Assembly (NCBI GenBank): GCA_049324115.1
Contig: JBMOMN010000036.1
Span: 3,207-67,206 of the forward strand
Origin: Chloroflexota bacterium
GTDB taxonomy: Bacteria > Chloroflexota > Anaerolineae > Anaerolineales > Villigracilaceae
Length of the DNA: 64,000 bases
Direction: 5' to 3'
In this document: positions 1 through 64,000 of the stretch, piece after piece
Position numbering within the stretch: position 1 is the stretch's first letter
Layout: each line of letters begins with the position of its first letter
Notes under the pieces: generated by a model
Told to the model about the DNA's origin: nothing
Database searches by the model: none
What the model saw: only the letters and a program-made list of their open reading frames with translations
Translations under genes and position numbers: made by a program

Positions 1-140
1 TTTAGGGCGTACTCACCCACAATATCCGGCACGTTATCGGCGGGGGCATCCGCACCGACGGGTTGTGGGTTGGATCTCCTGGCGCAGGCAGACAGGGCCA
101 GCGAGGCGACCAGCAGTAGAACGAGAGCAACGCGTTTCAT
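1..140 (-). CDS. Lipoprotein precursor, N-terminal fragment (gene continues past the window start)
   Basis: Reverse-strand ATG at 140-138. Translation MKRVALVLLLVASLALSACARRSNPQPVGADAP... has a signal peptide plus an L-S-A-C lipobox, with no stop before the window edge. Confidence 0.5.
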   Translation of the reverse strand, partial: MKRVALVLLLVASLALSACARRSNPQPVGADAPADNVPDIVGEYAL

Positions 141-384
141 CGAAATCCTCATTTCCTGAAAAGAATTGGCGTCATTTTATCTCACTCGCCAAAATACAGA
201 AAGAGCGACTAAAGTCAATCCTGTTTCGTTACGGAGTCCGAAGTCTCCAGACTTCGGGCGAAATCGGGAGATTTCACGCTCCGGGCAGTATTGCGACCAA
301 AGTCGCACCTGCGAAATGTCAATCAGCAGGCGGCAAGGACGCTCTGTTTCGATAAATTCGTGCTCATAGAAAGGAGAAAATTTT

Positions 385-1821
385 ATGGCAAAGATCGTTG
401 TTATTGGCGCCGGGTTCGCCGGTCACACCGCAGCCCTGTACCTGGGTAACAAGCTGGGGAAGAGTCATAGCGTGACTGTCGTCAACAAATTCGACAGCTT
501 CGCTTACATCCCCTCCTGGATCTGGGTCGGCGTGGGCCACATGAAACCCGAAAAGACCACCTTCAAGTTGAAGCCGGTCTACGACAGGATGAACGTCAAG
601 TTCGTGCTTGGCAGCGCCACCGAAGTGCATCCCGACCAGGGCGACCAGTACGTGGTGGTCAACCAGGATGACGGCCACACCGTGCGGATTGACTACGACT
701 ACCTGCTGATCGCCACCGGGCCGAAACTCAACTTCGACGGGACGCCCGGCCTCGGCCCCGAGAAGGGATTCACCTCCTCGGTCTGTTCCCTGCCACACGT
801 CATCCAGACCCGCGACCGCTATCTCGAAATGGTCGAGCGGATGAAGAAAGGCGAACACGTCAAAATGGTGATCGGCACCGGGCATCCCGGCGCGACCTGC
901 CAGGGCGCGGCCTTCGAGTACATCGTCAACGTCCACAAAGACCTGGTCAAGAAAGGCGTGCGCGACAAAGCCGAATTGCTGTGGCTCTCGAACGAGCGCG
1001 CCCTGGGCGACTTCGGCGTGCGCGGCGTCCACTTCAAGCAGAAGGGGGAGGTCGTCAGCAGCGAAGACTTCATTTCCGCCGTCTTCAAGGATCACGGGAT
1101 CAAGTGGCAGGTCCAGACCGGCGTAACCCGCGTGGACGAGAAGAAGATCTACTGGGAGAACTACGCCGGGGAGCGCGGCGAGACCGACTACGATTTCGCC
1201 ATGCTCATCCCGCAGTTCCTCGGCCAGCCGATGAAATACGTCGGCAAAGGCGGGCAGGATGTCTCCGAAAAGGTGGTCAACAAAGCCGGCTTCGTGCTGG
1301 TGGACGGCATCTACGGCCTGGGCTACGACGTGCTCGAACGCAACCCGGACGCCTGGCCCTCGCAATACCAGAACCCCAACTACCCGAACATCTTCGCCGC
1401 CGGGATCGCCTTCGCCCCTCCGGGACCCATCTCCCGCCCGTTCACCAACCCCAACGGGCTGGCGATCTCCGCCGCCCCGCCGCGCACCGGCATGGTCTCC
1501 GGGATCATCGGGCGCATCGTGGCCCTCAACATCGTGGACCTGGTCAAGCGCGGCCGCATGACCCACTCCGAGCGCATGTCCGAGATGGTGGCGGCCTGCA
1601 TCGCTTCGATGGGCGATTCGCTCCGGGACGGCAACGCGGCGGTCATGGTCATCTACCCCGTCGTCCCGAACATGAAGCGCTTCCCCAACGAGGAGGGCCG
1701 GGATATGTTCGTCTCGCACATGGAGATGGGCGTCAGCGGCGCGTGGATGAAGCGTATGCTCCACGAAACCTTCATCTGGAAATTGCGCGCCCTGCCCGGC
1801 TGGAAGATCATCCCCGAATAA
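385..1821 (+). CDS. sqr: Sulfide:quinone oxidoreductase-like FAD-dependent oxidoreductase
   Basis: 478-aa ORF with an AAAGGAG RBS. It has an N-terminal Rossmann motif VVIGAGFAGH and an SQR/FCSD-like layout with Cys-containing motifs (VCSLPH, GATCQGAAFE, VAACIAS). It sits next to the cytochrome bd genes. Confidence 0.65.
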   Translation: MAKIVVIGAGFAGHTAALYLGNKLGKSHSVTVVNKFDSFAYIPSWIWVGVGHMKPEKTTFKLKPVYDRMNVKFVLGSATEVHPDQGDQYVVVNQDDGHTVRIDYDYLLIATGPKLNFDGTPGLGPEKGFTSSVCSLPHVIQTRDRYLEMVERMKKGEHVKMVIGTGHPGATCQGAAFEYIVNVHKDLVKKGVRDKAELLWLSNERALGDFGVRGVHFKQKGEVVSSEDFISAVFKDHGIKWQVQTGVTRVDEKKIYWENYAGERGETDYDFAMLIPQFLGQPMKYVGKGGQDVSEKVVNKAGFVLVDGIYGLGYDVLERNPDAWPSQYQNPNYPNIFAAGIAFAPPGPISRPFTNPNGLAISAAPPRTGMVSGIIGRIVALNIVDLVKRGRMTHSERMSEMVAACIASMGDSLRDGNAAVMVIYPVVPNMKRFPNEEGRDMFVSHMEMGVSGAWMKRMLHETFIWKLRALPGWKIIPE

Positions 1822-1835
1822 GAAAGGAGGCCAAA

Positions 1836-1952
1836 ATGGAGATCACGCCCAAAGACAAATTCTGGATGAACTTCAAACTCTACCAGCTCTGGCGTTTCAT
1901 CGTGCTGAACATCAAAATCCTGAAAGCTGTTGACCACAGCAAACGTTCCTGA
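1836..1952 (+). CDS. Small hydrophobic protein (38 aa), unknown function
   Basis: AGGAGG RBS lies 6 nt upstream of ATG 1836. Translation is MEITPKDKFWMNFKLYQLWRFIVLNIKILKAVDHSKRS. It lies directly downstream of sqr and before a terminator hairpin. Confidence 0.4.
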   Translation: MEITPKDKFWMNFKLYQLWRFIVLNIKILKAVDHSKRS

Positions 1953-1973
1953 TGCACATTTCTCCTTGGTTTG

Positions 1974-2005
1974 AAAGGGCCTGACCGGTATCCGGCAGGT
2001 CCTTT
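1974..2005 (+). terminator. Intrinsic terminator after sqr and the small ORF
   Basis: Hairpin AAAGGGCCTGACCGG-TAT-CCGGCAGGTCCTTT (one wobble, one bulge) followed by the T-rich tract CATTTTG. Confidence 0.55.
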
Positions 2006-2043
2006 CATTTTGCCCGTTCTTTGTGAAAATACTCATCTAAACC

Positions 2044-2072
2044 TTGACAAAAGCAGTAAGGGTTGTTAGAAT
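2044..2072 (+). promoter_or_regulatory. Near-consensus sigma70-type promoter
   Basis: TTGACA (2044-2049), 17-nt spacer, TAGAAT (2067-2072). It is immediately followed by the palindrome TGTTATATATAACA. Confidence 0.55.
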
Positions 2073-2359
2073 TTGTTATATATAACACAAACGTAACAGC
2101 CGTGACCCGCCGACCAACCTCGCATCGAAAACGTTTCAATGAACATCGCAACTGAGTGGTTTACCGATAGACATCTTGCAAAGTCAGCAATGCTTCGCTT
2201 TTGGCGAAGTCCGTGGCGACGCATCCTGAGGATGTGTCGGCTCGAGACAGCGGCAAGGCGACAATGCAAGAGGTCTATTGTTATTTAATGCACAACTCCG
2301 AGGATAAATTAATACAATGTCTGTTATGATTTCCCGTTGCAAGGAGTCGAAGTCCTGAC

Positions 2360-2800
2360 ATGCTCCAAATCAACCGTCAAACAGATTACGCCATTCGAGT
2401 GGTACTGGCGCTCGCCAAATATCCCCAGCGGACGCGGCTGGCTTCGGCGACGATCCAGCGCGAGATGTTGATCCCCAAGGCGTTCATGGCCCGGATCGTA
2501 GCCCAATTGGCGGCAAGCGGCCTGGTACAAACCTTCGCCGGGCGCGATGGCGGACTGGAACTCCCCTGCCCCGCTTCGGAGATCACCATCAGGGATGTCG
2601 TGGAGGTGTTCGAGGGGCCGATCCTCCTCTCCGAATGCCTCGAATCCCGCGGGGAGGATGACTGCCCATTCCGCGTCGATTGCCCGGTCCGCTCGAAATG
2701 GGGCCGCGTCCAGGCAGCCATGCTGCGGGAAATGGCCTCCATCACGTTCGAAGACCTGGCCATGGAGGCTTTAGCCATCCCGCTGGCTGTCCCGGCATAA
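2360..2800 (+). CDS. Rrf2-family transcriptional regulator, probably Fe-S binding
   Basis: N-terminus MLQINRQTDYAIRVVLALA is typical of an Rrf2 wHTH domain. A C93-x8-C102-x5-C108 cluster-ligand-like triad is present. Confidence 0.85.
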   Translation: MLQINRQTDYAIRVVLALAKYPQRTRLASATIQREMLIPKAFMARIVAQLAASGLVQTFAGRDGGLELPCPASEITIRDVVEVFEGPILLSECLESRGEDDCPFRVDCPVRSKWGRVQAAMLREMASITFEDLAMEALAIPLAVPA

Positions 2801-2848
2801 GTTATCCGCACGCAGGAAAAGCGTGCAAAATTTTGTAAAGGAGACTCT

Positions 2849-4240
2849 ATGGATCCAATCATTCTTTCACGGTGGCAATTTGGTCTCACGACCGTCTACC
2901 ACTGGCTCTTCGTCCCGCTCACGCTCGGCCTGGGCTGGTTCGTAGCCTACATGCAGACCCGCTACTACCAGACGCGTGACGAGAACTATAAAAAGATGAC
3001 GAAGTTTTGGGGCAAACTCTACCTGATCAACTTCGCCATCGGCGTCGTGACCGGTATCGTGCAGGAATTCCAATTCGGCATGAACTGGTCGGAATACTCC
3101 CGCTTCGTGGGCGACATCTTCGGCGCGCCGCTGGCCATCGAAGCCCTGCTGGCCTTCTTCATGGAATCCACCTTCCTGGGCGTGTGGATCTTCGGCGAAG
3201 GGAAAGTCCCTGAGAAGGTGCATCTGGCCGCGATCTGGCTGGCCGCCATCGGCTCGAACCTGTCGGCCATCTGGATCCTGATCGCCAACGGCTGGATGCA
3301 GCACCCGGTCGGCTACGCCATCAACGAAGTGACCGGCCGCGCCGAAATGACCGATTTCCTCGCCGTCATCGGCAACCCCAAGGCCTGGGTCTTCGTCTGG
3401 CACACCCTGGCCGACGGACTCGCCACCGCTTCCTTCCTCATCATCGGCATCAGCGCCTGGCACCTGATCCGCAAGCAATTCACGGAAGTTTTCAAGCCTT
3501 CCTTCCAGGTGGCCGCCCTGGTGGGCACGATCGCCAGCGTGTTCGTCTTCCTGGGCGGGCACACCATGGGCCAGCACATGTACGAAGCCCAGCCGATGAA
3601 ACTGGCCGCCCTCGAAGCGGTCTGGGAGACCGAGCAGCCCGCCTCCTTCTCCCTCATCACCATCGGCGACCTGACCGGCAGGCAGGAGGTCTGGTCCATC
3701 CGCATCCCCTATGCCATGAGCTTCCTGGCCTGTAACAACTTCTCCTGCGAGGTGAAAGGCGTGAACCAGTTGCAAGCGGAGTACGAGGCGGCCTACGGCC
3801 CCGGCAATTACATCCCGCTGATGGTCGTTACCTACTGGACCTTCCGCATCATGATGACCATCGGCTTCATTATGATGGCCGCCGCGGCCTGGCTGCTCTA
3901 TGCCACCCGCCGCGCCGGATACGAAAACGCAAAATGGTTCAAATTCCTGCCGTTCTGGGCGATCTTCCTGCCATACCTGGCCAACGTCAGCGGCTGGGTC
4001 TTGACCGAGATGGGCCGCCAGCCCTGGATCGTCTTCGGCCTGCTCAAGGTCCAGGACGCCGTCTCGCCCAACCTGACCGCCCTCGACCTGTGGATCTCGC
4101 TCGTCGGCTACACCGCCGTCTACGGCGTGCTGGCGGCGGTCATGTTCGGCCTGATGAAGAAATACGCCGTCGCCGGGCCGGATGCGGCCATGCGCGAGTC
4201 GGTTGACGTTGCGCCTTCGCTCCTCGGCGCGCAAGACTAA
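2849..4240 (+). CDS. cydA: Cytochrome bd ubiquinol oxidase subunit I
   Basis: 463 aa. Begins MDPIILSRWQFGLTTVYHWLFVPLTLGL, a typical CydA start. It is multi-TM and followed by cydB. Confidence 0.93.
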   Translation: MDPIILSRWQFGLTTVYHWLFVPLTLGLGWFVAYMQTRYYQTRDENYKKMTKFWGKLYLINFAIGVVTGIVQEFQFGMNWSEYSRFVGDIFGAPLAIEALLAFFMESTFLGVWIFGEGKVPEKVHLAAIWLAAIGSNLSAIWILIANGWMQHPVGYAINEVTGRAEMTDFLAVIGNPKAWVFVWHTLADGLATASFLIIGISAWHLIRKQFTEVFKPSFQVAALVGTIASVFVFLGGHTMGQHMYEAQPMKLAALEAVWETEQPASFSLITIGDLTGRQEVWSIRIPYAMSFLACNNFSCEVKGVNQLQAEYEAAYGPGNYIPLMVVTYWTFRIMMTIGFIMMAAAAWLLYATRRAGYENAKWFKFLPFWAIFLPYLANVSGWVLTEMGRQPWIVFGLLKVQDAVSPNLTALDLWISLVGYTAVYGVLAAVMFGLMKKYAVAGPDAAMRESVDVAPSLLGAQD

Positions 4241-4251
4241 CGGAGGCTCCC

Positions 4252-5292
4252 ATGTCTTACGAATTTCTCCAAACCCTGTGGTTCGTCCTGATCGCCATTC
4301 TGTGGATCGGCTTCTATTTCCTCGAAGGCTTCGACTTCGGCGTGGGCATGCTCCTGCCCTTCCTGGGCAAAAAGGACGAGGAACGCCGCGCCATCATCAA
4401 CGCCATCGGCTCCACCTGGGACGGCAACGAAGTCTGGCTGCTGACCGCCGGGGGCGCGACCTTCGCCGCCTTCCCGCACTGGTACGCCACCATGTTCAGC
4501 GGCTTCTACCTCCCCCTGTTCCTGCTGCTGGTCGGCCTGATCGTGCGCGGCGTCTCCTTCGAGTACCGCTCCAAGAACGCCGACCCCAAATGGCGCAACC
4601 GCTTCGACTGGATGATCGCCGTCGGCTCCTTCCTGCCGGCCCTCCTGCTCGGCACCGCCTTCGCCAACCTGGCCAAGGGCGTCCCGATCGGCGCAGACAT
4701 GAACTACGTCAGCCCCAACGGCCTGGCGACCACCCTGGGCCTGCTCAACCCCTTCGGCCTGGTCGGCGGCCTGACCACCGTCGCGGTCTTTCTCCTGCAC
4801 GGAGCCAACTTCCTCTCCCTGAAACTGGACGGCGACCTGCGCGAACGCGCCCGCGCCCTCTCGAAGAAACTCTACCTCCCGGCTGCGCTTATGGCCGTCG
4901 TCCTGGCCGTGACCAGCTACATCTACACCGACATCACCACCAAGATCGGCATAGACCCCGGCATCGTCCCCATCGCTTCGGTCATCGCCCTCCTGTCCAG
5001 CATCTACTTCATCAACCGCAAAATGGAAGGTTGGGCCTTCATCACCGTTTCGCTGCACATCGTCCTGACCCAGGTCGCCTTCTTCATGCTCATGTTCCCG
5101 CGCGTGATGATCTCCAGCCTCAACCCCGAGTGGAGCCTCACCATCTACAACGCCTCCTCGTCGGAATACACGCTGAAAGTCATGAGCTTCGTCGCCCTGG
5201 TCTTCGTCCCCATCGTCCTCGCCTACCAGGGCTGGACCTACTACATGTTCCGCAAGCGCATCTCGACCAAAAAAGAGACCCTGGTCTACTAA
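4252..5292 (+). CDS. cydB: Cytochrome bd ubiquinol oxidase subunit II
   Basis: 346 aa. Has the CydB-like start LQTLWFVLIAILWIGFYFLEGFDFGVGML. It lies 11 nt after cydA. Confidence 0.92.
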   Translation: MSYEFLQTLWFVLIAILWIGFYFLEGFDFGVGMLLPFLGKKDEERRAIINAIGSTWDGNEVWLLTAGGATFAAFPHWYATMFSGFYLPLFLLLVGLIVRGVSFEYRSKNADPKWRNRFDWMIAVGSFLPALLLGTAFANLAKGVPIGADMNYVSPNGLATTLGLLNPFGLVGGLTTVAVFLLHGANFLSLKLDGDLRERARALSKKLYLPAALMAVVLAVTSYIYTDITTKIGIDPGIVPIASVIALLSSIYFINRKMEGWAFITVSLHIVLTQVAFFMLMFPRVMISSLNPEWSLTIYNASSSEYTLKVMSFVALVFVPIVLAYQGWTYYMFRKRISTKKETLVY

Positions 5293-5400
5293 CCAGTTGA
5301 AAGTTCGAAAGTTGGAAGGTTGAAGGTTTACCCTGAGCCAGTCGAAGGGGTATACTTCCTTCAACCTTCCGACTTTTAACGTGGAACCTGGAACTCGACC

Positions 5401-8400
5401 ATGCATCGCCGACTCCTGACCCTGAGCCGCTCCTCCCTTTTGGCCTTATCCACCACGATCCTCGCGGGACTTCTGGCCGGACTCCTGACCATCGGCCAAT
5501 CCTGGTCCCTCAGCCGCGTCGTGGACGGGGTCTTCCTCGGCGGGCAGACTCTCGCCCAGGTGCTGCCGCTGATGCAAACCCTGCTGGCCCTCATCTTCGG
5601 GCGCGGCTTGCTGGCCTGGCTGGGCGAAGTCAGCGCCAATGCGGTCGCGGTACGGGTCAAAACCGACCTGCGCCAACGGTTGTTTACCCACATCCTCAGG
5701 CTCGGCCCGGCCTACACCCGCAGCCAGCGCACCGGCGAGTTGACAGCCGCCGCCGTCGAAGGCATCGAAGCCCTGGACGCCTACTTCAGCCAGTACCTGC
5801 CCCAACTGGTCACCTCGGCCCTGGTCCCGGTCACGATCCTGGCCTTCGTCATCCCCAATGACCTGCTCTCCGCCGGGATCCTGCTCGTCACCGCCCCGCT
5901 GATCCCCTTTTTCATGGTCCTGGTCGGCAAGACCGCCGAAGCCCTGACCAAACGCCAGTGGGACACCCTCAGCCTGCTCTCGGCCCACTTCCTCGACAGC
6001 CTGCAAGGGCTGACCACGCTCAAACTCTTCGGCCAGTCGAAGGCCCACACCGCCCGCATCGCCGACGTGGCCGGGCGCTTCCGCGACACCACCCTCGACG
6101 TGCTGCGGATCACCTTCCTCTCGGCCCTGGTGCTGGAACTGCTGACCACCCTCAGCACCGCCATCCTGGCGGTCGAGATCGGATTCCGCCTGCTCTACGC
6201 CCGCATGGAATTCCAGCCGGCGCTCTTCCTGCTCATCCTGGCCCCCGAATTCTACCTGCCGCTGCGGATGCTCGGCCTGCGCTTCCACGCCGGCATGGCC
6301 GGCACGAGCGCGGCGCGGCGGATTTATGAGATTCTGGAGACTGGAGAACAGGGACAAGAGAATAGTCGAATTCTGCCGGCCGAACCGCTATTCTCTACTC
6401 TCCATTTATCTAATCTCTCTTACACCTACCCCGGCGAAACGATGCCCGCCCTGCAAGACATCAACCTGACCATCCAGGCCGGGCAGCGGGTTGCCCTGGT
6501 CGGCAAGACCGGCGCGGGCAAATCTACGCTGGTCAATTTGCTGCTCGGCTTTATCCAACCCTCTTCAGGTCAAATCATCACGCAACACGCAATAATTTCC
6601 AATTACCAATTACCAATTACCAACAACCAACCTCACCCTTTCATCGCCTGGGTCCCCCAACACCCCTACCTCTTCAACGACACCCTCGCCGCCAACATCA
6701 AACTCGGCAAGCCGGACGCCACCCGCGAGCAGGTCGTGGCAGCCGCCCGCGCCGCCCGCCTGGACGAGTTCATCGCTTCGCTGGAGGATGGCTACGAGAC
6801 CCGCGTCGGGGAGGGCGGGGCGCGTCTAAGCGGCGGACAGGCTCAACGTCTCGCGCTGGCGCGGGCATTTTTGATGGACGCGCCGCTCCTCATCCTGGAC
6901 GAACCCACCTCCAGCCTGGACCCGGAGACCGAATCCCAACTCGACCAGGCCATCCGTGAACCTGGCCGGAGCCGAACCGTCATCACCATCGCCCACCGGC
7001 TGAACACCGTTTTCGACGCCGACAAGATCGTGGTGCTGGAGGCGGGCCGCATCGTCGAGACCGGCACCCACGACGAATTGCTGGCAAAAAACGGCGCTTA
7101 CGCCCGGCTGGTGCAGGCCCTCGCCCCGGCCGGTTCCCCGCCGGGAGCCGTGCCGCCCGCCCGCGCCGACGAGCAGAAACTTGTCCAGACGCTCGTGACC
7201 AGCAGCCTGGGCGACGCCATCAGCCCGGAATACCGCGGCCCGTCCACCCACCGCCTGCTCAGACGGCTGCTCGGCTTCCTGCGCGGCTCGTGGCGGCAGG
7301 TGGGGCTGTCGGTGCTGCTGGGGGCGGCCACCATCGGGTCCAGCGTGGCGTTGATGGGCACTTCCGCCTGGCTGATCTCGACCGCCGCCCTGCACGGCTC
7401 GGTGGCGGATTTCGGCGTGGCGGTGGTGGGGGTGCGCTTTTTCGGGATCGCCCGGGGCGTCTTCCGCTATCTCGAACGGCTGGTCTCGCATGGCGTGACC
7501 TTCAACCTGCTGGCCCGCCTGCGGGTCTGGTTCTACCGGGCGCTGGAGCCGCTCGCCCCGGCCCGCCTGATGCGCTTCCGCAGCGGGGACTTGCTCAGCC
7601 GCGTCGTGGCGGACGTGGAGATTTTGGAGAATTTCTACATCCGGGTAATCTCGCCGCCGGTCGTCGCGGCCCTGGTCGGCCTGGGGACCGGCCTGTTCCT
7701 GTGGCGCTACGACACTTCTCTGGCGTTGGCGCTGCTGGCCTCCCTGCTGGCGCTGGGGGTCGGCACACCGTTCATTACCCAGGCCCTCAGCCGGGCACCG
7801 GGGCGGGAACTCATCGCCCGCCGCGCCGCCCTCCACACCCTGCTGGTGGACGGCATCCAGGGCCTGCCCGACCTGCTGGCGTTTGGCCGGGCCGCCGACC
7901 GCGCCGCCCAAATTGACGCCGCCAGCCGGGATTACGGGCGCATCCAGCGGCGGATGGCCGCCATCAACGCCGTCAACACCGGGTTGGGCACGCTCCTGAG
8001 CAACCTGGGCCTGTGGACGGTCGTCCTGCTGGCAATCCCGCTCATCCGTCAAGGCCAAATCCCTGGCGTGATGCTGGCGACCCTGGGACTGGTCACGCTG
8101 GCCGCGTTCGAGGCCGTCACCCCGCTGCCGCTGGCGGCGCAGACGATGAGCAGCAGCGCCGAAGCCGCCCGCAGGCTGTTCGATGTGGTAGACGAAGTAC
8201 CGGGGGTCAGTGAGCAGTATCCAGTATCCAGTGATCAGCCTTCAATTACCAATTACCAATTACAAATTGCGGACCTCACTTTTACCTACCCCAACTCAGC
8301 CGCTCCTGCCCTGCAACATTTGACTTTCGACCTTCGCCCCGGCGAGTCCGTCGCCATCGTCGGGCCGAGCGGGGCGGGGAAATCCACCCTGGTCAATTTG

Positions 8401-8988
8401 CTGATGCGCTTCCGGGATTACCGCCAGGGCCGCATCCGGCTGGACGGGGTTGACCTGCGCGAGATGGAGCAGGACGAGGCGCGCGCCCGATTTGCGGTCG
8501 TAGCCCAAAATTCTTACTTCTTCAACGCCAGCATCCGCCAGAACCTGAAGCTGGCCCGGCCCAACGCGTCGGACGAGGAGATGTTCGAGGCGGCGCGGCA
8601 GGCCCAAATCCACGAATGGATCGCCGGGTTGAAGGACGGGTACGGGACCCGCATCGGGGAGCGCGGTTTCCGTCTCAGCGGCGGCGAACGCCAGCGTCTC
8701 GCCATTGCCCGCGCCCTGCTCAAGGATGCGCCCATCCTGGTGCTCGACGAACCGACCGCCAACCTCGACCCGGTCACAGAGCGGGCCGTGCTAGAGACGC
8801 TCTTCAGGCTGATGGCCGGGCGGACTTCGATCCTGATCACCCACCGGCTGGTCGGCCTCGAGAACGCGGGGACCATCCTCGTGCTGGACCAGGGCCGGAT
8901 CGTCGAACAGGGCCGCCACGAGGCGCTGCTCGCCAGGGACGGTCTGTACCGCCGCCTGTACGACCTGCAAAACCGGATAATTGGGTAA
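5401..8988 (+). CDS. cydDC: Fused CydD-CydC thiol-reductant ABC exporter (two TMD-NBD halves in one polypeptide)
   Basis: 1195 aa with two Walker A sites (GKTGAGKST, GPSGAGKST) and two ABC signatures (LSGGQAQR, LSGGERQR). Each NBD is preceded by a 6-TM region. It lies downstream of cydAB. Confidence 0.85.
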   Translation: MHRRLLTLSRSSLLALSTTILAGLLAGLLTIGQSWSLSRVVDGVFLGGQTLAQVLPLMQTLLALIFGRGLLAWLGEVSANAVAVRVKTDLRQRLFTHILRLGPAYTRSQRTGELTAAAVEGIEALDAYFSQYLPQLVTSALVPVTILAFVIPNDLLSAGILLVTAPLIPFFMVLVGKTAEALTKRQWDTLSLLSAHFLDSLQGLTTLKLFGQSKAHTARIADVAGRFRDTTLDVLRITFLSALVLELLTTLSTAILAVEIGFRLLYARMEFQPALFLLILAPEFYLPLRMLGLRFHAGMAGTSAARRIYEILETGEQGQENSRILPAEPLFSTLHLSNLSYTYPGETMPALQDINLTIQAGQRVALVGKTGAGKSTLVNLLLGFIQPSSGQIITQHAIISNYQLPITNNQPHPFIAWVPQHPYLFNDTLAANIKLGKPDATREQVVAAARAARLDEFIASLEDGYETRVGEGGARLSGGQAQRLALARAFLMDAPLLILDEPTSSLDPETESQLDQAIREPGRSRTVITIAHRLNTVFDADKIVVLEAGRIVETGTHDELLAKNGAYARLVQALAPAGSPPGAVPPARADEQKLVQTLVTSSLGDAISPEYRGPSTHRLLRRLLGFLRGSWRQVGLSVLLGAATIGSSVALMGTSAWLISTAALHGSVADFGVAVVGVRFFGIARGVFRYLERLVSHGVTFNLLARLRVWFYRALEPLAPARLMRFRSGDLLSRVVADVEILENFYIRVISPPVVAALVGLGTGLFLWRYDTSLALALLASLLALGVGTPFITQALSRAPGRELIARRAALHTLLVDGIQGLPDLLAFGRAADRAAQIDAASRDYGRIQRRMAAINAVNTGLGTLLSNLGLWTVVLLAIPLIRQGQIPGVMLATLGLVTLAAFEAVTPLPLAAQTMSSSAEAARRLFDVVDEVPGVSEQYPVSSDQPSITNYQLQIADLTFTYPNSAAPALQHLTFDLRPGESVAIVGPSGAGKSTLVNLLMRFRDYRQGRIRLDGVDLREMEQDEARARFAVVAQNSYFFNASIRQNLKLARPNASDEEMFEAARQAQIHEWIAGLKDGYGTRIGERGFRLSGGERQRLAIARALLKDAPILVLDEPTANLDPVTERAVLETLFRLMAGRTSILITHRLVGLENAGTILVLDQGRIVEQGRHEALLARDGLYRRLYDLQNRIIG

Positions 8989-9020
8989 GGCCCGGATCTT
9001 TAAATTACACCGCTCAACCG

Positions 9021-9049
9021 TTGCGCGCAGTGAACATACATGCTATAAT
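9021..9049 (+). promoter_or_regulatory. Candidate promoter for rho
   Basis: TTGCGC (9021-9026), 17 nt, TATAAT (9044-9049), about 190 nt upstream of the rho ATG. Confidence 0.4.
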
Positions 9050-9241
9050 CGGCGCATCCCCTTTGGTTGACATTAGACTTGGTTTTCCCCGTGTGCAATG
9101 GTCTACCGCGTGGTTAACAAGCGTAAGATCGTGGATATTCACCCTGAGACTTCAATTTGAACATCTTGAATGATCCTGAGCCGTTCGGGGGCTGGCTTTG
9201 GCCTTTATTCCATATCCCAAAATTGAGAGCATTGAAAACTT

Positions 9242-10519
9242 ATGAACATTCTAGAACTTGAAAATAAACCCCTGGCCGCGTTGCGCCAGATGGGCAAAGA
9301 TTACGATGTAACCAATGCCCACCGCCTCAAAAAAGAAGCGCTGATCCTGCGCATCAAACAGGCGGAAGCGGAGCGCGAAGGCCAGGAGATCCGCGGCGGT
9401 ATCCTGGAGATCATGAGCGAAGGGATCGGCTTCCTGCGGGCCGAGCGCTACCAGATCAGCGAATCGGACATTTACGTTTCGCAAGCCCAGCTCAGGCGCC
9501 ACGAACTGCGCAGCGGGGATATGATCATCGGGCATGTGCGCCCGCCGCGTGAATCGGAGCGGCATTACGGCCTCATCAAGGTGGAATCGGTCAACGGGCA
9601 AGACCCGGAAGATTCCCGCCGCCGCCCGAACTTTGAATCCCTCACCCCGATCTTCCCCGATAAACGCTTCGACCTCGAAACCGACCGGGACACCCTGGCT
9701 CCCCGCCTGATCAACCTGATCGCCCCGGTCGGGCGCGGCCAGCGCGGCCTGATCGTTTCGCCGCCCAAAGCCGGCAAAACGACCATCCTGAAACAGCTTG
9801 CCAACTCCATTTCGACCAAACATCCCGACGTGCATCTGATGGTTGCCCTGATCGGCGAACGCCCCGAAGAAGTGACCGACATGGACCGCTCGGTGGACGC
9901 CGAAGTGATCGCCTCCACCTTCGACGAACCGGTCACCTCCCACGTCCGCACCGCGGAAATCGCCCTCGACCGCGCCAAACGCCTGGTCGAGATCGGCCAG
10001 CACGTGGTCATCCTGATGGACTCGATCACCCGCCTGGCCCGCGCCTACAACCTGGTCGTCAACCCCTCCGGGCGCACCCTCTCCGGCGGTATGGACCCCT
10101 CGGCGCTGTACCCGCCCAAGCGTTTCTTCGGCGCGGCCCGCAACCTCGAAGAGGGCGGCTCGCTGACCATCATCGCCACCTGCCTGGTGGACACCGGCTC
10201 CCGCCTGGACGACGTGGTCTACGAAGAGTTCAAAGGCACCGGCAACATGGAACTGCATCTCAGCCGCCGCCTGCAGGAACGCCGCATCTTCCCCTCGGTG
10301 GACATCGAACGCTCGTCCACCCGCCGCGAAGACCTGCTGCTCGGCCCCGACGTGTTGCAACGCGCCTGGCTGATGCGCCGCATGTACCTGCAGATGATCT
10401 CCCCGCCGCCCCAGGGGGCCGGCATGGACGCGGCCGTGGCCACCGAAGCCATCCTCCAGCGCATGACCAGGGCCAGAAACAACCAGGAATTCCTGGATAA
10501 CCTCACAGAAGATCTATGA
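9242..10519 (+). CDS. rho: Transcription termination factor Rho
   Basis: 425 aa with an N-terminal Rho domain (LRIKQAEAE...[14 protein letters not shown]), a CSD-like RNA-binding part, and Walker [19 protein letters not shown]. Confidence 0.95.
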
Positions 10520-11580
10520 GCGAAAACGAAGGAAAGCCCCGCAATCCCCGCCTGTTTACAGCCGTCAGTTGGGGGATCACTGCGGTCATCGTGGCTTCGC
10601 TGCTGGGATTCACGCTTTGGAAGACCTCGAATTCGGCCAACGCCGCGCCGCTGCCTGAACCCATCCCAACCGCCGAAGCGACGCCCGAACAGGGGGCGGT
10701 CAGCCTGCCAGCCTTGAGCGCGGGCGGGAGCAGGAACGGCATCCAACGCCTAGCCTACCTGAAAACCAATATCCCCGACCGGCCGCGTTACGACACCATC
10801 GAATATAGGGTCGTGCGCGGTGACGCCCTGTTCCGCATTGCCAGCGATCACAACATCAAACCCGAAACCCTGCTCTGGGCCAACTATGACGTGCTCGAAG
10901 ACGATCCCCACAGCCTCAAGCCGGGCCAGGTCCTGCACGTCCCACCCACCGACGGGCTGCTCTACGTGTGGGAGGAAGGCGATACGATTGAAGCCATTGC
11001 CGCCGAATACCTGGCCGAACCCGAAGACATCCTCTCCTGGCCGGGCAACGCCCTCGACCTGACCGCCCCGGAGATCGAACCGGGCCAGATGGTGATGATC
11101 CCCGGCGGCTGGCGCGAGTCGAAGGCCATCACCCTCCCGACCATTGCCCGTACCTCCGGGACCGGCACGGCCAACACCGGCGGCGCGGCCTGCGGCGGCG
11201 GGGCGGTCGGCAGCGGCGGTTTCGTCTGGCCGGCCGACAACCATTTCCTTTCCGGCAACGATTACTTCCCAGGCCACCTCGGCATTGACATCGCCGCGGG
11301 GGAAGGTGCGGCCGTCTACGCCTCCGACAGCGGCGTCGTCACCATGGCTTCCAGCGGCTGGAACTACGGCTACGGCAACGTGATCCAGATCGACCACGGC
11401 AACGGCTACTCGACCCTCTACGCCCACCTCAGCCAGATCAACGTCGTCACCTGCCAGAGCGTCTTCGCCGGGCAGTTGATCGGCCTGTCGGGCAACACCG
11501 GCAACTCTTACGGCGCCCACCTGCACTTCGAAGTGCGCCAGGGCGGCGGGAACATCAACCCCTGGTACGTGTTGCCGTAG
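10516..11580 (+). CDS. Membrane-anchored LysM-domain M23 metallopeptidase
   Basis: N-terminal TM helix and two LysM-like repeats (YRVVRGDALFRIA, YVWEEGDTIEAIA). C-terminal M23 motifs are HLGIDIAA and GNTGNSYGAHLHFEV. Its ATG overlaps the rho stop (ATGA). Confidence 0.85.
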   Translation: MSENEGKPRNPRLFTAVSWGITAVIVASLLGFTLWKTSNSANAAPLPEPIPTAEATPEQGAVSLPALSAGGSRNGIQRLAYLKTNIPDRPRYDTIEYRVVRGDALFRIASDHNIKPETLLWANYDVLEDDPHSLKPGQVLHVPPTDGLLYVWEEGDTIEAIAAEYLAEPEDILSWPGNALDLTAPEIEPGQMVMIPGGWRESKAITLPTIARTSGTGTANTGGAACGGGAVGSGGFVWPADNHFLSGNDYFPGHLGIDIAAGEGAAVYASDSGVVTMASSGWNYGYGNVIQIDHGNGYSTLYAHLSQINVVTCQSVFAGQLIGLSGNTGNSYGAHLHFEVRQGGGNINPWYVLP

Positions 11581-11598
11581 GACAGAATTAATTCTGTC

Positions 11599-12402
11599 TT
11601 GCTATCCAACATGGATGAAAAAACGCTCAAGACGGCTCTTGCGGACCTGCCCCTCGGCGGGCTGCGCTATTTCGACTCGACCGGCTCGACCAACGACCTG
11701 GCCCTGGCCTGGGCCGCCGAAAGCGCCCCGGACTTTAGCCTGATCCTCGCCGATGAGCAGACCAGCGGCCGGGGGCGTTCCGGCCGGACCTGGTATACGC
11801 CCGGCGGCTCCGCCCTGGCCTTCAGCCTGATCCTGCGCCCCACCGAATCCGAACGCCAACACCCGGTCTTTTTCACCGCCCTGGGCGCGCTGGCCCTGAC
11901 CGAAACCCTGTCGAAAAACTTCAGCCTGCCTTCCCGCATCAAATGGCCCAACGATGTGTTGATCCGCGGCCGCAAGGCAGCCGGCATCCTGCTCGAAACC
12001 GTCTGGCTGGGGGATTCGGTCGAAAGCCTGGTGCTGGGCATGGGCCTCAACGTCCTGGCCGCCTCCGTCCCGCCCGCCGACAACCTGGATTTCCCGGCCA
12101 CCAGCATCGAAGACGAGGCCGGCCAGCCGCCGGACCGTCCTGCCCTGCTGCGCGACATCCTGGCCGAATTGATCGCCTGGCGCGCCCGCCTCGGCAGCCC
12201 GGAATTCCTCGCTACGTGGGAAGACCGCCTCGCCTATCGCGGTGAACAGGTCCAGGCCTGGGATCCGTCCGGTCAGGTCCCGCCCCGCAGCGGCCAGCTC
12301 CTCGGCCTGGGCGCGGATGGCAGCCTGCAACTGCGCGGGGAGGACGGCGAAACGGTTTCAGTCCATTTTGGGGATGTGCGCCTGCGCCCGGCCAAGCTCT
12401 GA
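11599..12402 (+). CDS. birA: Biotin-[acetyl-CoA-carboxylase] ligase (class I, no HTH domain)
   Basis: Has the GRGRSGRTWYTPGG signature and is about 265 aa. The ORF-track start is TTG 11599; ATG 11611 (MDEKTL) is an equally plausible start. Confidence 0.85.
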   Translation: MLSNMDEKTLKTALADLPLGGLRYFDSTGSTNDLALAWAAESAPDFSLILADEQTSGRGRSGRTWYTPGGSALAFSLILRPTESERQHPVFFTALGALALTETLSKNFSLPSRIKWPNDVLIRGRKAAGILLETVWLGDSVESLVLGMGLNVLAASVPPADNLDFPATSIEDEAGQPPDRPALLRDILAELIAWRARLGSPEFLATWEDRLAYRGEQVQAWDPSGQVPPRSGQLLGLGADGSLQLRGEDGETVSVHFGDVRLRPAKL

Positions 12403-12449
12403 TGGGGATGTGATATACTTTTGCCAGCCCAACCCGTGACGAGGTTTCC

Positions 12450-12689
12450 ATGTTAGACAATCTCCGCGAATCAGCCGCATCCTCACCCTTTCTCGAAGAC
12501 GAAGAAGAACTCCCCGATTTCCTCGGTGAAGCCCCGCCTCCCCAGAAGCCCCGCAAGCCTCGCAAACCGCTCCTGGGCATGACGCCCCCTCAGCGCTTCG
12601 CCCTGTCAATGATGATGTTCATCACCGTGTGTTTGCTGGGCGTTATGGCAATGTTCATCCTGGGGCGCTTCATGGTTCCCACCTTCTAA
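12450..12689 (+). CDS. Small tail-anchored membrane protein, unknown function
   Basis: 79 aa with an acidic/Pro-Lys N-terminus and a C-terminal TM helix (FALSMMMFITVCLLGVMAMFILG). It is followed by a strong terminator. Confidence 0.45.
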   Translation: MLDNLRESAASSPFLEDEEELPDFLGEAPPPQKPRKPRKPLLGMTPPQRFALSMMMFITVCLLGVMAMFILGRFMVPTF

Positions 12690-12710
12690 AATCCAACATC
12701 AGCCCGACAA

Positions 12711-12743
12711 AAGAACCCAAAGGCTCGTATCCTTTGGGTTCTT
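12711..12743. terminator. Bidirectional intrinsic terminator between convergent genes
   Basis: AAGAACCCAAAGG-ctcgtat-CCTTTGGGTTCTT, flanked by A-rich sequence on one side and T-rich on the other. It sits between the 79-aa ORF (+) and gyrA (-). Confidence 0.65.
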
Positions 12744-12819
12744 CTTTTAGCATAGGACAAATTGGCAATTTGTCCTGCATCATGGAAATCCGTTAATCAC
12801 GCCGGGATCGAACGCTTGC

Positions 12820-15339
12820 TTACTCGGAGCCGAACAATTCCGGCTGGGCATCTTCCGGTTTGTCGCCGTTGCCGTTGATTTTGGCCCCGGCCCGCTTCAG
12901 GTCCGAGGCGGCGATGCGCGCCACAGCCGCGACGTAATCGCCGGCTTGCAGGCGCATCATGCGCACGCCCCGGGTCGAGCGCCCGGCCACTTTGACTTCC
13001 TTCACTTTCAGGCGGATGGCGACGCCGTTGGCCGAGATGAGGGTCATGTGGTCTTCCGGCTGGACGACGCGGGCGGCGGTAATCTTGCCCACTACCGGGA
13101 TGGCCTTCTTGTCAATCGTGGACACTCCGCCGGTGGCGCGCCCCTTGGCCGGATACTCGTCGAGGGGCGTTTGCTTGCCAAAACCGCCCTCAGTGACGAT
13201 CAGCAGCGACCCGCCCGGCTGGACCTTGGTCATGCTGGTGACGGCGTCGCCTTTCGCCAGGCGGATACCCTGCACGCCGCTGGCAGCCCGTCCCATCGAG
13301 CGGACCTCGTCCTCGGCGAAGCGCAGGGCCTGTCCCTGGGCGGTGACGAGGATGATCTCATCCTTGCCGGTGGTCAGGCGCGCCCAGCCGAGTTCGTCGT
13401 CGGCGTCGAGGGTCATGGCGATCAGGCCCGAAGGCCGCACGGAGGCAAATTCCTCCAGGTCAACCCGCTTGATCCTGCCTTTGACCGTCGCCAGGGTGCA
13501 GTAACCGTGCGAGTCGAACCTCGTGACCGCGATGGCCGCGGTGATGCGCTCGTTGGCGTCGAGGCTGAGCACGTTGACAATCGGCATCCCTTTCCCGGTC
13601 CGGCCTGAATCGGGGATCTGGTAAACCTTTTCGGAGTAGACCTTGCCCTTGTCCGAGAAGAACAGCACCGTCTGCAAGGTGCGGGCGGGCAGCACCATCA
13701 GCACTTCATCTTCTTCCTTGGTGGCGTGGGCCGTGACGCCGCGCCCGCCGATCCCCTGGGATTTGTAGGCGCTGGCCGAAGTGCGCTTGATGTAGCCGCG
13801 TTCGGTCAGGCTGATGAGCACCGCCTCGTCCTGGACCAGGTCTTCCAGGCTGAGTTCCTCGGTGGCGTCGGCGGCGATGCGCGTCCGGCGGTCGTCGCCA
13901 TATTTTTCCGAGATTTCGCGCATGTCGTCCTGGATCAGGGTCAGGATCTTCTTCGGGTTGGCGAGCAGGTCTTCGAGGTAGGCGATCTGGGCCATGACCT
14001 GTTTGTGCTCTTCTTCGATCTTCCAGCGTTCGAGGGCGGCCAGGCGGCGCAGTTGCATGTCGAGGATGGCCTGGGCCTGGAGTTCGCTCAGTTTGAAGCG
14101 CGTCATCAGGCGCTCTTTGGCCGCGTCTGCATCCTGCGACTCGCGGATGGTCTGGATCACGGCGTCTATGTTTTCGAGGGCGATCAGCAGCCCGTCTAAG
14201 ATGTGGGCGCGGGCGCGGGCCTTGGCCAGCTCGAAGTTCGAGCGGCGGACGATGATCGTCTGGCGGTGTTCGATGAAGATTTGCAGGGCGCGCTTGAGCG
14301 AGAGCAGGCGCGGCTCGCCGTCCACCAGGGCCAGCAACTGCACCCCAAAAGTGGACTGGAGCATGGTGTACTTGTAAAGCTGGTTGAGCACCTTCTTGGG
14401 CTGGGCGCCGCGCTTGAGTTCGATGACGATGCTCATGCCGCGCTGGTCGGATTCGTCGCGCAGGTCGGAGATGGCGTCAATACGCTCTTCGCGCACCAGT
14501 TCGGCGATCCGCTCGATCAGGCTGGCCTTGTTGACCTGGTAGGGGATTTCGGTGATGACGATCTGGAAGCGACCGCCCTTCATTTCCTCGATGTGGGCCA
14601 CGCCGCGCATGACGATCCGTCCCTTGCCGAAACTGTAAGCCTGGAGGATGCCCTCCCGCCCGACGATCAGGCCGCCGGTCGGGAAATCGGGGCCGGGAAT
14701 GTGTTCGAGCAGGGCTTCGGAGGGAATGTCGTCCGCCTGGTCGAAATTATCAATCAGGTAGATGACCGCGTTCGCCAGTTCGCGCAAGTTATGGGGCGGG
14801 ATGTTGGTGGCCATACCGACCGCAATGCCGGAGGTGCCGTTGAGCAGCAGGTTGGGGATGCGGGAGGGCAGGACGGTGGGTTCTTCGAGCGAATCGTCGA
14901 AGTTGGGAGCAAAGTCAACCGTATCTTTTTCGATGTCCGCCAGCAGTTCCTCGGCCAGCCGGGATATGCGGGCCTCGGTGTAACGCATGGCTGCCGGGGC
15001 GTCGCCGTCTATCGAACCAAAGTTGCCCTGGCCGTCCACCAGCAGGTAGCGCATGGAAAAATCCTGGGCCATGCGGGCCATCGAGTCGTAAACGGCCACG
15101 TCGCCGTGGGGATGGTACTTGCCCAGCACCTCGCCGACGATGCGGGCGGATTTTTTGTAGGGGCTGTTGGCCCGGATGCCGAGTTCGTGCATAGCGAACA
15201 GGATACGGCGATGGACCGGCTTCAGCCCGTCGCGGGCGTCGGGCAGGGCGCGGGCAACGATGGTGCTCATGGCATAATCGAGGAACGCGTCCCGCATCTG
15301 GCGGTCAATATCTACCTGTTGAATGGTTCCAATTTCCAT
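12820..15339 (-). CDS. gyrA: DNA gyrase subunit A
   Basis: 839 aa. The N-terminus has the [14 protein letters not shown] and active-site AAMRYTE motifs, and the C-terminus has beta-pinwheel repeats. Confidence 0.96.
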
Positions 15340-15466
15340 AGGCTTGCCTTTAAATCTCTTCGGGTTTTTAGCAAAATGAAGGCCGGTACACAGACCGGCC
15401 CAGGTTGCCTAGCGACCCCAATTATACCATCCCCCTGTTTCACTAAAAGAGCCTGTCCGAAAATTC

Positions 15467-15620
15467 CAGGAGTGCCGACTTCAGCGATTAATCCTGGAGT
15501 GCGGACTTCAGTCCGCCGGTCCGCCGGTCCGCCGGTCCGCCGGTCCGCCGGTCCGCCGGTCCGCCAGTCCGCCGGGAACAGGCAAGCTGAAGCTTGCACT
15601 CCTTTTTCGGATAGAGAGCA
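15467..15620. repeat. Hairpin repeat element with an internal 8-nt microsatellite (GTCCGCCG x8 at 15511-15574)
   Basis: Contains GCGGACTTCAGTCCGC and GGCAAGCTGAAGCTTGC hairpins. It has the same building blocks as the arrays at 31181-31636 and 55228-55398. Confidence 0.8.
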
Positions 15621-15653
15621 ATGAAAAACCCGCCTTCCAGCGGGTTCGATCTG

Positions 15654-15737
<84 letters not shown>

Positions 15738-16017
15738 AACTTCCGCAGGCGCTTTGGCGTGCGCCGTGCGGGTTGTATTTTATCCGAAACCGCGAATTTG
15801 TCAACCTGAGTTTCGATTTTCACAATAGATTCTGCTGCAAAACCTTTTTCACCGCGAAGGCCGCGAAGAGCGCAAAGAATTTCCTAAAGTTCCCGAAGAA
15901 ACATAGGGGGACTCTTGGGGTTCCTTCACGTTTTCCAAAATTCCTTCGCGACCTTCGTTTCTTCGCGGTGAGATTTAACCCTTTTGCAGTGGACTCACAA
16001 TATTTTTCGGGTCTTGG

Positions 16018-17685
16018 TTATGCCGGCGCCAATTCGTAAAGTTCGCGGACGGATTTGCCATCGGCCAGCCAGATGCGGGTGGCGAAACGCCGGATGAAAT
16101 AGCGGTCGTGGACGACGGCCAGGACCGTCCCGTCGAAACCGGTCAAGGCCTGCTCGAAACGGGACCGGGAGGGGATGTCGAGGTGGTTGATGGGTTCGTC
16201 CAGGACGAGGAAGGTGCAACCCCGGGCGACCAGCAGCGCCAATTGGAGACGGGCGCGCTCTCCGTAGGAAAGTTCCCCGCTGGGGCGAAGGGGATCGTCG
16301 CCGCTGAACAGGAAAAAGTGCAGGAAGCGCCGCGCTTCGGTCTCGCTGAAGGATGCCGCCCGCCGGACGGTTTCCAGGGCGCTGAGAGACGGGTCGAGCA
16401 ACTCCTGTTCCTGGGCCATGTACCCGAGCCGGACCGAGGCCCCCAGCCGGAGCGCGCCGCCCGGCGGATCAAGCTCCCCCGCAATCGTGCGGATGAGGGT
16501 CGTCTTGCCGGAACCGTTCGGCCCGGTCAGGACGATCCGCTCCCCGGCGCGGACGTTCAGGTTCAGGGCTTCGAGCAGCGGCACGTGGCCGGGATAGCCG
16601 ACCGACAGATTGTCAGTAACCAGCACATCTTTCGATTGGACGGCTGGGACGCCGAAATCCAGTTTCATCTGCCAGGAGGAACGTGGCTTCTCGACCCGTT
16701 CATCGGATTCGAGGAAACGCTCCAGCTTCTTCTCGCGGGATTTGGCTTTTTTGGCAACTTTCTTGGCGATCCCCTGCTGGTAAGATTTGAAGCCTTTGAT
16801 CTTGTACTCCGGCCCGCCGATGCGGATGGAACTGGCCTTGCGCTCGGTACTGGCGGCCTGTTCCTTGACGCGGGCGATGTCCTGCCGCATCCGCCGGATC
16901 TCAGCCTGCTGATCGGCATAAGCCTGCTGCTGTTTCTCCAACTCGGCCAGTTTCTGCCCGGCGTAGTCCGTGTAGTTGCCGGGATAGGATTTGAGGGAGC
17001 CTGTGGCCGGGTCGAGTTCGAGGATGGCGGTGACGGTGTTGTCCAGGAAGGCCCGGTCGTGGGACACGATCAGGGCCGCGCCGTTGAAGCGCGCCAGCCA
17101 GCCTTCGAGCCATTCGAGCATGGCGATGTCGAGGTGGTTGGTGGGTTCGTCGAGCAGGAGCAGGTGCGGTTCCTGGACCAGGAGTCTCGCCAGCATCAGG
17201 CGGGTCTTCTGCCCGCCGGAGAGATGCTCGACCGGGGTGTCGAGGCTGAACTCCGCCAGCCTCAGAGGGCCGAGGACGGATCCGGGCCGGATGGCAGCCC
17301 CCGCAAGCCGGGCCAGGGTTTCGTCATAGCGCTGCTGGAGGGCCGCGTCTTGCGGATTGGCGGCCAGGGCGGCCGCCAGGGAAGCGATTTCGGTTTCGGG
17401 ATCAGCCGTCGAAACGGGAGCCAGCCCGAGGGCCGTCCGCAGCGTCTGCCCGGGATCATGGTCCAGGCCCTGGGCCAGGTATCCGATCCGCAGGCCGGGA
17501 CGCGTGAGGGCCACCGTCCCTTCGTCCGGCTTTTCGAGGCCGGCCAGGATGCGGATCAGGGTGGTCTTGCCGCAGCCGTTCGGGCCGACCAGCCCGAGGC
17601 GCTCCCCGGCGCTGATATTGAATGAAATGTCTTGCAAGATGGGCTGGATGCCGTAAGTTTTGGATAGGTGATGAGCGGTAAGCAT
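16018..17685 (-). CDS. ABC-F family ATPase (two NBDs, no TMD)
   Basis: 555 aa with two Walker A sites (GPNGCGKTT, GPNGSGKTT), two LSGG/LSYGE signatures and a charged inter-domain linker. Confidence 0.88.
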   Translation of the reverse strand: MLTAHHLSKTYGIQPILQDISFNISAGERLGLVGPNGCGKTTLIRILAGLEKPDEGTVALTRPGLRIGYLAQGLDHDPGQTLRTALGLAPVSTADPETEIASLAAALAANPQDAALQQRYDETLARLAGAAIRPGSVLGPLRLAEFSLDTPVEHLSGGQKTRLMLARLLVQEPHLLLLDEPTNHLDIAMLEWLEGWLARFNGAALIVSHDRAFLDNTVTAILELDPATGSLKSYPGNYTDYAGQKLAELEKQQQAYADQQAEIRRMRQDIARVKEQAASTERKASSIRIGGPEYKIKGFKSYQQGIAKKVAKKAKSREKKLERFLESDERVEKPRSSWQMKLDFGVPAVQSKDVLVTDNLSVGYPGHVPLLEALNLNVRAGERIVLTGPNGSGKTTLIRTIAGELDPPGGALRLGASVRLGYMAQEQELLDPSLSALETVRRAASFSETEARRFLHFFLFSGDDPLRPSGELSYGERARLQLALLVARGCTFLVLDEPINHLDIPSRSRFEQALTGFDGTVLAVVHDRYFIRRFATRIWLADGKSVRELYELAPA

Positions 17686-17850
17686 AAGGTCTCCTGTAGG
17701 TTAAACGAAAACCGGGGGCAAACGCCCCCGGCTGGGATCAAATCGCAGCGGGTCGTACCCCGGAACTGGTCTTATGGACTACAGGCTGTCAATCATTCCT
17801 TATGCTCCTTGCGGACGCCGGGATTATAGCACAGGTTGGCGGAGAATCAT

Positions 17851-19920
17851 TTATTCTTCGCGCTTCTCGGCGATTTCCTTCTGGCGGATGGCGATCAGCT
17901 CGGCCGCCAGGTGCTGCGGGACGGTCTCGTAGTGGTCGAATTCCATCGAGAAGTAGCCGCGGCCGGCGGTCATCGAGCGGATCTGGGTGGTGTAGCGCAG
18001 CATTTCGGCCAGCGGCACCTGGGCGATGACGGTCGTCTGGCCGCGCTCGGTCTCGGTGCCCATCACGCGCCCGCGGCGGGTGTTCAGGTCGCCCATTACG
18101 TCGCCCATGTGGGCATCCGGCACGGTGACCCGCACCAGCATGATCGGCTCGAACAGCACGGGACCGGCATCCTGCACGGCCAGCTTGAAGGCTTCGCGGG
18201 CGGCGGTCTCGAAGGCCACCGGCTTGGAATCGACCGGGTGCTCCTTGCCGTCGTAAACCGAGACGTGGACGTTGTTCATCGGATAACCGGCGATCACGCC
18301 TTCCTTCATCACGTTGGTAATGCCCTTGCGGATGGCAGGTTCATACGATTGCGAGACCGCGCCGCCGAAAACATCCCAGGTGAGGCTGAAATCTTCGTCG
18401 GGGAGGGGATCAATATTGATGTGGACCTCTCCGAACTGGCCCGCGCCGCCGGTCTGTTTCTTGTGGCGGTACATCGCATTACCCTTCTTGGTGATGCCCT
18501 CGCGGTACGGGACCTTCGGCTCATGCGTTACGAGATGGACCTGTAGCTTGGTCTCGGCCCGGCGGATGGCCACGTCAATGTGCTGGTCGCCCATGCCTTG
18601 CAGGATGGTCTGCCCGGTGGCCTGTTCGTTGTGCCACGAGAGGGTCATGTCTTCTTCGCACAGGCGGGTCAGCGAGGGGGAGATCTTGGCCGAGTCGGCC
18701 TGGGTCTTGGGGAAGACGGCCACCCGGTAGAGGGCGTTCGGGTATTCGGGGACGGGCAGGGTCAGCGGGTGGGCTTTGTCGCACAGGGTATCGCCGGTGG
18801 CGGTCTCGCTCAGCTTCGCCACTGTGCCGATATCACCCGAATGGATCACTTTGACCGGGGAAGTCTCCTTGCCGCGCATGATGCTCAGGCTGGCCATGCG
18901 CTCTTCCACTTCCTTTTTCGGGTTCCACAGGCGGCTGTCAGCCTGGATCATGCCGGAATAGACCCGGAAGAAGGTCTGCTTGCCGACGAACGGGTCGGCA
19001 GTCGTCTTCCAGACGTAAGCGGCCAGCGGACCGGCGTCGGAGGCCCGAAGCTGCTCATCGCCGTTCCTGCCCTGGGCCGTCACCGCCGGGACCTCCGCCG
19101 GGGAGGGCAGCAGGTCCACGATGGCGTCCAGCAGGCGGACGACGCCTTTTTCGTTGCCGGTGGCCGAGGCGAAGACCGGGATAAAGGACCCGGAGAGGAT
19201 CGCCTTCCTGAAACCGCGCACCAGCTCCTCGTCCGTGAGTTCGCCGCTGTCGAGATATTTTTCGAGCAGGGCATCCTCCCCTTCCGCAGCCGCCTCGATC
19301 AGGGCAATGCGGGCCTCCTCGGCAGCGTCTTTGTATTCAGATGGGATCTCGACCGGTTTGTTGTCGAGGCCGTAGGCTTTCATCGTGATCAGGTCAATCA
19401 CGCCCTTGAAATCGGCTTTCTCGCCCCAGGGAAGTTGCGCCGGGACCAGGCGGATCTCGGAAAATTCGGCCACCGAGCCGAGCGCCTTCTGGAAGTTGGC
19501 GTTGTCGCGATCCATCTTGTTGATCACCACGGCCCGCGGCAGGTTGAACTGGCTGCAATAGCGCCAGGCGATCTCCGTGCCGACCTCCAGGCCGGAAACC
19601 GCATCCACCAGGACGAGGGCCGCGTCGGCTACCCGCAAGGCGGAGATCACCTCCCCGACGAAGTCGGTATAGCCCGGCGCGTCGAGGACGTTGATCTTGT
19701 GGTTGCGGTATTCCACCGGCACTACGCTGGTGTAGAGCGAAATCTTGCGGCGAATTTCTTCATCATCATGGTCGGATATGGTTGTCCCGTCCTCGATCTT
19801 GCCCAGGCGGGTCGTCCCCCCCGAAAAATGCAGGAACGCTTCTGCCATCATTGTTTTTCCCGCGCTGCCGTGAGCCACCAATGCGACATTGCGGATAAAC
19901 TCGGTGGTATACTCTTTCAT
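17851..19920 (-). CDS. Elongation factor G-like translational GTPase (paralog)
   Basis: The start is trimmed to MKEYTTEFIRNVALVAHGSAGKTM (ATG 19920). G-domain motifs DAPGYTDF and NKMD are present and EF-G domains II-V follow. The upstream 107 codons of the raw ORF have no support. Confidence 0.85.
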   Translation of the reverse strand: MKEYTTEFIRNVALVAHGSAGKTMMAEAFLHFSGGTTRLGKIEDGTTISDHDDEEIRRKISLYTSVVPVEYRNHKINVLDAPGYTDFVGEVISALRVADAALVLVDAVSGLEVGTEIAWRYCSQFNLPRAVVINKMDRDNANFQKALGSVAEFSEIRLVPAQLPWGEKADFKGVIDLITMKAYGLDNKPVEIPSEYKDAAEEARIALIEAAAEGEDALLEKYLDSGELTDEELVRGFRKAILSGSFIPVFASATGNEKGVVRLLDAIVDLLPSPAEVPAVTAQGRNGDEQLRASDAGPLAAYVWKTTADPFVGKQTFFRVYSGMIQADSRLWNPKKEVEERMASLSIMRGKETSPVKVIHSGDIGTVAKLSETATGDTLCDKAHPLTLPVPEYPNALYRVAVFPKTQADSAKISPSLTRLCEEDMTLSWHNEQATGQTILQGMGDQHIDVAIRRAETKLQVHLVTHEPKVPYREGITKKGNAMYRHKKQTGGAGQFGEVHINIDPLPDEDFSLTWDVFGGAVSQSYEPAIRKGITNVMKEGVIAGYPMNNVHVSVYDGKEHPVDSKPVAFETAAREAFKLAVQDAGPVLFEPIMLVRVTVPDAHMGDVMGDLNTRRGRVMGTETERGQTTVIAQVPLAEMLRYTTQIRSMTAGRGYFSMEFDHYETVPQHLAAELIAIRQKEIAEKREE

Positions 19921-20035
19921 GTTCAAGAACACCTTTCGTGTTTTGGGATAAAGCCAGAGCATGATTGTAAACAAAGACGATTGAATTGTCAAAGTGAGCT
20001 TTGTCACCTGAATTTCCTCATTAATTGGGAACCCC

Positions 20036-20518
20036 ATGCAGCAATATCTCAACTCCCATTCCCTCGTCATTATCGCCCTGGCGCTGGTCGCATTGGCAGC
20101 CTTTCTCCTCCTGCGCGACAAGCCCAAATGGAGTGACCTGCTCGCCTTCGGCGTGATCGTCGCCGGGCTGGCAGCGGCCTGGTTTGCCCTCCGGCCCACC
20201 CAGACCCCGCTCATGGAAAGCTCGGCCAAAGTCCAGGCCATGATCGGGGCGGGTAAACCCGTCCTGCTCGAATTCCAATCCCCCTACTGAATTGCCTGCA
20301 CGATGATGAAACCCGTCGTGGACGGGCTGGAAAAGGAACTCAACGGCCGGGTGGAATTCATCCGCCTGAACATCCAAGATGAAGCCGGCCAGGAACTCGC
20401 CCCGCTGTACGGCTTCGAGTACACACCCACTTTCATTTTCTTCGACGCCCAGGGCAACGAGGTCTGGCGCGAGGTCGGGCGTCTGGACCCGCAGCGGGTG
20501 CGCGACGCCCTGGAATAG
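20036..20518 (+). CDS. Membrane-anchored thioredoxin-fold protein with an in-frame TGA at the redox motif (candidate selenoprotein, UxxC) or a disrupted gene
   Basis: ORFs 20036-20290 and 20303-20518 are in the same frame. Read-through gives ...KPVLLEFQSPY-[TGA]-IAC-TMMKPVVDGLEKEL..., so the TGA occupies the first Cys of a thioredoxin CxxC. A hairpin lies at 20312-20326. Confidence 0.55.
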
Positions 20519-20519
20519 C

Positions 20520-21080
20520 ATGTTCCGCCGCCTGATCTTCAACCTGTGGTACCTGCGCCGCCCGCCCTGGGACAGCGGCATCACCCCACCCGAACTCAAA
20601 GAATTCATCGCCACGCATGATCCCGGCCGCGCCCTCGACATCGGCTGCGGCAGCGGGACGAACGTGGTCGCCCTGGCCGAAGCCGGCTGGCAGGTCACGG
20701 GCGTGGATTTCGCCCCGCAGGCCGTCAAAAAAGCCCGCGCCAAAGTCCGCCAGGCCGGCGTATCTGCCGACCTGCGGGTGGGCGACGCGACGCAGCTCAA
20801 GGGCATCACCGGCCCGTTCGATCTGGCTCTCGACATCGGCTGTTTTCACGGGCTGGGCGCGGGGAAGGTGGACTACCTCGCCGCCCTGGACCGGGTGCTG
20901 GCCCCGGGCGGATCCTGGCTGATGTACGGATTCTTCAAATCCCCGCCGGATCACGCGGGACCCGGGCTTGCCGCGCCCGACCTGGGCCTGATCCACGCCC
21001 ATTTCGCTCTCATCTCCCGGCAAGACGGCTTCGACAAACACCAGCGCCCCTCGGCCTGGTTTTTGTACCAAAAACCGTAA
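20520..21080 (+). CDS. Class I SAM-dependent methyltransferase
   Basis: Starts MFRRLIFNLWYLRRPPWD and has SAM motif I ALDIGCGSGTNV. Its ATG lies 1 nt after the stop of the upstream thioredoxin-like gene. Confidence 0.8.
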   Translation: MFRRLIFNLWYLRRPPWDSGITPPELKEFIATHDPGRALDIGCGSGTNVVALAEAGWQVTGVDFAPQAVKKARAKVRQAGVSADLRVGDATQLKGITGPFDLALDIGCFHGLGAGKVDYLAALDRVLAPGGSWLMYGFFKSPPDHAGPGLAAPDLGLIHAHFALISRQDGFDKHQRPSAWFLYQKP

Positions 21081-21135
21081 CAAAACTTCGGAAGTATTAC
21101 AAAAGAAGACTTCCGAAGTTTGCCTGAATACTGGT

Positions 21136-22074
21136 ATGCGCATCCTCTTCCTCTTCCTCGACGGCATCGGCCTCGGCCCCGACGACCCCGCGACCAACCC
21201 CCTCGCCCGCGCCCACATGCCCACCCTCCAATCCCTGCTCGGCGGACAGCGCCTGCTGGCGTCCGCCGCGCCGTATCACGGCGAGCGGGCCACCCTCCTG
21301 GCCCTGGACGCCGCCCTGGGCGTGGACGGGCTGCCCCAGTCCGCCACGGGACAGGCGGTGCTGGTGACCGGGGTCAACGTCCCGGCGGAGATCGGCTACC
21401 ATTACGGCCCCAAGCCCAACCCCGAAGTGGCGGCCTATCTCAATAACGGGAACACGCTCTTTTCCTGGCTGCGCGCCGAGGGGAAATCCGCCGCCTTGCT
21501 CAACGCCTATCCGCCGCGCTACTTCGACGGGATCGAGAGCGGCAAACGGCTCTACTCGTCCATCCCGCTGGCCGTCACCAGCGCCGGCATCCCGCTTTTC
21601 ACGCAAAAGGAATTATTCGCCGGGGAAGCCCTGTCAGCCGATTTCACCGGCCAGGGCTGGCGCGAGATGCTCGGCTTCCCGGATGCGCCGCTGATGAGTC
21701 CGCAACAGGCCGGGGAAAAATTGCTCCAATTGGCTATGCGCTACGACTTCTCCCTGTTCGAGTATTGGGCCAGCGACTACGCCGGTCACAAGCAAAACAT
21801 GGACTGGGCGGTGCGGCAGATGGAGGCCTTCGATGGGGTGCTGGAGGGGATTTTGGAGACTGGAGACTGGGGACCGGGGACGGAACAGGATGAGCTGCTG
21901 GTTTTGGTGACCTCCGACCACGGGAACATGGAGGACCTGTCCACCCGGCGGCATACGGGGGCCAAAGTGCCGGGGCTGTTGATCGGGTCGAGGGCGGCGA
22001 GGGAGCGGTTTGCGGAGGGGTTGTCCAGTTTGGCAGACGTGGTCCCGGTAATAAGGAGGGCGCTGGCCAGGTAG
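21136..22074 (+). CDS. Alkaline-phosphatase-superfamily metalloenzyme (cofactor-independent phosphoglycerate mutase / phosphopentomutase-like)
   Basis: 312 aa with an N-terminal ILFLFLDGIGLG and a C-terminal VTSDHGNMED metal-site motif. Confidence 0.65.
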   Translation: MRILFLFLDGIGLGPDDPATNPLARAHMPTLQSLLGGQRLLASAAPYHGERATLLALDAALGVDGLPQSATGQAVLVTGVNVPAEIGYHYGPKPNPEVAAYLNNGNTLFSWLRAEGKSAALLNAYPPRYFDGIESGKRLYSSIPLAVTSAGIPLFTQKELFAGEALSADFTGQGWREMLGFPDAPLMSPQQAGEKLLQLAMRYDFSLFEYWASDYAGHKQNMDWAVRQMEAFDGVLEGILETGDWGPGTEQDELLVLVTSDHGNMEDLSTRRHTGAKVPGLLIGSRAARERFAEGLSSLADVVPVIRRALAR

Positions 22075-22200
22075 TAGCTCACGTTCAAAACGTGACCTAC
22101 GACTTCGGAAGTCTTGGCAAGTTTGGCAGATGTAACTCCGGCGATACGGAGAATCTTGCAAAAAATAAAAAATGTAGACATTGACTGGAGGGTACCAAAA

Positions 22201-22568
22201 ATGATACAATCGTCGGCGGATGATGAGAATTTGCGCTTGAAGGTGGTATTCTTTCGGACCGAAAGAGGCCATGAACCGGTTCGCGAATGGCTGAAATCGC
22301 TTTCGCAGGAAGAGAGACGCGCCATCGGCGAGGATGTAAAAACAGCGCAATTTGGATGGCCATTGGGAATGCCGCTTATCCGCAAACTGGAACCGGGATT
22401 TGGGAAGTGCGCTCACATCTTCCTTCTGGCATAGCACGAGCTTTATTCACGATTGAAGGCAATATGATGATCCTTCTGCATGGGTTTATCAAGAAATCCC
22501 AAAAGACGCCCCCTGAGGATTTACATCTTGTCCGAAGACGATTGGCACAATTACGAGGTGAGTCATGA
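22201..22568 (+). pseudogene. higB: HigB/Gp49-like (RelE superfamily) toxin carrying a 1-nt frameshift
   Basis: The N-terminal part is in frame 1 (...VVFFRTERGHEPVREWLKSL...RKLEPG). The C-terminal part is in frame 0 (IWEVRSHLPSGIARALFTIEGNMMILLHGFIKKSQKTPPEDL). The junction is at the G-run 22395-22397. Confidence 0.7.
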
Positions 22569-22846
22569 AAAAAGAACACATCGGTTCCGATTTCGACGAG
22601 TTCCTGGCTGAGGAAGGTCTGTTGGCCGAAGCCGAGGCTGTGGCGATCAAGCGGGTGATCGCTTTCCAGGTTGAACAGTTGATGAAGGAACAACACCTGA
22701 CCAAGACCGAGATGTCCCGCCGCATGAACACCAGCCGGGCCGCCCTGGAACGCTTGCTCGACCCCCGCTCGCCAGCCGTCACCCTCCAAACCCTGGACCG
22801 GGCCGCCAGGGCCTTGGGTAAACGCCTGCAAATCACGCTGACGTAA
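22565..22846 (+). CDS. higA: XRE-family HTH antitoxin (HigA-like)
   Basis: 93 aa with the HTH segment LTKTEMSRRMNTSRAALERLL. It overlaps the toxin stop by 4 nt and is followed by a hairpin at about 22857-22880. Confidence 0.8.
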   Translation: MKKEHIGSDFDEFLAEEGLLAEAEAVAIKRVIAFQVEQLMKEQHLTKTEMSRRMNTSRAALERLLDPRSPAVTLQTLDRAARALGKRLQITLT

Positions 22847-23129
22847 ACAGTTCACGGACTCAAAAGTCTCCCGACTTTTGAGCGGCAAGGCGGGTCACTT
22901 GTAGGGACAAATTGGCAATTTGTCCTACGAACTACGGTCCAACCCTCCACGAATGGGACCGCGAATACACAAACCGGGACGACTCTTCGTTCATTCGCGC
23001 CTTATTCGTTCCATTCGTGGGCGGAGGTTCCGCAACCTTCGCAAGGTTGTTTGTCGGAACCCAAAGGGGGCTACGCCCCCTCTGGACACCCCCACAGGAT
23101 TCAGAAAACAGAAGCCAGAATCCAAAACC

Positions 23130-25376
23130 TTAACCGGGGGAGAGCACCACACGGAAACCAAGATAGCTGTTGAAGTCGTCAGGAGAGTTCCTGTACCGAA
23201 AGGCACAGCGGGCGTTGTTCCGATTGATGTTCCACGAGCCGCCGCGCACCGCCCGCGCTCCCGAAGCATTTTCATCTTCCCTTTTGAGCTGCGCTTTGAT
23301 CTCTGCCGGGTATGGATATTTATCCCACAGGGAGCGGGTCCACTCCCAGACGTTGCCGCTCATATCTGCCACGCCATACGGGCTGTCGCCCAGCGGGGAG
23401 AACTGCGTTACCGGGGTCGTCCCGCCAATCTTGATTTCGCTCGAATTACAGCGTTTCGGGTCCCAGTCGTCCCCCCAGGGATAGAGGTTGCCATACGCGC
23501 CGCGGGCGGCCTTTTCCCACTCGGCCTCGGAGGGCAGGCGGTAGAGATAGCCGGAGGGCAAATCCGCCTTTTGGGTTTCGTTCAGCCAGGCGATGAATTT
23601 TTGAGCATTTTGCCAGGATACCCGCGTCACCGGATGGTCTTTCTTTTTCTGCCAATCCGAAACGGGGTGCTCCCCGCCGGCCGCTTTCAAATACACGCCG
23701 TATTCGGCGTTGGTGACCGGGAAGCGGGCCATGAAGTAATCGTAGGGGAGGTCGAGGGTATGTTGAGGCTTTTCGTCATCAGCAGCAAACTTATCATCGT
23801 CCTTGCTGCCCATGATGAATTTGCCCGCAGGAATGGGCATGAATTCCATCCCGGCGAAGAAGCGCGCCCCTTCGCGGGAAGGCTGCTGGCCTTTTGGCCC
23901 CAGGCCGCGAGTGGTTATCGTTTCATCAGCGGGTTCGAGGTCTTCGGGTTTAAGGTCAAAGGTCGCAGGTTGCAGGTCCGGTTCTTGGGTCTGGGCTTCG
24001 GCAGGCCCTTCGACTTCGCTCAGGGCGGGTTTCTCTTGGGCAGGTTTCTCCGGCGGGGCGGAGAGATGCAGGAAATCGTCCAGGGCGGCGGCGTCGAAGG
24101 CCGGACTGAAGGCTTCGATAGCCCGCAGGGTGCGCCGCAGGCGCGGCACTTTGTTGTAGCCTTCGTAATAACTCTCCAATGGCCTGGCTTCCTCGCCCCC
24201 CGCAGCCCATTTGAGCGCATCCCGCACGAAATCGAAACGCAACTCCATATCGTCGAAATCGAAAATCTTGTCTTTGAACTCCGGCGGGGCGGCCCGCATC
24301 AGCACCTGCCAGCGTACAAAATCATCCCTGACCCCGGCGTGTCCCTTGCCGGTGTTGAGCAGCAAGGCCCAGGCCAGGTTGATGTCGTTCAGGAAGGTTT
24401 TGACCTTGCGCGGGTTGAGTTCGGCCCCCACGGAAATGATCTGCCAGTGCTTCGCCATCTCAGGATCGTGGCTTTGAGCCTGGATGAACTGGCCCATCTC
24501 TTCATCGGGCAGGGAGGGCAGGTTGAAGCGCAGTTGGATGATCTTTTCGAGATATTCGCCGCTCTCTGATCCATCCGCAAACTTGTAATGTTCTTTCACC
24601 GCCTCCCGCACCCGGTCGGCGTCCGCGCCGAGCACGAAGACACAGCCTTTTTTGTCCAGGAACAACTTGACCGCTTCCAGCACCTGGACGGTCTTCTCCG
24701 GCAGGCAGCGGTCGAGGTCGTCTATGAAAATGACCAGCGCGCCTTCCTGGTCGTTGATCTTCGGGTACTGGCTCTTGCCATGCACCCAGAGCGCCAGCAG
24801 GTTTTCGAAGGCGCTGTCGAAATAGTCGAAAAAGGCGGTGTGGGTCTTGAAAGGCGACTCGCTGCGATGCTTCTGCGGATCGAATTTGACCTGCAATTCC
24901 GCTCCCAGCCCGCCGAATTTGAACTGGAAGGCGTTGATGAACATTTCAACGAAATCGTACTCCGGCGCAAGCTCCTCCCCGCCTAAAATTGCCTTGAACT
25001 TATCCTTCAATTTCCCGGCTTGCATTTCCTGCAAAATCTTGCGGACCAGCGCCACCAGCAGTTCGGATTCATCCTGGTATTTCCAGGCGTCGAACCAGAC
25101 GACTTTGCATGGGCGAAACTGTGCCTTTTCCTGTGGATCGAAATAGCCGCTTTGGGCCTTGAGCATCATCTCTATCCGGTGCAGGAGGGTAGTCTTTCCC
25201 GATCCCCATGCGCCGCTGATGCCGATCACCAACGGGGTGCGCGTTTCGATGCTTGCGACCAGGCGGGACAGGGTTATCGCGAAGGCATCGAAGTTGAATG
25301 CGGCCTTTTCATCCAATTCGAGCGGCAGGTCATGGCGGATTTTTGGCGTTTCGAGTTTGCGTTTTCTGTCTGTCAT
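23130..25376 (-). CDS. KAP-family P-loop NTPase fused to a C-terminal FGE/SUMF1 (formylglycine-generating-enzyme-like) domain
   Basis: Walker A GISGAWGSGKTTLL, FDAWKYQDE and Walker B LVIFIDDLDRC are KAP hallmarks. After a Pro/Glu linker the C-terminal region has FGE motifs (RVSWQNAQKF, YRLPSEAEWEKAARG, GNVWEWT, RGGSW). The start is set at ATG 25376 with a GGGGAGAG RBS; the raw ORF extends to 25418. Confidence 0.85.
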   Translation of the reverse strand: MTDRKRKLETPKIRHDLPLELDEKAAFNFDAFAITLSRLVASIETRTPLVIGISGAWGSGKTTLLHRIEMMLKAQSGYFDPQEKAQFRPCKVVWFDAWKYQDESELLVALVRKILQEMQAGKLKDKFKAILGGEELAPEYDFVEMFINAFQFKFGGLGAELQVKFDPQKHRSESPFKTHTAFFDYFDSAFENLLALWVHGKSQYPKINDQEGALVIFIDDLDRCLPEKTVQVLEAVKLFLDKKGCVFVLGADADRVREAVKEHYKFADGSESGEYLEKIIQLRFNLPSLPDEEMGQFIQAQSHDPEMAKHWQIISVGAELNPRKVKTFLNDINLAWALLLNTGKGHAGVRDDFVRWQVLMRAAPPEFKDKIFDFDDMELRFDFVRDALKWAAGGEEARPLESYYEGYNKVPRLRRTLRAIEAFSPAFDAAALDDFLHLSAPPEKPAQEKPALSEVEGPAEAQTQEPDLQPATFDLKPEDLEPADETITTRGLGPKGQQPSREGARFFAGMEFMPIPAGKFIMGSKDDDKFAADDEKPQHTLDLPYDYFMARFPVTNAEYGVYLKAAGGEHPVSDWQKKKDHPVTRVSWQNAQKFIAWLNETQKADLPSGYLYRLPSEAEWEKAARGAYGNLYPWGDDWDPKRCNSSEIKIGGTTPVTQFSPLGDSPYGVADMSGNVWEWTRSLWDKYPYPAEIKAQLKREDENASGARAVRGGSWNINRNNARCAFRYRNSPDDFNSYLGFRVVLSPG

Positions 25377-25406
25377 ATCACTCTCCCCAATGGGACGGAG
25401 GGTGGA

Positions 25407-25570
25407 GGTGCGTCGCACCTGTTTCGACGGGAGCGGCCTCAGCCAGAAGCGGTTCTGCTTTAGCGGATGCGCCTACTGAGGGTGCGTCGCACCTGTTTCA
25501 ACGGGAGCAGCCTCAGCCAGAAGCGGTTCCGCTTTAGCGGATGCGCCTGCCGGTCAGGTGCGTCGCACTC
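25407..25570. repeat. Tandem repeat of about 75 bp (2.1 copies), each starting with the palindrome GGTGCGTCGCACC
   Basis: Copies start at 25407, 25481 and 25557 (the last partial). The array lies immediately upstream of the KAP-FGE gene. Confidence 0.8.
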
Positions 25571-25702
25571 GCGGGCAGGGTCGTTCTTTATCATTGTACA
25601 ACAACCGGACAAAAATTAAGCCAGCTATTTTATTGAATCGAGCCAGCTTAATTTGTGTGTCGAGCATGCTCGATTCACGAGCAGTCACGTTTCAAACGTG
25701 AC

Positions 25703-26983
25703 CTACACAAATCTCATGAAGACCTGGTTGGCGAGCAGGCGGGCGCGGGGGGTGAGCCTTAAGACTTCCGAAGTCTTGCCTCGCTCCGCTGCGCTTCGGG
25801 GGTGCTTCGCAAAGACTTCGGAAGTCTCCGGTACAGCCCACTCGACCAGGCCCAACCGGAGCAGATCGTCCACTTCCTGCGGGAAGGCTTCGGGGATGGA
25901 CAGGCCGTAGCGGGCGCGGAAATCGCTATCGGATACGCCTTCGCGGGTCAGGCGCAGGCCGGTCATCATCGTCTCCTGCATGTCTTCGCGGGGGGTGTTT
26001 TTGTGGGAGTTGACCGTCGCAGGGGTCAGTGGGAATTGGTAATTGGTAATTGGTAAATCGTAAGTCGTAAGTCGTTCGATGTAGGTCTTGATGCGCAGGA
26101 CGTTCGAGTAGCGCACCCCGTCGGCGTAGCCGTGCGCGCCGGCGCCGAGTCCCAGGTAGGGCAGGTTGCGCCAGTATTGCAGGTTGTGGCGGCACTCAAA
26201 TTCTGAATTCTGAATTCTGAATTCTGAATTTGCCTTCGCCCAATTGGAAATCTCGTATTGGATAAAGCCATTCTGACCCAGGAACCCGTCGGCCCACTCG
26301 TACATTTCGGCGGCCACATCCGGGTCAGGAGATGAGAGCAGGCCCCGGGCGGACCAGCGCCCGAAGGGGGTCCCGTGCTCCAGGGTCAGGGCGTAGAGCG
26401 AGAGATGCTCCGGGGACAGGTCCACGGCCCGTTTGACGGTAGCCTGCCAGCGGTCCAGGGATTGTTCCGGGAGGCCGTAGATCAGGTCGAGGGACAGGTT
26501 GTCGAAACCGGCGCGCCGCGCCCAGGTCACGGCTTCGATCACGTCGAAGAAATCGTGCTCCCGTTCGAGCATCCGCAGCTCGTCGGGATGGGAGGACTGG
26601 ACGCCGAAACTGATGCGGTTGACGCCCAGGGAGCGCAGGTCACGCAGGTATTCGAGCGAGACCGTGCCGGGGTTGGCTTCGATGGTGGTCTCGGGGTTGT
26701 CGAGGGGAAAATGATCGGTGAGAGCGGCCAGGATTTGCTCGAATTGGGACGGGGATAAAAGCGATGGCGTGCCGCCGCCAAAGAAAATGGTTTTAGTCTG
26801 GTAGTTGGATAGTTGGTTCGTTCGATAGTCGGTTCGTTGGCCGAGAAAGCCGATCTCGCGGACGAGGGCGTCCACGTAGGCGGGGATGGCGGCACCCTGG
26901 CCGGCGTAGGTGTTGAAGTCGCAGTAAGCGCAGCGGTGGCGGCAGAAGGGGATGTGGAGGTAGATGGAGAGGGGGTGTGTCAT
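25703..26983 (-). CDS. hemW: Radical SAM heme chaperone HemW (HemN-like, oxygen-independent coproporphyrinogen oxidase family)
   Basis: The start is trimmed to MTHPLSIYLHIPFCRHRCAYCDF (CxxxCxxC), with GGGTPS and a HemN_C-like C-terminus. It carries several in-frame repeat insertions. Confidence 0.85.
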   Translation of the reverse strand: MTHPLSIYLHIPFCRHRCAYCDFNTYAGQGAAIPAYVDALVREIGFLGQRTDYRTNQLSNYQTKTIFFGGGTPSLLSPSQFEQILAALTDHFPLDNPETTIEANPGTVSLEYLRDLRSLGVNRISFGVQSSHPDELRMLEREHDFFDVIEAVTWARRAGFDNLSLDLIYGLPEQSLDRWQATVKRAVDLSPEHLSLYALTLEHGTPFGRWSARGLLSSPDPDVAAEMYEWADGFLGQNGFIQYEISNWAKANSEFRIQNSEFECRHNLQYWRNLPYLGLGAGAHGYADGVRYSNVLRIKTYIERLTTYDLPITNYQFPLTPATVNSHKNTPREDMQETMMTGLRLTREGVSDSDFRARYGLSIPEAFPQEVDDLLRLGLVEWAVPETSEVFAKHPRSAAERGKTSEVLRLTPRARLLANQVFMRFV

Positions 26984-27017
26984 TGGTTGGGTCCGTTCCG
27001 ATTTGGTGCTCGATGAA

Positions 27018-27195
27018 GTGTTGCGTGGAGAGTGTTGCGTGGAGAGAGTTGCGTGGAACGTGTTGCGTGAACGTGTTGCGTGGAGAGTGTTGCGTGGAAC
27101 GTGTTGCGTAGAGCGTGTTCCGTGTTTACTGTGTACCTGTTTACGTGGTGCGTGTTTACGTGTGTACCTGTGTACCTGGATGCGTGGTACGCGGC
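27018..27195. repeat. Degenerate tandem repeats (about 14-nt GTGTTGCGTGGAGA units, then GTGTACCTG/GTGTTTACG units)
   Basis: At least 7 consecutive GTGTTGCGTGGA-type units are visible. The region spans the hemW upstream region and the 3' end of the MFS gene. Confidence 0.75.
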
Positions 27196-28313
27196 AGGCC
27201 AACCAGGAGGGCGAGCGGCCCGGCGAGCAGCAGCCATAAGGCCGGGCCGAGACCGAAGGCCTGGGCCGCGGCCCCAATGCCGAACGGGAGCAGGCTGCCA
27301 ACCACGCCGGTGAGGTTGTCGAGAGCCATGACTGTGCCGCTCTGCCCCGGCATGGACGAGTATAACCTGCCCCGCAGGATGGCGTACCACCCGGCGTTGA
27401 ACAGTCCCATCAGCCCGAGCAGGGCCAGTTTGACGGGGAAGGCCGGGACGAGCAGGAAGGCCGGGAAGAGGGCCAGTTCGGCCAGCACGCTGACCCGCAG
27501 GTAGGCCAGCCCGTCGAAGCGTTCGAGCAGGGGGATGAGCAGGAAATCGCCCAGCAGCCCGACCCCGGTCCAGACCGCTACGGCGAAAGCCGCACTGGCA
27601 GGGGACAGCCCGGCCACGTCCACGAAGTAGAGCGCCAGGTAGCCGTAGAGCACGTCCAGCATCAGGTCGGAGAATTCGAGCAGGACGAGCCAGCGCAAGG
27701 TGGAGGTGTTGCGGAGGGAGTGGAGCGTGTTGCGTATTCCGTGGATGAGGTCGGAGAAACGGGGCAGGGCGTGGCGGCCGCCGGGGTCGGACGGGAGGGC
27801 GCGCCAAGCAGCCAGGACAGCCAGGACGGAGAGCAAGGCCAGCATCAGGTAGACGCCGCGCCAGGTGACGCCCGCAAAGGCCGCCAGCCCGAGGAAGACC
27901 GGACCCGTCACCACGCCCAGCGACCCGGCGAAGGTCCAGCGAGCCATGGCGTGGTCGTGGCGATCGGGAGCGGAATCCATCAGCGAAGCCTGCGACAGGC
28001 TGACGAAGGCCCCGGAGGAGGGGTAGAAAAGGATGAAAGAGAAAAGCAAGAGGGTAAAGCTGGAGGCGGTGGAGGTCAACAGGAGGGCGAGCGTGAAGAA
28101 GATCCCGCCGCCCAGGATCAGGGCACGCCGCCGCCAGACATCCCCCAGGATGCCGAGGAACGGCTCGATAAAAGTGGAGATCAATCCCGGCAGGCTGGCG
28201 GCCAGGCCGATCTGGAGGTAGGTCAGGCCCAGTTCGTCGCGGATGGCCGGCCAGGCCGCGGCGTGGACGCCGAAGACCAGTTCGTCGAGGAATTCGATGA
28301 TGAGGTAAAGCAT
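27156..28313 (-). CDS. MFS transporter
   Basis: 385 aa, about 12 TM helices, with an MFS-like loop GILGDVWRRR. Confidence 0.8.
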   Translation of the reverse strand: MLYLIIEFLDELVFGVHAAAWPAIRDELGLTYLQIGLAASLPGLISTFIEPFLGILGDVWRRRALILGGGIFFTLALLLTSTASSFTLLLFSFILFYPSSGAFVSLSQASLMDSAPDRHDHAMARWTFAGSLGVVTGPVFLGLAAFAGVTWRGVYLMLALLSVLAVLAAWRALPSDPGGRHALPRFSDLIHGIRNTLHSLRNTSTLRWLVLLEFSDLMLDVLYGYLALYFVDVAGLSPASAAFAVAVWTGVGLLGDFLLIPLLERFDGLAYLRVSVLAELALFPAFLLVPAFPVKLALLGLMGLFNAGWYAILRGRLYSSMPGQSGTVMALDNLTGVVGSLLPFGIGAAAQAFGLGPALWLLLAGPLALLVGLPRTTHPGTQVHT

Positions 28314-28317
28314 GGCG

Positions 28318-28380
28318 GTAAGTGGTGGTTGGTAATTGGTAATTGGTAATTGGTAATTGGTAATTGGTGATTGGTAAGCG
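28318..28380. repeat. Heptanucleotide microsatellite (GGTAATT-type, 9 units, 5 perfect)
   Basis: GTAAGTG GTGGTTG (GTAATTG)x5 GTGATTG GTAAGCG. It begins 5 nt upstream of the MFS start codon (28313). Confidence 0.9.
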
Positions 28381-28540
28381 CAAAAGCCTTGCGGAGGTTT
28401 TTGCCAAGGTGACCGAATTTAACCATACTTTGGGCCGGAGTGGAGATTTCGGAAGTCTAGACCTGCCGGACCAGAACTCCCGGCCATCCCGGCTGTTATT
28501 AATCTTGGTAGAATAGACCAACTCAACCGGGAGACGAACC

Positions 28541-29869
28541 ATGACACAAGCAATCGCTCGCAAACCCGCCCGTAACCGGGAACACCGGGCCTGGTACCTG
28601 TACGATTTCGGCAATTCAGCCTACGCGGCCGTGGTAGTGCTGGCCGTGTATTCGGCCTATTTCAAAGGCGCGGTCGTCGGCGGCGCGGAGGGGACGCGGC
28701 TGTGGGGCATATCGGTCGGCATCGCCATGCTGGTCAGCGCCGTCATCTCCCCCGTCCTGGGCGCGATAGCGGACCACTCGGCCTCGAAGAAGAAATTCCT
28801 GTTCGTCTTCTCGGCCCTGTCCTGGGTCTTCACCGCCCTGTTATTCTTCGTCACTCAAGGCGACGTTTTCACCGGGATGCTGTTCTACATCCTGGCCGAG
28901 ATCGGCTACCGGGCCGGGCAGGTCTTCTATAACGGCCTGCTGCCCGAAATCGCCGCGCCGGACGAGATGGGCCGCGTCTCCAGCACCGGCTGGGCGGTTG
29001 GCTCGATGGGTGGGATCGTCTGCCTGTTGATCGTCCTGCCCATCATCCTCCTGTTCGGCGAAAACTCCGACGTCCCGGTGCGGCTTTCGATGGTCATCAC
29101 CGCCGCCTTCTTCGGGCTTTTGACCATCCCGGCCTTCCTGTGGATCAGGGAACGCGCCACGCCGCAGGCCTTACCTCCCGGCGAGAGTTACCTGTCCGTG
29201 GGCCTCAAGCGCCTGGCCCGGACCTTCAGGTCTGTCCGCCATTTCAAGGAATTCGTCAAGTTCATGGTCGCCTTCCTGATCTACAACGACGGGATCATGA
29301 TGGCCATGGACTTCGCCGCGATCATCGGGGCGGTGCTTTACGGCATGACCCAGGAGCAATTGATCCTGTTGATGATCCTGGTCCAGGTGACCAGTGTGGC
29401 CGGGGCCTACGTGGCCGGCCTCTACGGCGAACGGGCCGGCTTCAAGCGGGCGCTGATGGTCTCCCTGGCGCTGATGCTGGCCTCGATCGTCTGGATGATG
29501 TTCAACCAGACGCTCACCGGCTACTTCGTCATCGCTTCGCTGGCCGGGTTCGCCCTGACCGGGGTGCAGGTCGTCAGCCGGACGATGACCGGTTTCTTCG
29601 CCCCCAAGGGCCAGAGCGCCGAGTTCTACTCGTTCGAATCGGTGGCGGGGCGGGCCTCCTCATTCATCGGACCGACAGTCTACGGCCTGCTGGCCGGGGG
29701 CGTGGCCCTGCAACTGGAGGCGCGGGGGATGGAGACCCTCCTGGCGGAACAAACCGGACAACGGGCCGGCATCGCTTCGATCGCCGTTTTCCTGATCCTG
29801 GGCATGGTCATCCTGGCCACGGTCAACGAAAAGCGCGCCCGCAAAGCGGCAGAAGAGTACGTTCCGTAA
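28541..29869 (+). CDS. MFS transporter (UMF1/Atg22-like family)
   Basis: 442 aa. Begins HRAWYLYDFGNSAYAAVV, typical of the UMF1 family, and has 12 TM helices. Confidence 0.8.
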   Translation: MTQAIARKPARNREHRAWYLYDFGNSAYAAVVVLAVYSAYFKGAVVGGAEGTRLWGISVGIAMLVSAVISPVLGAIADHSASKKKFLFVFSALSWVFTALLFFVTQGDVFTGMLFYILAEIGYRAGQVFYNGLLPEIAAPDEMGRVSSTGWAVGSMGGIVCLLIVLPIILLFGENSDVPVRLSMVITAAFFGLLTIPAFLWIRERATPQALPPGESYLSVGLKRLARTFRSVRHFKEFVKFMVAFLIYNDGIMMAMDFAAIIGAVLYGMTQEQLILLMILVQVTSVAGAYVAGLYGERAGFKRALMVSLALMLASIVWMMFNQTLTGYFVIASLAGFALTGVQVVSRTMTGFFAPKGQSAEFYSFESVAGRASSFIGPTVYGLLAGGVALQLEARGMETLLAEQTGQRAGIASIAVFLILGMVILATVNEKRARKAAEEYVP

Positions 29870-29873
29870 CGGT

Positions 29874-30026
29874 GTCATTGCGAGCGATGGTCGAGTAGGC
29901 GACGCTTCCCGCCATATCGAGACCTGAGCGAAGCAATCTCCATCCAAACGGGATTCTGCCCCCAAACAAGCCAAGCCATTTAACCGGAGATTGCTTCGGC
30001 GGGAAAACCATCCGCCTCGCAATGAC
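29874..30026. repeat. Nested inverted-repeat element (GTCATTGCGAG ... CTCGCAATGAC; inner GAGCGAAGCAATCTCC ... GGAGATTGCTTCGGC)
   Basis: The terminal and internal inverted repeats are read directly. Shorter relatives lie at 34207-34253 and 49688-49760. Confidence 0.8.
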
Positions 30027-30040
30027 AAGTGAATAACCCC

Positions 30041-30787
30041 ATGCCAATCGTATTCACCAACCGTCCGCTCATCCGCTCGATCCTGAAAGCCCTCTCCGTC
30101 CCGGCCTTTGCCCTGCTGACCAGGTTGGAGATCACCGGCGCGGAAAACCTGCCCGAAAAAGGCCCGCTGCTGCTGGTCGGCAACCACTTCTCGTTCATTG
30201 ACCCGGTCGCCTTCGTGCGCATGGCCCCCTGGGAGATCGAGTTCCTCGGCGGGGCGGTCACACCCCACGCCCCGCTCTGGACCCGGATCATCCCCTTCCT
30301 GTGGGGTTATCACAAACTCTACCGCGGCACCGGCGCCAAAGACGCCCTGCGCGCCGGGGAAAATATCCTCGAGAGCGGCGGCATCCTGGCGATCTTCCCC
30401 GAAGGCGGCAACTGGGCCACCATCCTGCGCCCGGCCCGCCCCGGGACGGCTTTCCTGGCGGCCCGCACCGGCGCGCCGATCCTGCCGGTCGGCCTGCACG
30501 GGTTCACCGAAGTCTTCCCGTCTTTATTCAGAGGACGGCGCGCCAAAGTGACCATCACCATCGGCAAGCCGTTTGGCCCATTCGAGGTCTCAGGTTCCAG
30601 CCGCCAGCGCCGCGCCCAACTGGAGGGGATCGGCCACGAGATCATGCGTCACATCGCCGAGGTGCTGCCCCCCGAAAAGCGCGGCCACTACTCCGACGAT
30701 CCCGCCGTCCGCGAGGCCGCCCGCGGCAGCGAAATCTATCCCTGGGCGGATAAGGTCGAGGGCGAAGTGGTCGGGGAAATCCATTGA
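30041..30787 (+). CDS. 1-acyl-sn-glycerol-3-phosphate acyltransferase family (PlsC-like)
   Basis: Has the HX4D motif VGNHFSFIDP and an FPEGG motif. ATG 30041 is preferred over GTG 30029. Confidence 0.8.
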   Translation: MPIVFTNRPLIRSILKALSVPAFALLTRLEITGAENLPEKGPLLLVGNHFSFIDPVAFVRMAPWEIEFLGGAVTPHAPLWTRIIPFLWGYHKLYRGTGAKDALRAGENILESGGILAIFPEGGNWATILRPARPGTAFLAARTGAPILPVGLHGFTEVFPSLFRGRRAKVTITIGKPFGPFEVSGSSRQRRAQLEGIGHEIMRHIAEVLPPEKRGHYSDDPAVREAARGSEIYPWADKVEGEVVGEIH

Positions 30788-30884
30788 CCATTTCACCCAA
30801 TGCGAATGCCGCCAATCGTTCAATTCCCGTTAAGACGAGAGACCCGGTTTTCGCCGGGTCTCGCCTTTGGGACAGGAATCGCTT

Positions 30885-31157
30885 TTACTTGAAGCGGGCC
30901 AGCACGTCGGCGGCCTCGAACAGGATGTACTCGACGCCATCCAGCTTGAACTCGGTGCCGCTGTACTTGGCGAACAGCACCTTGTCGCCGACTTTCAACT
31001 TGATCTCTTCGTCATCGCCGACCGCGACCACTTCACCGGTCTGCGGTTTTTCTTTGGCGGTTTCGGGCAGGAGCAGGCCGGACGAGGTCCTGCTTTCCCC
31101 TTCGAGCGGGCGGATCAGCACGCGGCTGCCCAGGGGTTCGATATTGATGTCAGACAT
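30885..31157 (-). CDS. groES: Co-chaperonin GroES
   Basis: MSDINIEPLGSRVLIRPLEGESRTSSGLLLPETAKEKPQTGEVVAVG..., with a GGAGGT RBS. No adjacent groEL. Confidence 0.92.
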   Translation of the reverse strand: MSDINIEPLGSRVLIRPLEGESRTSSGLLLPETAKEKPQTGEVVAVGDDEEIKLKVGDKVLFAKYSGTEFKLDGVEYILFEAADVLARFK

Positions 31158-31180
31158 TGTGGATACCTCCAAATTTGATT

Positions 31181-31636
31181 AGTCTCTATCCGAATATTGA
31201 CGGAATGCGGACTTCAGTCCGCCGGCAACCGGCAAACTAAAGTTTGCACTCCTTTTTTCGGGCAGGTTCTCAGTCTCTATCCGAAAATTGCTGGAATGCG
31301 GACTTCAGTCCGCCGGCAACCGGCAAACTAAAGTTTGCACTCCTTTTTTCGGGCAGGTTCTCAGTCTCTATCCGAATATTGACGGAATGCGGACTTCAGT
31401 CCGCCGGCAACCGGCAAACTAAAGTTTGCACTCCTTTTTCGGGCAGGTTCTCAGTCTCTATCCGAATATTGCTGGAATGCGGACTTCAGTCCGCCGGCAA
31501 CCGGCAAACTAAAGTTTGCACTCCTTTTTTCGGGCAGGTTCTCAGTCTCTATCCGAATATTGACGGAATGCGGACTTCAGTCCGCCGGCAACCGGCAAAC
31601 TAAAGTTTGCACTCCTTTTTCGGGCAGGTTCTCAGT
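31181..31636. repeat. Tandem array of 5 x about 91 bp, each unit carrying two hairpins (GCGGACTTCAGTCCGC and GCAAACTAAAGTTTGC)
   Basis: Unit starts are at 31181, 31272, 31363, 31453 and 31544. Units are nearly identical, with no unique spacers. Confidence 0.9.
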
Positions 31637-31886
31637 GAATTCCCAGAAGTTTGTCAATCTTCGGGCGGTCGAACCCGACGATGAGCTTGCCGCCGATGTC
31701 AATCACCGGCACGCCGCTCTGGCCTGAGCGCCGGAGCATGTCGCGGGCGGCAGCCTGGTCACGGCTCACGTCCACGTCGCGGAATTTGACGCCTTTCTCG
31801 CGGAAATACTTTTTCGCCATGTTACAGAACGAGCAGGTCGGCGTGCTGAAGACGATCACACGCGGCTGGGGTTGTTGAACGGTCAT
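31632..31886 (-). CDS. Glutaredoxin-family protein
   Basis: MTVQQPQPRVIVFSTPTCSFCNMAKKYF (CxxC) and GVPVIDIGGKLIVGF, with a GGAGGT RBS before ATG 31886. Confidence 0.85.
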   Translation of the reverse strand: MTVQQPQPRVIVFSTPTCSFCNMAKKYFREKGVKFRDVDVSRDQAAARDMLRRSGQSGVPVIDIGGKLIVGFDRPKIDKLLGIH

Positions 31887-31941
31887 CCAGATACCTCCAA
31901 AATGGTTTTTCCGTCCTTTGGATGACAAACCTTGCAAAAGG

Positions 31942-32676
31942 TTACAAACTGGCAAAATAATCCAGGAACATGTGACTGGCGGTTAGCGTGACTTCGGGGT
32001 GGGCCTGGCCGAAGGCGCGCAGGCGCGGCTCGTGCGGTCCCAGGAACAGGCGGATGGCTAACCTGGGCAGATCCTTACGAAAGTCGGCGGCCGCGTCGCC
32101 GCAGTGCAGGTGCCAGCCGGTCCCGGTTTTGACGGCCACCCCGCATAAGCCGGGGGTATGTCCGGGTAACGGGATCAGCCACATCTCCGGATCGAAGGGC
32201 AGGCGGATGGCGTCGAAGTCGAACCATTTCTCCCCGGTCGCATCGTACAGGACAAAATCCGGTTTGTGGGCGATATGCCGGGGGACGTAGGCCGCGCCGA
32301 GATACCCCTTGCGGCGTCCCGTGAAAGCCATGTATTCCTTGCGATGCACATGCACTTTTGCATGGGGAAAATCTGCCAGGCCGCCGCAGTGGTCGAAGTG
32401 CATGTGGGTCAGCACGATGTGGCGGACATCCTCGGGGCGGAATCCCAGGCCCTTGATCCGGTTGACAGCCGCTTCGTCCGGGTCGAAGGGCATCACGGTG
32501 ATGGCCCGGAAGAATTGGGTGAACCAGGTCGGGCGGGCGTAATCGTCCAGGCCCAGGCCGGTATCCACCAGCACCAGGCCGTCGCTCGTCTCGACCAGCA
32601 GCGAAACTTCCCCGGTCTTCCAGTCGGAGGGCCAGTGGGCGTTACAGGTGAAGGAATTGAAGATGTGAAGGGCCAT
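31942..32676 (-). CDS. MBL-fold metallo-hydrolase
   Basis: The start is trimmed to MALHIFNSF. HxHxDH motif is THMHFDHCGG. The upstream part of the raw 458-aa ORF is unsupported. Confidence 0.8.
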   Translation of the reverse strand: MALHIFNSFTCNAHWPSDWKTGEVSLLVETSDGLVLVDTGLGLDDYARPTWFTQFFRAITVMPFDPDEAAVNRIKGLGFRPEDVRHIVLTHMHFDHCGGLADFPHAKVHVHRKEYMAFTGRRKGYLGAAYVPRHIAHKPDFVLYDATGEKWFDFDAIRLPFDPEMWLIPLPGHTPGLCGVAVKTGTGWHLHCGDAAADFRKDLPRLAIRLFLGPHEPRLRAFGQAHPEVTLTASHMFLDYFASL

Positions 32677-32994
32677 GTTTATAGAATAGCACAAACTGAA
32701 TATTACGGAGTCCAAAATCTCCAGTTTTTGGCTTTTATGCGTCCCCTCCAATGTGAGGAGACATTGGACTCCGCAGGGCATCGAAGTGAATGCTGTTTCG
32801 TCCAATATCAGGAGATATTGGACTCCGTATGGCTGCAAAGTGAATTTTGTCCGGGATAGTCGTGATGTTTGGAATTTGGGCTGGCCTGCGATTTCTGGTA
32901 TAATGCAAAAACCTACCGAACGGTCGGTTGATTTGTACAGTGCTGAACATAAGATATAATCGAGCAAAATCCTTTTTACGGAGTACCCCACAGC

Positions 32995-34203
32995 ATGGAC
33001 TTCTCCCTTTCCGAAGAACAAAAAATGGCACAGAAGATGGTGCGTGATTTTGCTCAAAAAGAAGTTGCGCCCGTTATCAAAGAATACGACCGCAAGCAGG
33101 AACCCATCCCCTGGGTGCTGGAACGCATGGGCGAACTCGGCATCCTGGGGATTTGTTTCCCCGTCAAGTACGGCGGGCAGGGGATGGATTACATCTCCCT
33201 CGGCCTGGCCTGCGAGGAACTCGAAGCGGTAGACACTACCCTGCGCGTGATCATGTCGGTCCATACCGGACTGTGCGGCATGACCATTTTCCAGTGGGGC
33301 ACGGAGGAACAGAAGCAAAAGTTCCTCGTCCCGCTGGCGAAGGGCGAGAAGATCGGCTGCGGAGCCTTCACCGAACCCGGCATGGGATCAGACGTGGCCG
33401 GGATGCGCGCCTCCGCCAAACGCGACGGCGATTTCTACGTCCTGAACGGCGAAAAGATGTGGATCTCCCTGGCCTCCAAAGCGGATTACGCCCTGGTCAC
33501 AGCCGTCACCAACCCGGAAGCCAAGCGTCCCTCGCAGCGGCTGTCGTCCTTCGTGGTGGACCTGCACTCGCCCGGAGTCAGGCGCGGGGACCTGCACGGC
33601 AAGCTCGGGGTCCGGGCCGGTTCGACCGGTTGGATCAATTTCCAGGACGTGAAGGTCCCGCTCGAAAACCGGATCGGCGAGGAGGGCGAGGGATTCAAGA
33701 TCACCATGTCCGCCTTCGACAGCGGGCGTTACACTGTCGGCTCCGGCGCGACCGGGCTGGTGCGAGCCGCGCTCGAAGCCAGCGTCAAATATGCCAGGGA
33801 GCGCAGCGCCTTTGGCAAGCCCATCGCCGAGTACCAGATGATCCAGCAGAAGATCGCCAAAATGGCCCAGGATTACGAAATGTCGCGCCTGCTGTATTTG
33901 CAGGTCGGCTGGATGAAAAATATGGGCCAACGCAGCACCTTGCAGACCTCCTATTGCAAGAAATTCGCCACCGAAGCCTCGTTCGAGGCCGCCCACGAAG
34001 CCATCCAGATCCACGGAGCATACGGCTTCAGCGACGAATATGACGTGGAACGCTACCTGCGCAACAGCCGCGGCGCGATCATCTACGAAGGCTCCAGCGA
34101 GATCCAGAACATCATCCAGGCCGGGTACGCCCTCGGCGAACGCAAGGATATGCCGTTACGCCGCGAGATGCCCGCCTATGATGAAAAAGAATGGCAGGGT
34201 TGA
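32995..34203 (+). CDS. Acyl-CoA dehydrogenase
   Basis: 402 aa with ACAD motifs (GCGAFTEPGMGSD, YEGSSEIQ). It lies upstream of etfBA. Confidence 0.9.
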   Translation: MDFSLSEEQKMAQKMVRDFAQKEVAPVIKEYDRKQEPIPWVLERMGELGILGICFPVKYGGQGMDYISLGLACEELEAVDTTLRVIMSVHTGLCGMTIFQWGTEEQKQKFLVPLAKGEKIGCGAFTEPGMGSDVAGMRASAKRDGDFYVLNGEKMWISLASKADYALVTAVTNPEAKRPSQRLSSFVVDLHSPGVRRGDLHGKLGVRAGSTGWINFQDVKVPLENRIGEEGEGFKITMSAFDSGRYTVGSGATGLVRAALEASVKYARERSAFGKPIAEYQMIQQKIAKMAQDYEMSRLLYLQVGWMKNMGQRSTLQTSYCKKFATEASFEAAHEAIQIHGAYGFSDEYDVERYLRNSRGAIIYEGSSEIQNIIQAGYALGERKDMPLRREMPAYDEKEWQG

Positions 34204-34274
34204 TGCCATTGCGAGGGGATTACTTCGACGGAAGAACGCCGTCTCGCAATGACGAAGCGTTATGAAATGGGGCA

Positions 34275-34571
34275 GTGATGGATGAAATAGAACCTTTACA
34301 CACGACCGTCACAAAGACCATCCAGACCATCGCGGGGCTGGTCGTCATGGAAGATCACGTCGGGTTTCCCCGCAGCGGGTCGAACCTGTACTGTGTGTCG
34401 GACAAAGGCAAGATCGTCTGGTTCGCCGAAAAGCCGGAACCGGGCGGGTTGTTCAACCGGGTGATGTTGAGCCAGGGCGGGGTAGCCCTGGCTACCTACA
34501 CCATCACCGGCCACGCCTGCGACATTGACTTGATGACCGGCAAGCTGCTCAGCCAGGTGAAGATGCAGTAA
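34275..34571 (+). CDS. Hypothetical protein (98 aa)
   Basis: The ORF lies between acd and etfB on the same strand, with GTG 34275 or ATG 34278 as start. No family recognised. Confidence 0.35.
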   Translation: MMDEIEPLHTTVTKTIQTIAGLVVMEDHVGFPRSGSNLYCVSDKGKIVWFAEKPEPGGLFNRVMLSQGGVALATYTITGHACDIDLMTGKLLSQVKMQ

Positions 34572-34740
34572 CTGGGCAAGGCTTTTAACCGCGGTGAATG
34601 TCCTTGCAAACAGGATATTAACCGCGAAGAAACGAAGCACGCGAAGGAAATCAAAAACTCCGTGCGCTCCGTGATCTCTGTGGTGCAAACTTACGTGTGA
34701 ATATGAGCATTTCACTGAAAAATTCCAAAAGGAGGAAGAC

Positions 34741-35511
34741 TTGAAAATCGTAGCCTGTATCAAACAAGTGCCCGACTCGGCTGCCAAAGTGGTGGCCCAG
34801 GACGGGCAGGTCTCGTGGGGCGATGCGCCGCTGGTCATCAACCCCTGGGACGAATTCGCCGTCGAAGCCGCGCTCCAGCAAAAGGAAGCCCACGGCGGCG
34901 AGGTGATCGCCGTCAGCATGGGCGGGGAGAGCGCCAAGGAAGCCCTCAAACACGCCCTGGCCATGGGCTGTGACTCGGCCATCCTGATCTCCGACCCGGC
35001 CCTCGGCGGCGTGGACACGCAGGGTACCGCCCGCGTCCTGGCCGCCGCGATCCAAAAGGTCGGCGGCGTGGACCTGGCCTTCTTTGGCCGCCAGGCCATT
35101 GACGGCGACGCCGGGATCACCCCGGCCCAGACCGCCCGCGTCCTCGGCTGGCCGATGCTCGGGCTGGCCGCGGTCATCAAGGTGGACGGCAGCAAGGTCA
35201 CGGTCGAACGCTCCATCGAAGAAGGCCGCCAGACCGTCAGCGCCGAGGCGCCGGCCGTCTTGAGCGTGGTCAAAGACTTCGGCGAGCCGCGCTACCCCTC
35301 GTTCATGGGCATCCGCAAAGCCTCCCGGGCCGACATCCCGGCCTGGACGCTGGCCGACCTGGGCATCAGCGCCCCGGCCCCGGTCGTCGCCTGGCCCGAA
35401 CTGATGAACCCGCCCAGCCGCGAAGTGGCCTGCGAGTTCATCACCGGCGGCAGCCCGGCCGAGATCGCCGAAAAGCTGGCCGACAAGATCATCGCGGAGA
35501 AAGTCCTATGA
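34741..35511 (+). CDS. etfB: Electron transfer flavoprotein subunit beta
   Basis: (TTG start) MKIVACIKQVPDSAAKV..., the typical EtfB N-terminus. Confidence 0.92.
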   Translation: MKIVACIKQVPDSAAKVVAQDGQVSWGDAPLVINPWDEFAVEAALQQKEAHGGEVIAVSMGGESAKEALKHALAMGCDSAILISDPALGGVDTQGTARVLAAAIQKVGGVDLAFFGRQAIDGDAGITPAQTARVLGWPMLGLAAVIKVDGSKVTVERSIEEGRQTVSAEAPAVLSVVKDFGEPRYPSFMGIRKASRADIPAWTLADLGISAPAPVVAWPELMNPPSREVACEFITGGSPAEIAEKLADKIIAEKVL

Positions 35512-36524
35512 ACACCTGGGTTTACATTGACCACTTCAAAGGCGAAGTCCTGCCTGCCTCGTGGGAAGCCATCGGCGCGGCCAAAGCCCTCGGCGGGGGC
35601 GTCACGGCCCTGGTCTTCGGCTCGGGCGTGGAAGCCGTCGCCAGGTCCGCGTTTGAGTTCGGTGCGGATGAAGCATTGGTGGCGGATGAGGCCGCCCTGG
35701 CCGACTACCGCGCCGAGGCTTTTGTCTCCACCCTGTCCGCTCTCGCGGCGGAGCGCAGCCCGGACCTGATCCTGCTCCCGACTACCACGCGTGGCCGCGA
35801 ACTGGCAGGCATGGCCGCCATAGACCTCGAAACCGGCGTGCTCGTGGACGTGATCGCCCTCGAACCGGATGGCGACAAGATCATGGCTACACGCCCAATC
35901 TACGCCGGGAAGCTGCTCGAAAAGACCGTCTGCAACGCCAAGCCGCAAATCATCACCCTGCGCGGACGGGCCTTCCCCAAGCCCGAGGCCCAGCCCGGCA
36001 AATCCGGCACGCTGACGAAGGTCGCGGCCAAAGCCGAGGCCAGGACCACGGTCGAAGGTTACAGCGCCGGTGAAGGCGGCGTCTCGCTGACCGACGCGGG
36101 CGTGATCGTCTCCGGCGGGCGCGGCACCTCCAACAATCCCGCCCTGTCCGCCCCCGGCGGCATGGACGAGAAGCAGGCCGAAATCTGGAAAGCCCAGGAA
36201 GGCTTCAAACTCGTCAGCGGGCTGGCAGGGGCGCTCGGCGCGGCCGTCGGGGCCTCCCGGGCCGCGGTGGACGCCGGGTACATCCCCTACGCCCACCAGG
36301 TCGGCCAGACCGGCAAGGTCGTCTCGCCCGATCTGTACATCGCCTGCGGCATCTCCGGCGCGATCCAGCACCTGGCCGGGATGCGCAACAGCAAGATGAT
36401 CGTCGCCATCAACAAGGACGCCGACGCCCCGATCTTCAAGGTAGCCCGCTTCGGCGTGGTCGGCGACATGCACCAGATCCTCCCTGCGCTGACCGAGGCC
36501 TTCAAGAAGAAGCTGGGCAAGTAA
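35508..36524 (+). CDS. etfA: Electron transfer flavoprotein subunit alpha
   Basis: 338 aa with a C-terminal FAD motif [19 protein letters not shown]. It overlaps the etfB stop by 4 nt. Confidence 0.92.
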
Positions 36525-36557
36525 GCCGAAGAGTCTCGACCTTAGCGAGGTTCATGT

Positions 36558-36589
36558 AAAAGAGCCGGGAATTGTCTCCGGCTCTTTTT
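36558..36589 (+). terminator. Intrinsic terminator after etfA
   Basis: AAAAGAGCCGG-gaattgtct-CCGGCTCTTTT followed by T. Confidence 0.7.
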
Positions 36590-36870
36590 GATTTTCGAAA
36601 AACGCAAGGCCAAAGGTGAAAAGGTCAAGATAACGGTCGTTGGCGTATTGCGCCTGGCCAGCGACATTACGCCTGAACTGGCGAGGGAGGTGGTCGAATC
36701 CATCCGCGTGCGCGGCATCTTCGAGGCCGCTCAAGCCGTCAAGGACGCGCTGGCCGACCGGACGCGGTAGGCGAAACTCATTTCAATATTATTAATTTAA
36801 ATGTTGACAATAATTAAATATTTACTATAATTCTAAAAATTCCAAAAGCATATTTCAGAAAAGGTGAAAC

Positions 36871-38172
36871 ATGGAAATGCAGAACATCACCCAGCAGGAG
36901 TTCCTGTCCAACTGGAAACCGAAATTCTTCACCATCTGGGGCGGGCAGGCGTTCTCGCTGGTTGGTTCGTCGCTGGTCCAGTTTGCCCTGGTCTGGTGGC
37001 TGACCCAACAGACCGGGTCGGCGACCATCCTCGCCACGGCCAGCCTGGTCGCCCTGCTGCCCCAGATCGTGCTCGGCCCCTTCGTCGGCGCGCTGGTGGA
37101 CCGTTGGAACCGCCGCGCCATCATGATCGTGGCCGATACGGCCATCGCCGCCGCGACCGTTGTGCTGATCCTGCTGTTCGCCACCGGCGTGGTGCAGGTC
37201 TGGCACATTTACGTCATCCTGTTCATCCGCTCGCTGGGAGGCGCCTTCCACGGCCCGGCCATGACCGCCTCCACGTCGCTGATGGTCCCCCACGAACACT
37301 TGACCCGCATCGCCGGGCTGAACCAGCTCCTGCAAGGGTTTATGAGCATTTTTGCCCCACCGCTGGGTGCGCTGTTGATCAGTTTCCTGCCGACCCAGGG
37401 CGTGCTGGCGATTGACATCGGCACGGCCGCCATCGCTGTTCTCCCCCTCCTGTTCATCCCCATCCCCCAACCCTCGAAGCAAGTCGCGAAGGAAAACGGG
37501 AGTGCGCCCAAGACCTCCTACTGGCAGGATTTGGGGGCCGGGTTCACCTACGTGGTCAACTGGCCGGGGCTTCTCGGACTGGTGCTGCTGGCCATGCTGC
37601 TCAACTTCCTGCTCAGCCCGAGCAGTTCCCTGCTCCCGCTCCTGGTCATGCAGGAATTCGGAGGCGGCGCGCCCGAACTGGGCTGGGTCGAATCGCTCTT
37701 CGGGGTCGGGATCATCTTGGGCGGGTTGACCCTCAGCGCCTGGGGCGGGTTCAAACGGCGGATCGTCACCTCCTTCATGGGGATCATCGGTCTCGGGATC
37801 GGCGTGATCCTGACCGGCCTGACCCCGGCCAATATGTTCTGGCTGCTGCTGGCAGCGAGCTTCCTGATCGGCGCGGGACAGGTGATGGCCAACGGCCCGA
37901 TGGGAGCCATCTTCCAGTCCACGATCGAACCGGAATTCCAGGGACGGGTCTTCTCGCTGATCGGGGCGGGAGCCATGGCGATGATGCCGCTCAGCCTGTT
38001 GATCGCCGGCCCGACCTCCGACTGGCTGGGGGTGCGGGTCTGGTACGTTTTCGGCGGGGTGGTCTGCATCCTGGCGACGGTGATATCACTCTTTATCCCA
38101 TCCATCATGAACATCGAGCAGAACAAGCACGGAGAGCCGGTCCCTGAAGCGGAACCGGCCCCCGCAGATTAA
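36871..38172 (+). CDS. MFS transporter (EntS/DUF894-like)
   Basis: 433 aa, 12 TM helices, with GALVDRWNRR in loop 2-3. Confidence 0.8.
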   Translation: MEMQNITQQEFLSNWKPKFFTIWGGQAFSLVGSSLVQFALVWWLTQQTGSATILATASLVALLPQIVLGPFVGALVDRWNRRAIMIVADTAIAAATVVLILLFATGVVQVWHIYVILFIRSLGGAFHGPAMTASTSLMVPHEHLTRIAGLNQLLQGFMSIFAPPLGALLISFLPTQGVLAIDIGTAAIAVLPLLFIPIPQPSKQVAKENGSAPKTSYWQDLGAGFTYVVNWPGLLGLVLLAMLLNFLLSPSSSLLPLLVMQEFGGGAPELGWVESLFGVGIILGGLTLSAWGGFKRRIVTSFMGIIGLGIGVILTGLTPANMFWLLLAASFLIGAGQVMANGPMGAIFQSTIEPEFQGRVFSLIGAGAMAMMPLSLLIAGPTSDWLGVRVWYVFGGVVCILATVISLFIPSIMNIEQNKHGEPVPEAEPAPAD

Positions 38173-38177
38173 GAAAA

Positions 38178-38198
38178 AAGCCCCCGCAATGGGGGCTT
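38178..38198. terminator. Bidirectional intrinsic terminator
   Basis: AAGCCCCC-gcaat-GGGGGCTT, flanked by an A-run upstream and a T-rich tract downstream. It sits between the convergent MFS (+) and 57-heme cytochrome (-) genes. Confidence 0.7.
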
Positions 38199-38232
38199 CT
38201 TCTTTGAGGGAGGCTTTTCAAACGTCTCAAAA

Positions 38233-41200
38233 TCAGTCTTCCCTGCCGGTCGGGTGACAGCTCAGGCAATCGCTGAAATCATCAATGCCCTCCTCGCGAT
38301 GCTTATTGGCTACCTCGCTCTGGTCGTGGCAGGTGTAGCAAGTCCAGCTTGAAAGGGTGCTCGGGTGGCAGTCACGGCAGGCATTCGCATCCCCGTGATT
38401 CGTCGGGAACGTGTGCGGACCCGTGAAACTGGCCGGCCGCCAAGCGGTGGTCGTGTGGCAGGAGGCGCAGTCCGTGCCGAACAGGCCCAGATGGAAAGCC
38501 GGGTCGGCGTGACAGGCCGAGCAGGCTGTGGGTGTGCCGTCGAACACGCCGTTGGCGTGGCATTGCTCGCAGGCCACGCTGACGTGCGCCCCGGTCAACG
38601 GGAAGGCCGAAAGGTTGTGGTCGAATGTGGCCGGTTTCCAGGCGGTGGTCGAGTGGCAGACTCCGCAGTTCGTGCCGTATTTGCCGCCGTGGCGGTCGTT
38701 ATCGGCGTGGCAGGCATAGCACAATGTCGGCGTTCCCTTGAATTTGAGATCGGTATGACATTCGGCGCAGGGCAGGCTGATATGCGCGCCGGTCAGCGGA
38801 AAGATGGAATTGTTGTGGTTGAAGGTGGACGATTCCCAGCCGCTGGTGGTGTGGCAGCTTTCGCAAGCCGTTCCGAGCGCGCCGCTGTGTGGATCGTCCA
38901 GGGTGTGGCAGGCGGAGCAAATCCTGGGCGTGCCTTTGAAGACCTGGTTGACGTGGCACTGGTCGCACTGGACCAGCGTATGTTTCCCGGTCAGCGGGAA
39001 AGCTGATTGGTTGTGATCGAATGAGGCGGGTTTCCAGCCGTTGGGGGTATGGCAGGTGGCGCAGAGCGTCCCCAACGCGCCGGCATGGGCGTCGTCGTCC
39101 AGGTGACAGGAGGCGCAGTCGGTGGGCGTGCCATCGAAGACCCCGTTGACGTGACAGCTTTCGCAGGCGACCGTGGCGTGCTTGCCCAACAACTGGAAGG
39201 CGAATTTGGAATGGTCCACCTGGGCCAGTTCCCAGCCGCCCGGCGTATGGCAGGACTCGCACTGGGTCCCGAAGGAACCGGCGTGGGCGTCGTCGTCCAG
39301 GTGACAGGAGACGCAGTCGGTCGGCGTGCCGTCGAAGACGCCGTTGACGTGGCAGGTCTCGCAGGCGACCGTGGTGTGTTTGCCTTCGAGCGGGAAGGCG
39401 AATTGGGAGTGGTCCACCTGGGCCAGTTCCCAGCCGTCGGGCGTGTGGCAGGACTCGCACTGGGTCCCGAAGGAACCGCCGTGGGCGTCATCGTCGAGAT
39501 GGCAGGAGACGCATTCGGTCGGCGTGCCGTCGAAGACCCCGTTGACGTGGCAGCTTTCGCAGGCGACCGAGGTGTGTTTGCCTTCGAGCGGGAAGGCGAA
39601 TTGGGAGTGGTCCACCTGGGCCAATTCCCAGCCATCGGGCGTGTGGCAGGACCCGCACTGGGTCCCGAACCCGCCGGCATGGGCGTCATCGTCGAGATGG
39701 CAGGAGACGCATTCGGTCGGCGTGCCGTCGAAGACCCCGTTTACGTGGCAGCTTTCGCAGGCGACGTTCCCGTGGCGGCCAAGCAACTGGAAGTCAAATT
39801 TGGAGTGGTCCACGCGGGCGAGTTCCCAGCCTTCGGGAGAATGGCATGCTCCGCAATCGGCGCCGAACTGGCCGTTGTGACGGTCGTCGTCCAGGTGGCA
39901 GGCCGAGCAATTCTGCGGGGCGGAGCGCAAGTCGTCCAGGGTGCGGGCGCCGAGGTGGCAGCGGAAGCAGGCCAACCCGTCGTGTTGGCCCGCCAACGGG
40001 AACGGGACCAGGCCATGGTCGAAGTTCGAGCCGTGCGAATCCAGCCCGTCGTGGCAGGCCAGGCAATCCGTCCAGAAGGTCAGGATGTGGGCCTGGGTGA
40101 ACATGAAGTCCACAGCGAGGTGACAGGTGGCGCAGGCCAATTGGTTGAAGGGTGGGGCATAGCCGGACGTATGGCAATCCTGGCAGGCGAAGGCCGAACC
40201 GTCGGCCTGGGTCTGGTGGGCTTTCAGCGAAAAGGCCAGGGTTTCGTGGTCGAAGTTGGCGGGTTTCCAGCCGGAGGGGGTATGGCATACGCCGCACTGG
40301 TCGCCCAGGCCGCCGTCGTGGGCATCGTCCTGGAGATGACAGGCGCTGCAAACCGTCGGCGTGCCCTTGAAGATCCCCCCGGCATGGCAGCTTTCGCAGG
40401 CGGCCAGGGCGTGCTGCCCTTCGAGCGGGAAGGCGAACGTGGAGTGGTCCACCTGGGCCAGTTCCCAGCCGTCGGGGGTGTGGCAGACGGCGCAGTCGGT
40501 CCCGAACCCGCCGTTGTGCTGGTCGTCACCCGAATGACAGGCGAAACAAGCTGTCGGGGTGATGGTGTACCTGCCGTCGGCGTGGCAGCTCCCGCAGGCG
40601 ACCGCGGCGTGTTTGCCCGTCAGCTTGAAATCTGCCGAATTGTGGTCGAAGCTGGCCGGTTTCCAGGCGGTCGTTGAATGGCAGGTGGAGCAATCCACGT
40701 CGAACGTCCCGGCGTGGAAGTCGTCCTTCTGGTGGCAGACGCGGCATTCCTGCGGCGCGGCGCGCAGGTCGGCCAGGCTGCGGGCGCCGAAATGGCAGCG
40801 GGAACAGGACGCCTGGGCGTGACTCCCGGTCAGCTGGAAGGCGACCGCGTTGTGGTCGAAGGCCGCGCCGTGCGAGTCCAGCCCGTCGTGGCAGGCCAGG
40901 CAGTTGGTGCGGAAGTCGGAGATGTGCTGCTGGGTGAAGGCTAGGTCCACCTCGAAGTGGCAATCGGCGCAGGAGGTCTGGTTGAACGGCGGGGCGTAGC
41001 CCGTGACGTGGCAGTCCCGGCAGGCATACGCGGATCCGTCGGGTTTGGCGGTGTGGGCGGCCAGGGAGAAGCTGGTGGTGTTGTGGTCGAAAGGCGCGGC
41101 GGGACTCCAACCCTGGGGCGTGTGACAGGTCCCGCACTGGCTGCCGAGCGACCCGGCGTGGCCGTCGTCCTGGGCGTGGCAGGAGACGCAGTCCATCGGC

Positions 41201-42318
41201 GTCCCCTTGAAAACTCCCCCGGCGTGACAGCTTTCACAGGCAAGGTTGGCGTGTTTGCCCTCGAGCGGGAAGGCGAACTGCGAATGGTCCACGGCCCGTT
41301 CCCAGCCTTCGGGCGTATGGCAGGCCCCGCAATCGGGGCCGAAAGCGCCGTCGTGCTTGTCATCCTGCGCGTGACAGGCAACGCAATCGGACGGGATTCC
41401 CCGGTAAACGTGATTGACGTGACAGGCCTCGCAGGCTACGGCTTCGTGCTTGCCGACCAGTTTGAAATCCGCCAGGTTGTGGTCGAACTGGGCCGATTTG
41501 GTCCAGCCGTTGGGGGTATGGCACATCCCGCACTTCACGCCGAAACGGCCTTCGTGGGGATCGTCGGCCAGGTGGCAGGCGGAACATTCCTGCGGGGCGG
41601 CGCGCAGATTGTCGAGGTTGCGGGCGTTGACGTGGCAGCCGCCGCAGGGAGTCAGGATGTGAAGTCCGGTCAGGGGGAATGGGACCAGGCCATGGTCGAA
41701 GGCCGCTCCGTAGGTGTCCAGCCCGTCGTGGCAGGCCAGGCAATCCGTCCAGAAGGTCAGGATGTGCTCCTCGGCAGCCACAGGGCTGATCGAAAGGTGG
41801 CAGTTGGCGCAGTCCCGCTGGTTGTAGGGAGGGGTATATCCGGCAGAGTGGCAATCCCGGCATTCGAAGGGAGTGCCGTCGAGGCGCAGCCGGTGGGCAT
41901 CCAGCGAAAAACCGAGCATCTCGTGGGGATTCCAGCCAGGCGGCATTTCGGTCAGGGAGGCCTCCGGCCCGTGATGCTCGGTGTGGCAGGCCAGGCAGTT
42001 GAGGTCCGGCTGGCTGAAGCGGACCAGGCTGTGCAGGCTGTTCGGCTGCTGGAGTTCTTCGCGGGTGTTCGTGTGGCAGTCCAGGCACCGCTCCCCCATC
42101 GTTTCGGTGCTCCAGGGGGCAGCGTGGCAACTCGAACATTCCTGGATCTGGTTGTGCGCGATGACGTTCCCCAGAGGCGGGCCGGCCTTGGCGCTCAAAT
42201 TACCGGGACTGAAAATTGCATTGTCTCCGGCAAAAGCGATACCGCTGATCGCAATGAAGCTGATGGCGGTAACAATGATCGAGTTAATCGAAAAGAAACC
42301 CTTGCGCCACGCCAGCAT
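38233..42318 (-). CDS. Giant membrane-anchored multiheme c-type cytochrome (about 57 CxxCH)
   Basis: 1361 aa with an N-terminal hydrophobic anchor/signal. I counted 57 CxxCH motifs by hand. The paired-CxxCH module CxxCH..DD.H.G.FG..C..CH...GW is repeated throughout. Confidence 0.92.
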   Translation of the reverse strand: MLAWRKGFFSINSIIVTAISFIAISGIAFAGDNAIFSPGNLSAKAGPPLGNVIAHNQIQECSSCHAAPWSTETMGERCLDCHTNTREELQQPNSLHSLVRFSQPDLNCLACHTEHHGPEASLTEMPPGWNPHEMLGFSLDAHRLRLDGTPFECRDCHSAGYTPPYNQRDCANCHLSISPVAAEEHILTFWTDCLACHDGLDTYGAAFDHGLVPFPLTGLHILTPCGGCHVNARNLDNLRAAPQECSACHLADDPHEGRFGVKCGMCHTPNGWTKSAQFDHNLADFKLVGKHEAVACEACHVNHVYRGIPSDCVACHAQDDKHDGAFGPDCGACHTPEGWERAVDHSQFAFPLEGKHANLACESCHAGGVFKGTPMDCVSCHAQDDGHAGSLGSQCGTCHTPQGWSPAAPFDHNTTSFSLAAHTAKPDGSAYACRDCHVTGYAPPFNQTSCADCHFEVDLAFTQQHISDFRTNCLACHDGLDSHGAAFDHNAVAFQLTGSHAQASCSRCHFGARSLADLRAAPQECRVCHQKDDFHAGTFDVDCSTCHSTTAWKPASFDHNSADFKLTGKHAAVACGSCHADGRYTITPTACFACHSGDDQHNGGFGTDCAVCHTPDGWELAQVDHSTFAFPLEGQHALAACESCHAGGIFKGTPTVCSACHLQDDAHDGGLGDQCGVCHTPSGWKPANFDHETLAFSLKAHQTQADGSAFACQDCHTSGYAPPFNQLACATCHLAVDFMFTQAHILTFWTDCLACHDGLDSHGSNFDHGLVPFPLAGQHDGLACFRCHLGARTLDDLRSAPQNCSACHLDDDRHNGQFGADCGACHSPEGWELARVDHSKFDFQLLGRHGNVACESCHVNGVFDGTPTECVSCHLDDDAHAGGFGTQCGSCHTPDGWELAQVDHSQFAFPLEGKHTSVACESCHVNGVFDGTPTECVSCHLDDDAHGGSFGTQCESCHTPDGWELAQVDHSQFAFPLEGKHTTVACETCHVNGVFDGTPTDCVSCHLDDDAHAGSFGTQCESCHTPGGWELAQVDHSKFAFQLLGKHATVACESCHVNGVFDGTPTDCASCHLDDDAHAGALGTLCATCHTPNGWKPASFDHNQSAFPLTGKHTLVQCDQCHVNQVFKGTPRICSACHTLDDPHSGALGTACESCHTTSGWESSTFNHNNSIFPLTGAHISLPCAECHTDLKFKGTPTLCYACHADNDRHGGKYGTNCGVCHSTTAWKPATFDHNLSAFPLTGAHVSVACEQCHANGVFDGTPTACSACHADPAFHLGLFGTDCASCHTTTAWRPASFTGPHTFPTNHGDANACRDCHPSTLSSWTCYTCHDQSEVANKHREEGIDDFSDCLSCHPTGRED

Positions 42319-42412
42319 GAAGCCTCTCCTCGTCCAAAATTCATGCTTATTTTCACCAACATTATCAACTTTTATTGGACAACGTGTATGTCAGTTGCAT
42401 TGCAATATCAAA

Positions 42413-42433
42413 AAGCCCCCGTTGCGGGGGCTT
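42413..42433 (-). terminator. Hairpin/terminator between the 18-heme and 57-heme genes
   Basis: On the minus strand: AAGCCCCC-gcaac-GGGGGCTT followed by TTTGA. Confidence 0.5.
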
Positions 42434-42458
42434 CCGAATCTCTAGCAGCGAACGGTCG

Positions 42459-43904
42459 TCAATCGCCGCCTTCTTCTTCCCGGCCGGTGGGATGGCAGCG
42501 CAGGCAGTCTTCGAAATTGCCGATGCCTTCTTCGCGGTGTTCGCGGGCCGTTTCGCCCTGGTCGTGACAGGTGTAGCAGGTCCAGGTGTCGAGGGCCGAG
42601 GGGTGACAGTCGCGGCAGGTCTCGGCCCCTTCGTGGTTGACCGGGAACGGGTGCGAAGCGTTGTATTGGGCAGGCTGCCAGGCCGTGGTGGAATGGCAGG
42701 ATTGGCAATCCGTACCGAACAGGCCGGCATGATAAAGCGGGTCTTCGTGGCAGGAGACGCAGGCCGTGGCCGTCCCCTTGAATGTCTCGTTGACGTGGCA
42801 TTCTTCGCACTCCACCCGGGCGTGCGCCCCGGTCAGCGGGAAGTTGGAGCGGTCGTGGTCGAAAGTAGCCTCTTCCCAGTCTGACGGGTTGTGGCACGCG
42901 CCGCAGTCATCGCCGAACCGGCCGCCGTGTTCGTCATCGCCGCGGTGACAGTCCACGCAGGCCTGCGGCGTGCCCTTGTAGATGTCGTTGACATGGCACT
43001 CTTCGCACCTCACCTCGCGATGTTCGCCTTCGAGCTTGAAGGCGGACAGGTCGTGGTCGAAGGTGGCGGGGGTCCAGCCGTCTGGCGAGTGGCACTGGCC
43101 GCAGTCCTGGCCGAAGCGGGACTGGTGGGCGTCGTCTTTCAGGTGGCAGGCGGAACATTCCCGCGGGGTGTTCTTCAGGTCGTTCGAGGTGCGGGCGTCC
43201 AGGTGGCAGGCGGAGCACAGGGCCTCGTTGTGTTTGCCGGTCAGGGGGTAGCCGGTCGTGATGTGGCTGAATCCGCTCCCGTAGGTATCCAGCCCATCGT
43301 GGCAGGCCAGGCAGCCGGTCCCGACCCAGAGCAGGTGGGTTTGGGTGTAGACCGGGTCCATTTGACGGTGGCAGTCCTCGCACGCGCCGGCCTCGAAGAC
43401 GGTGATGTCGTCCGCATGGCAATCGGCACAGGTGAAGTCCTGCCCGTCCGAGCGTTGCGCGTGCCCCTTGAGGGAATAGCCCAGCATTTCGTGCGGAAAG
43501 CCCTCGCTGGTCAATTCGGTCAGGGAAGCCTGCGCCCCGCGGTGTTCGGGGTGGCATTCCCGGCATTGGATGTTCTGGTTTTTCTGGAGCATCGCGCCGT
43601 GCAGGCCGCTTGTTCCGGCGACCTGCACCGAAATGCCGGAGTGGCACTCGACACACAGGTCGTTCATTCGGCTGGTGGCCCAAAAAGCGGGGTGGCAGCG
43701 GCTACATTCTTTGGCGAGGGACGCGTGGGTATTCACCCCGCCCAGGGTCTCGCCCGGCTGGGCGTTCAGTTCCCCGGGGTTGAACATCAGCCCGCCCCTG
43801 GCAAGAGCCAGGATGGTGATGACTGCCAGCGTGACCGTAGTCGCGATCAACGCCGTGCCGGATATACACCCCAATCGCCTGCGTTCCTGCATAGTTGCCT
43901 CCAA
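42459..43904 (-). CDS. Membrane-anchored multiheme c-type cytochrome (18 CxxCH)
   Basis: 481 aa with an N-terminal TM segment. I counted 18 CxxCH motifs by hand. It uses the same module family as its neighbours. Confidence 0.92.
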   Translation of the reverse strand: MEATMQERRRLGCISGTALIATTVTLAVITILALARGGLMFNPGELNAQPGETLGGVNTHASLAKECSRCHPAFWATSRMNDLCVECHSGISVQVAGTSGLHGAMLQKNQNIQCRECHPEHRGAQASLTELTSEGFPHEMLGYSLKGHAQRSDGQDFTCADCHADDITVFEAGACEDCHRQMDPVYTQTHLLWVGTGCLACHDGLDTYGSGFSHITTGYPLTGKHNEALCSACHLDARTSNDLKNTPRECSACHLKDDAHQSRFGQDCGQCHSPDGWTPATFDHDLSAFKLEGEHREVRCEECHVNDIYKGTPQACVDCHRGDDEHGGRFGDDCGACHNPSDWEEATFDHDRSNFPLTGAHARVECEECHVNETFKGTATACVSCHEDPLYHAGLFGTDCQSCHSTTAWQPAQYNASHPFPVNHEGAETCRDCHPSALDTWTCYTCHDQGETAREHREEGIGNFEDCLRCHPTGREEEGGD

Positions 43905-44079
43905 GTTGATGGCAGGGCGCCCGCAATGACCTCTAAAGTATGGAGTCTGAATCCTGGATCTGCCCCACCGTTAAATCATACCAACATTTTCAAAAGTTAC
44001 AAACAGGCTTCGCTGCAAGCCGGTTCGATGAGGCGTCGCGCGGCGGGTGAGGCCGGCACCGCCTGGATAAATACCCGGC

Positions 44080-44108
44080 GAGCAGGGCTGCCTCGCGCAG
44101 CCCTGCTC
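44080..44108 (-). other. 12-bp-stem GC hairpin in the 240-bp spacer between the 30-heme and 18-heme genes
   Basis: GAGCAGGGCTGC-ctcgc-GCAGCCCTGCTC. There is no clear U-tract, so it could be an attenuator or an RNA-processing/stability element. Confidence 0.4.
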
Positions 44109-44143
44109 ATCAGTGTGACCGAACTTGCCGGGCCAGGCCGGGG

Positions 44144-46351
44144 TTAATCCCAACCTTTGGGGTTATGGCATTTGCCGCAATTGGTGCCCTTCTTGCCGTT
44201 GTGCTCGTCGTCGTTCTTGTGACAGGCGTAGCAGTCGTTCGGGGTGCCCTGGAACTTGCCGTTCTTATGGCATTTTTCACAGGAGGCCTTGGCGTGCTTG
44301 CCTTCCAACGGGAAGCCGGTCTTGTTGTGGTTGAAGTTGGTGTCGCCCCAGCCGGACGGGTTGTGACATTGGCCGCAGTTCGTGCCGTTATTGCCTTTGT
44401 GCTTGTCGTCGTTCTTGTGACAGGCATAGCAGATCATCGGCGTGCCGGCGAATTTGCCATTCTTATGACAACTATCGCACTTGACCTTGGCGTGCTTGCC
44501 ATCCAGTGGGAATTTGGTCTTGTTGTGGTTGAAATTAGCCCCACCCCAGCCGTTGGGGCTGTGGCAGGAGGCGCAGTTGGTCCCGAACTGGCCTTTGTGT
44601 TTGTCGTCGCCCTTGTGGCAGGCGTAACAGTTCTGGGGCGTGCCCTGGAACTTGCCGCCGGAATGGCATTTTTCGCAGGCGACTTTTGCGTGTTTCCCGA
44701 CCAACGGGAAGGAGGACTTGCTGTGGTCGAAGGTCGCGTCGCTCCAGCGGGTTGGCTTGTGGCAGGCTCCGCAGTCGGTACCGTTCGCGCCTTTGTGCTT
44801 GTCGTCCTGCTTGTGGCAGGCGTAGCAGGTCTGCGGCGTGCCCTTGAATTTGCCGCCAACGTGACACTTCTCGCAGGCTACGTTGGCATGTGAGCCAACC
44901 AGTGGGAACCCAGACTTGTTGTGGTCGAAGGTCGCGTCGCTCCAACGGGTCGGCTTGTGGCAGGTTCCACAGTCCGTGCCGAACTGGCCATTGTGCTTGT
45001 CTTCCTGCTTGTGGCAGGCGTAACAGGTCTGCGGTGTGCCCTTGAACTTGCCGCCAACGTGGCATTTTTCGCAGGCTACATTGGTGTGTGAGCCAACCAG
45101 CGGGAATCCCGACTTGTTGTGGTCGAAAGTCGCGCCCTTCCAGGTGGATGTGCTGTGACAGGTCCCACAGTCCTTGCCGAACTGGCCGTTATGGTTGTCG
45201 TCCTTTTGGTGACAGGAATAACAGTCCTTGGGCGTGCCCTGGAAGACGTTGTTCTTGTGACAGTCCTCGCACTGAACGCTTTGGTGGGCGCCGGTCAGCT
45301 TGAAAGCGGCCAGGTTGTGGTCGAAATCCACGTCGCCCCAGCCGGAGGGGTTGTGGCAGGCGCTACAGTCGGCGCCGAAACGCCCGTCGTGTTTATCCTT
45401 CTCTTTATGGCACGAGAAACAGTCCGCCGGTGTGCCCTGGTAAACGCCGTTGACGTGGCAGTCTTCGCAGGCTACATCCGCGTGTTTCCCTTCCAGTTTG
45501 AAGACGACCAGGCTGTGGTCGAAGTCGGCGGGTTTCCAGCCGTCGGTGGTGTGACAGCCCTCGCAGGAGGCCCCGAACCGCCCGGCGTGGGGATCGTTGT
45601 CGAGGTGGCAGCCGGCGCAGTCGGTGGGGGTGTTCTGCAAATCGTCGGCGGAATGGGCGTCAATGTGACAGGTGGAGCACAGGACCTCTGTATGTTTGCC
45701 GGTCAGTCCGAAATCGGTGTTTTGGTGGTCGAACGTATCGCCGTAGCTGTCAACCCCGTCGTGGCAGGCCCGGCAGTCGGTCCCGACCCAGAGAATGTGG
45801 GCCTGGGTGAAGACCACGTCCATTTGACGGTGGCAGGTCTCGCAGTTCGCGGGATCGAAGACGGAGATATCCTGCCCGTGACAATCCGAGCATTCGAAGC
45901 GGTTCCCGTCGGATCGGGTGGTATGTCCCTTCAACGAAAAGCCGAGGGCGGTGTGCGGGAAGGTCTCGATGTCCAGGATGGTGAGCGGCGCCTCGGCCCC
46001 CTGGTGTTCGGGGTGGCAGTTCCGGCATTCGAAGCTGGCATCCGCATTTTGGATCGCGCCGTGCATCGAACTCAGGTCCGCCGTTTGTTCGAGAATATCC
46101 GTGTGGCAGTCCATACAGCGGGCCGACATCTTCTTGAACGACCAGATCGGCGCGTGACAAAGTCCGCACTCGCCGCCCGTCTCGGCATGGGAGGTAAAAC
46201 CGCCGAGCGCGGGGCCGGCCTGGGCATTCAACGGGCCTGGGCTGAACATGGAATTACCGCTTAACAATGTCAGCCCGACAATCGCCGTGATCGTGATGAT
46301 CGCAGCAACCGATGCCGATGCAGTAAAACAGCCTAAACCATTGCTACGCAT
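44144..46351 (-). CDS. Membrane-anchored multiheme c-type cytochrome (30 CxxCH)
   Basis: 735 aa with an N-terminal TM segment. I counted 30 CxxCH motifs by hand. The C-terminal modules are Lys-rich. Confidence 0.92.
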   Translation of the reverse strand: MRSNGLGCFTASASVAAIITITAIVGLTLLSGNSMFSPGPLNAQAGPALGGFTSHAETGGECGLCHAPIWSFKKMSARCMDCHTDILEQTADLSSMHGAIQNADASFECRNCHPEHQGAEAPLTILDIETFPHTALGFSLKGHTTRSDGNRFECSDCHGQDISVFDPANCETCHRQMDVVFTQAHILWVGTDCRACHDGVDSYGDTFDHQNTDFGLTGKHTEVLCSTCHIDAHSADDLQNTPTDCAGCHLDNDPHAGRFGASCEGCHTTDGWKPADFDHSLVVFKLEGKHADVACEDCHVNGVYQGTPADCFSCHKEKDKHDGRFGADCSACHNPSGWGDVDFDHNLAAFKLTGAHQSVQCEDCHKNNVFQGTPKDCYSCHQKDDNHNGQFGKDCGTCHSTSTWKGATFDHNKSGFPLVGSHTNVACEKCHVGGKFKGTPQTCYACHKQEDKHNGQFGTDCGTCHKPTRWSDATFDHNKSGFPLVGSHANVACEKCHVGGKFKGTPQTCYACHKQDDKHKGANGTDCGACHKPTRWSDATFDHSKSSFPLVGKHAKVACEKCHSGGKFQGTPQNCYACHKGDDKHKGQFGTNCASCHSPNGWGGANFNHNKTKFPLDGKHAKVKCDSCHKNGKFAGTPMICYACHKNDDKHKGNNGTNCGQCHNPSGWGDTNFNHNKTGFPLEGKHAKASCEKCHKNGKFQGTPNDCYACHKNDDEHNGKKGTNCGKCHNPKGWD

Positions 46352-46384
46352 GGTAGCCTCCTGATACCTCTAAGGTTAGGGTGA

Positions 46385-46936
46385 CTATCGAAGTAGGGTG
46401 GCGTAATACAACGCTGCGCCAATGTGGATGAACGCGGCTGTGAACAGGGCCATTCCGATGGGGATGTGAATGGTGTGCCACAGGGCCATCAACCGCCGGG
46501 TGTGGGCGATCATTTCGGGCGAAACGATTGCGCCCACTTCAAGTCCGTCTGCCGTGCGCGGGATGCGGGTGTAAATGTACCGGCCGATAAAGCCGCTGAT
46601 CACGATGATGACCGTGAACAGGGTCGTCACACCGGCCAGGCCGTTGAATTTCCACGAGGTGTGCAACAGGACCATGAAAGGCCCGACCAGGCCGGTGAAG
46701 ATGTGGAATTGCAGCCATGCCGACATCCGGCCCCAGCGCGCCGAACGGGACCGCTTGCGCAGGCTGTAGAGCAACTCGGTCATGAGCATGAGGATGAAGC
46801 CGAAAATCCCGAGGCTGTGACCGAAAAGGTCGCTGGCAGGAGGGATGCCCCGGGTCAGGAAGACGATCGCGCCATAAATCCCGGCAATGAGGCTGCAAGC
46901 AATGAAAGCCAGCCATAATTCGTAGTTAGTGCGCAT
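46385..46936 (-). CDS. 5-TM membrane protein with two H-x13-H helices (predicted di-heme b-type cytochrome)
   Basis: 183 aa. TM3 is FHIFTGLVGPFMVLLHT and TM5 is IHIPIGMALFTAAFIHI, each with His residues 13 apart. It overlaps the upstream flavoprotein gene by 11 nt. Confidence 0.8.
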   Translation of the reverse strand: MRTNYELWLAFIACSLIAGIYGAIVFLTRGIPPASDLFGHSLGIFGFILMLMTELLYSLRKRSRSARWGRMSAWLQFHIFTGLVGPFMVLLHTSWKFNGLAGVTTLFTVIIVISGFIGRYIYTRIPRTADGLEVGAIVSPEMIAHTRRLMALWHTIHIPIGMALFTAAFIHIGAALYYATLLR

Positions 46937-48236
46937 ATTGGGTACTCCATTTTGTCCAGAAATTGGCGATCAGGTCTGCAATGGGCGCTTTGGGCGAAAG
47001 GAGCGCATCCCGGATCGAGGAAATATCCACCTGGGAAATGATTATTTGCTGCAACGGGCGGGACAGGGTCTGGTCGCCCATGACCACGGCCCCCAGCAGG
47101 GAGTTTTGTCCGATCAACAGGCGCAGCCGGTTGACGTCGAACCCGGACTGGGCCGCGATCGCATCCGGCAGGGAACGCCAGGTCTCGCTGTCGCCCCGGG
47201 CAATGCCGACCAGGTCTGCGTCCCGGCCGCTGCCCACCGTGCCGATGATGGTGGTGGTCAGCCCCGCCAGGCGGGTCACGTTGAACGGCGCGATCTTGCG
47301 GTAAGTCCGGTTTTGCCCGGCCATGTTCAAGCCGGCCACGTACCCCTGCTCACGCGCCGGGTTCCACAGGCTGTCCAACATGGCCTTGCCGGTCATGGGG
47401 TCGTAAACCTGGGCCACGTCGCCCGCGGCAAATATATTGGGGAGGTTGGAACGCAGGCCGTCGTCCACCATGATGCCGCGGTCCACCGTCAGGCCGGTTT
47501 CACGCGCCAGGGTGGTGCGGGGCTTGATCCCGATCCCATAGCCGACCAGGTCGCACTTCAACTGGCGGCCGTCTGCCAGGCGCACGCCTTTCACCTTGCC
47601 GCGCTTGCCCAGCACTTCCACCGCTTCGGCGTGTTTGTGGATCTGCACGCCCTCGTGCCTGAGACGTTCTTCCACGACGCGGCTTTCATCTTCGTCGAGG
47701 ACGTTGCTCCAGTAACGGTCGCCGCGCATCAGGTAATGCACCCGCACCCGGTTGGCGGCCAGGCCCTCGACGATTTCGAGAGCGGTGATCCCGCCGCCAA
47801 TGACCACTGCCGTGCGCGCCCGGCGGGCCATTTTCACGATCCGCCGGGCATCCTCGAGATGGTCCAGCTTGAAGACGCCTTCCAGGTCTGCCCCCGGAAT
47901 GGTCAAAGGCGTGGCTTTGGAACCCACAGCCACCAGCAGCCGGTCGTACCCGATCGTCCCGTTTTGCTGTAAAACCACCAGCTGGGCCTCCGGGTTGATC
48001 TTGACCGCCCGGTCGCGGAAATAGTGGATGTGCATCCGCTGGTAATCTGCCCGCTTGTACGGGAAGAGGTGGATTTCGGCCAGCTCACCGGTCAGGTAAT
48101 ACGCCAGGCCGGGGCGGGAATAATACGCGTGCGGGTCGTCGCCGATGAGCACGATCTCGCCGGCCGGGTCCACGCTGCGGATGGCTTCCATAGCCGCGAT
48201 TCCAGCCACACCGGTACCAAGAATGACGTATCGCAT
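46926..48236 (-). CDS. FAD/NAD(P)-binding pyridine-nucleotide-disulfide-family oxidoreductase
   Basis: The start is trimmed to MRYVILGTGVAGIAAMEA. A second Rossmann fold is AVVIGGGITALE, followed by GD motif FAAGDVA. The ATG shares a base with the ferredoxin stop. Confidence 0.88.
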   Translation of the reverse strand: MRYVILGTGVAGIAAMEAIRSVDPAGEIVLIGDDPHAYYSRPGLAYYLTGELAEIHLFPYKRADYQRMHIHYFRDRAVKINPEAQLVVLQQNGTIGYDRLLVAVGSKATPLTIPGADLEGVFKLDHLEDARRIVKMARRARTAVVIGGGITALEIVEGLAANRVRVHYLMRGDRYWSNVLDEDESRVVEERLRHEGVQIHKHAEAVEVLGKRGKVKGVRLADGRQLKCDLVGYGIGIKPRTTLARETGLTVDRGIMVDDGLRSNLPNIFAAGDVAQVYDPMTGKAMLDSLWNPAREQGYVAGLNMAGQNRTYRKIAPFNVTRLAGLTTTIIGTVGSGRDADLVGIARGDSETWRSLPDAIAAQSGFDVNRLRLLIGQNSLLGAVVMGDQTLSRPLQQIIISQVDISSIRDALLSPKAPIADLIANFWTKWSTQYAH

Positions 48237-48499
48237 TATCTTCTTCCCTCGAACAGGTCGGTGTGGGCAAAATGCAAGACCCCGCGCGGGCAACGCGCCA
48301 CACACTCTCCGCAAGTCAGGCACTCGCTGCGCTTGACGGGTTCGCCCAGCCAGGCATGGTGGCGCACATCAATTCCGATTGGACAGTTATACGAACACAC
48401 ACCGCATTGAACACAACGGCCCGCCTCCGGCACAACGTGCCCCGAGGTCAAGGCCGTGCGGTGTTTGGCTTCAGAGATGAACAATTCTTCAATCGCCAT
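48236..48499 (-). CDS. 2x[4Fe-4S] ferredoxin
   Basis: 87 aa with CVQCGVCSYNCP and CLTCGECVARCP. Confidence 0.88.
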   Translation of the reverse strand: MAIEELFISEAKHRTALTSGHVVPEAGRCVQCGVCSYNCPIGIDVRHHAWLGEPVKRSECLTCGECVARCPRGVLHFAHTDLFEGRR

Positions 48500-48605
48500 T
48501 AGCAGGTTTCCTCACAATGCTTAGTCGAATTGTCTTATTAAAAGTTGCTCATTCAGTCTCATGTGATTATCATACAAAAGTCAGGGGGTGTCCTTACAAT
48601 TCCCC

Positions 48606-48641
48606 AATAAAAAAACAACAGGGCTGCGCTGGGCAGCCCTG
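48606..48641 (-). terminator. Intrinsic terminator after cspA
   Basis: On the minus strand: CAGGGCTGC-ccagc-GCAGCCCTG followed by TTGTTTTTTTATT. Confidence 0.8.
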
Positions 48642-48663
48642 CACTTTCTCGCAAGCAGTTTCC

Positions 48664-48876
48664 CTACGGGACAGGTATGACGTTGGCGGCTTGCAAACCG
48701 CGCGGGCCTTCCTCGATTGAAAACTCGACCTTCTGATCCGTTTCCAGTTTGCGATATCCGTCCATGGTGATGGCGCTGAAATGGACGAAAACGTCCTCGC
48801 CTTCGTCGCGACCGATGAATCCGTAGCCTTTCGTGGCATTGAACCACTTGACGGTTCCAGTTAAACGTTCTGACAT
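48664..48876 (-). CDS. cspA: Cold-shock protein (CspA family)
   Basis: [15 protein letters not shown] (RNP1) and DVFVHFS (RNP2). Confidence 0.95.
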
Positions 48877-48977
48877 CTTTCTTTCTCCTGCATGGGAAAT
48901 TTAAGCCAGCCTCAAGATAATGACAGCAACGGAGTGGCTGGACAACGGCGCAAGATTATCACGCAAAAATGGGCGTG

Positions 48978-49637
48978 TCAAGACGATTCGCGTTGCAGTT
49001 TCTTGACGAAAACCGCGTAACGCGACGTCAAGTGGACCCAGGGCGGGGACCAGCGCGTCCGCGCCTGCCCCTGGCCGATCACCCTGCGCAGCTCATCTGG
49101 ACCGGTGAAGCCGGATACCGTTAAAGTGGCCCTCCCCAGCTCGAACGCGGCGTGGGCGTCCGACCCCACCGTGCCGGGGATGCGGTGCTGGCGGGCAAAC
49201 TCCAGCGCCCGGCGGTTGAACTCCGGCGACCAGCAGCGCGAGTTGAAAGTCTCGATGGCGTCCACCAGCGGCAGGATCTCCAGCAGGTCGGCCGGCTCCC
49301 AATGCCCGCGGCGCATCACGTCGAACGGGTGCGACACGCTGATGAACGCCCCCTGGCCGCGCAGCCGCTCGATCGTCTCTAGCGGCGACAGGCCGGGCGG
49401 CAGCTCCTCGGTCACGAACGCCGCCAGCAGTTCGCCCCGGGTGGTCAGGACCTCCTCGCCTATGATCACCCGCTCCGGGTCCAGGGCCTGGCACGCCCGC
49501 GCCCCGGCGATCGTGTTGTGGTCCGTCACGACCACCCGGTCAATCCCCTTGCGGCGGCAAACCTCCACCAGCCGCTGCGGGGTGGTGAGGGAATCCTTCG
49601 AGTAAATGGTATGGCAGTGAAATTCTACGCGCAACAT
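48978..49637 (-). CDS. PHP-domain metal-dependent phosphoesterase
   Basis: MLRVEFHCHTIYSKDS...VVVTDHNTIAG...SDAH. Confidence 0.8.
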   Translation of the reverse strand: MLRVEFHCHTIYSKDSLTTPQRLVEVCRRKGIDRVVVTDHNTIAGARACQALDPERVIIGEEVLTTRGELLAAFVTEELPPGLSPLETIERLRGQGAFISVSHPFDVMRRGHWEPADLLEILPLVDAIETFNSRCWSPEFNRRALEFARQHRIPGTVGSDAHAAFELGRATLTVSGFTGPDELRRVIGQGQARTRWSPPWVHLTSRYAVFVKKLQRESS

Positions 49638-49784
49638 AACTTATCCGCCGGAAGCTCACAACCAATCAGCATTCCCAATTTGATAGTGTCACTGCGAGGA
49701 ACGAAGCAGTCTCCCCGATAGTGGAGGGGATTGCGTCGGCAAAAGGCGCCTCGCAATGACACATAATGATAATTACTGCAATCA

Positions 49785-51452
49785 ATGGTTGCCCTTTTGG
49801 GGATTATTATATACAATCAAAGGGACATGGACGAGCAACGTTTCCACCAAAAACCCTGGTTCTTCTTTTTCATAACCATTTTAGGTTTGGGGATACTGTA
49901 TTTACTCGTCGCACCGACCAAGGATACCATCCTGAAAACCCTGTGGGCCAACAAAGGGGACTACTTTCTCTGTCTTGGAGGCTTCCTGCTCTGGCTGGCC
50001 TTCTTCGCCCAATTCGTCCTGCCGGTGCGGAAATTCCGTGACCGCCAAAAAATATTCGACAGACTGCTGAACTCGGTCCTGGGGGTACGCGGCCCTGCGA
50101 TTTTCATCGAGAACGGCAACCCGCGCCTGAGCCATGAAGAAGAGAAACGCAAAGGAGCGGGGGTGATCTGGCTGGATACGGCCAGCGGGGCGGTCTTGCG
50201 CGTGGCGACCAAATTTACCCGCGCCGTCGGCCCCGGGGTGGTCTTCACCAACGCGGGCGAAAAACTGGCCGCCAGCGTTGACCTGCACACGCAGAACCAG
50301 CCCATCGGCCCAAGCGAGAAAGACGATCCCTTTGCCAAAGAGAAGAAAGAGGGCCAGAGCGAAGAAGAGTTCATGGCATGCATGAACCGTCGCGACGATA
50401 CCATTGGCCTCACCCGCGACGGGATCGAGATCGTCCCCAATATTTCGGTCATGTTCAGGATCGAGGCCGACCCGGCCAAAGACAAGGAGCCGGGTTCCCG
50501 CTTCGGCTACAACGAGGACTCCGTTTTCCGCGCCATCGCCGGGCAAGGCATCAACCCGGACAAATCCAACGACTCGGCCCGTTACCGGGTAGCCTGGAAC
50601 GAACTCCCCGCCCGGCTGGCAGCCGACCTGTGGCGCGAATACCTGAGCAAGTTCACCCTGGCAGAACTCTTCGACCCCATCCGGCCAATCCCTGAGATGA
50701 ACGCAGCCGACATCACGGCCACCCGGTTATCCAGGCTGCCCCAGCCGGCCAAAGCTGAATTGCCGGAGCCGATCGGCATAAGCCGGACCTTGTACCAGTT
50801 CTATCAGGTCATCAACGGCTGGCTGGAAAAACTGATCGCCCTTTGCGAAAAGGAAAAATCTCCGCCCCCGAAAAAGGAATCGGCGCAGGAGCCTAAAACC
50901 GAAGGCAAAGCCCCGGAAGGTGAAAAACCGACGACTGAAACCGCCATGCAGGTCATCGCCCGCATGGTCAACGAGCGGCTGCAAAATGAATTCGTGCAGG
51001 GGATCAACGAATTTGGCGAATGGGAATCGGTTTTCGATTCCCAAAGGAGCCGGGAGTTCGAAATTCTCAGAAATCGCGGGATAAGGGTCAATCGCGTCAC
51101 CATCGCCAACCTGCGTTTCAGGCCCGATGTGGACAAACGCATTGTGCAACAGTTCACGGCAAACTGGCTGGATAACGCTCGCCGTGAACGCGACCGCATC
51201 GAATCCGAACGCAGCCTGTCCGAGCACGAGGGCCGTGAACGCGCCCTCGTGCGTTACACTACCGCGCTCAGCCGGGAAATCTTGAGGTCCCGCCCGGCCA
51301 GCCCGGAGGCGGCCCTGCAAGCCCTGCTGCGAGGCAGCCGCAGCGAATTGATCCGCGACAACAACCTGAGGCGACGCGTCAGCAACGAAGTGGAAGACCT
51401 GACCGCGCTGCTCCAGTGGGTGGATAAGGTGATAGATGGACAAGAGCCGTAA
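49785..51452 (+). CDS. Membrane protein with an SPFH/band-7-like core and a coiled-coil tail (function unknown)
   Basis: Two N-terminal TM helices, then GPGVVF...ASVDLHTQ...GLTRDGIEIVPNISVMFRI, a pattern reminiscent of the SPFH fold. The alternative start ATG 49827 (MDEQ) is possible. Confidence 0.7.
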   Translation: MVALLGIIIYNQRDMDEQRFHQKPWFFFFITILGLGILYLLVAPTKDTILKTLWANKGDYFLCLGGFLLWLAFFAQFVLPVRKFRDRQKIFDRLLNSVLGVRGPAIFIENGNPRLSHEEEKRKGAGVIWLDTASGAVLRVATKFTRAVGPGVVFTNAGEKLAASVDLHTQNQPIGPSEKDDPFAKEKKEGQSEEEFMACMNRRDDTIGLTRDGIEIVPNISVMFRIEADPAKDKEPGSRFGYNEDSVFRAIAGQGINPDKSNDSARYRVAWNELPARLAADLWREYLSKFTLAELFDPIRPIPEMNAADITATRLSRLPQPAKAELPEPIGISRTLYQFYQVINGWLEKLIALCEKEKSPPPKKESAQEPKTEGKAPEGEKPTTETAMQVIARMVNERLQNEFVQGINEFGEWESVFDSQRSREFEILRNRGIRVNRVTIANLRFRPDVDKRIVQQFTANWLDNARRERDRIESERSLSEHEGRERALVRYTTALSREILRSRPASPEAALQALLRGSRSELIRDNNLRRRVSNEVEDLTALLQWVDKVIDGQEP

Positions 51453-52989
51453 CGAACCGAAATCCCTCACCGAGCAGGAAGGGCAGCGCCTGCGCGCCAA
51501 TTTCGTGCGCCTGATGGACTGCCTGCTGAACAAGATCTTCGCCCTCACCCGGAACACCGCCCGCGCCCGCCAGACCGTGACCTGGTTCCTGCTGTTCTTC
51601 CTGGGATTCCTGATCGGGCTGAAAATCACCAACCTGGCGACCTGGCTGCAATACATCCGGGAAGTGTTTACAGCCTTATTCCAATTGTCCTACACGGCAT
51701 TCGGGGGTGCCGTGGCCAAGCTGATTACGACGATCTTCAACACTTTTTTTGCGCCCGAAACGCTCAGGTACCTGCCCCCGTTGCTGCTGCCCTTCCTCCT
51801 GGCATGGCAATTCGCGGCGATGTACCTGGCCGACATTTTCGAGCTGACCCATGCCGGCATTGCCCGCAGTTTCATCATGCGGGCTGCTTTTGGCGCACGC
51901 TACGAACGGATCCACATCCGGGAGGGACAGATCGCCGAAGAAGACCGCGACTCCCCGGTGTACCAGATCGGCGGCCCGGGGCTGGTCCAGATCGAGCTGG
52001 ATTCGGCTGCCCTGTTCGAAGACGCGGACGGCCGCCCGCGCGTGCAGGGGCCGACGAACGACCAGCCGTCGGGCTTCCTCGAACTGACCGGGTTCGAACG
52101 CCTGCGCGCCGCTTACGACCTGCGCAACCACTACACCGATTCCCTGACCGTCAACAACCGGAGCCTGGATGGGATCAAAATCGAGGCCAAGGATGTGCGC
52201 CTGGTTTACAGTGTCTGGCGCGGCCCCGGCTCGCCTGCGCCGACGCTTGAACGTCCCCATCCTTTCCATCCGCAAGCCATCGCAACCTTGACATACAACC
52301 AGGCCTGTAAAGTTGCTGAAGCCGGGAAACCCTCGGCTTGCGGCCCATGGCATCCCGCCATGACCGGCATCATCCGGGGCGAGCTAAGCCGGTTCATCGC
52401 CGAACACAGGCTGGTGGAATTCCTTGCCAGCGTCAATATGCCCGAAAGACAACGGGCGATGGAACACCTGAACATCCTCGCCGGACGGGTCGAACAGTTG
52501 GCAGAAACAGACGTGGACCTGCCGAGGGAGGAGGAGCAGATCCCCATCCCGGAGCATTTGACGACCCGCCCGGAGATCAGCAATATGTTCGTCCGCTTCG
52601 TCGAAGACTTCAACCTGATCCCCAGCCGGTTCGCCGAAAGTGCCCAAAGACGCGGCCTGGAATTGCACTGGATCGGGATCGGCGCGTGGCACCCGCCTGA
52701 TGAAGTGGTCGCAGAACAGCACCTGGAAGCCTGGAAACTCAACCGCGAAAATGTCTCTCGCGGCGCAGAAAGGGCAATGAACGGGTTGAGCAACGAGGCC
52801 TTTTTACAGGAAATGATGCGCCTCGTCCATGAAGTCCCATTCGAGTCGCTGCGGCGGGCGCGCGCCAGATTCCAACGCTCGAACGATTTCGTCAGGCAAG
52901 TTGTTTTGGATTACCGGGAACTCATCCGTGAAGCCCTGCGGCGCATACGTGCGAACGCGGAAAGGCAGAGGAATGTCAACCGATTCTAA
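51436..52989 (+). CDS. Membrane protein, distant paralog of the upstream SPFH-like protein (function unknown)
   Basis: Three TM helices, then IHIREGQI...GGPGLVQIELDSAALFE...SLDGIKIEAKDVRLVYSV. It overlaps the upstream gene by 17 nt. Confidence 0.7.
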   Translation: MDKSRNEPKSLTEQEGQRLRANFVRLMDCLLNKIFALTRNTARARQTVTWFLLFFLGFLIGLKITNLATWLQYIREVFTALFQLSYTAFGGAVAKLITTIFNTFFAPETLRYLPPLLLPFLLAWQFAAMYLADIFELTHAGIARSFIMRAAFGARYERIHIREGQIAEEDRDSPVYQIGGPGLVQIELDSAALFEDADGRPRVQGPTNDQPSGFLELTGFERLRAAYDLRNHYTDSLTVNNRSLDGIKIEAKDVRLVYSVWRGPGSPAPTLERPHPFHPQAIATLTYNQACKVAEAGKPSACGPWHPAMTGIIRGELSRFIAEHRLVEFLASVNMPERQRAMEHLNILAGRVEQLAETDVDLPREEEQIPIPEHLTTRPEISNMFVRFVEDFNLIPSRFAESAQRRGLELHWIGIGAWHPPDEVVAEQHLEAWKLNRENVSRGAERAMNGLSNEAFLQEMMRLVHEVPFESLRRARARFQRSNDFVRQVVLDYRELIREALRRIRANAERQRNVNRF

Positions 52990-53314
52990 TAGTTATGAAA
53001 CGACCATACTGGTACTCAAACAGGCTCTGGAGCAACTGGATAAGTCTTTAGGGCTACAACACACCCTTCGCGGAGGTGTATCTTTAGCCGGCAGCAATAG
53101 CGATCAAACTCTTGAAGCGGCAGCGTCCGAATCGCTTTTCGACAGGATCAGCGAAGAAGACCTGTTCAACCAACTCGTCCAGTTGATTGGAGGCGACCGG
53201 AACATTTCGAACCAGTTGATCGCACGGGAGCAGAATAAATATCCGGGTGAAGCGCGAAAAGAATCCATCGCCCGCGTCCTCGCCCGGCTTCTGAAAAACC
53301 GTCGGCAAAGGTAA
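52973..53314 (+). CDS. Small soluble helical protein (113 aa), unknown function
   Basis: MSTDSNSYETTILVLKQALEQLDKSL.... The ATG lies inside the last 17 nt of the upstream gene. The upstream part of the raw ORF is unsupported. Confidence 0.55.
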   Translation: MSTDSNSYETTILVLKQALEQLDKSLGLQHTLRGGVSLAGSNSDQTLEAAASESLFDRISEEDLFNQLVQLIGGDRNISNQLIAREQNKYPGEARKESIARVLARLLKNRRQR

Positions 53315-53320
53315 GGGGCC

Positions 53321-54277
53321 ATGCCTCCCTCCCTCCCCCTCTCCTCCCCCGACTCTCCCGTGCTCGTCATCGGCTCGTCCGGTATAGACGTGATCGGCCG
53401 CCTCGAAGCGGACCTGAATTCCGGCTCGTCCAATTCGGCCCGCATCCGCCGCTCGTATGGAGGGGTGGCCCGCAACATCTCCGAGAACCTGGCCCGGCTG
53501 GGGCAACCCGTCCGCCTGTTGACCGTCGCCGGGAACGACCCCACCGGGGAGGATATGCTCGAATACACCCGGGCCGCCGGGGTGGACATCTCTGCCGTGC
53601 TCCGCACCGGCGACTTCCCCACCGGTTATTACATGGGCGTGCTCAACAACCGCGGCCTGCTCGAATACGCCGTGGACGACATGCGCCTGATGTCCACCCT
53701 GACCGGCGACACCCTGCGCCAGCACGAAACACTTTTCAAAGACGCCGGGATGGTCGTCCTGGACGCCAACCTGCCCGACGCTGCCCTGCGGACGGCTTTC
53801 AGCCTGGCGCGCAAGGCCAGGGTCCCGGTCTGCGCCGACCCGGCCTCGGTGCGGCTGGCCCACAAACTGACCCGCTACATCCCCCGCATCTTCCTCACCA
53901 CACCCAACAGCCTCGAAGCCGGCATCCTGACCGGTAAGGCCTTCGACCCCTCCGACCGCAAATCTGCCCTGGACGCCGCCCGGATGCTCGTCAGCCAGGG
54001 GGTCAGCATCGTGCTCATCACCCTGGCCGAATTCGGCGTGGTCTACGCCACCTCCGAGACCAGCGGCCACATCCCGGCCATCCGCACCCGCATCATTGAC
54101 CCGACCGGCGCCGGGGACGCCCTGACCGCGGCCGTCATCTTCTCCCTGCTCAACGACATCGAACTCGACGACGCCATCCGCCTGGGCGTGGCCGCCGCCT
54201 CGCTCACCCTGCGGCACACCGGCACGGTTTACCCCGGCCTGTCGCTCGAAAAACTCTACGACCAGCTCCCCACCTGA
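53321..54277 (+). CDS. psuK: PfkB-family carbohydrate kinase, probably pseudouridine kinase
   Basis: GGVARNISENL and DPTGAGDALTAAV motifs. It lies directly upstream of psuG. Confidence 0.75.
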   Translation: MPPSLPLSSPDSPVLVIGSSGIDVIGRLEADLNSGSSNSARIRRSYGGVARNISENLARLGQPVRLLTVAGNDPTGEDMLEYTRAAGVDISAVLRTGDFPTGYYMGVLNNRGLLEYAVDDMRLMSTLTGDTLRQHETLFKDAGMVVLDANLPDAALRTAFSLARKARVPVCADPASVRLAHKLTRYIPRIFLTTPNSLEAGILTGKAFDPSDRKSALDAARMLVSQGVSIVLITLAEFGVVYATSETSGHIPAIRTRIIDPTGAGDALTAAVIFSLLNDIELDDAIRLGVAAASLTLRHTGTVYPGLSLEKLYDQLPT

Positions 54278-54281
54278 CCCC

Positions 54282-55217
54282 ATGTCCACACCCGAAAACC
54301 AGTTGTTCAACATCCTGCCCAACGTCAAGCGCGCCCTCGACCTGAAACTCCCGGTCGTGGCGCTCGAATCGACCGTCATCACCCATGGATTGCCCAAACC
54401 CCAGAACCTGTCGCTGGCCCTGGATATGGAACAGGCCGTCCGCAGCGAGGGCGGCACCCCGGCCACGATCGCCCTGCTCGCCGGGAAGATCCGCATCGGC
54501 CTGACCGAAAGCGACCTGGACAAGCTGGCTGCCGCGCCGGACCCGGTCAAGGTCAGCCGCCGGGACTTTGCCGCGGCGCTCTCGAAAGGTTCCAGCGGCG
54601 GCACCACCGTCGCCGGGACGATGTTCGCGGCCCACAAAGTCGGCATCCAGGTCTTCGCCACAGGCGGGATCGGCGGTGTCCACCGCGACAGCCGCTGGGA
54701 CGTCTCGACCGACCTGCAAGCCCTGGCTGACACACCCATGATCGTGGTCTGCGCCGGGGCCAAGTCCATCCTCGACCTGCCCGCCACGCTCGAAGTCCTC
54801 GAAACCCTGGGCGTCCCCGTCGTCGGCTACCAGACGGACGATTTCCCCGCCTTTTACTCCCGCGAAAGCGGATTGAAGGTCAGCGCCCGCTGCGACTCGC
54901 CGGGGGAGATCGCCGGGTTCGCCAAAACCCACTGGGACCTGGGCCAGCAGAGCGCCGTCCTGGTGGCGCAGCCCGTCCCGGCCAACGCGGCCATCCCCAA
55001 GTCCGAGATTGACCCGCACATCGAAGCCGCCCTGGCCAAAGCCAAAAAAGACGGGATAAAAGGGCCGGCCGTCACGCCTTTCCTTCTATCCCAGGTCAAG
55101 GAACTGAGCGGGGGCCGGGCCATGCAGGCCAATTTAGCCTTGCTGCTCAACAACGCCCAGCTTGCGGCCCAGATCGCCAAAGCCCTGGCCGCCGGGCAAA
55201 GGGAACGGATCATCTAA
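54282..55217 (+). CDS. psuG: Pseudouridine-5'-phosphate glycosidase
   Basis: PVVALESTVITHGLPKPQN and the IndA-family layout. Confidence 0.88.
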   Translation: MSTPENQLFNILPNVKRALDLKLPVVALESTVITHGLPKPQNLSLALDMEQAVRSEGGTPATIALLAGKIRIGLTESDLDKLAAAPDPVKVSRRDFAAALSKGSSGGTTVAGTMFAAHKVGIQVFATGGIGGVHRDSRWDVSTDLQALADTPMIVVCAGAKSILDLPATLEVLETLGVPVVGYQTDDFPAFYSRESGLKVSARCDSPGEIAGFAKTHWDLGQQSAVLVAQPVPANAAIPKSEIDPHIEAALAKAKKDGIKGPAVTPFLLSQVKELSGGRAMQANLALLLNNAQLAAQIAKALAAGQRERII

Positions 55218-55227
55218 CAGATTAATA

Positions 55228-55398
55228 GGGGGTGCAAGCTTTAGCTTGCCGGTTCCCAGCGGACTGAAGCTCTCAGCAGACTGAAGCCCTTAGCGGACTG
55301 AAGCCCTTAGCGGACTGAAGCCCTTAGCGGACTGAAGCCCTTAGCGGACTGAAGTCCGCACTCCAATTCAACCTGGAGTGCAGGCTTCAGCCTGCGAG
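55228..55398. repeat. Hairpin repeat element (inverted orientation of the 31.2-kb unit) with an internal 17-nt tandem (GCGGACTGAAGCCCTTA x4)
   Basis: GTGCAAGCTTTAGCTTGCC ... (AGCGGACTGAAGCCCTT)n ... GCGGACTGAAGTCCGCACTCC. Confidence 0.8.
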
Positions 55399-55416
55399 AT
55401 GAAAAATTGGGGGATT

Positions 55417-55911
55417 TTAGCCGGATTGGGTCAACTGCCTGAACATTTGCTCCGGCATCTGCACCGCGACCACCTCGCCCCGCACCGTGACCTCGCCGTT
55501 GGCGATGATCCACTCCTCGACCACCACCTTGCGCCCCTTGAGTTCCTTCACCCGCCCGCGGATCTCCAGCGGGACGCCCAGCGGGGTCGGCTTGAGATAG
55601 GTGACGTTCAGATTGCCGGTGACGAAACGCAGCGGGGGTTCGGTATCCATCCCGCGGCCCTCGGCGCGGTAAGCCGCCGCGGCCGCCGTCCCCGTGCCGT
55701 GACAGTCCACCAGCGAGGCCAGCAGCCCGCCATAGACGAAACCGGGGATGGCAATGTGGTAGGGTTGGGGCGTGAAAAAAGCCACCGATTCGTCCGGGTT
55801 GGCTTCGTCCCAGCGGCTTTTGATCTGGTGGCCCCGCTCGTTCAGGCGGCCGCAGCCGTAGCAATGGGCGGTGTCGTCGGGGTAGTGGTCCTGGAAGGCT
55901 TTGGTGGTCAT
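55417..55911 (-). CDS. PaaI/hotdog-fold thioesterase with an N-terminal Zn-ribbon-like CxxC
   Basis: The start is trimmed to MTTKAFQDHYPDDTAHCYGCG. The hotdog core is GFVYGGLLASLVDCHG. Confidence 0.75.
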   Translation of the reverse strand: MTTKAFQDHYPDDTAHCYGCGRLNERGHQIKSRWDEANPDESVAFFTPQPYHIAIPGFVYGGLLASLVDCHGTGTAAAAAYRAEGRGMDTEPPLRFVTGNLNVTYLKPTPLGVPLEIRGRVKELKGRKVVVEEWIIANGEVTVRGEVVAVQMPEQMFRQLTQSG

Positions 55912-55919
55912 CGAATCTC

Positions 55920-56852
55920 CTAAGGCGAAGTGGTGAGGGTTGGGAGCCGGGTGTGCGTCGGCGTGGGCGTGCGGGAGGGCGTCGGCGAGAGGGTGGGCGA
56001 GGGCGTGATCGAAGGAGTCGGGGTCAGGGAGGGGGTGCGGGTCGTCGAGGGGGTGATGCTCGGGATCGGGGTCCGGCTGGGGGTCAGGGTCGGCGGATCG
56101 CCTTCGAGGATGAAGCGCCCGACCACTTTCCATTCCAGCCCGACGAAAATTTGCACCTCGTAAGTGCCCGGCAGCCACTGGTCGGGCGAGGGCGCCCATT
56201 CGGTGTAACCGTAGCCGCCGGTCGAACCGTCCCAGGGATTGGTCTCGAAGTGGACGAGTTGCCCGTCACGGAACCAGAGCGCGGTCCATTGCGAGCCGGG
56301 GATCATGTCGGTGTAGGAGAACAGTCCGTACATGCGCTGGATCGGGTTCTGGAAGACCGTCGCCGGGTTGACCGGCTGGTAATTCCCGTCGAAAGCCAGG
56401 GCGAATTGCAGCGGGCTGAAGACCGAAGCCGGGTTGGGCGTGACCACGCTCGTGAACAGGGCCTCGACCGAGACCGGCAAGAACGGCGTGGGCGTGATCG
56501 TCGGCGTCTCGGTAACGAGGGGAGTGTTCGTATTTTCGGAGGTCAGGGTGATGGTTGGCGTGAGGGTGATCGTCCCGGTCGTGGAGGCGGTGGGCAAGAT
56601 GGACGGGGTCGGGGTGACGGGGAAGAAGCGGTACGCCACCGGACGCCCGTACTGGGCGAAGACAAAAGAAAAGCCGGCCATGAACAGCCCCAGCCAGATC
56701 ATCCGCCAGCCGCGCGTGACCTGCTGCTGGCGCAGGCGGAAATACGCCAGGTCACGGCCCCGTTTGATGCGCCGCAAACCCAGCCAGGCCGACAAAACGC
56801 CCCCCAGGGCAGCCATGACGATGATCGCTTGAATGCCTGCGTTTACATCCAT
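55920..56852 (-). CDS. Membrane-anchored protein with Thr/Pro-rich linkers, unknown function
   Basis: Two TM helices, TPT/PS-rich low-complexity segments and a central globular domain. Confidence 0.6.
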   Translation of the reverse strand: MDVNAGIQAIIVMAALGGVLSAWLGLRRIKRGRDLAYFRLRQQQVTRGWRMIWLGLFMAGFSFVFAQYGRPVAYRFFPVTPTPSILPTASTTGTITLTPTITLTSENTNTPLVTETPTITPTPFLPVSVEALFTSVVTPNPASVFSPLQFALAFDGNYQPVNPATVFQNPIQRMYGLFSYTDMIPGSQWTALWFRDGQLVHFETNPWDGSTGGYGYTEWAPSPDQWLPGTYEVQIFVGLEWKVVGRFILEGDPPTLTPSRTPIPSITPSTTRTPSLTPTPSITPSPTLSPTPSRTPTPTHTRLPTLTTSP

Positions 56853-56918
56853 GGGCGTGATTATAGCATTGACTGCCCGGCGGCTGAATTTTTACCCCGC
56901 CCCCAACGACTCGCGGGG

Positions 56919-57287
56919 TCAACCCGCCTGCAGGATGCGCGTCCGGGTGATGAACAGCAAGCCGAGCAGGGCCAGGTTCAGGGCCAGGAAGACCGCGTCC
57001 ACCGCCCCGAACTGGTCCATGATGGATACGACGATAATGAGCGCCACGTACAGGATGGCGAAGAAGAACACCTGCCGGCTGGCTGTCGCGATCCTGAAGC
57101 CGAACCACAGCATCAGGCCCCCGTTGATGAGCATCAAAACGGCATACACCCAGCGCCAGATGGCGGGGTCTGCGCCGCTGGCGGCCTGGACCAGGCTGGC
57201 GATCCCGAAAGCCAGCCAGATGACGGCATTGACCAGGAACAGCCCGCGGGTGGCTTTGAGCAGGGTTTCGATATTGTCTTTTTGCAT
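56919..57287 (-). CDS. Small 4-TM membrane protein, unknown function
   Basis: 122 aa, hydrophobic throughout. Confidence 0.55.
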   Translation of the reverse strand: MQKDNIETLLKATRGLFLVNAVIWLAFGIASLVQAASGADPAIWRWVYAVLMLINGGLMLWFGFRIATASRQVFFFAILYVALIIVVSIMDQFGAVDAVFLALNLALLGLLFITRTRILQAG

Positions 57288-57775
57288 CGCAACTCCTTTT
57301 GTGCAGGTTTATTTTACACAATTTTCTCCGGCGAGAAATACCCGATAAACCAACACGGAAGGCACTACTCCTACGTGAATACCCCAAACCTTTGCCGCGG
57401 ATTCGCTATCGCACAACTAAATTCTTTGCCGCGGATTGCGCTAATTAACGCGGATCATTCAAGAAAAATTAGCGAGTCCGCTGCAAAAACCTTTTGAAAC
57501 ACGAAGGAACACAACACCTGCCCTCCCACTCCGCTGCGCTTCGGGGACTATCGTGGCGGGCGGTGCCAGGGAGTCAACGAAGGAAAATCTTTACGGCAAG
57601 GCGCTTTTCCCCTTTGAGAGCCTTCGTGTTACTTTGTGTTTAGGCTCGTTCCCGTTTGTTGCGGAAGAGCCTAAAAGGTTTTCTCTGTAGATTCTGTGAT
57701 CTCACTGGTGAATAAATGGGCGACCCCACCAAATGCCAGAGAGCCAAAAAACCAAACCTGTGGTAAAACCATCCC

Positions 57776-58636
57776 ATGCCCGAACTCGTCTTCCTCAAAC
57801 TCGGCGGCTCGCTGATCACCGACAAGACCCGCCCCTACACCCCCCGTCTCGACGTTTTGGCCCACCTGGCCGCCCAGATCGCCGCCTCCAACGTGCGGAT
57901 GGTGCTGGGGCACGGCTCCGGGTCGTTTGGGCATACCGCAGCGAAGGCGTACAGGACGAGGGAGGGAACCCCAACCCCCGACCCCCACCGGCCTATCGGC
58001 CACCTCCCCCAAATTCGGACGAACCCCGGTCCGATTTTTGGGGAGGCCGGGAGGAGGTCATATTGGCACGGCTTCGGCGAAGTCTGGTTCCAGGCCTCGG
58101 CGCTGAACCGGCACGTGATCGAGGCGCTACACGCAGCCGGGGTTTCGACGATGACCTTCCCGCCCTCCGCGGGCGTGACGGCGCGGGATGGGCGGATCAC
58201 CGCCTGGGAGCTGACTCCCCTGCGCCGCGCCCTGGAGGCGGGCCTGCTGCCCGTTATCTATGGCGACGTGGCCTTCGACGAAGTGCGCGGCGGGACGATC
58301 CTCTCGACCGAGGAGCTGTTCCTCCACCTGGCGCGGGAACTCCGTCCGGGGCGGGTTTTGCTGGCAGGGCTTGAGGAGGCGGTTTGGGCCGATTTCCCGG
58401 CGCGCAGGCTTCGGGTCCGGCACGTGACGCCCGGCTCGTTCGACGAGATCCGCCGGGGGGTTGGGCAGGCCGCCGGCGCGGACGTCACCGGCGGGATGGA
58501 GTCCAAAGTCAAGGAAATGCTGGCCCTGGCGCAGGAGATCCCGGGGCTGACCGCGCAGATCTTCTCCGGCGAAATCCCCGGAAACCTGGCCAAGGTTTTG
58601 CAGGGAGAAGTGCTCGGGACGCTTATCTCGGCCTGA
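57776..58636 (+). CDS. Isopentenyl phosphate kinase (amino-acid-kinase fold)
   Basis: [34 protein letters not shown] and GEVLGTLI match the archaeal-type IPK pattern. Confidence 0.8.
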
Positions 58637-58748
58637 TCTGCCGCAAATTGTGACGAATATTACAAGAAAGAGGGACAGAAATCTATTGCGTAATTCCCAA
58701 AAATCGTCAAAAATAGTAGGGTATCTAATCCCACATGGAGATGACTTG

Positions 58749-60653
58749 ATGACACGAAAATTCACCCCCACCCCATTGACACTTTTGAACCCTGTGCCCT
58801 CCGATATCGAAATTGCGCAGGCCGGAACGCTGAAACCCATCACCCTGATCGCCGAGGAACTCGGCATCGAATTGGACGAGCTTGAACTCTTTGGCCCTTA
58901 CAAAGCCAAGATCAAGCTCGAAATTTTGGAGCGGCTCAAAGACCGCCCGGACGGCAAGTACATTGACGTGACCGCCATCACCCCCACCCCGCTGGGCGAA
59001 GGCAAGACCACCACGACCGTGGGCGTTTCCCAGGCGCTTGGGGCGCATTTGGGCAAGAACGTGATGACGGTCATCCGCCAGCCCTCGCAGGGGCCGACGT
59101 TTGGGATCAAGGGCGGCGCGGCCGGCGGCGGGTACAGCCAGATCATCCCGATGGAAGATTTCAACCTGCACCTGACCGGCGACATCCACGCCATCACCGC
59201 CGCCCACAACCTGTGCGCCGCCGCCCTGGACGCCCGCATCATGCACGAGGCGAAGACCCCGGACGACGAGAAACTCTTCGACGCCCTCTGCCCGCCCGAC
59301 AAAAAGGGCAACCGCAAGTTCTCCCCCTCGATGCTGCGCCGCTTGAAGAAACTCGGCATCGCCAAGACCGACCCGAACGACCTGACCCCCGAAGAGCGTT
59401 CCCGCTTCGCCCGCCTCGACATTGACTACAGCGGCGTGCAGTGGCGGCGCGTGATTGACATCAACGACCGCATGTTGCGCGAGATCCAGGTGGGGCTGGG
59501 CAAGGAAGAAGCCGGGTTCGAGCACAGTTCCGGCTACGACATCACCGTGGCCTCCGAGATCATGGCCATCCTGGCCCTGACCACCGACCTGGCCGACATG
59601 CGCGAGCGCCTGGGCCGGATGGTGGTCGCCATCAATCGCAAGGGCGAAGCCGTCACCGCCGAAGACCTGGGTGTGGCCGGCGCCATGACCGTGCTGATGA
59701 AGGATGCCATCAAGCCGAATTTGATGCAGACCCTCGAAGGCACGCCCGCCATCGTCCACGCCGGGCCGTTCGCCAACATCGCCCACGGCAACAGTTCCAT
59801 CATCGCCGACAAGATCGCCCTCAAGCTGGCCGACTACGTGATCACCGAATCCGGCTTCGGCGCGGACATCGGCATGGAAAAATTCATGGACATCAAGTGC
59901 CGCTACTCCGGGCTGATCCCGCACGTGGTGGTGCTGGTCGCCACGGTGCGCGCCCTCAAGATGCACGGCGGCGGCCCGAAGGTGGTGGCCGGCAAGCCGC
60001 TGGCTCCCGAATACACCGAGGAGAACCTCGAACTGCTCGAAAAGGGCCTGCCCAACATGGTCCAGCACATCGAGAACGCCTTGAAGTTCGGCGTGAACGT
60101 GGTCGTGGCGGTCAACTCCTTCGCCACCGACACCCCCGCCGAAGTGGAAATGGTCCGCAAGGCCGCCCTCGAAGCCGGGGCGATGGACGCGGTCGTCTCA
60201 CGCCACTGGATGGAAGGCGGCCAGGGCGCGGTGGCCCTGGGCGAAGCGGTCGTCAAGGCCTGCGAACAACCCAGCAGCTTCAAGTTCCTCTACGATGCCG
60301 ACCTGCCGATCAAGGAAAAGATCGAGATCATCGCCCGCGAAATCTACCGCGCCGACGGGGCAGACTACACCCCCGAAGCCGAAGCCAAGATCGAGCAATT
60401 CACCCAGCTCGGTTTCGCCAACCTGCCGCTCTGCATGGCCAAGACCCACCTGTCCTTCTCGGACCAGGCTGCGGTCAAGGGCGCGCCGCGCGGCTTCCGC
60501 GTCACCATCAGCGACATCCGCGCCAGCGTGGGGGCGGGCTTCCTCTATCCGCTGCTGGGCACGATGCGCACCATGCCCGGCCTGCCCACCCGCCCGGTCT
60601 TCTACGACGTGGACCTCGACCTCGAGACCGGCAAGGTCGTCGGGCTGTTCTAG
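58749..60653 (+). CDS. fhs: Formate-tetrahydrofolate ligase
   Basis: The start is trimmed to MTRKFTPTP after a GGAG RBS. It has PSDIEIAQ and the P-loop [15 protein letters not shown]. Confidence 0.93.
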
Positions 60654-60728
60654 GCAACCGCAACGGATTTTGAACCGGATAAACGGATGGTTGGGCAGCG
60701 GATTTAGAACCGGATAAACGGATATTGC

Positions 60729-60754
60729 GGGCAGCGGATTCGAGGCCGCTGCCC
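60729..60754 (+). terminator. Hairpin after fhs
   Basis: GGGCAGCGG-attcgagg-CCGCTGCCC followed by GATTTGT. It is the last unit of a 35-36-nt tandem repeat (60660-60754). Confidence 0.45.
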
Positions 60755-60774
60755 GATTTGTATATAATGGGGAC

Positions 60775-62112
60775 ATGACAACCGATCCCGCGACCCTGAC
60801 CATTACCTCCGCCCTGGCCCTGCTCCGTTCCGGCTGCCTGACCCCGGCGGGACTGGCCGAAGCCTGCTCCCGTCAAATCGAGCGCCTCAACCCGACGATC
60901 AATGCTTTTGCGAAGAGAACAGAGATTGGAAGATTAGAGAGTAGTCAAACCGAACTACTCTCCAAGCCTCTAATCTCTATACCTCTTGGGATAAAAGACC
61001 TCATAGATGTCGCCGGGCTGCCCACCCGGGCCGGGTCGCCGGGCCATTTCGACGATACGCCCGCCCTGAAAGACGCCCCGGTCGTCGAGAAACTCAAGGC
61101 CGCCGGGGCACTGATCCTCGGCAAGACCAATACGCATGAGATCGCCCTGGGCATCACCGGGATCAACCCCCACACGGGAGCCGTCCGCAACCCGCACGAC
61201 CCGACGCGGATCACCGGCGGCTCCTCGAGCGGATCGGCCGCGGCGGTCGCCTCGGGCATGGCGCTCGGCGCATTGGGCAGCGACACCGGCGGCAGCATCC
61301 GCATCCCGGCCTCGCTGTGCGGCGTCGTCGGCTTGAAACCGACTTATGGGCGGGTCAGCACGCGCGGGGTCGTTCCGCTTTCGTGGAACCTGGACCACGT
61401 CGGGCCGATCGCCAAATCCGTCGAGGACGCGGCCCTGCTGCTGAATGTCATCGCCGGGTACGATCCCCAGGACCCGGCCTCGGCTGTGGGACAAAATGGC
61501 ATTTTATCCTGCGCTGATATCAAAGGCTGGCGGATCGCCCTGGCCGTTGGCGATTTCGTCGAAGACTGCGACCCCGGGGTGTATCCCGCGGTCGAGCAGG
61601 CCGTTCGAGTATTCGCCGGCCTGGGGGCGCAGGTCGAAAAGGTGGAAATCGCCCTCCTGCGGGAGGCTGCCGCCGCCAACGGGACGATGGTCATCGCCGA
61701 CGCGGCCGCCTTCCACCGCGAGCGGCTGAGCGGGCATCCCGACCGGTTCGGGGCGGACGTGCGCCAGCGCCTCGAAAGGGGACGGGCGGTCACCTCCACC
61801 GAATACGCCCTGGCCCGCCGGGTTCAATCCGAAGCCAAACGCTATTTCGACCTGTTCTTCGAGAAATTCGACCTGCTGATCCTGCCGACCACCGCGGCGG
61901 TCGCCGCCCCCATCCAGGGCCTCGATTCGGCCGCCTACGCCCCCAAGCTGACCCGCTTCACCGCCCCCTTCAACCTGACCGGCCTGCCTGCGCTCTCCCT
62001 GCCCTGCGGCAAAGTGGACGGCCTGCCGGTCGGCCTGCAAATCGTCGGCGGGCCGTGGCAGGAGAGCAAGGTGCTGGCGGCGGGGAGGAGGTTCGAGGGG
62101 AGGAGGGGGTAG
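60775..62112 (+). CDS. Amidase-signature family protein (GatA-like)
   Basis: GGSSSGSAAAVASGMALGALGSDTGGSIRIPA. Confidence 0.88.
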   Translation: MTTDPATLTITSALALLRSGCLTPAGLAEACSRQIERLNPTINAFAKRTEIGRLESSQTELLSKPLISIPLGIKDLIDVAGLPTRAGSPGHFDDTPALKDAPVVEKLKAAGALILGKTNTHEIALGITGINPHTGAVRNPHDPTRITGGSSSGSAAAVASGMALGALGSDTGGSIRIPASLCGVVGLKPTYGRVSTRGVVPLSWNLDHVGPIAKSVEDAALLLNVIAGYDPQDPASAVGQNGILSCADIKGWRIALAVGDFVEDCDPGVYPAVEQAVRVFAGLGAQVEKVEIALLREAAAANGTMVIADAAAFHRERLSGHPDRFGADVRQRLERGRAVTSTEYALARRVQSEAKRYFDLFFEKFDLLILPTTAAVAAPIQGLDSAAYAPKLTRFTAPFNLTGLPALSLPCGKVDGLPVGLQIVGGPWQESKVLAAGRRFEGRRG

Positions 62113-62143
62113 GGTGTGATTGCCAAAGAGTTGTAAAGATGGC

Positions 62144-62680
62144 TCACCCCCACGTTTCGACAATGATATTATCTGCCTTCCACTTTTCGATCCGGGAAAT
62201 CAACGACCCCTCCGGGCTGGCATGGATAATGATCACTCGCCTCGCAATTCGAGCGGCGATGTCATTGCTTTTCAGTGACATTACCTTGGTTACATGCGCT
62301 TGATATTCATTAAACGGCGAGATAACCAACATTCTGCCTTTATCAATTTCACTTTTCCACATAGAAGGAATCCTGGCCCCTTCCAGCCTGCGACCTAAAA
62401 CAGCAATAATTGGACAAGTACCTTTCAATAGAACTTCCAGAACTTCCTTCTCGGCGGGCGCATGAAAGCCGCTGATGATGCCCGTCTCGCCATTCCTGAT
62501 TTCTTTGGCGAAGTCATGCGCCTTCAAAATCAGGCTGGCGGGACATTTTGCGGACGAGAAAATTGCCAGCATGGGGAGATTGAGCAATTCGGCATTTCCG
62601 ACGCAATCCAATTCTCGAAACCAATCCTGGCTTGTGATCGGGTAACTTGGCTGGTCTTTAGAGAGAGACTTGATGTCCAT
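62144..62680 (-). CDS. Stand-alone DprA/Smf-like Rossmann (SLOG-type) protein
   Basis: LAIFSSAKCP...GIISGFHAPAEKEVLEVLL...PIIAVLGRRLE...MLVISPF...RRVIIIHASPEGSL follows the order of the DprA core motifs. No SAM/wHTH extensions. Confidence 0.6.
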   Translation of the reverse strand: MDIKSLSKDQPSYPITSQDWFRELDCVGNAELLNLPMLAIFSSAKCPASLILKAHDFAKEIRNGETGIISGFHAPAEKEVLEVLLKGTCPIIAVLGRRLEGARIPSMWKSEIDKGRMLVISPFNEYQAHVTKVMSLKSNDIAARIARRVIIIHASPEGSLISRIEKWKADNIIVETWG

Positions 62681-62713
62681 CGCTCCCTGGTTCTTCTATC
62701 CCGTTTGCACTGC

Positions 62714-63259
62714 TCAGTTGATTATTCTTGGATTGGCGGTCAGAATATCCACGCCTTTGCCTTTGAAATCCGAATCGTGCGTAACCAATACCAGGCTGTT
62801 ATTTTTGCAGAGACCTGCCAAAATTTGGTCGTTGAAATCGTTTGGGGTCGCTTCAAATTCCAACAACAGGTTATTGATATCAATAACCGAGAAACCGCTT
62901 TCTATACGAGCGGCGAATTTCAAGATATTTCGCACGGCGGCGGCTATGGCTTGCGAGATGGGGTGAAAGTCTGGGCTGTTGCGGAACTGCTTGAAATCTG
63001 GACGGCGGGATTTGTTTGGAAACCGGATGTCATATTCGATCCGCGCAAAGCGGTTGACGAACTCGGAAACCACCAGCACATCTACCCAAATCTGGCTTTT
63101 CGCCCGCACTGCCTCCGCGAGCGCGTTGGAATAAACTTGAGACCTGGGATCGTTGGGCGCGCCTTGAGGCCCGTAAAGCGTGAGCCAGATGTTGGCATCG
63201 AAAAAAAGGTTGTCCGTTTCAGCAAATTGGTAGACCGTGATGTCAACGGCTTTACTCAT
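62714..63259 (-). CDS. PIN-domain nuclease-like protein
   Basis: The acidic quartet pattern is FFDANIW, VSEFVN, FNDQIL and THDSDF. ATG 63259 overlaps the upstream stop (ATGAGTAA). Confidence 0.65.
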   Translation of the reverse strand: MSKAVDITVYQFAETDNLFFDANIWLTLYGPQGAPNDPRSQVYSNALAEAVRAKSQIWVDVLVVSEFVNRFARIEYDIRFPNKSRRPDFKQFRNSPDFHPISQAIAAAVRNILKFAARIESGFSVIDINNLLLEFEATPNDFNDQILAGLCKNNSLVLVTHDSDFKGKGVDILTANPRIIN

Positions 63260-63614
63260 CGTTATCTTCCCCCATGGCTTCGCGCCGCACCGCTTCAATG
63301 ATGGCTGGATCTTTGAAGTATTGCTTGGCTGTTTCGATCACGCGTTTCAAAAGCGCCAGGTCGTCTTTATCAATATCTTGAACGGACAAACTCTCTTTGA
63401 GAACATCCTGCGCGAAAAAACCATACAGTTGACCGACGGCGGCGTTCAGGAATGCCGAGGTAAGGCTTTCGACATTCTGGAACGAAAGACGAACTTTCTT
63501 GCCGTCTTTTAGCGCCTGTTGGATTTGCTCGAATACTTTTTGACCGTCTTGGGAGGCGACGCACAGACTGCTCCCGACGACTTCGTAAATGCGGAGGGTG
63601 ATTGTTTCGCTCAT
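63252..63614 (-). CDS. STAS-like (DUF4325-type) small protein
   Basis: 120 aa. GKKVRLSFQNVESLTSAFLNAAVGQLY is typical of DUF4325/anti-sigma-antagonist-like folds. It lies 12 nt after the GHKL gene. Confidence 0.55.
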   Translation of the reverse strand: MSETITLRIYEVVGSSLCVASQDGQKVFEQIQQALKDGKKVRLSFQNVESLTSAFLNAAVGQLYGFFAQDVLKESLSVQDIDKDDLALLKRVIETAKQYFKDPAIIEAVRREAMGEDNDE

Positions 63615-63626
63615 TATAGGTTCCTT

Positions 63627-64000
63627 TTAGAAAGGGTTTTGTGGCTGTTCAGACGATAAAGCGTAAATGCTGGCATCTGCCGTGTTGATCTCGATATTGA
63701 CCACCGTGCCGGGGAAGGGATGGGGCAGGGTTTTCTTTTCGACATTGCCATCGGCGCGTTGCTCCCAGTAGCCAGTATGGGATACGACCTGAATGCGCCC
63801 GCGGTTCAAGCGGATGAACTCGCGCAGTAATTTTAGCCCAAGCCCGCCTGGGATCGAACCCGTTTTGGTAGTGTTCCTGCCTTCCATTGCCCAATCAATG
63901 GCATCCTCAGGAGGAAAGCGCAATCCTTTTTTGTTGATCAGAGTTTGCGGGATACCGATTCCCAGGTCAGCAATCGCAAAGTCAATGTGGTTCTTGGCGG
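63627..64000 (-). CDS. GHKL (HATPase_c-like) ATPase/kinase, C-terminal part (gene runs off the window end)
   Basis: The frame is open to the edge: ...AKNHIDFAIADLGIGIPQTL (DxGxG) ...GSIPGGLGLKLL (G2 box). Confidence 0.65.
   Translation of the reverse strand, partial: AKNHIDFAIADLGIGIPQTLINKKGLRFPPEDAIDWAMEGRNTTKTGSIPGGLGLKLLREFIRLNRGRIQVVSHTGYWEQRADGNVEKKTLPHPFPGTVVNIEINTADASIYALSSEQPQNPF

Follow-up and report, generated by a model that had tools for sequence, protein, structure and literature searches.

Our results indicate that positions 20036-20518 form one gene, which encodes a selenoprotein of 160 residues and in which an in-frame UGA is predicted to be read as Sec through a downstream SECIS element. 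We assign this reading a probability of about 0.9. The gene lies in a 64,000-nucleotide stretch of a Chloroflexota genome (contig JBMOMN010000036.1), which is called the window here. A UxxC thioredoxin-fold selenoprotein with a SECIS element at 20312-20326 had been proposed earlier from the letters of the window. This original prediction is now supported by Sec and Cys homologues, intact frames, a covarying hairpin and agreement with published SECIS criteria. The coordinates of the gene, its elements and its neighbors are shown in Table 1.

Table 1. Features of the predicted selenoprotein gene and its neighborhood (window positions)
Feature	Position	Strand	Remarks
Selenoprotein CDS, predicted	20036..20518	+	160 codons plus TAG stop; two-TM anchor plus thioredoxin fold, U85-I-A-C88
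TM helix 1, predicted, residues ~10-26	20063..20113	+	Uncharged, hydrophobic; AF2 helix 9-27 in P0001; no K/R/D/E family-wide
TM helix 2, predicted, residues ~35-52	20138..20191	+	AF2 helix 32-52 in P0001; preceded by loop R-D-K-P-K-W-S
In-frame UGA, predicted Sec residue 85 (first position of U-x-x-C)	20288..20290	+	At the position of the first Cys, invariant among homologues
TGC, resolving Cys88 of U-x-x-C	20297..20299	+	C88 invariant in alignments
SECIS hairpin, predicted	20310..20328	+	Stem 20312-20317/20321-20326; loop G-U-G 20318-20320; SECIS consensus, covariation
Proline loop of the thioredoxin fold that faces the active site, T130-P131-T132	20423..20431	+	Probable cis conformation
TPMT/TehB-like class I SAM methyltransferase	20520..21080	+	Pfam TPMT, TehB and Methyltransf families; conserved operon partner
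PF01676 'Metalloenzyme' (alkaline-phosphatase superfamily) gene	21136..22074	+	Frequent third gene of the cluster
EF-G family GTPase, divergent	17851..19920	-	NCBIfam NF009381, 870 bits

The open reading frames 20036-20290 and 20303-20518 share one frame, as had been claimed, and the TGA at 20288-20290 is its sole interruption. Reading through this codon gives the expected thioredoxin pattern (LLEFQSPY-U-IAC-TMMKPVVDGLE...TPTFIFFD), and the product matches two Pfam families, Thioredoxin (PF00085, clan CL0172; E 1e-10 and 42 bits, against a cut-off of 23.5) and PF13098 (E 1.9e-10 and 41.4 bits, against a cut-off of 27). A homologue alignment, suggested as a check with the original prediction, placed either Cys or TGA exactly at this codon. 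About 120 full-length Cys homologues of 160 aa were listed, which align end to end with the read-through product; in all of them the residue at the TGA is the first Cys of SPY-C-x-x-C, and the nearest one (P0001, 87% identical) has TGC there. TGA is otherwise a normal stop in the window, where it terminates 12 of the 42 genes, and the recoding of UGA is thus site-specific; among the matches listed, 130 of 201 selenoprotein genes of the TGA form have TGA as their own terminator. Public records split the gene into MEW5829283.1 ("hypothetical protein") and MEW5829282.1 ("thioredoxin family protein"), and in Longilinea the corresponding C-terminal fragment is annotated as a protein in RefSeq (WP_075074444.1).

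The TGA form was searched for with the pattern LLEFQSPY-TGA-NNNNNN-TGY, which by our own estimate carries about 43 bits, so that less than one chance match is expected per collection. At least 120 metagenome contigs had the LLEFQSPY-TGA-xx-Cys arrangement, as did at least 119 loci from species-representative genomes, and TGA occupied the same codon in at least 239 diverged loci from at least 117 species-level genomes. Among the matches listed, all but one of the record titles of TGA forms were from Anaerolineales, Anaerolineae or Chloroflexota; the carriers included the cultured Longilinea arvoryzae KOME-1 (locus L133) and four Candidatus Villigracilis species. Downstream of the TGA, 74-82 open and conserved codons were found in 199 of the 201 unique genes whose 3' ends are complete (among the matches listed), and these codons encode the conserved C-terminal half of the thioredoxin; the remaining two genes (264 and 270 codons) run into the methyltransferase frame. 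The window gene and a relative that also carries the TGA (L238) differ after the UGA by 11 synonymous and five non-synonymous codons. A quick tree of the Sec and Cys forms required at least 31 Sec/Cys switches.

The hairpin noted at 20312-20326 (CCCGUC-GUG-GACGGG) is present as described; its stem is separated from the UGA by 21 nt and its loop by 27 nt. Beyond an A.C mismatch lies an outer A-U pair (20310/20328), and the hairpin overlaps the codons for K-P-V-V-D-G-L. The SECIS check suggested earlier was done against a published bacterial model with four criteria, among them a loop that starts with GU, a loop 16-37 nt after the UGA and an energy of at most -7.5 kcal/mol (PMC13188914). The window hairpin agrees with all four: it has a stem of 6 bp and a 3-nt loop (GUG), its loop lies 27 nt from the UGA and its energy is -9.3 kcal/mol. 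For a single sequence this is weak evidence, because a simple hairpin that fits the bacterial SECIS consensus also accompanies 7.6% of the UGA triplets of the window (61% G+C). The local fold at the hairpin is unexceptional (z = -1.08), and the minimum-energy fold is another pairing. No Rfam SECIS family matched the window at its gathering threshold, and none matched 20200-20450 at E <= 10.

Comparison of relatives is more informative. Covariation was analyzed in 210 unique TGA forms (among the matches listed) from loci of 44-69% G+C. RNAalifold returned no structure for the 210 sequences, and explicit pair counts were used instead. Pair 27-35 is formed in all 210 (129 G-C, 78 A-U and 3 G-U); here a Val-to-Ile change is offset by a synonymous change of GAC to GAU. 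Pair 26-36 is C-G in 186 of them, U-A in 19 and G-C in three, and two third-codon positions are frozen (C29 in 209/210, G38 in 200/210). When pairs were counted in 149 sequences, 87.9% were paired, versus 22-43% in slid controls; cells changed on both sides numbered 79, versus 24.5 +/- 3.4 in shuffles, and none of 500 shuffles reached this value. At least five of the six core pairs were formed in 202 of the 210 Sec forms, compared with two of the 11 DNAs of the Cys form (Fisher p = 4e-10; the two sets are phylogenetically non-independent, and p-values are therefore indicative only). Median hairpin energies were -7.9 kcal/mol for Sec forms and -2.7 kcal/mol for Cys forms. In the TGA forms, compensatory changes preserve the hairpin; in nine of the 11 Cys-form DNAs it has decayed. 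It seems not to be an absolute marker of Sec: it is retained in the Cys forms L001 and L251, and its retention in the nearest Cys homologue fits a recent change from Sec to Cys. Judged by sequence comparison across the relatives, the combination of recurrence, conserved frame and covariation is far beyond chance.

Under the proposed mechanism, when UGA 20288-20290 is at the ribosome, the hairpin at 20310-20328 would lie just outside it and act as a bacterial SECIS element. It would recruit SelB-GTP-Sec-tRNA(Sec), and Sec would be inserted in place of termination; both SelB dependence and selenium insertion are predicted steps. The comparative data show continued translation and a role of the hairpin, not the identity of the amino acid inserted. 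This leaves a small chance that something other than Sec is inserted at the UGA, exclusively or alongside it: Cys could be delivered through SelB and a tRNA(Cys) that resembles tRNA(Sec) ('tRNAReC'), or the hairpin could stimulate near-cognate read-through. SelB-dependent insertion of Cys at UGA has precedent, having reportedly been described by Vargas-Rodriguez et al. in 2018. Against this, the UGA falls on the first, nucleophilic residue of a CxxC redox motif, the classic place for Sec, and the hairpin with its GU loop start fits the SelB-type SECIS consensus. A direct Cys codon costs nothing and is used by many lineages, which makes a costly UGA and SECIS for Cys unlikely. More speculatively, UGA could be decoded flexibly as Sec or Cys according to selenium supply.

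The original prediction named as its alternative a pseudogene, in which a TGC/TGT-to-TGA nonsense mutation in a Cys-type thioredoxin gene left the two ORFs as debris. A single C-to-A change makes TGC into TGA, the 87%-identical P0001 has TGC, and gene callers and GenBank show two ORFs; nevertheless this is very unlikely, and we rejected it on the homologue alignment and the hairpin covariation. The same TGA is found throughout the diverged loci counted above with the downstream frame always open and conserved; past the UGA, two relatives that both carry it differ more by synonymous than by non-synonymous codons, and compensatory changes uphold the hairpin in the TGA forms only. The many Sec/Cys switches fit a functional Sec/Cys polymorphism and not repeated identical knock-outs.

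There is similarly little probability that two polypeptides are made, an 84-residue membrane peptide and a 71-residue C-terminal fragment from the ATG at 20303, together forming a split thioredoxin. In-frame ATG codons at 20303 and 20306, and the RefSeq annotation of the Longilinea fragment, would be in line with it. However, the fragment is without the active-site strand and the entire U/C-x-x-C motif, and the residues at the ATG codons vary (20306 is AUG in only 65 of 210 TGA forms), so that no restart is conserved; the hairpin covariation and the frozen UGA distance would also be left unexplained. A sequencing or assembly error with TGC or TGT as the true codon is hardly credible. The window is probably metagenome-assembled, since its two ORF products have been deposited from Chloroflexota MAGs and from no other source, and single-base errors do occur in such assemblies; yet an identical 540 bp including the TGA is present in three other assemblies (GCA_040752455.1, SRR32167788 and SRR29635779), and TGA is at the same codon in hundreds of unrelated assemblies.

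The selenoprotein that we favor would have an N-terminal two-helix membrane anchor followed by a classical thioredoxin fold, with the redox center U85-I-A-C88 replacing C-x-x-C. The two N-terminal TM helices that had been predicted were recovered as hydrophobic stretches and as helices in the AF2 model of P0001. This model (pLDDT 88.7) has a strand at 76-81, the motif at 85-88 and a helix at 86-101; in it and in the Foldseek comparison we found the strand, the C/U-x-x-C at the N-terminus of the helix that follows it and the proline loop of the beta-alpha-beta-alpha-beta-beta-alpha thioredoxin fold. All three loop residues, T130, P131 and T132, are invariant in one alignment; in another this holds for P131 and T132, and T130 is nearly invariant. 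The best PDB matches in Foldseek were classical thioredoxins (target-normalized TM-score ~0.75-0.8, 22-31% identity). The TrxA/TrxC equivalog cut-offs were missed (TIGR01068, 51 vs 96.8 bits; NF006898, 35.5 vs 138 bits; NF008229, 35.1 vs 125 bits). The protein has a thioredoxin fold, yet it is no orthodox thioredoxin. The loop between the helices is short and positive (mean 2.6 K+R versus 0.04 in the N-tail), and by the positive-inside rule the evidence leans towards an extracytoplasmic redox domain. U85 and C88 would cycle between selenol/thiol and selenylsulfide, and the protein would work as a membrane-tethered thiol/selenol-disulfide oxidoreductase.

A methyltransferase gene had been noted to start 1 nt past the stop of this gene, and this was borne out (TAG 20516-20518, ATG 20520). 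Among the matches listed, a methyltransferase lies directly downstream in 195 of the 212 loci with room for it, often starting inside an ATGA stop/start overlap, and no in-frame TGA was present in the methyltransferase of any locus examined. Its nearest solved relatives are small-molecule N/O/S-methyltransferases. An extracytoplasmic redox domain sits awkwardly with a cytoplasmic SAM-dependent partner. The PF01676 gene, which weakly resembles cofactor-independent phosphoglycerate mutases, is downstream in 126 of 242 loci, and the EF-G gene is upstream and divergent in 207 of 242 (both among the matches listed). The EF-G gene is a conserved genomic context and not evidently a functional one. 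It was considered as SelB and rejected, with EF-G domains III/IV/C present and a TIGR00475 score of 36.6 bits against a cut-off of 242.

Fusions of the thioredoxin and the methyltransferase in L143 and L147 were rejected as Rosetta-stone evidence. They are probable 1-nt indel artefacts, because they occur at the usual ATGA overlap in long-read assemblies, and the EF-G gene of L143 also has in-frame stops. Across the loci, in-frame stops in the neighboring methyltransferase, metalloenzyme and EF-G genes are sporadic and mostly in error-prone long-read MAGs.

The selenoprotein and the TPMT/TehB-like methyltransferase are predicted to be co-transcribed and probably translationally coupled, and therefore they presumably work together. 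Speculatively, and with low confidence, the Sec-thioredoxin and the methyltransferase, often with PF01676, could be an unrecognized membrane module specific to Anaerolineales that reduces and then methylates a chalcogen, a metalloid or a thiol-reactive toxin. Its substrates may be selenite, tellurite, arsenite or a heterocyclic toxin, and the selenol may be the capturing or reducing nucleophile.

The Sec machinery and other selenoproteins were looked for in the window and in related loci. ARAGORN and Rfam found no tRNA-Sec in the window or in more than 240 related loci, and Pfam detected no selA, selB or selD among 40 window proteins. In 1.59 Mb of related loci, which are short slices, tblastn with E. 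coli SelA, SelB and SelD (NC_000913.3) gave one weak match to a GTPase domain only, and a search of related loci with E. coli FdhF for another selenoprotein, of the canonical kind, gave no match. When coding frames split by TGA were sought across the window, the gene at 20036-20518 was the only one found; a flag at 46155 (+) was rejected as antisense to a cytochrome gene. A glutaredoxin at 31632-31955 (-) with weak matches to 'UXX-star' models was judged to be ordinary (CSFC, without a U-x-x-stop ending). Chloroflexi is a phylum in which Sec-decoding organisms are documented (PMC5322559; PMC1794560).

UxxC thioredoxin (Trx) selenoproteins (PF00085), for example in Treponema denticola and Geobacter, are an experimentally verified family (PMC13188914; PMC1794560). 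The protein described here resembles them in its thioredoxin fold, in the predicted Sec at the first position of CxxC, in having Cys orthologues and in a SECIS directly downstream within the CDS. Unlike them, it carries a membrane anchor of two helices at its N-terminus and the motif SPY-U-[ILVM]-x-C in place of W-U-G-P-C, and its gene is linked to a methyltransferase and, among the matches listed, confined to Anaerolineales-type Chloroflexota. Compared by family and motif alone, the UxxC system with the references WP_011366075.1 and MGB1650493.1 shares PF13098, UxxC and a plausible membrane or extracytoplasmic redox role. By structure search, the domain is nearest to classical thioredoxins and not to TlpA- or DsbE-type proteins. 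Several thioredoxin-like selenoproteins in NCBIfam likewise have Sec in or near the redox motif (SaoT NF040730, HUIPC-motif NF047660, VPGUxxT NF041383, Trx7/PDZ NF041199 and TsoB NF045694). None of the NCBIfam selenoprotein models scored above its cut-off; of these five, TsoB (16.6 bits, cut-off 805) and Trx7/PDZ (16.2 bits, cut-off 300) alone gave any match, and these were the best scores; PGAP splits the gene because NCBIfam has no curated selenoprotein model for the family.

Some other selenoproteins are themselves SAM methyltransferases or are fused to one: ArsM (UxxG), MduS, methyltransferase/UXPK-star and ArsM/AhpD (PMC13188914). As in the ArsM/MduS type, a Sec redox module is associated here with a small-molecule methyltransferase of the TPMT/TehB/ArsM neighborhood; unlike in that type, the predicted Sec is in a separate thioredoxin-fold protein, and the methyltransferase scores far below the cut-offs of those models. 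The hairpin is like the bSECISearch consensus and the E. coli fdhF SECIS in its small apical loop starting with G-U, its G+C-rich upper stem, its spacing and its energy. It differs in being minimal, with a 3-nt loop and 6-8 bp, and no conserved lower stem or bulged U was found in it; it is fixed jointly by pairing and by the conserved peptide K-P-[VIA]-V-D-[GER]. A literature search found no description of this subfamily, which BSepDB (PMC13326102) may list under 'Trx', and the selenoprotein literature searched made no mention of the class Anaerolineae.

This gene adds a new and unannotated member to the UxxC thioredoxin-fold selenoproteins, a class that is well known. Since these are the commonest kind of selenoprotein, no concept is changed. 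If the gene is read as we propose, it is systematically misannotated in at least 117 species-level genomes of Anaerolineales, that of the type strain Longilinea arvoryzae KOME-1 among them: it is entered as a truncated "thioredoxin family protein", with or without a separate "hypothetical protein". The minimal and very well sampled hairpin would be a good substrate for studies of SelB recognition. It is a case of a putative SECIS overprinted on a conserved peptide, in which a Val-to-Ile substitution is balanced by a silent change four codons away, and in which the hairpins of Cys forms decay or persist as fossils. For the organisms themselves, the predicted selenoprotein would show that Sec decoding is widespread in Anaerolineales, which are abundant in sludge, sediments and groundwater.

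The two ORFs flanking the in-frame TGA share one forward-strand frame, as the original prediction stated, and reading through the TGA gives a 160-residue protein, MQQYLNSHS-[hydrophobic 10-26]-RDKPKWS-[hydrophobic 35-52]-...GKPVLLEFQSPY-U-IAC-TMMKPVVDGLE...YTPTFIFFD...DALE. With U taken as Cys, the product matches Pfam Thioredoxin (PF00085; E 1e-10, 42 bits against a cut-off of 23.5) and Thioredoxin_2 (PF13098), in agreement with the thioredoxin pattern proposed for it. The window has a G+C content of 61%, and TGA terminates 12 of its 42 predicted genes, so the organism is on the standard code.

Features of the window
Feature	Position	Strand	Details
Rrf2-family regulator, cytochrome bd oxidase subunits I and II, ABC transporter	2360-8988	+	transporter fused, 1195 aa, CydDC-like
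Upstream ORF	20036-20290	+	
In-frame TGA	20288-20290	+	between the two ORFs
Downstream ORF	20303-20518	+	
SECIS candidate	20310-20328		
Hairpin core	20312-20326		CCCGUC-GUG-GACGGG
SAM methyltransferase	start 20520	+	one base past the TAG of the selenoprotein gene
Direct repeat	22013-22058/22106-22151		46 nt, 72% identical
Small ORF	22114-22434	+	106 aa, begun by repeat copy
HTH protein	22565-22846	+	93 aa
KAP-family P-loop NTPase	23130-25418	-	fused to FGE-sulfatase domain
Direct repeats	25407-25474/25481-25548		68 nt, 96% identical, starts 74 nt apart
YruB-family glutaredoxin-like protein	31632-31955	-	CSFC motif
Three multihaem c-type cytochromes	38233-46351	-	1361, 481, 735 aa
Formate-tetrahydrofolate ligase (FTHFS)	58650-60653	+	861 bits

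The AlphaFold model of the nearest Cys homologue (87% identical; pLDDT 88.7) has long N-terminal helices at 9-27 and 32-52 with a short K/R-rich loop between them, then a linker and a thioredoxin fold, in which the redox motif follows strand 76-81 at the N-terminal end of helix 86-101. The two hydrophobic N-terminal segments, predicted to be TM helices, are helical in the model. The best PDB matches were classical thioredoxins (Trx1, Trx-m, and E. coli TrxA; TM-score ~0.75-0.8 on target, identity 22-31%), and the protein scored far under the cut-offs of the curated TrxA, TrxC, and thioredoxin models and of every curated NCBIfam selenoprotein model. Mean K+R is 2.6 in the inter-helix loop, 0.04 in the N-tail, and ~2 after helix 2; by the positive-inside rule, these counts tilt towards an extracytoplasmic location for the thioredoxin domain.

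Of 343 relatives from a protein search, the best 120 were full-length (~160 aa), chiefly from Anaerolineae or Chloroflexota MAGs, and all had Cys at the TGA position, inside an invariant F-Q-S-P-[YF]-C-x-x-C. Such a list is blind to Sec forms because gene callers cannot output full-length TGA-containing proteins, and DNA was therefore scanned directly with the pattern LLEFQSPY-TGA-NNNNNN-TGY (~43 bits by our own estimate; <1 chance match expected per collection). The pattern was found in at least 120 metagenome contigs and at least 119 stretches of a one-genome-per-species collection, so homologues carry Cys or TGA at exactly the U85 codon. Among the matches listed, all records but one were titled Anaerolineales, Anaerolineae, or Chloroflexota; carriers include the cultured Longilinea arvoryzae KOME-1, four Candidatus Villigracilis species, and the complete MAG chromosome CP070639.1. 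The pattern set no constraint beyond the second Cys, and the conserved thioredoxin C-terminal half was encoded past the TGA in every match listed. Among 201 unique genes complete at the 3' end, the open frame past the TGA spanned 74-82 codons, two apparent fusions excepted. TGA was also the real terminator in 130 of these 201, in which one UGA is read through and another obeyed in the same mRNA.

Two loci from the scan call for separate mention. L200 (JAIWHF010000059.1), binned as 'Methanosarcinales archaeon', is probably a binning contaminant: it carries an Anaerolineales-type TGA gene, and the translation of the 30 residues ahead of the TGA and the ~80 past it is near-identical to Anaerolineales MAG sequences. 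The MAG CAZCPP01 has two different TGA-form copies on separate contigs (L127 and L205), which reflect either paralogy or a mixed bin.

The alternative raised in the original prediction, a TGC or TGT to TGA nonsense mutation that left a pseudogene, is contradicted by the recurrence of the TGA with a conserved frame downstream, and also by comparison with L238, the closest TGA-bearing relative among the matches listed, from which the window differs after the UGA by 11 synonymous and 5 non-synonymous codons; we reject it. A sequencing or assembly error is rejected too, since three further assemblies (GCA_040752455.1, Logan SRR32167788, and Logan SRR29635779) also yield the 84-residue truncated product and match the window DNA at 100% identity across 540 bp that contain the TGA.

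The hairpin described earlier is present, 21 nt from UGA to stem and 27 nt from UGA to loop. On the window sequence by itself the support for a SECIS is weak: the local fold is unexceptional (z = -1.08), and the minimum-energy structure of the region pairs differently, with a competing stem at nucleotides +7 to +18. Going by ribosome footprints, +7 to +18 would be inside the mRNA channel while the UGA is in the A site, and the SECIS stem, from +22, would be free to fold at that stage. The bacterial model in the Fig. [quoted passage not shown] The window hairpin fits it throughout (loop GUG, 6 bp, 27 nt, -9.3 kcal/mol). For a single sequence this fit is weak evidence, since a simple hairpin meeting the SECIS consensus follows 7.6% of the UGA triplets found across the window.

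Comparison of 210 unique TGA-form sequences, from loci of 44-69% G+C, argues strongly for the hairpin as a SECIS.

Base pairs of the hairpin in TGA forms (n = 210; position 0 is the U of UGA)
Pair	Bases
22-40	A-U or G-U 210/210
24-38	C-G 199
25-37	C-G 148, C.A 55 (Glu codon GAG)
26-36	C-G 186, U-A 19, G-C 3
27-35	G-C 129, A-U 78, G-U 3; paired 210/210
28-34	U-A 191
29-33	C-G 205

At pair 27-35, Val (GUC) to Ile (AUC) changes are offset by a synonymous GAC to GAU in the Asp codon. Synonymous third positions scarcely vary (C29 in 209/210, G38 in 200/210, C26 in 188/210), compared with a third-position C in only 126/210 for the Pro codon just 5' of the UGA, and the apical loop is G30-U31-N (GUG in 150 and GUU in 44 of the 210). 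In a diverse subset of 149 sequences, 87.9% of cells were paired, slid controls pairing at only 22-43%; double-sided changes numbered 79 cells versus 24.5 +/- 3.4 in shuffles (0/500 reached 79), and the covariation score was 0.200 versus 0.105.

Among 11 distinct Cys-form genes, nine had lost at least two of the six core pairs (e.g., AUC facing an uncompensated GAC; GCC...AAA; ACG...GCG). At least five of the six were kept in 202/210 Sec forms versus 2/11 Cys forms (Fisher p = 4e-10, which ignores shared ancestry and is indicative only), and median hairpin energies, with shared ancestry again ignored, were -7.9 and -2.7 kcal/mol, respectively. The hairpin survives in two Cys forms, L251 and L001 (the Cys relative closest to the window), and position 29 is U in both, against C in 209/210 Sec forms. 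They would fit 'fossil' SECIS elements that outlast a recent switch from Sec to Cys, a pattern documented in other families (PMC1794560, Fig. 4 legend). A quick neighbour-joining tree built from 189 Sec and 113 Cys sequences required, under parsimony, at least 31 switches between the two states.

We put at roughly 90% the probability that UGA 20288-20290 is translated as selenocysteine via the SECIS at 20310-20328. SelB dependence and selenium insertion are inferred from the SECIS and the Sec/Cys pairing. The tRNA-Sec, selA, selB, and selD genes were absent from the 64-kb window and from 1.59 Mb of related loci, which are 1-14 kb slices of many genomes and hence uninformative on whole genomes; an FdhF-type selenoprotein was likewise not found in these slices. 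Sec decoders are reported within the phylum Chloroflexi (PMC5322559; PMC1794560), and BSepDB lists selenoprotein-rich Dehalococcoidia (PMC13326102).

A TPMT/TehB-like class I methyltransferase lies immediately 3' in 195 of the 212 loci with downstream room. Its start, located by pattern in 45 loci, most commonly forms an ATGA stop/start overlap (29/45), suggestive of translational coupling; the window itself has a 1-nt gap, as had been noted. An EF-G family gene is upstream and divergent in 207/242 loci, and a PF01676 metalloenzyme gene downstream in 126/242. Cys forms have the same arrangement; the neighbourhood therefore belongs to the family as a whole rather than to its Sec members. The nearest solved relatives of the methyltransferase act on small molecules (Rv0560c, a heterocyclic-toxin methyltransferase; plant thiol methyltransferase 1; halide methyltransferase; TehB). 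Our confidence is low in any function more specific than a membrane-tethered thiol/selenol-disulfide oxidoreductase working with the adjacent methyltransferase. In L143 (JADJNA010000062.1) and L147 (CAWGMC010000004.1), the thioredoxin frame continues into that of the methyltransferase as a single ORF. We do not count these as true fusions and regard them as probable 1-nt indel artefacts, given that the junction falls exactly at the usual ATGA overlap, both are long-read MAGs, and the EF-G gene of L143 has stray in-frame stops.

Elsewhere in the window, the 46-nt repeat duplicates the 3' end of the metalloenzyme gene, and the 106-aa ORF and HTH gene beyond it may be a toxin-antitoxin-like module, with a Pfam match for the HTH domain only. 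L001 holds an Avd/reverse-transcriptase pair at this place, and the site looks like an insertion hot spot. At L001 12533-16499, the KAP NTPase orthologue has a bAvd gene and a reverse transcriptase (RVT_1) as neighbours, arranged as in a diversity-generating retroelement; at its own KAP NTPase locus the window lacks a reverse transcriptase, and 22000-26000 showed no template/variable repeat pair. The 68-nt repeats overlap the start of the NTPase gene and its upstream region. The YruB-family protein scored 57.6 bits with the 'Uxx-star' (seleno)protein model (cut-off 66); it has no U-x-x-stop arrangement past its TGA stop and was rejected as a selenoprotein, being an ordinary Cys protein. The three adjacent, very large cytochromes, with many Cytochrome_C7/c3 repeats and an MtrC/MtrF-like domain in the 735-aa protein, suggest a capacity for extracellular electron transfer in an Anaerolineae-type organism. 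The bd oxidase cluster, whose transporter has two membrane and two ATPase domains, reads as an oxygen-handling module; the lineage is usually regarded as anaerobic. FTHFS suggests formate and one-carbon metabolism. The usual selenoprotein partner, formate dehydrogenase, was absent from the 64-kb window.

UxxC thioredoxin-fold selenoproteins are archetypal bacterial selenoproteins, and this gene works like the known ones and is filed among them. A 2026 review table includes Trx (PF00085), thiol:disulfide interchange protein (PF13098), and several thioredoxin-like families (PMC13188914). What appears undescribed is the subfamily, with its two-helix membrane anchor and SPY-U-x-x-C motif, present Anaerolineales-wide in at least 117 species genomes, together with its methyltransferase linkage and its minimal, well-sampled SECIS overprinted on K-P-[VIA]-V-D-[GER]. 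The selenoprotein literature searched made no mention of Anaerolineae selenoproteins; the genes may already be in BSepDB (57,630 entries, 111 families; PMC13326102) under 'Trx'. GenBank/RefSeq split the gene, the window halves being MEW5829283.1 ('hypothetical protein') and MEW5829282.1 ('thioredoxin family protein'), and the L. arvoryzae gene is represented in the protein collection by its C-terminal fragment alone (WP_075074444.1). The selenoprotein is solid, widespread, and unsurprising; its value is as an annotation fix and as a clean case of SECIS/protein co-constraint.

Follow-up and report, generated by a model that had tools for sequence, protein, structure and literature searches.

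Gene content and organization of the locus

We analyzed a 64,000-nt stretch of DNA, hereafter the window, in which the block at 38233-48499 consists of six minus-strand genes encoding a ferredoxin, a flavoprotein, a membrane protein, and three multiheme cytochromes c (Table 1). The first-pass annotation had described six co-directional genes here, and every feature that it placed in the block was found at its position. Base 48236 is common to the ferredoxin stop codon and the flavoprotein start codon (the A of TAA and ATG), the flavoprotein and membrane protein genes overlap by 11 nt, and a 33-nt gap containing the ribosome-binding sequence AGGAGG precedes the 30-heme gene. Neither a porin gene nor a NapC/NirT-type gene occurs in the six-gene block, in agreement with the absence of a porin-cytochrome partner and of a NapC/CymA-type gene reported earlier.

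The longest open reading frame of the flavoprotein gene begins at GTG 48323, and the lengths of homologues (435-439 aa) support the ATG at 48236 as the start. ATG 43892 is likely to be the true start of the 18-heme gene. The promoter-like site 5' of the ferredoxin gene lies downstream of the terminator hairpin of a cold-shock gene. Of the hairpins that follow the 30- and 18-heme genes, only the second is trailed by a U tract; the first may be a partial terminator or a transcript-stabilizing element.

Table 1. Genes, modules and candidate regulatory signals in and around the block
Feature	Position	Strand	Remarks
Terminator hairpin of cold-shock gene	48618-48642		-19.7 kcal/mol, then U tract
Promoter-like site 5' of ferredoxin gene	48566..48594	-	consensus scan 9/12; consensus match only
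2x[4Fe-4S] ferredoxin, 87 aa	48236..48499	-	Pfam Fer4_9, Fer4_10, Fer4_7
FAD/NAD(P)H flavoprotein, 436 aa	46926..48236	-	soluble, ferredoxin-reductase type; Pfam Pyr_redox_2 2.3e-52
Five-helix membrane protein, 183 aa	46385..46936	-	putative di-heme cytochrome b
Histidine codons of membrane protein	H78 46703-46705; H92 46661-46663; H157 46466-46468; H171 46424-46426	-	
30-heme cytochrome c, 735 aa	44144..46351	-	30 CxxCH; Pfam Cytochrome_C7, c3_2, CIII
Conserved nine-heme base module of 30-heme cytochrome	45542-46351	-	
Three-heme tandem repeat array of 30-heme gene	44195-45244	-	198-nt repeat
Hairpin 3' of 30-heme gene	44080..44108	-	-28.3 kcal/mol, z = -5.3; no U tract
Promoter-like site 5' of 18-heme gene	43975..44002	-	TTGTAA, 16 nt, TATGAT; consensus match only
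18-heme cytochrome c, 477 aa from ATG 43892	42459..43892	-	longest ORF 42459-43904
Terminator-like hairpin 3' of 18-heme gene	42413..42433	-	-18.5 kcal/mol, then U tract
57-heme cytochrome c, 1361 aa	38233..42318	-	paralogue with same base module
Terminator-like hairpin 3' of 57-heme gene	38178..38198	-	-19.1 kcal/mol, then U tract

The three multiheme cytochromes

Counting confirmed the 30, 18, and 57 CxxCH motifs claimed for the three cytochromes, against means of 0.41, 0.20, and 0.74, respectively, in shuffled versions of the same proteins. No other open reading frame of the window contains two or more such motifs. Each cytochrome has one N-terminal hydrophobic stretch, about 23-25 residues long by reading, which fits the predicted membrane anchor. 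The earlier claim that all three keep this anchor stands as far as the hydrophobic stretch is concerned, and is qualified for the 18- and 57-heme proteins, which may be cleaved since they contain AxA-like sites.

Across 35 sequences, the base module retains nine invariant CxxCH motifs and nine further invariant histidines. The anchor helix carries conserved small or polar residues (T20, G26, and G32), and a conserved RLGC motif, on the cytoplasmic side, marks the N-terminus. The 18-heme protein combines a C-terminal cap module with a base module that shares 51% identity with its 30-heme counterpart, and a 17-18-heme form is the commonest multiheme cytochrome encoded directly 3' of the cytochrome b gene in relatives. 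In the 57-heme protein, the base module recurs at 41-42% identity, and the cap module has 64% identity with its counterpart in the 18-heme protein; the RLGC motif is absent, and the gene contains tandem repeats at 38927-39902.

The membrane protein, the ferredoxin, and the flavoprotein

An AF2 model of the membrane protein (pLDDT 90.3) has helices at residues 2-28, 37-62, 71-92, 99-123, and 140-181. Two H-x13-H pairs lie on helix 3 (H78/H92) and helix 5 (H157/H171). In 34 homologues, with identities as low as 34%, the conservation of these pairs was borne out: both H78 and H92 are invariant, and H157 and H171 each reach at least 90% conservation. Zinc-ribbon extensions at the N-terminus of some homologues place this end of the protein inside.

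The protein matches best the Pfam profile Ni_hydr_CYTB (PF01292, prokaryotic cytochrome b561), with a score below the cut-off (7.3e-6, 26.3 bits; cut-off 30.1). Twenty of the 34 family members match this profile, and the family behind it, the nearest named one, is made up mostly of quinone-reactive cytochromes b. This makes the membrane protein a distant, below-threshold relative of prokaryotic cytochrome b561. Its own family is unnamed and comprises about 2,500 clusters at 50% identity. We found no solved relative, a Foldseek search with the model returned no significant structural relative, the Pfam scan gave no Sdh_cyt family, and no quinone-site motif was identified. Membership of the NOX/ferric-reductase family was rejected, as Ferric_reduct matches only five of the 34 members, at E >= 0.002, and PF01292 matches best.

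The ferredoxin contains two CxxCxxCxxxCP motifs, both at least 90% conserved in 76 orthologues, with no transmembrane segment or signal peptide. Its overlap with the flavoprotein gene, 1 nt here, is 4 nt in nearly all relatives. The flavoprotein has a glutathione-reductase type fold (Pyr_redox_2), not that of the FNR-type NOX dehydrogenase domain, and its single cysteine means that it has no redox disulfide. AorC (8c0z_E; 9e-46) is its best solved relative, and NCBIfam profiles for the N-terminal part of NirB (1e-56) and for PadH (7.7e-56) match below their equivalog cut-offs. AorC is the FAD subunit that links NAD+ to a polyferredoxin chain, and PadH is similar; by homology, the flavoprotein resembles these subunits, which couple NAD(H) to ferredoxin-like iron-sulfur chains. 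Two arginines, R171 and R174, never vary, and beta-2 of the NAD(P) domain does not end in an acidic residue; from this we infer a preference for NADPH.

The NOX/ferric-reductase logic put forward by the first-pass annotation is retained in its parts, which fit a cytoplasmic NAD(P)H flavoprotein, an iron-sulfur protein, two stacked b hemes, and an external heme wire, and dropped as a statement of kinship, both for the membrane protein and for the flavoprotein.

Conservation across Anaerolineales

Every one of the 65 species-level Anaerolineales genomes whose flanking DNA sufficed showed the order ferredoxin, flavoprotein, cytochrome b, multiheme cytochrome, so that the expected synteny between the three upstream genes and a multiheme cytochrome held throughout. 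The gap between the ferredoxin and flavoprotein genes is zero or negative in 62 of 63 genomes (median -4 nt), and the multiheme counterpart begins within 40 nt of the cytochrome b gene in 63 of 64 (median 10 nt). Spacing between the flavoprotein and cytochrome b genes is looser (median 39 nt, maximum 690 nt). The four-gene unit is tandemly duplicated in one locus (L015), and two others (L098 and L100) carry the same four genes with cytochromes b only 39-47% and flavoproteins 45-46% identical. In L091, the C-terminus of a flavoprotein is encoded upstream of the cytochrome b gene. Four lineages (L090, L092, L094, and L096) have the cytochrome b and multiheme pair with no adjoining ferredoxin or flavoprotein gene, so that this core can obtain electrons in another way.

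The closest relative found (membrane protein 95% identical) has no 57-heme gene, and in three loci (L007, L008, and L010) an MFS gene directly follows the 18-heme gene. Given this absence, and because the two downstream genes have promoter-like or terminator signals of their own, the conserved unit is four genes rather than the six presented as one block: the ferredoxin, flavoprotein, cytochrome b, and 30-heme cytochrome genes form the functional unit, to which the 18- and 57-heme genes are paralogous additions.

Proposed electron path and alternative readings

Our best reading, to which we give about even odds, is that the four genes encode one membrane redox complex, which would join the cytoplasmic NAD(P)H pool to an external heme wire and act as an electron-disposal valve. 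NAD(P)H, probably NADPH, would reduce the FAD of the soluble flavoprotein, a step to which its family assignment points. The FAD would in turn pass electrons to the ferredoxin, which is translationally coupled to the flavoprotein, and reduce its two [4Fe-4S] clusters, as the gene overlap and the homology to AorC/AorA and PadH/PadF suggest. Gene linkage is consistent with the ferredoxin, or the flavoprotein-ferredoxin pair, docking at the cytoplasmic face of cytochrome b, where either would reduce an inner heme with H78 and H157 as ligands. The electron would then cross the membrane to an outer heme held by H92 and H171, a step that the H-x13-H spacing suggests together with the N-in topology. 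The next recipient may be the nine-heme base module, with the conserved N-terminal helix keeping cytochrome c beside cytochrome b; the adjacency of their genes in every lineage examined argues for this transfer. Tandem three-heme units, apparently bis-His ligated (18 to 57 hemes here), would carry electrons on to an external acceptor, for which Fe(III) or Mn(IV) minerals, humics, a syntrophic partner, and oxygen species are candidates. The 18- and 57-heme paralogues could serve as alternative or additional wires on the same docking module.

The cassette probably serves in this way to carry electrons out of cytoplasmic metabolism and onto the cell surface. Since outward electron flow with protons left inside builds no proton gradient, it is likely to serve fermentative or facultative Anaerolineales as a redox valve for regenerating NAD(P)+. 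If true, this would explain how abundant Anaerolineales fermenters feed their giant cytochromes.

The route had also been called quinone-independent, a claim that we do not uphold. The window encodes a cytochrome bd quinol oxidase (cydAB with cydDC), so that a quinone pool is probably present, and the pairs devoid of cytoplasmic genes in four lineages point the same way. Cytochrome b could be a menaquinol:multiheme-cytochrome oxidoreductase like Geobacter CbcL or CbcBA, making the route quinone-dependent, with the ferredoxin-flavoprotein pair either an accessory that reduces quinone via the inner heme or engaged in a separate cytoplasmic role. We consider this reading, the main rival, unlikely but deserving of serious attention: PF01292, the best profile, includes cytochromes b of the FdnI, HyaC, and CybB type, and respiratory chains are reported in many Anaerolineae MAGs (PMC11653643; PMC11748557). 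However, the ferredoxin and flavoprotein genes are linked to the pair in all 65 genomes and again in the deeply diverged cassettes, the duplication in L015 covers the whole four-gene unit, and cytochrome b shows no identified quinone-site motif. Moreover, a MAG (L070) assigned to Ca. Brevefilum fermentans carries the cassette, although the genome published for this species reportedly encodes neither electron-transport-chain complexes nor an oxidase, and has one polyheme cytochrome proposed for DIET (PMC5481317).

Two further readings concern the direction and the entry point of the electrons. Electrons might instead run inward, as in the Tmc and Hmc complexes of sulfate reducers: a low-potential donor outside the cell (hydrogen or formate acting through c3-type cytochromes, a cathode, or a partner cell) would feed the b hemes, and the electrons would reduce ferredoxin and NAD(P)+. 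All of the cofactors are reversible in principle, the c3/c7-type cytochromes have a weak similarity to HmcA (9.4e-10, far under the family cut-off), and cathodic electron transfer has been shown for a Chloroflexi isolate (PMC5808234); we nonetheless judge it highly improbable, because inward electrons would oppose both the low potential of NAD(P)H and the inside-negative membrane potential, none of the loci examined has a gene for a periplasmic hydrogenase or formate dehydrogenase beside the cassette, and the cytoplasmic partner is not an HdrD/CCG-type protein. Least probable is the alternative raised in the first-pass annotation, that the N-terminal hemes of each anchored cytochrome oxidize quinol as in NrfH/NapC/CymA, leaving cytochrome b dispensable for input. 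A single N-terminal helix followed directly by hemes would suit it, as would a marginal, partial match to the NrfH profile (E = 0.011 over 45 residues), but NapC/NirT (PF03264) gives no match at E <= 0.01, and membership of the NapC/NrfH family was rejected. In addition, the cytochrome gene always directly follows the cytochrome b gene, and the nine hemes of the base module are each matched by an invariant extra histidine, which suggests bis-His ligation and would leave no heme open as a quinol site.

Comparison with known systems

We found no description of the cassette in the searchable literature, consistent with the earlier impression that it is not a described system. The preferred reading, a complex feeding an external heme wire from NAD(P)H, shares with NOX and the bacterial MsrQ/Fre pair, which are ferric-reductase-domain proteins, a cytoplasmic NAD(P)H flavoenzyme that would deliver electrons to two stacked b hemes across the membrane and, on helices 3 and 5, histidine pairs with a spacing of 14 residues. 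The cassette differs in its five-helix membrane protein from outside that family, its Pyr_redox_2 rather than FNR-like flavoprotein, the interposed 2x[4Fe-4S] ferredoxin, and its proposed acceptor, a multiheme cytochrome c instead of oxygen or MsrP. In Geobacter CbcL and CbcBA, a PF01292-type di-heme cytochrome b of the membrane is fused to or paired with a multiheme cytochrome c; they feed extracellular electron transfer and are proposed quinol oxidases with no cytoplasmic partners, and the same survey reported no CbcL homologue in Chloroflexi (PMC6295460). The cassette, by contrast, adds genes for a ferredoxin and an NAD(P)H flavoprotein, its cytochrome c has an anchor of its own, and its cytochrome b reaches PF01292 only below threshold.

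The sulfate-reducer complexes TmcABCD and HmcABCDEF also combine an external c3-type multiheme cytochrome, a membrane cytochrome b, and a cytoplasmic iron-sulfur protein in a transmembrane conduit with no obligatory quinone step. Their cytochrome b is described as NarI-like. They are set apart by an HdrD-like CCG protein in place of the ferredoxin and NAD(P)H flavoprotein, by a presumed inward direction, and by the remoteness of HmcA from the cytochromes studied here. The flavoprotein itself is homologous to AorC (PDB 8c0z) and to the PadH model and, as in AorC/AorA and PadH/PadF, is paired with a ferredoxin-like [4Fe-4S] protein; those modules, however, serve soluble oxidoreductases (a tungsten aldehyde oxidoreductase and phenylglyoxylate dehydrogenase), whereas the genes of this one, which scores below the equivalog cut-offs, stand beside those for a membrane cytochrome b and a cytochrome c. 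Type B di-heme succinate:quinone oxidoreductases and fumarate reductases have the same architecture of flavoprotein, iron-sulfur protein, and five-helix di-heme anchor conducting electrons across the membrane, but the Pfam scan of the membrane protein here gave no Sdh_cyt family, the reductant is NAD(P)H rather than succinate, and the proposed distal acceptor is cytochrome c, not menaquinone. The flavin-based extracellular electron transfer of Listeria (Ndh2, EetA/B, and PplA) has the physiological role proposed here, NADH-driven electron disposal by a fermentative single-membrane bacterium, yet its parts are wholly different: it works with a quinone and a flavinylated lipoprotein and contains no hemes.

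Organization of the cytochrome block

The first-pass annotation described a block of six co-directional minus-strand genes, and ORF listing with translation bore this out. The block comprises a four-gene cassette, encoding a ferredoxin, a flavoprotein, a membrane protein (the putative di-heme cytochrome b) and a 30-heme cytochrome c, followed by genes for an 18-heme and a 57-heme cytochrome c. The roughly 105 CxxCH motifs attributed to the three cytochromes agree with our counts of 30, 18 and 57; shuffled versions of each protein contain on average fewer than one such motif, and every other ORF of the window has at most one. The tight junctions that had been described are also present: one base belongs to both the ferredoxin TAA and the flavoprotein ATG, an 11-nt overlap joins the flavoprotein and membrane-protein genes, and a 33-nt spacer with AGGAGG lies 5′ of the 30-heme gene.

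Genes of the block in window coordinates
Gene product	Position	Strand	Basis
Ferredoxin	48236-48499	-	ORF listing
Flavoprotein	46926-48236	-	ORF listing
Membrane protein	46385-46936	-	ORF listing
30-heme cytochrome c	44144-46351	-	30 CxxCH motifs
18-heme cytochrome c	42459-43904	-	18 CxxCH motifs
57-heme cytochrome c	38233-42318	-	57 CxxCH motifs

The longest flavoprotein ORF begins at GTG 48323, and homologues of 435-439 aa favor ATG 48236; for the 18-heme gene, ATG 43892 is the most likely start. Promoter-like hexamers lie 5′ of the ferredoxin and 18-heme genes. The hairpins noted earlier at 44080-44108 and 42413-42433 both exist and fold well, and only the latter has a U tract. Rfam and tRNA scans detected no RNA elements in the block, whose neighbors encode a cold-shock protein, a PHP protein, an MFS transporter and ETF. 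Two large plus-strand ORFs without a Pfam match (555 and 517 aa; window 49785-52989) are kept beside the cassette in two loci from other genomes (L004 and L007). Elsewhere in the window, a 762-aa fusion of a KAP-family P-loop NTPase and an FGE-sulfatase (formylglycine-generating-enzyme-like) domain is encoded at 23130-25418 on the minus strand. The minus-strand genes at 62144-63923, which encode a DprA-like fragment, a PIN-domain protein and a DUF4325 (STAS-like) protein, have a low third-position GC content (0.55-0.62 versus about 0.8-0.9 elsewhere) and may form a mobile or defense islet.

Conservation of the cassette

The linkage of the three upstream genes to a multiheme cytochrome, on which the first-pass annotation had built its reading, holds in relatives: the order ferredoxin, flavoprotein, cytochrome b, multiheme cytochrome recurs in all 65 loci with enough flanking DNA. 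The ferredoxin-flavoprotein gap is zero or negative in 62 of 63 cases (median -4 nt), and the next two gaps have medians of 39 nt (flavoprotein-cytochrome b) and 10 nt (cytochrome b-multiheme cytochrome). Median identities to the window are 67% for the ferredoxin, 63% for the flavoprotein, 74% for cytochrome b and 48% for the N-terminal base module of the cytochromes. Chance adjacency of the cassette genes is ruled out by these synteny counts.

The membrane protein has 5,058 matches (E ≤ 0.001) in a set of 90%-identity clusters. The top 120 of these are 73-95% identical to it, and the few that are named come from Anaerolineae, Anaerolineales or Anaerolineaceae MAGs. An exhaustive search gave 2,497 family clusters at 50% identity. 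When genomes were scanned at one per species with an alignment of closer homologues (A2), a close relative was found in 320 of 185,579 species representatives. Among the 80 loci listed of these 320, nearly all are titled Anaerolineales, Anaerolineae, Chloroflexota or "uncultured Chloroflexia", including Ca. Villigracilis, Brevefilum fermentans, UTCFX1 and CFX6, while two are titled Herpetosiphon sp. and Syntrophothermus sp.

Cassettes carry one to three cytochrome genes, whose products have 9-47 hemes. The commonest form has a single 17-18-heme protein resembling the second cytochrome of the window, and the pair of 30-heme and 17-18-heme cytochromes recurs in several lineages. The closest relative found, GCA_002418215.1 (titled Anaerolineales bacterium UBA5796; membrane protein 95% identical), has the same flanking genes as the window and lacks the 57-heme gene. 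One Chloroflexota MAG carries two complete cassettes in tandem (locus L015, 1993-11170), the first with a 41-heme cytochrome.

At loci whose cytochrome b is only 34-61% identical to that of the window, a multiheme cytochrome gene follows immediately 3′ wherever downstream DNA is available. Four of these distant loci (L090, L092, L094 and L096) have the cytochrome b-multiheme cytochrome pair alone, L091 retains a flavoprotein C-terminus 5′ of the cytochrome b gene, and the full cassette reappears in the diverged loci L098/L099 and L100/L101. Cytochrome b and the multiheme cytochrome are thus the obligate core, and the ferredoxin-flavoprotein pair is an ancient and frequent, non-universal addition. 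A cluster encoding an ECF sigma factor, DUF5667/DUF5666 proteins and a MacB-type ABC exporter (L001-L003, 11750-17570; L096, 441-5604) adjoins the core genes both in close relatives and in a distant lineage without the ferredoxin and flavoprotein. In the low-GC distant locus L090 (1335-8876), heme-biosynthesis genes, namely hemA, hemC and a cobA/hemD-like TP_methylase/HEM4 fusion, flank the core pair; the gene that follows encodes a DUF362 protein, which could be an alternative cytoplasmic partner.

Ferredoxin and flavoprotein

The ferredoxin is a generic 2×[4Fe-4S] protein. The flavoprotein matches Pyr_redox_2 (2.3e-52) as well as Pyr_redox, and has the two-dinucleotide-binding-domain fold, sites for FAD and NAD(P), and conserved GxGxxG motifs; its single cysteine means that it is no disulfide reductase. 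Among solved structures, the closest is AorC (8c0z_E, 9e-46 over residues 1-356), the FAD subunit of a tungsten aldehyde oxidoreductase, in which it couples NAD+ to a polyferredoxin chain. The nearest NCBIfam models are the N-terminal part of NirB and PadH, and neither gives equivalog-level identity with a characterized enzyme (192.9 bits against 578 for NirB, 189.7 against 475 for PadH). In 76 orthologues, the NAD(P) domain keeps R171 and R174 without exception, and beta-2 does not end in an acidic residue; by analogy, cofactor preference appears to lean towards NADPH.

The membrane protein

No source that we checked offers a name for the membrane protein. It scores 26.3 bits with Ni_hydr_CYTB (PF01292; cut-off 30.1, E = 7.3e-6), which matches 20 of 34 family members (best 8.2e-8). 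Judged by these profile scores, it is a distant relative of prokaryotic cytochrome b561 and no clear PF01292 member. NCBIfam gave only a spurious match, and sequence and profile searches of PDB chains revealed no solved relative. Its confident AF2 model (pLDDT 90.3) has five helices; Foldseek found no PDB match at E ≤ 0.001, a result that is uninformative for a helical bundle, and the best relevant match was a eukaryotic cytochrome b561 (TM 0.44).

The two histidine pairs noted in the first-pass annotation, H78/H92 and H157/H171, persist in an alignment of 34 homologues that reaches down to 34% identity. The first pair never varies, nor do R60 and K61 in the loop joining helices 2 and 3, and conservation of H157 and H171 is at least 90%. 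Because some homologues carry N-terminal zinc-ribbon extensions, and because of the basic loops, we predict that the N-terminus is inside and the C-terminus outside, which would put the heme of H78/H157 close to the cytoplasm and that of H92/H171 close to the outer face. Many homologues have an insertion of ~90 aa in a cytoplasmic loop. It is not a marker of lineages without the ferredoxin and flavoprotein, since L098 and L100 combine it with a full cassette, and inspection by eye of a diverse cytochrome b alignment (A1) revealed no pattern of cytoplasmic-loop residues that discriminates proteins with cytoplasmic partners from those without.

Multiheme cytochromes

All three cytochromes are of the c3/c7 type and contain approximately one extra histidine per heme, which suggests bis-His ligation. 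They share the base module, of ~270 aa (41-51% pairwise identity), with nine invariant CxxCH motifs and nine further invariant histidines; T20, G26 and G32 are conserved in the anchor helix. Tandem repeats of 198 nt (66 aa, three hemes; 77-85% identity) at 38927-39902 in the 57-heme gene and 44195-45244 in the 30-heme gene point to recent growth of the heme wire, and they fit the variable heme numbers of Anaerolineales cytochromes (PMC7399161).

The 30-heme and 18-heme proteins, and not the 57-heme protein, carry an RLGC motif directly ahead of the anchor helix (minus strand, 46328-46351 and 43866-43892); it is predicted to be cytoplasmic, and its cysteine is the only one outside CxxCH motifs. 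L6, G7 and C8 are at least 90% conserved in an alignment of cytochromes encoded beside a cytochrome b gene (A3). We rejected a lipoprotein signal because the cysteine has no hydrophobic segment ahead of it and the residues around it do not match a lipobox. A C-terminal cap module of ~75 aa (...WTCYTCHD...EH...CxxCHP...; minus strand, 42459-42683 and 38233-38457) is 64% identical between the 18- and 57-heme proteins, is missing from the 30-heme protein, and occurs in the distant loci L091, L093, L094 and L098. It may form the end at which electrons leave the wire.

Proposed mechanism and alternatives

Our best-supported reading is a four-subunit transmembrane redox complex. The analysis shows the family identities, the conserved histidines, the predicted topology and the gene linkage. 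Electrons would pass from NAD(P)H through FAD to the two [4Fe-4S] clusters, on to the inner and then the outer heme b, and from there through the anchored nine-heme base and the repeat wire to an external acceptor; we infer the contacts between the proteins, the direction of flow and the acceptor. Such a complex would act as a redox valve and not as a coupling site, because outward flow would leave protons inside. This role would suit fermenters. The genome of Ca. Brevefilum fermentans is reported to encode neither electron-transport complexes nor an oxidase, and to have a single polyheme cytochrome, for which a role in DIET was proposed (PMC5481317); a MAG assigned to this organism has the cassette (L070). 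Just past the MFS gene bordering the block are genes for an acyl-CoA dehydrogenase and ETF beta/alpha (32995-36524, plus strand), and a formate-tetrahydrofolate ligase gene lies farther out (58650-60653, plus strand). These genes fit a fermentative or acetogenic-type metabolism yielding surplus reducing equivalents. Tentatively, and at a little below an even chance, we propose that the cassette is a quinone-independent, NAD(P)H-driven exporter, in effect a split NADPH oxidase with a heme cable, and the main route by which the abundant fermentative Anaerolineales shed reducing equivalents, without a respiratory chain, to minerals, humics or methanogenic partners, with wire size tuned by rapid gain and loss of three-heme repeats.

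The main rival to direct NAD(P)H-driven export is that cytochrome b oxidizes menaquinol, as proposed for CbcL and CbcBA. The core pairs without cytoplasmic partners and the affinity of cytochrome b to PF01292 favor this route, as does the presence of cydAB and cydDC in the window. The latter genes lie in a plus-strand respiratory islet (385-8988) that encodes a 478-aa Pyr_redox_2 flavoprotein, possibly an NDH-2-type enzyme, an Rrf2 regulator, CydA, CydB and a fused CydDC-type ABC transporter (1195 aa); this cytochrome bd islet implies a quinone pool and oxygen tolerance in the host. Quinol oxidation by the anchored cytochromes themselves, the NrfH/NapC-type alternative raised in the first-pass annotation, finds no family-level support: none of the three matches Pfam NapC/NirT (PF03264) at E ≤ 0.01, and a base-module profile reaches NrfH only at E = 0.011 over 45 residues. 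Inward flow, as in Tmc/Hmc-like systems, is possible; it is energetically unattractive, and no hydrogenase or formate dehydrogenase gene is adjacent.

Significance

Anaerolineales are among the most abundant bacteria of anaerobic digesters, anammox and activated-sludge plants, aquifers and sediments. The four-gene unit offers a concrete, testable answer to how their giant cytochromes connect to metabolism. If the direct NAD(P)H route is true, it would be a new way of electron export for single-membrane bacteria, would enlarge the known transmembrane electron carriers by an uncharacterized family of di-heme cytochromes b, and would account for electron sharing with methanogens, should this occur. 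If instead the quinol route is true, the unit would still define a new family of quinol:cytochrome c oxidoreductases. The very large cytochromes have been noted repeatedly, with their link to metabolism left unstated (PMC7399161; bioRxiv 10.1101/2021.08.23.457424; PMC5481317).

Comparison with known systems

While variable heme number in large Anaerolineales cytochromes has been described before (PMC7399161; bioRxiv 10.1101/2021.08.23.457424), we found no description of the ferredoxin-flavoprotein-cytochrome b link in the openly accessible literature searched in full text. The likeness to NOX and ferric reductases drawn in the first-pass annotation stands in part. The cassette resembles NOX and MsrQ/Fre in logic, and its histidine pairs are spaced on two helices as in NOX (13 or 12-13 residues apart), although this spacing does not single out NOX because other di-heme cytochromes b have it too. 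The family-level likeness does not stand: Ferric_reduct (PF01794) fails to match the membrane protein of the window and matches only five of 34 family members (best E = 0.002), and the flavoprotein, a separate polypeptide, has Pyr_redox_2/Pyr_redox in place of the FNR-like FAD_binding_8/NAD_binding_6 dehydrogenase domains of NOX.

The cassette is also similar in logic to Tmc/Hmc. However, Pfam and NCBIfam scans of the six block proteins detected no HdrD-like CCG-domain subunit of the Tmc/Hmc type, and the cytochromes score 24-42 bits with the HmcA model (cut-off 400), which argues against an HmcA/TmcA-type cytochrome. The inner half of the cassette resembles AorC/AorA and PadH/PadF. In architecture, its outer half resembles CbcL/CbcBA, in which a HydC/FdnI-type di-heme cytochrome b is fused to or encoded beside a multiheme cytochrome c. 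The cassette would fall within a known class, that of transmembrane di-heme conduits joining an iron-sulfur/flavin module in the cytoplasm to a cytochrome c outside the membrane.

Follow-up and report, generated by a model that had tools for sequence, protein, structure and literature searches.

Four genes run on the minus strand into the end of the window, as we call the whole 64,000-nucleotide stretch of Chloroflexota DNA analysed here, and the question they raise is whether they form one functional unit and what such a unit would do. The original prediction described them as a GHKL ATPase, a STAS-like protein, a PIN nuclease and a DprA-like protein, and suggested that an RsbW/RsbV-like kinase and STAS pair coupled to a PIN RNase might act as a regulated toxin or defence system. 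An ORF and spacing check found all four ORFs at the positions claimed (Table 1), with the claimed spacings: 12 nt between the vapK stop and the vapS start, an 8-nt overlap of the vapS stop with the vapC ATG (ATGAGTAA), and 33 nt between vapC and the DprA-like gene. HMM searches returned HATPase_c, DUF4325, PIN and DNA_processg_A, the families assigned, all above Pfam cut-offs. The GHKL gene is indeed cut by the window end and carries the two glycine-rich boxes described (DxGxG as DLGIG, and GGLGL); the contig sequence past 64000 completes it as a protein of 293 aa (L002 2627-3508, with its far end at window-equivalent position 64508).

Table 1. Minus-strand genes at the end of the window
Feature	Coordinates	Strand	Product
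vapK, 3' part	63627..64000, continues past window end	(-)	STAS + SpoIIAB-like GHKL kinase
vapS	63252..63614	(-)	120 aa, DUF4325/STAS
vapC	62714..63259	(-)	181 aa from ATG, PIN
DprA-like gene	62144..62680	(-)	178 aa, Rossmann protein

All four genes lie in a low-GC defence island. GC content drops from about 0.65 to about 0.48 precisely where the DprA-like gene has its 3' end. The island terminates with this gene, whose neighbours are vapC and a host amidase gene. The same low-GC block, about 12 kb long, also holds on the same strand a split GmrSD gene and genes for an Eco57I-type, type IIG-like enzyme and an HKD-SNF2 helicase, and is horizontally acquired. A promoter and terminator scan gave nothing exceeding shuffled sequences; it detected no terminator-like site in the intergenic gaps of the four-gene run, and its only two matches fell within coding sequence and were no commoner than in shuffles.

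Together the first three genes make up a complete, intact VapKSC. This anti-phage toxin-antitoxin system, which is under kinase control, was first reported in 2026 by Chambers, Rani, Min, Villa and Corbett in EMBO J (PMC13373217). Because they match VapKSC, the idea of a partner-switch-controlled nuclease was essentially right, yet it corresponds to a mechanism already published in that paper. For the Escherichia sp. E4736 operon alone, bench assays show that VapC is toxic and VapS neutralizes it, that a VapS S48E mutant loses binding, and that the operon provides roughly 2 log of protection against one phage (PMC13373217). The gene trio here matches VapKSC in gene number, order, co-direction and tight spacing, in a STAS+GHKL kinase lacking an HTH, in a STAS antitoxin whose Ser is invariant and whose C-terminal region is conserved, in a PIN toxin with a catalytic Asp and further acidic residues, and in matches of VapS and the VapC family to the crystallized Escherichia chains (PDB 9z7o, VapS2VapC2). 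It differs in being a distant branch from the Escherichia system, with a VapC recognizable by profile only, in its host, a Chloroflexota bacterium of the Anaerolineales kind, and in its placement in a cassette slot of a methyltransferase/DprA-like system. Dataset EV3 of the same paper has one Chloroflexi entry and zero Anaerolinea entries, and it includes the genomes of two relatives recovered here, Nitrosomonas nitrosa Nm90 (L054) and the Deinococcus gobiensis I-0 plasmid (L117), whose VapK proteins share 52% and 35% identity with that of the window.

Full-length VapK matched Pfam HATPase_c with an E value of 3.9e-6, above the Pfam cut-off. The N-box (E147/N151), G1 (D181xGxG185) and G2 (G221-G224) residues are invariant in 24 sequences, and the N-box and glycine-box residues are also kept in the EV3-listed relatives. 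Other annotation was generic: NCBIfam gave sub-threshold histidine-kinase matches only, PADLOC v2 a weak DrmA-domain match only, and the VapK profile no PDB sequence match. On an AlphaFold model of VapK (mean pLDDT 83), Foldseek with the whole protein likewise returned generic GHKL matches with low TM-scores (Hsp90, Topo VI-B and histidine kinases), and both domains were resolved only with VIA-align. Residues 1-93 of the model aligned to RsbV (6m36_B; Z 10.8, rmsd 2.4, 90 aligned residues) and residues 100-279 to SpoIIAB (1l0o_A; Z 10.4, 135 aligned residues). By fold alone the N-terminal domain is a predicted STAS domain; it starts at the very beginning of the protein, with no HTH, and a separate model of residues 1-130 had a pLDDT of 83. 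A PDB profile search with this domain gave no match at E <= 10, and hhalign did not connect the sequence of the VapK N-terminus with that of VapS (probability 0.2%). Trp46 is invariant across the family and is a candidate counterpart of Escherichia F54, a conserved aromatic residue of the predicted ssDNA site (PMC13373217).

VapS matched DUF4325 above the Pfam cut-off (E 8.6e-16), and its sole PDB sequence match was Escherichia VapS (9z7o_A, E 8.3e-14). In that match Ser53 aligns to Escherichia S48; Ser53 is invariant in all 81 sequences (the window and the best 80 of 289 relatives) and Thr52 is present in 79 of them. Residues 85-103 are also strongly conserved, with D85, V92, A96, K97, Y99 and F100 invariant, and by sequence are the likely counterpart of the short C-terminal inhibitory region, making a putative contact with VapC. 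The VapC protein matched Pfam PIN above the cut-off (E 2.7e-5). An alternative 194-aa VapC ORF from a TTG at 63298 is unsupported, as homologues are 176-185 aa long and begin MSK. The window's VapC alone had no PDB sequence match at E <= 0.01; the family profile (A2) had one significant match, over its full length, to Escherichia VapC (9z7o_C, E 1.4e-9), in which D21 aligns with catalytic D28. All 27 sequences compared keep D21, E66, D141, D144 and D162, bearing out the expectation that the acidic residues of the PIN protein are conserved. PADLOC v2 has no model for either VapS or VapC.

To place the cassette in a wider setting, VapK relatives were searched in contigs of species-representative genomes. 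This confirmed 289 stretches, of which the best 80, the closest relatives with VapK identity of at least 49%, were kept and combined with the window's own locus to give 81. A VapS-like ORF was present in 81 of 81 loci and a VapC-like ORF in 76, with K, S and C invariably following one another in that order and on a single strand; in the five loci lacking vapC (L008, L011, L019, L050 and L059), the contig edge falls within or just past vapS. K-S-C order was thus found in every locus with enough contig (76 of 76), with a broken vapC in two, as a fragment only in L048 and split into two ORFs in L060. More distant VapK-like kinases, beyond the 80 closest loci, might have other effectors as partners. 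Hosts of VapK relatives span many phyla. In a plasmid collection, relatives were found on three plasmids, with the full cassette annotated only on that of D. gobiensis, and in a phage collection they occurred in 10 records, two of which cover at least 80% of the protein. The cassette is often embedded in restriction-modification (R-M) loci: it separates type III mod from res in 10 of the best 80 of 289 loci, and here it lies downstream of the type IIG-like enzyme.

The segment from 62714 to past 64000 is very probably a vapKSC operon acting as a kinase-controlled toxin-antitoxin defence module, with the DprA-like gene as a neighbour. The window itself gives evidence of the gene order, the domain make-up, conservation at the catalytic and phospho-acceptor positions, and homology with both the crystallized Escherichia proteins and the EV3 operons. 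Under the proposed mechanism, VapC would be kept inactive in a VapS2VapC2 complex, the VapS STAS domain binding VapC while its C-terminal helix covers the active site. A damage or infection signal, for which single-stranded DNA is the published proposal, would activate VapK, which would then phosphorylate VapS at its invariant helix-2 Ser (here Ser53). Phospho-VapS would release VapC, and the ensuing cleavage of nucleic acid, presumably RNA, would halt the infected cell. Kinase activity of VapK and its activation by ssDNA are presumed throughout, including in Escherichia, where the protein was insoluble (PMC13373217).

Several better-known systems share parts of this arrangement. In the CapK/CapS switch (PMC13373217), the kinase is likewise STAS+GHKL and its target is a conserved Ser in the partner's STAS domain; however, VapK has no N-terminal HTH and VapS no wHTH, and the output of VapKSC is toxin release whereas that of CapK/CapS is de-repression of an operon. 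RsbW/RsbV and SpoIIAB/SpoIIAA resemble the locus in the folds of both VapK domains and in the logic of a Ser-phosphorylated STAS antagonist, but here kinase and STAS domain form one fused protein, and what is controlled is a PIN nuclease. An RsbW/RsbV-type anti-sigma switch was rejected because the cassette and island contain no sigma factor ORF and no PP2C phosphatase ORF and the controlled gene encodes the PIN protein. As in VapBC type II toxin-antitoxin pairs, among them the PIN.4 subgroup of Matelska et al. 2017 (PMC5499597), the PIN toxin gene overlaps that of the upstream antitoxin; unlike in VapBC, a STAS protein that has no DNA-binding domain serves as antitoxin, and there is a third gene, for a kinase. 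VapBC was rejected, the upstream protein being DUF4325/STAS only, with no RHH, AbrB, HTH or PHD domain.

The folds of VapK also bear on how the module is triggered. Since the top fold matches of its domains are RsbV and SpoIIAB, VapK could operate as a strict partner switch with no damage trigger and, like RsbW or SpoIIAB, report on ATP level or sequester a partner, with VapS phosphorylated constitutively as housekeeping; moreover, ssDNA activation is demonstrated in PMC13373217 for the paralogous CapK and for no VapK. Yet mutating the predicted ssDNA site of Escherichia VapK abolished phage protection (PMC13373217), the fused STAS domain and invariant Trp46 occur family-wide, as a sensor surface would have them, and the cassette brings neither a sigma factor nor a phosphatase gene, all of which makes this reading very unlikely. 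A role restricted to addiction, in which the cassette would stabilize a mobile island and have no part in host defence, is suggested by the toxin-antitoxin architecture within a horizontally acquired low-GC block and by the 64% of published vapKSC loci with no known defence gene within 10 kb (PMC13373217). We regard it as very improbable, given that the Escherichia operon is phage-protective (PMC13373217), that the cassette lies within R-M loci here and in many relatives, and that simple addiction has no need of a dedicated sensor kinase.

Whether the fourth gene belongs to the unit is a separate matter. Its product matched DNA_processg_A above the Pfam cut-off (E 2.7e-8) and, partially, PADLOC PsyrA (E 2.1e-11; model positions 122-257 of 398); identity as competence DprA was rejected (TIGR00732, 21.8 bits against a cut-off of 191), and its family profile reached E 0.01-0.03 at best against DprA PDB chains. 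Were all four genes one unit, the DprA-like protein would feed into VapK or VapC, for instance by sensing ssDNA or a nucleotide or by serving as a further antitoxin. Its gene, read from the same strand, follows vapC at close distance and the gap between them holds no terminator-like site, the order K-S-C-DprA recurs in a metagenome locus (L105) and vapC-DprA in L103, and according to PMC12961424, DprA-like proteins serve as the antitoxins of ShosTA and PsyrTA and bind ssDNA, the proposed trigger of VapK. However, although K, S and C co-occur in all 76 extending loci as the original prediction would have it, the expected co-occurrence of the fourth family failed: a DprA-like gene adjoins vapC in none of the other 75 vapC-bearing genome loci (best 80 of 289), including the closest relatives with downstream sequence, L003 and L005 (VapK identity 82% and 77%). 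Conversely, in a search with the DprA-like protein vapC was directly upstream in two of 10 loci, and in the other eight VapKSC was absent and the gene followed other defence genes. The three loci with vapC-DprA adjacency carry closely related genes (L105 VapK, phmmer E 2e-170; DprA-like proteins 66-76% identical), consistent with a single ancestral insertion. ShosA, for its part, neutralizes its toxin without binding it (PMC12961424), and the distribution of the DprA-like gene follows that of the Eco57I-type methyltransferase, both genes being present in 12 genomes of a 301-genome sample of the class. A four-gene unit is for these reasons very unlikely. Because it is absent beside vapC elsewhere and tracks the methyltransferase, the DprA-like gene stands outside VapKSC, as a neighbour and not a component, and is the downstream partner of the Eco57I-type methyltransferase.

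The resemblance of the DprA-like protein to the ShosA and PsyrA antitoxins lies in a DprA-like Rossmann domain within a defence island; in contrast to them, the 178-aa product has no SAM-like N-terminal domain and its partner is a methyltransferase. A PsyrTA/ShosTA assignment was rejected, as the gene, with vapC and the host amidase gene as neighbours, has no PRTase-type toxin partner; no PsyrTA/ShosTA-style PRTase toxin gene was seen among the ORFs of the island. The HKD-SNF2 helicase gene lies upstream of the methyltransferase gene in the window's genome and in at least three related loci. Helicase, methyltransferase and DprA-like protein form an R-M-like system with the DprA-like gene at its 3' side. 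The variable stretch that separates the methyltransferase gene from the DprA-like gene is a cassette slot; VapKSC and the GmrSD gene were inserted there, and the DprA-like gene is a marker of this slot. Tentatively, the HKD(PLD)-SNF2 helicase, the Eco57I/PglX-type methyltransferase and, as conserved third gene, the DprA-like protein may together be a system hitherto undescribed, with copies of the 3' tail of the methyltransferase at the borders of a slot that has, in different genomes, taken up VapKSC, GmrSD, a small toxin-antitoxin pair or a DUF262/NsnA-like gene. A limited literature search, including a term search of PMC12839542 ("DprA" and "SLOG", 0 occurrences), found no helicase/methyltransferase/DprA-like system.

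With the identification of VapKSC, three genes that are annotated generically or not at all in Pfam, NCBIfam and PADLOC v2 gain a name and a tested mechanism. The vapKSC family also far exceeds the 289 published instances (PMC13373217) in size and in phyletic breadth: 1946 protein clusters match VapK at E <= 1e-3, and species-representative genomes alone yielded the 289 loci found here. Embedding of the cassette in R-M loci, together with the cassette slot, fits the published idea that ssDNA arising from restriction or repair alarms a second layer of defence (PMC13373217). It is possible that restriction by the backbone system could make the ssDNA that trips VapK and that the DprA-like protein, as an ssDNA binder, could set the threshold; if true, this island would be a two-layer defence wired together.

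The window ends in the run of minus-strand genes named in the original prediction; its spacings of 12 nt between the GHKL and STAS genes, a STAS/PIN stop/start overlap (ATGAGTAA) and 33 nt between the PIN and DprA-like genes were borne out by the ORFs and sequence. The GHKL gene is indeed cut by the window end, and contig sequence beyond 64000 completes its protein. Family assignments of all four proteins exceeded curated Pfam cut-offs, confirming those made by eye. Where the DprA-like gene has its 3' end, GC content drops from ~0.65 to ~0.48, with no recovery before the contig ends; therefore, the four genes lie within an acquired block.

Features of the acquired block (window coordinates, or positions in L002, a contig stretch reaching beyond the window end in which 2627 equals window position 63627)
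Feature	Coordinates	Strand	Basis
GHKL ATPase gene (vapK)	63627 to beyond 64000	minus	completed from contig: 293 aa
DUF4325/STAS gene (vapS)	63252-63614	minus	ORF + Pfam
PIN gene (vapC)	62714-63259	minus	ORF + Pfam
DprA-like gene	62144-62680	minus	ORF + Pfam
Methyltransferase real tail	L002 6045-6245
Methyltransferase tail, short remnant	L002 5957-6001
Methyltransferase tail, 44-residue remnant between GmrSD and vapK	L002 3535-3666

The kinase-STAS-PIN trio, in this order, is that of vapKSC, a toxin-antitoxin anti-phage system described by Chambers et al. (EMBO J 2026, PMC13373217) in which VapC is the PIN protein. That paper reports a 3.4 A crystal structure of VapS2VapC2 from the Escherichia sp. 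E4736 operon, whose VapC is toxic unless mutated (D28A). VapS neutralises VapC, an activity lost upon C-terminal deletion or S48E substitution, and S48E also abolishes co-purification of the two proteins. The operon confers ~2 log protection against phage Bas42 that requires VapC D28, VapS S48 and VapK F54. Because Escherichia VapK was insoluble, its kinase activity and activation by ssDNA, the proposed trigger, were inferred from CapK and an AlphaFold 3 model (PMC13373217).

Window VapS, and VapC through its family profile, match the chains of this structure (PDB 9z7o). Window VapS had exactly one PDB sequence match, 9z7o_A 'Escherichia VapS' (E 8.3e-14), with Ser53 aligned to S48. Across 81 family members Ser53 is invariant (81/81), Thr52 nearly so (79/81), and the C-terminal stretch 85-103 strongly conserved. 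Window VapC on its own had no PDB sequence match; a profile of 27 family members gave one significant match, 9z7o_C 'Escherichia VapC', over its full length (E 1.4e-9), aligning D21 with D28. The anticipated conservation of PIN acidic residues held, with D21, E66, D141, D144 and D162 invariant in all 27. A VapK profile had no PDB sequence match, and Foldseek on the AlphaFold model of window VapK (pLDDT 83, pTM 0.85) returned generic GHKL folds only. Under VIA-align, the predicted model divides into two domains: residues 1-93 resemble anti-sigma antagonists (RsbV 6m36_B, Z 10.8, rmsd 2.4, 90 residues; many further STAS entries at Z 8-10.5), and residues 100-279 resemble SpoIIAB (1l0o_A, Z 10.4, 135 residues). 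The N-box Asn151 and glycine boxes are invariant in 24 aligned VapK sequences, as is Trp46 within the family, a candidate counterpart of Escherichia F54. Genomes of two related loci, Nitrosomonas nitrosa Nm90 (L054) and Deinococcus gobiensis I-0 (locus on plasmid P5), appear in the published locus list (Dataset EV3 of PMC13373217). Identity to window VapK is 52% for the former and 35% for the latter, and the Deinococcus trio is annotated as ATP-binding, STAS-like domain-containing and PIN domain-containing proteins. VapKSC is a known system, of which the window carries a new, intact copy in a phylum with few entries in the published list.

Cluster searches (E <= 1e-3) found relatives of the GHKL and PIN proteins in 1946 and 309 clusters, respectively, and several match pairs with equal longest-contig size gave a first hint of linkage. 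We scanned species-representative genomes with the 24-protein GHKL alignment, confirmed 289 of 375 pattern matches, kept the best 80 and searched their ORFs with the four window proteins. These 80 loci are the closest (>= 49% identity), so the counts are silent on more distant kinases. With the window's own locus included, a STAS-like ORF was present in 81/81 loci and a PIN ORF in 76/81, always in the order GHKL-STAS-PIN. At the five loci missing the PIN gene (L008, L011, L019, L050, L059), the contig stops inside the STAS gene or shortly past it; L048 holds a PIN fragment only, and the match in L060 is spread over two ORFs. Hosts include Chloroflexota, Elusimicrobiota, Nitrospirota, Desulfobacterota, Nitrosomonas, Methylomonas, Poribacteria, Binatia, Acidobacteriota, Planctomycetota and others. 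A DprA-like ORF was found in 2/81 loci, the window's own and L074, the latter with the ORF 4 kb off on the opposite strand (E 8e-6). The predicted co-occurrence of four families was thus conserved for GHKL-STAS-PIN but not for the DprA-like gene.

The DprA-like protein scores above the Pfam DNA_processg_A cut-off, far under the dprA equivalog cut-off, and aligns with a portion of PADLOC's PsyrA model. Next to vapC, its gene was missing at all 75 further genome loci that carry vapC (ORF search, best 80 of 289 loci). A metagenome scan with the protein yielded 10 loci, one with the full vapK-vapS-vapC-DprA order (L105) and one short contig with vapC-DprA (L103). At the other eight, something other than VapKSC precedes the gene: a ~1100-aa type IIG-like enzyme directly before it (L102, L107), GmrSD in fused form (L104), a DUF262/NsnA-like gene (L106) and, at L108 to L111, either ORFs without an assignment or too little sequence for a call. 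A functional link to VapKSC is conceivable through ssDNA, which is proposed to trigger VapK: ShosA, an antitoxin that is likewise DprA-like, binds both ssDNA and RecA, and its neutralisation of the toxin involves no binding between the two proteins (PMC12961424). The distribution indicates, however, that any such link would be unspecific to VapKSC, and the DprA-like protein is outside the system. For three genes the proposed partner-switch-controlled nuclease module is of the right kind and anticipates the mechanism that appeared in 2026 (PMC13373217); a four-gene functional unit is not supported.

The DprA-like gene instead tracks an Eco57I-type methyltransferase (PADLOC family PDLC03628) as its downstream partner. 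By tblastn, the methyltransferase gene, or the HKD-SNF2 helicase gene that adjoins it in this genome, lies upstream in 12/28 DprA-like loci, 18 of the 28 having 1.5-kb flanks only. In one 301-genome class sample, 18 genomes carry the DprA-like gene, 19 the methyltransferase and 12 both; no P value is attached to these counts, as related genomes do not amount to independent observations. Nine of the 12 have the two genes on one contig and strand (in the source genome, two contigs overlapping end to start), with the DprA-like gene 0.15 to 4.4 kb downstream. This gap holds differing cassettes (L084-L111, L119-L137, and the window with L116, the start of its second contig). The helicase gene, upstream of the methyltransferase here, lies close to the DprA-like gene at three or more further loci.

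The end of the window's contig overlaps the start of the second by ~123 nt inside the methyltransferase gene; therefore, the island is continuous, and the assembly probably broke at repeated methyltransferase tail sequence. Its order is host acetyl-CoA-synthetase-like gene, HKD-SNF2 helicase (1139 aa), methyltransferase (~1100 aa), GmrSD (two ORFs), vapK-vapS-vapC, DprA-like gene and host amidase, the island genes lying on one strand in ~12 kb of low-GC DNA. GmrSD (L002:3673-5929, beyond the window end) comprises GmrSD_N (437 aa) and GmrSD_C (321 aa) overlapping by 23 nt; a near-identical GmrSD in L104 is a single 637-aa ORF, and the split here is probably a frameshift. The methyltransferase C-terminal tail (motif DFIINYDVKYRMG) occurs three times beyond the window end (window-equivalent 64535-67245), and a 53-nt stretch of 98% identity (L002 3553-3605 and 6075-6127) flanks the GmrSD cassette on both sides. 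Together with similar tail remnants in L105 and L106, these repeats suggest that the interval is a cassette slot filled by recombination at the methyltransferase tail. A limited literature search found no description of such a DprA-anchored slot.

Elsewhere, VapKSC is often embedded in restriction-modification (R-M) loci. Clustering of flanking ORFs at the best 80 of 289 loci gave two recurrent families, type III Mod (N6_N4_Mtase; PADLOC MTase_III, E 1.7e-113) and type III Res (ResIII plus endonuclease domain; PADLOC REase_III). In 20/80 loci the Mod ORF ends 3 nt into the cassette, its stop overlapping the vapK start; Res occurs in 19/80 and both in 15/80. Ten loci (L020, L026, L043, L044, L054, L056, L061, L068, L079, L080) read mod-vapKSC-res with gaps of 2 to ~210 nt, and four Poribacteria loci read res-mod-vapKSC followed by a PD-T4-4/PDC-M47-like pair. 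In five Poribacteria loci (L031, L037, L060, L066, L082) vapKSC precedes a PD-T4-4_A/PDC-M47A-like ATPase gene, followed in L037 by a PDC-M47B-like gene. The published locus list holds no 'RM_type_III' entry at all and gives Nm90 with 'PDC-S01' only; this embedding seems unrecorded there (PMC13373217). Separately, a table in PMC7924643 places a 293-aa hypothetical, a 112-aa DUF4325 and a 125-aa transmembrane protein, in that order, beside a repressor and integrase in a Francisella hispaniensis prophage; this arrangement may represent a VapK/VapS-like pair that works with another effector. The only potentially new elements are the embedding of vapKSC in R-M loci and the DprA-anchored cassette slot.
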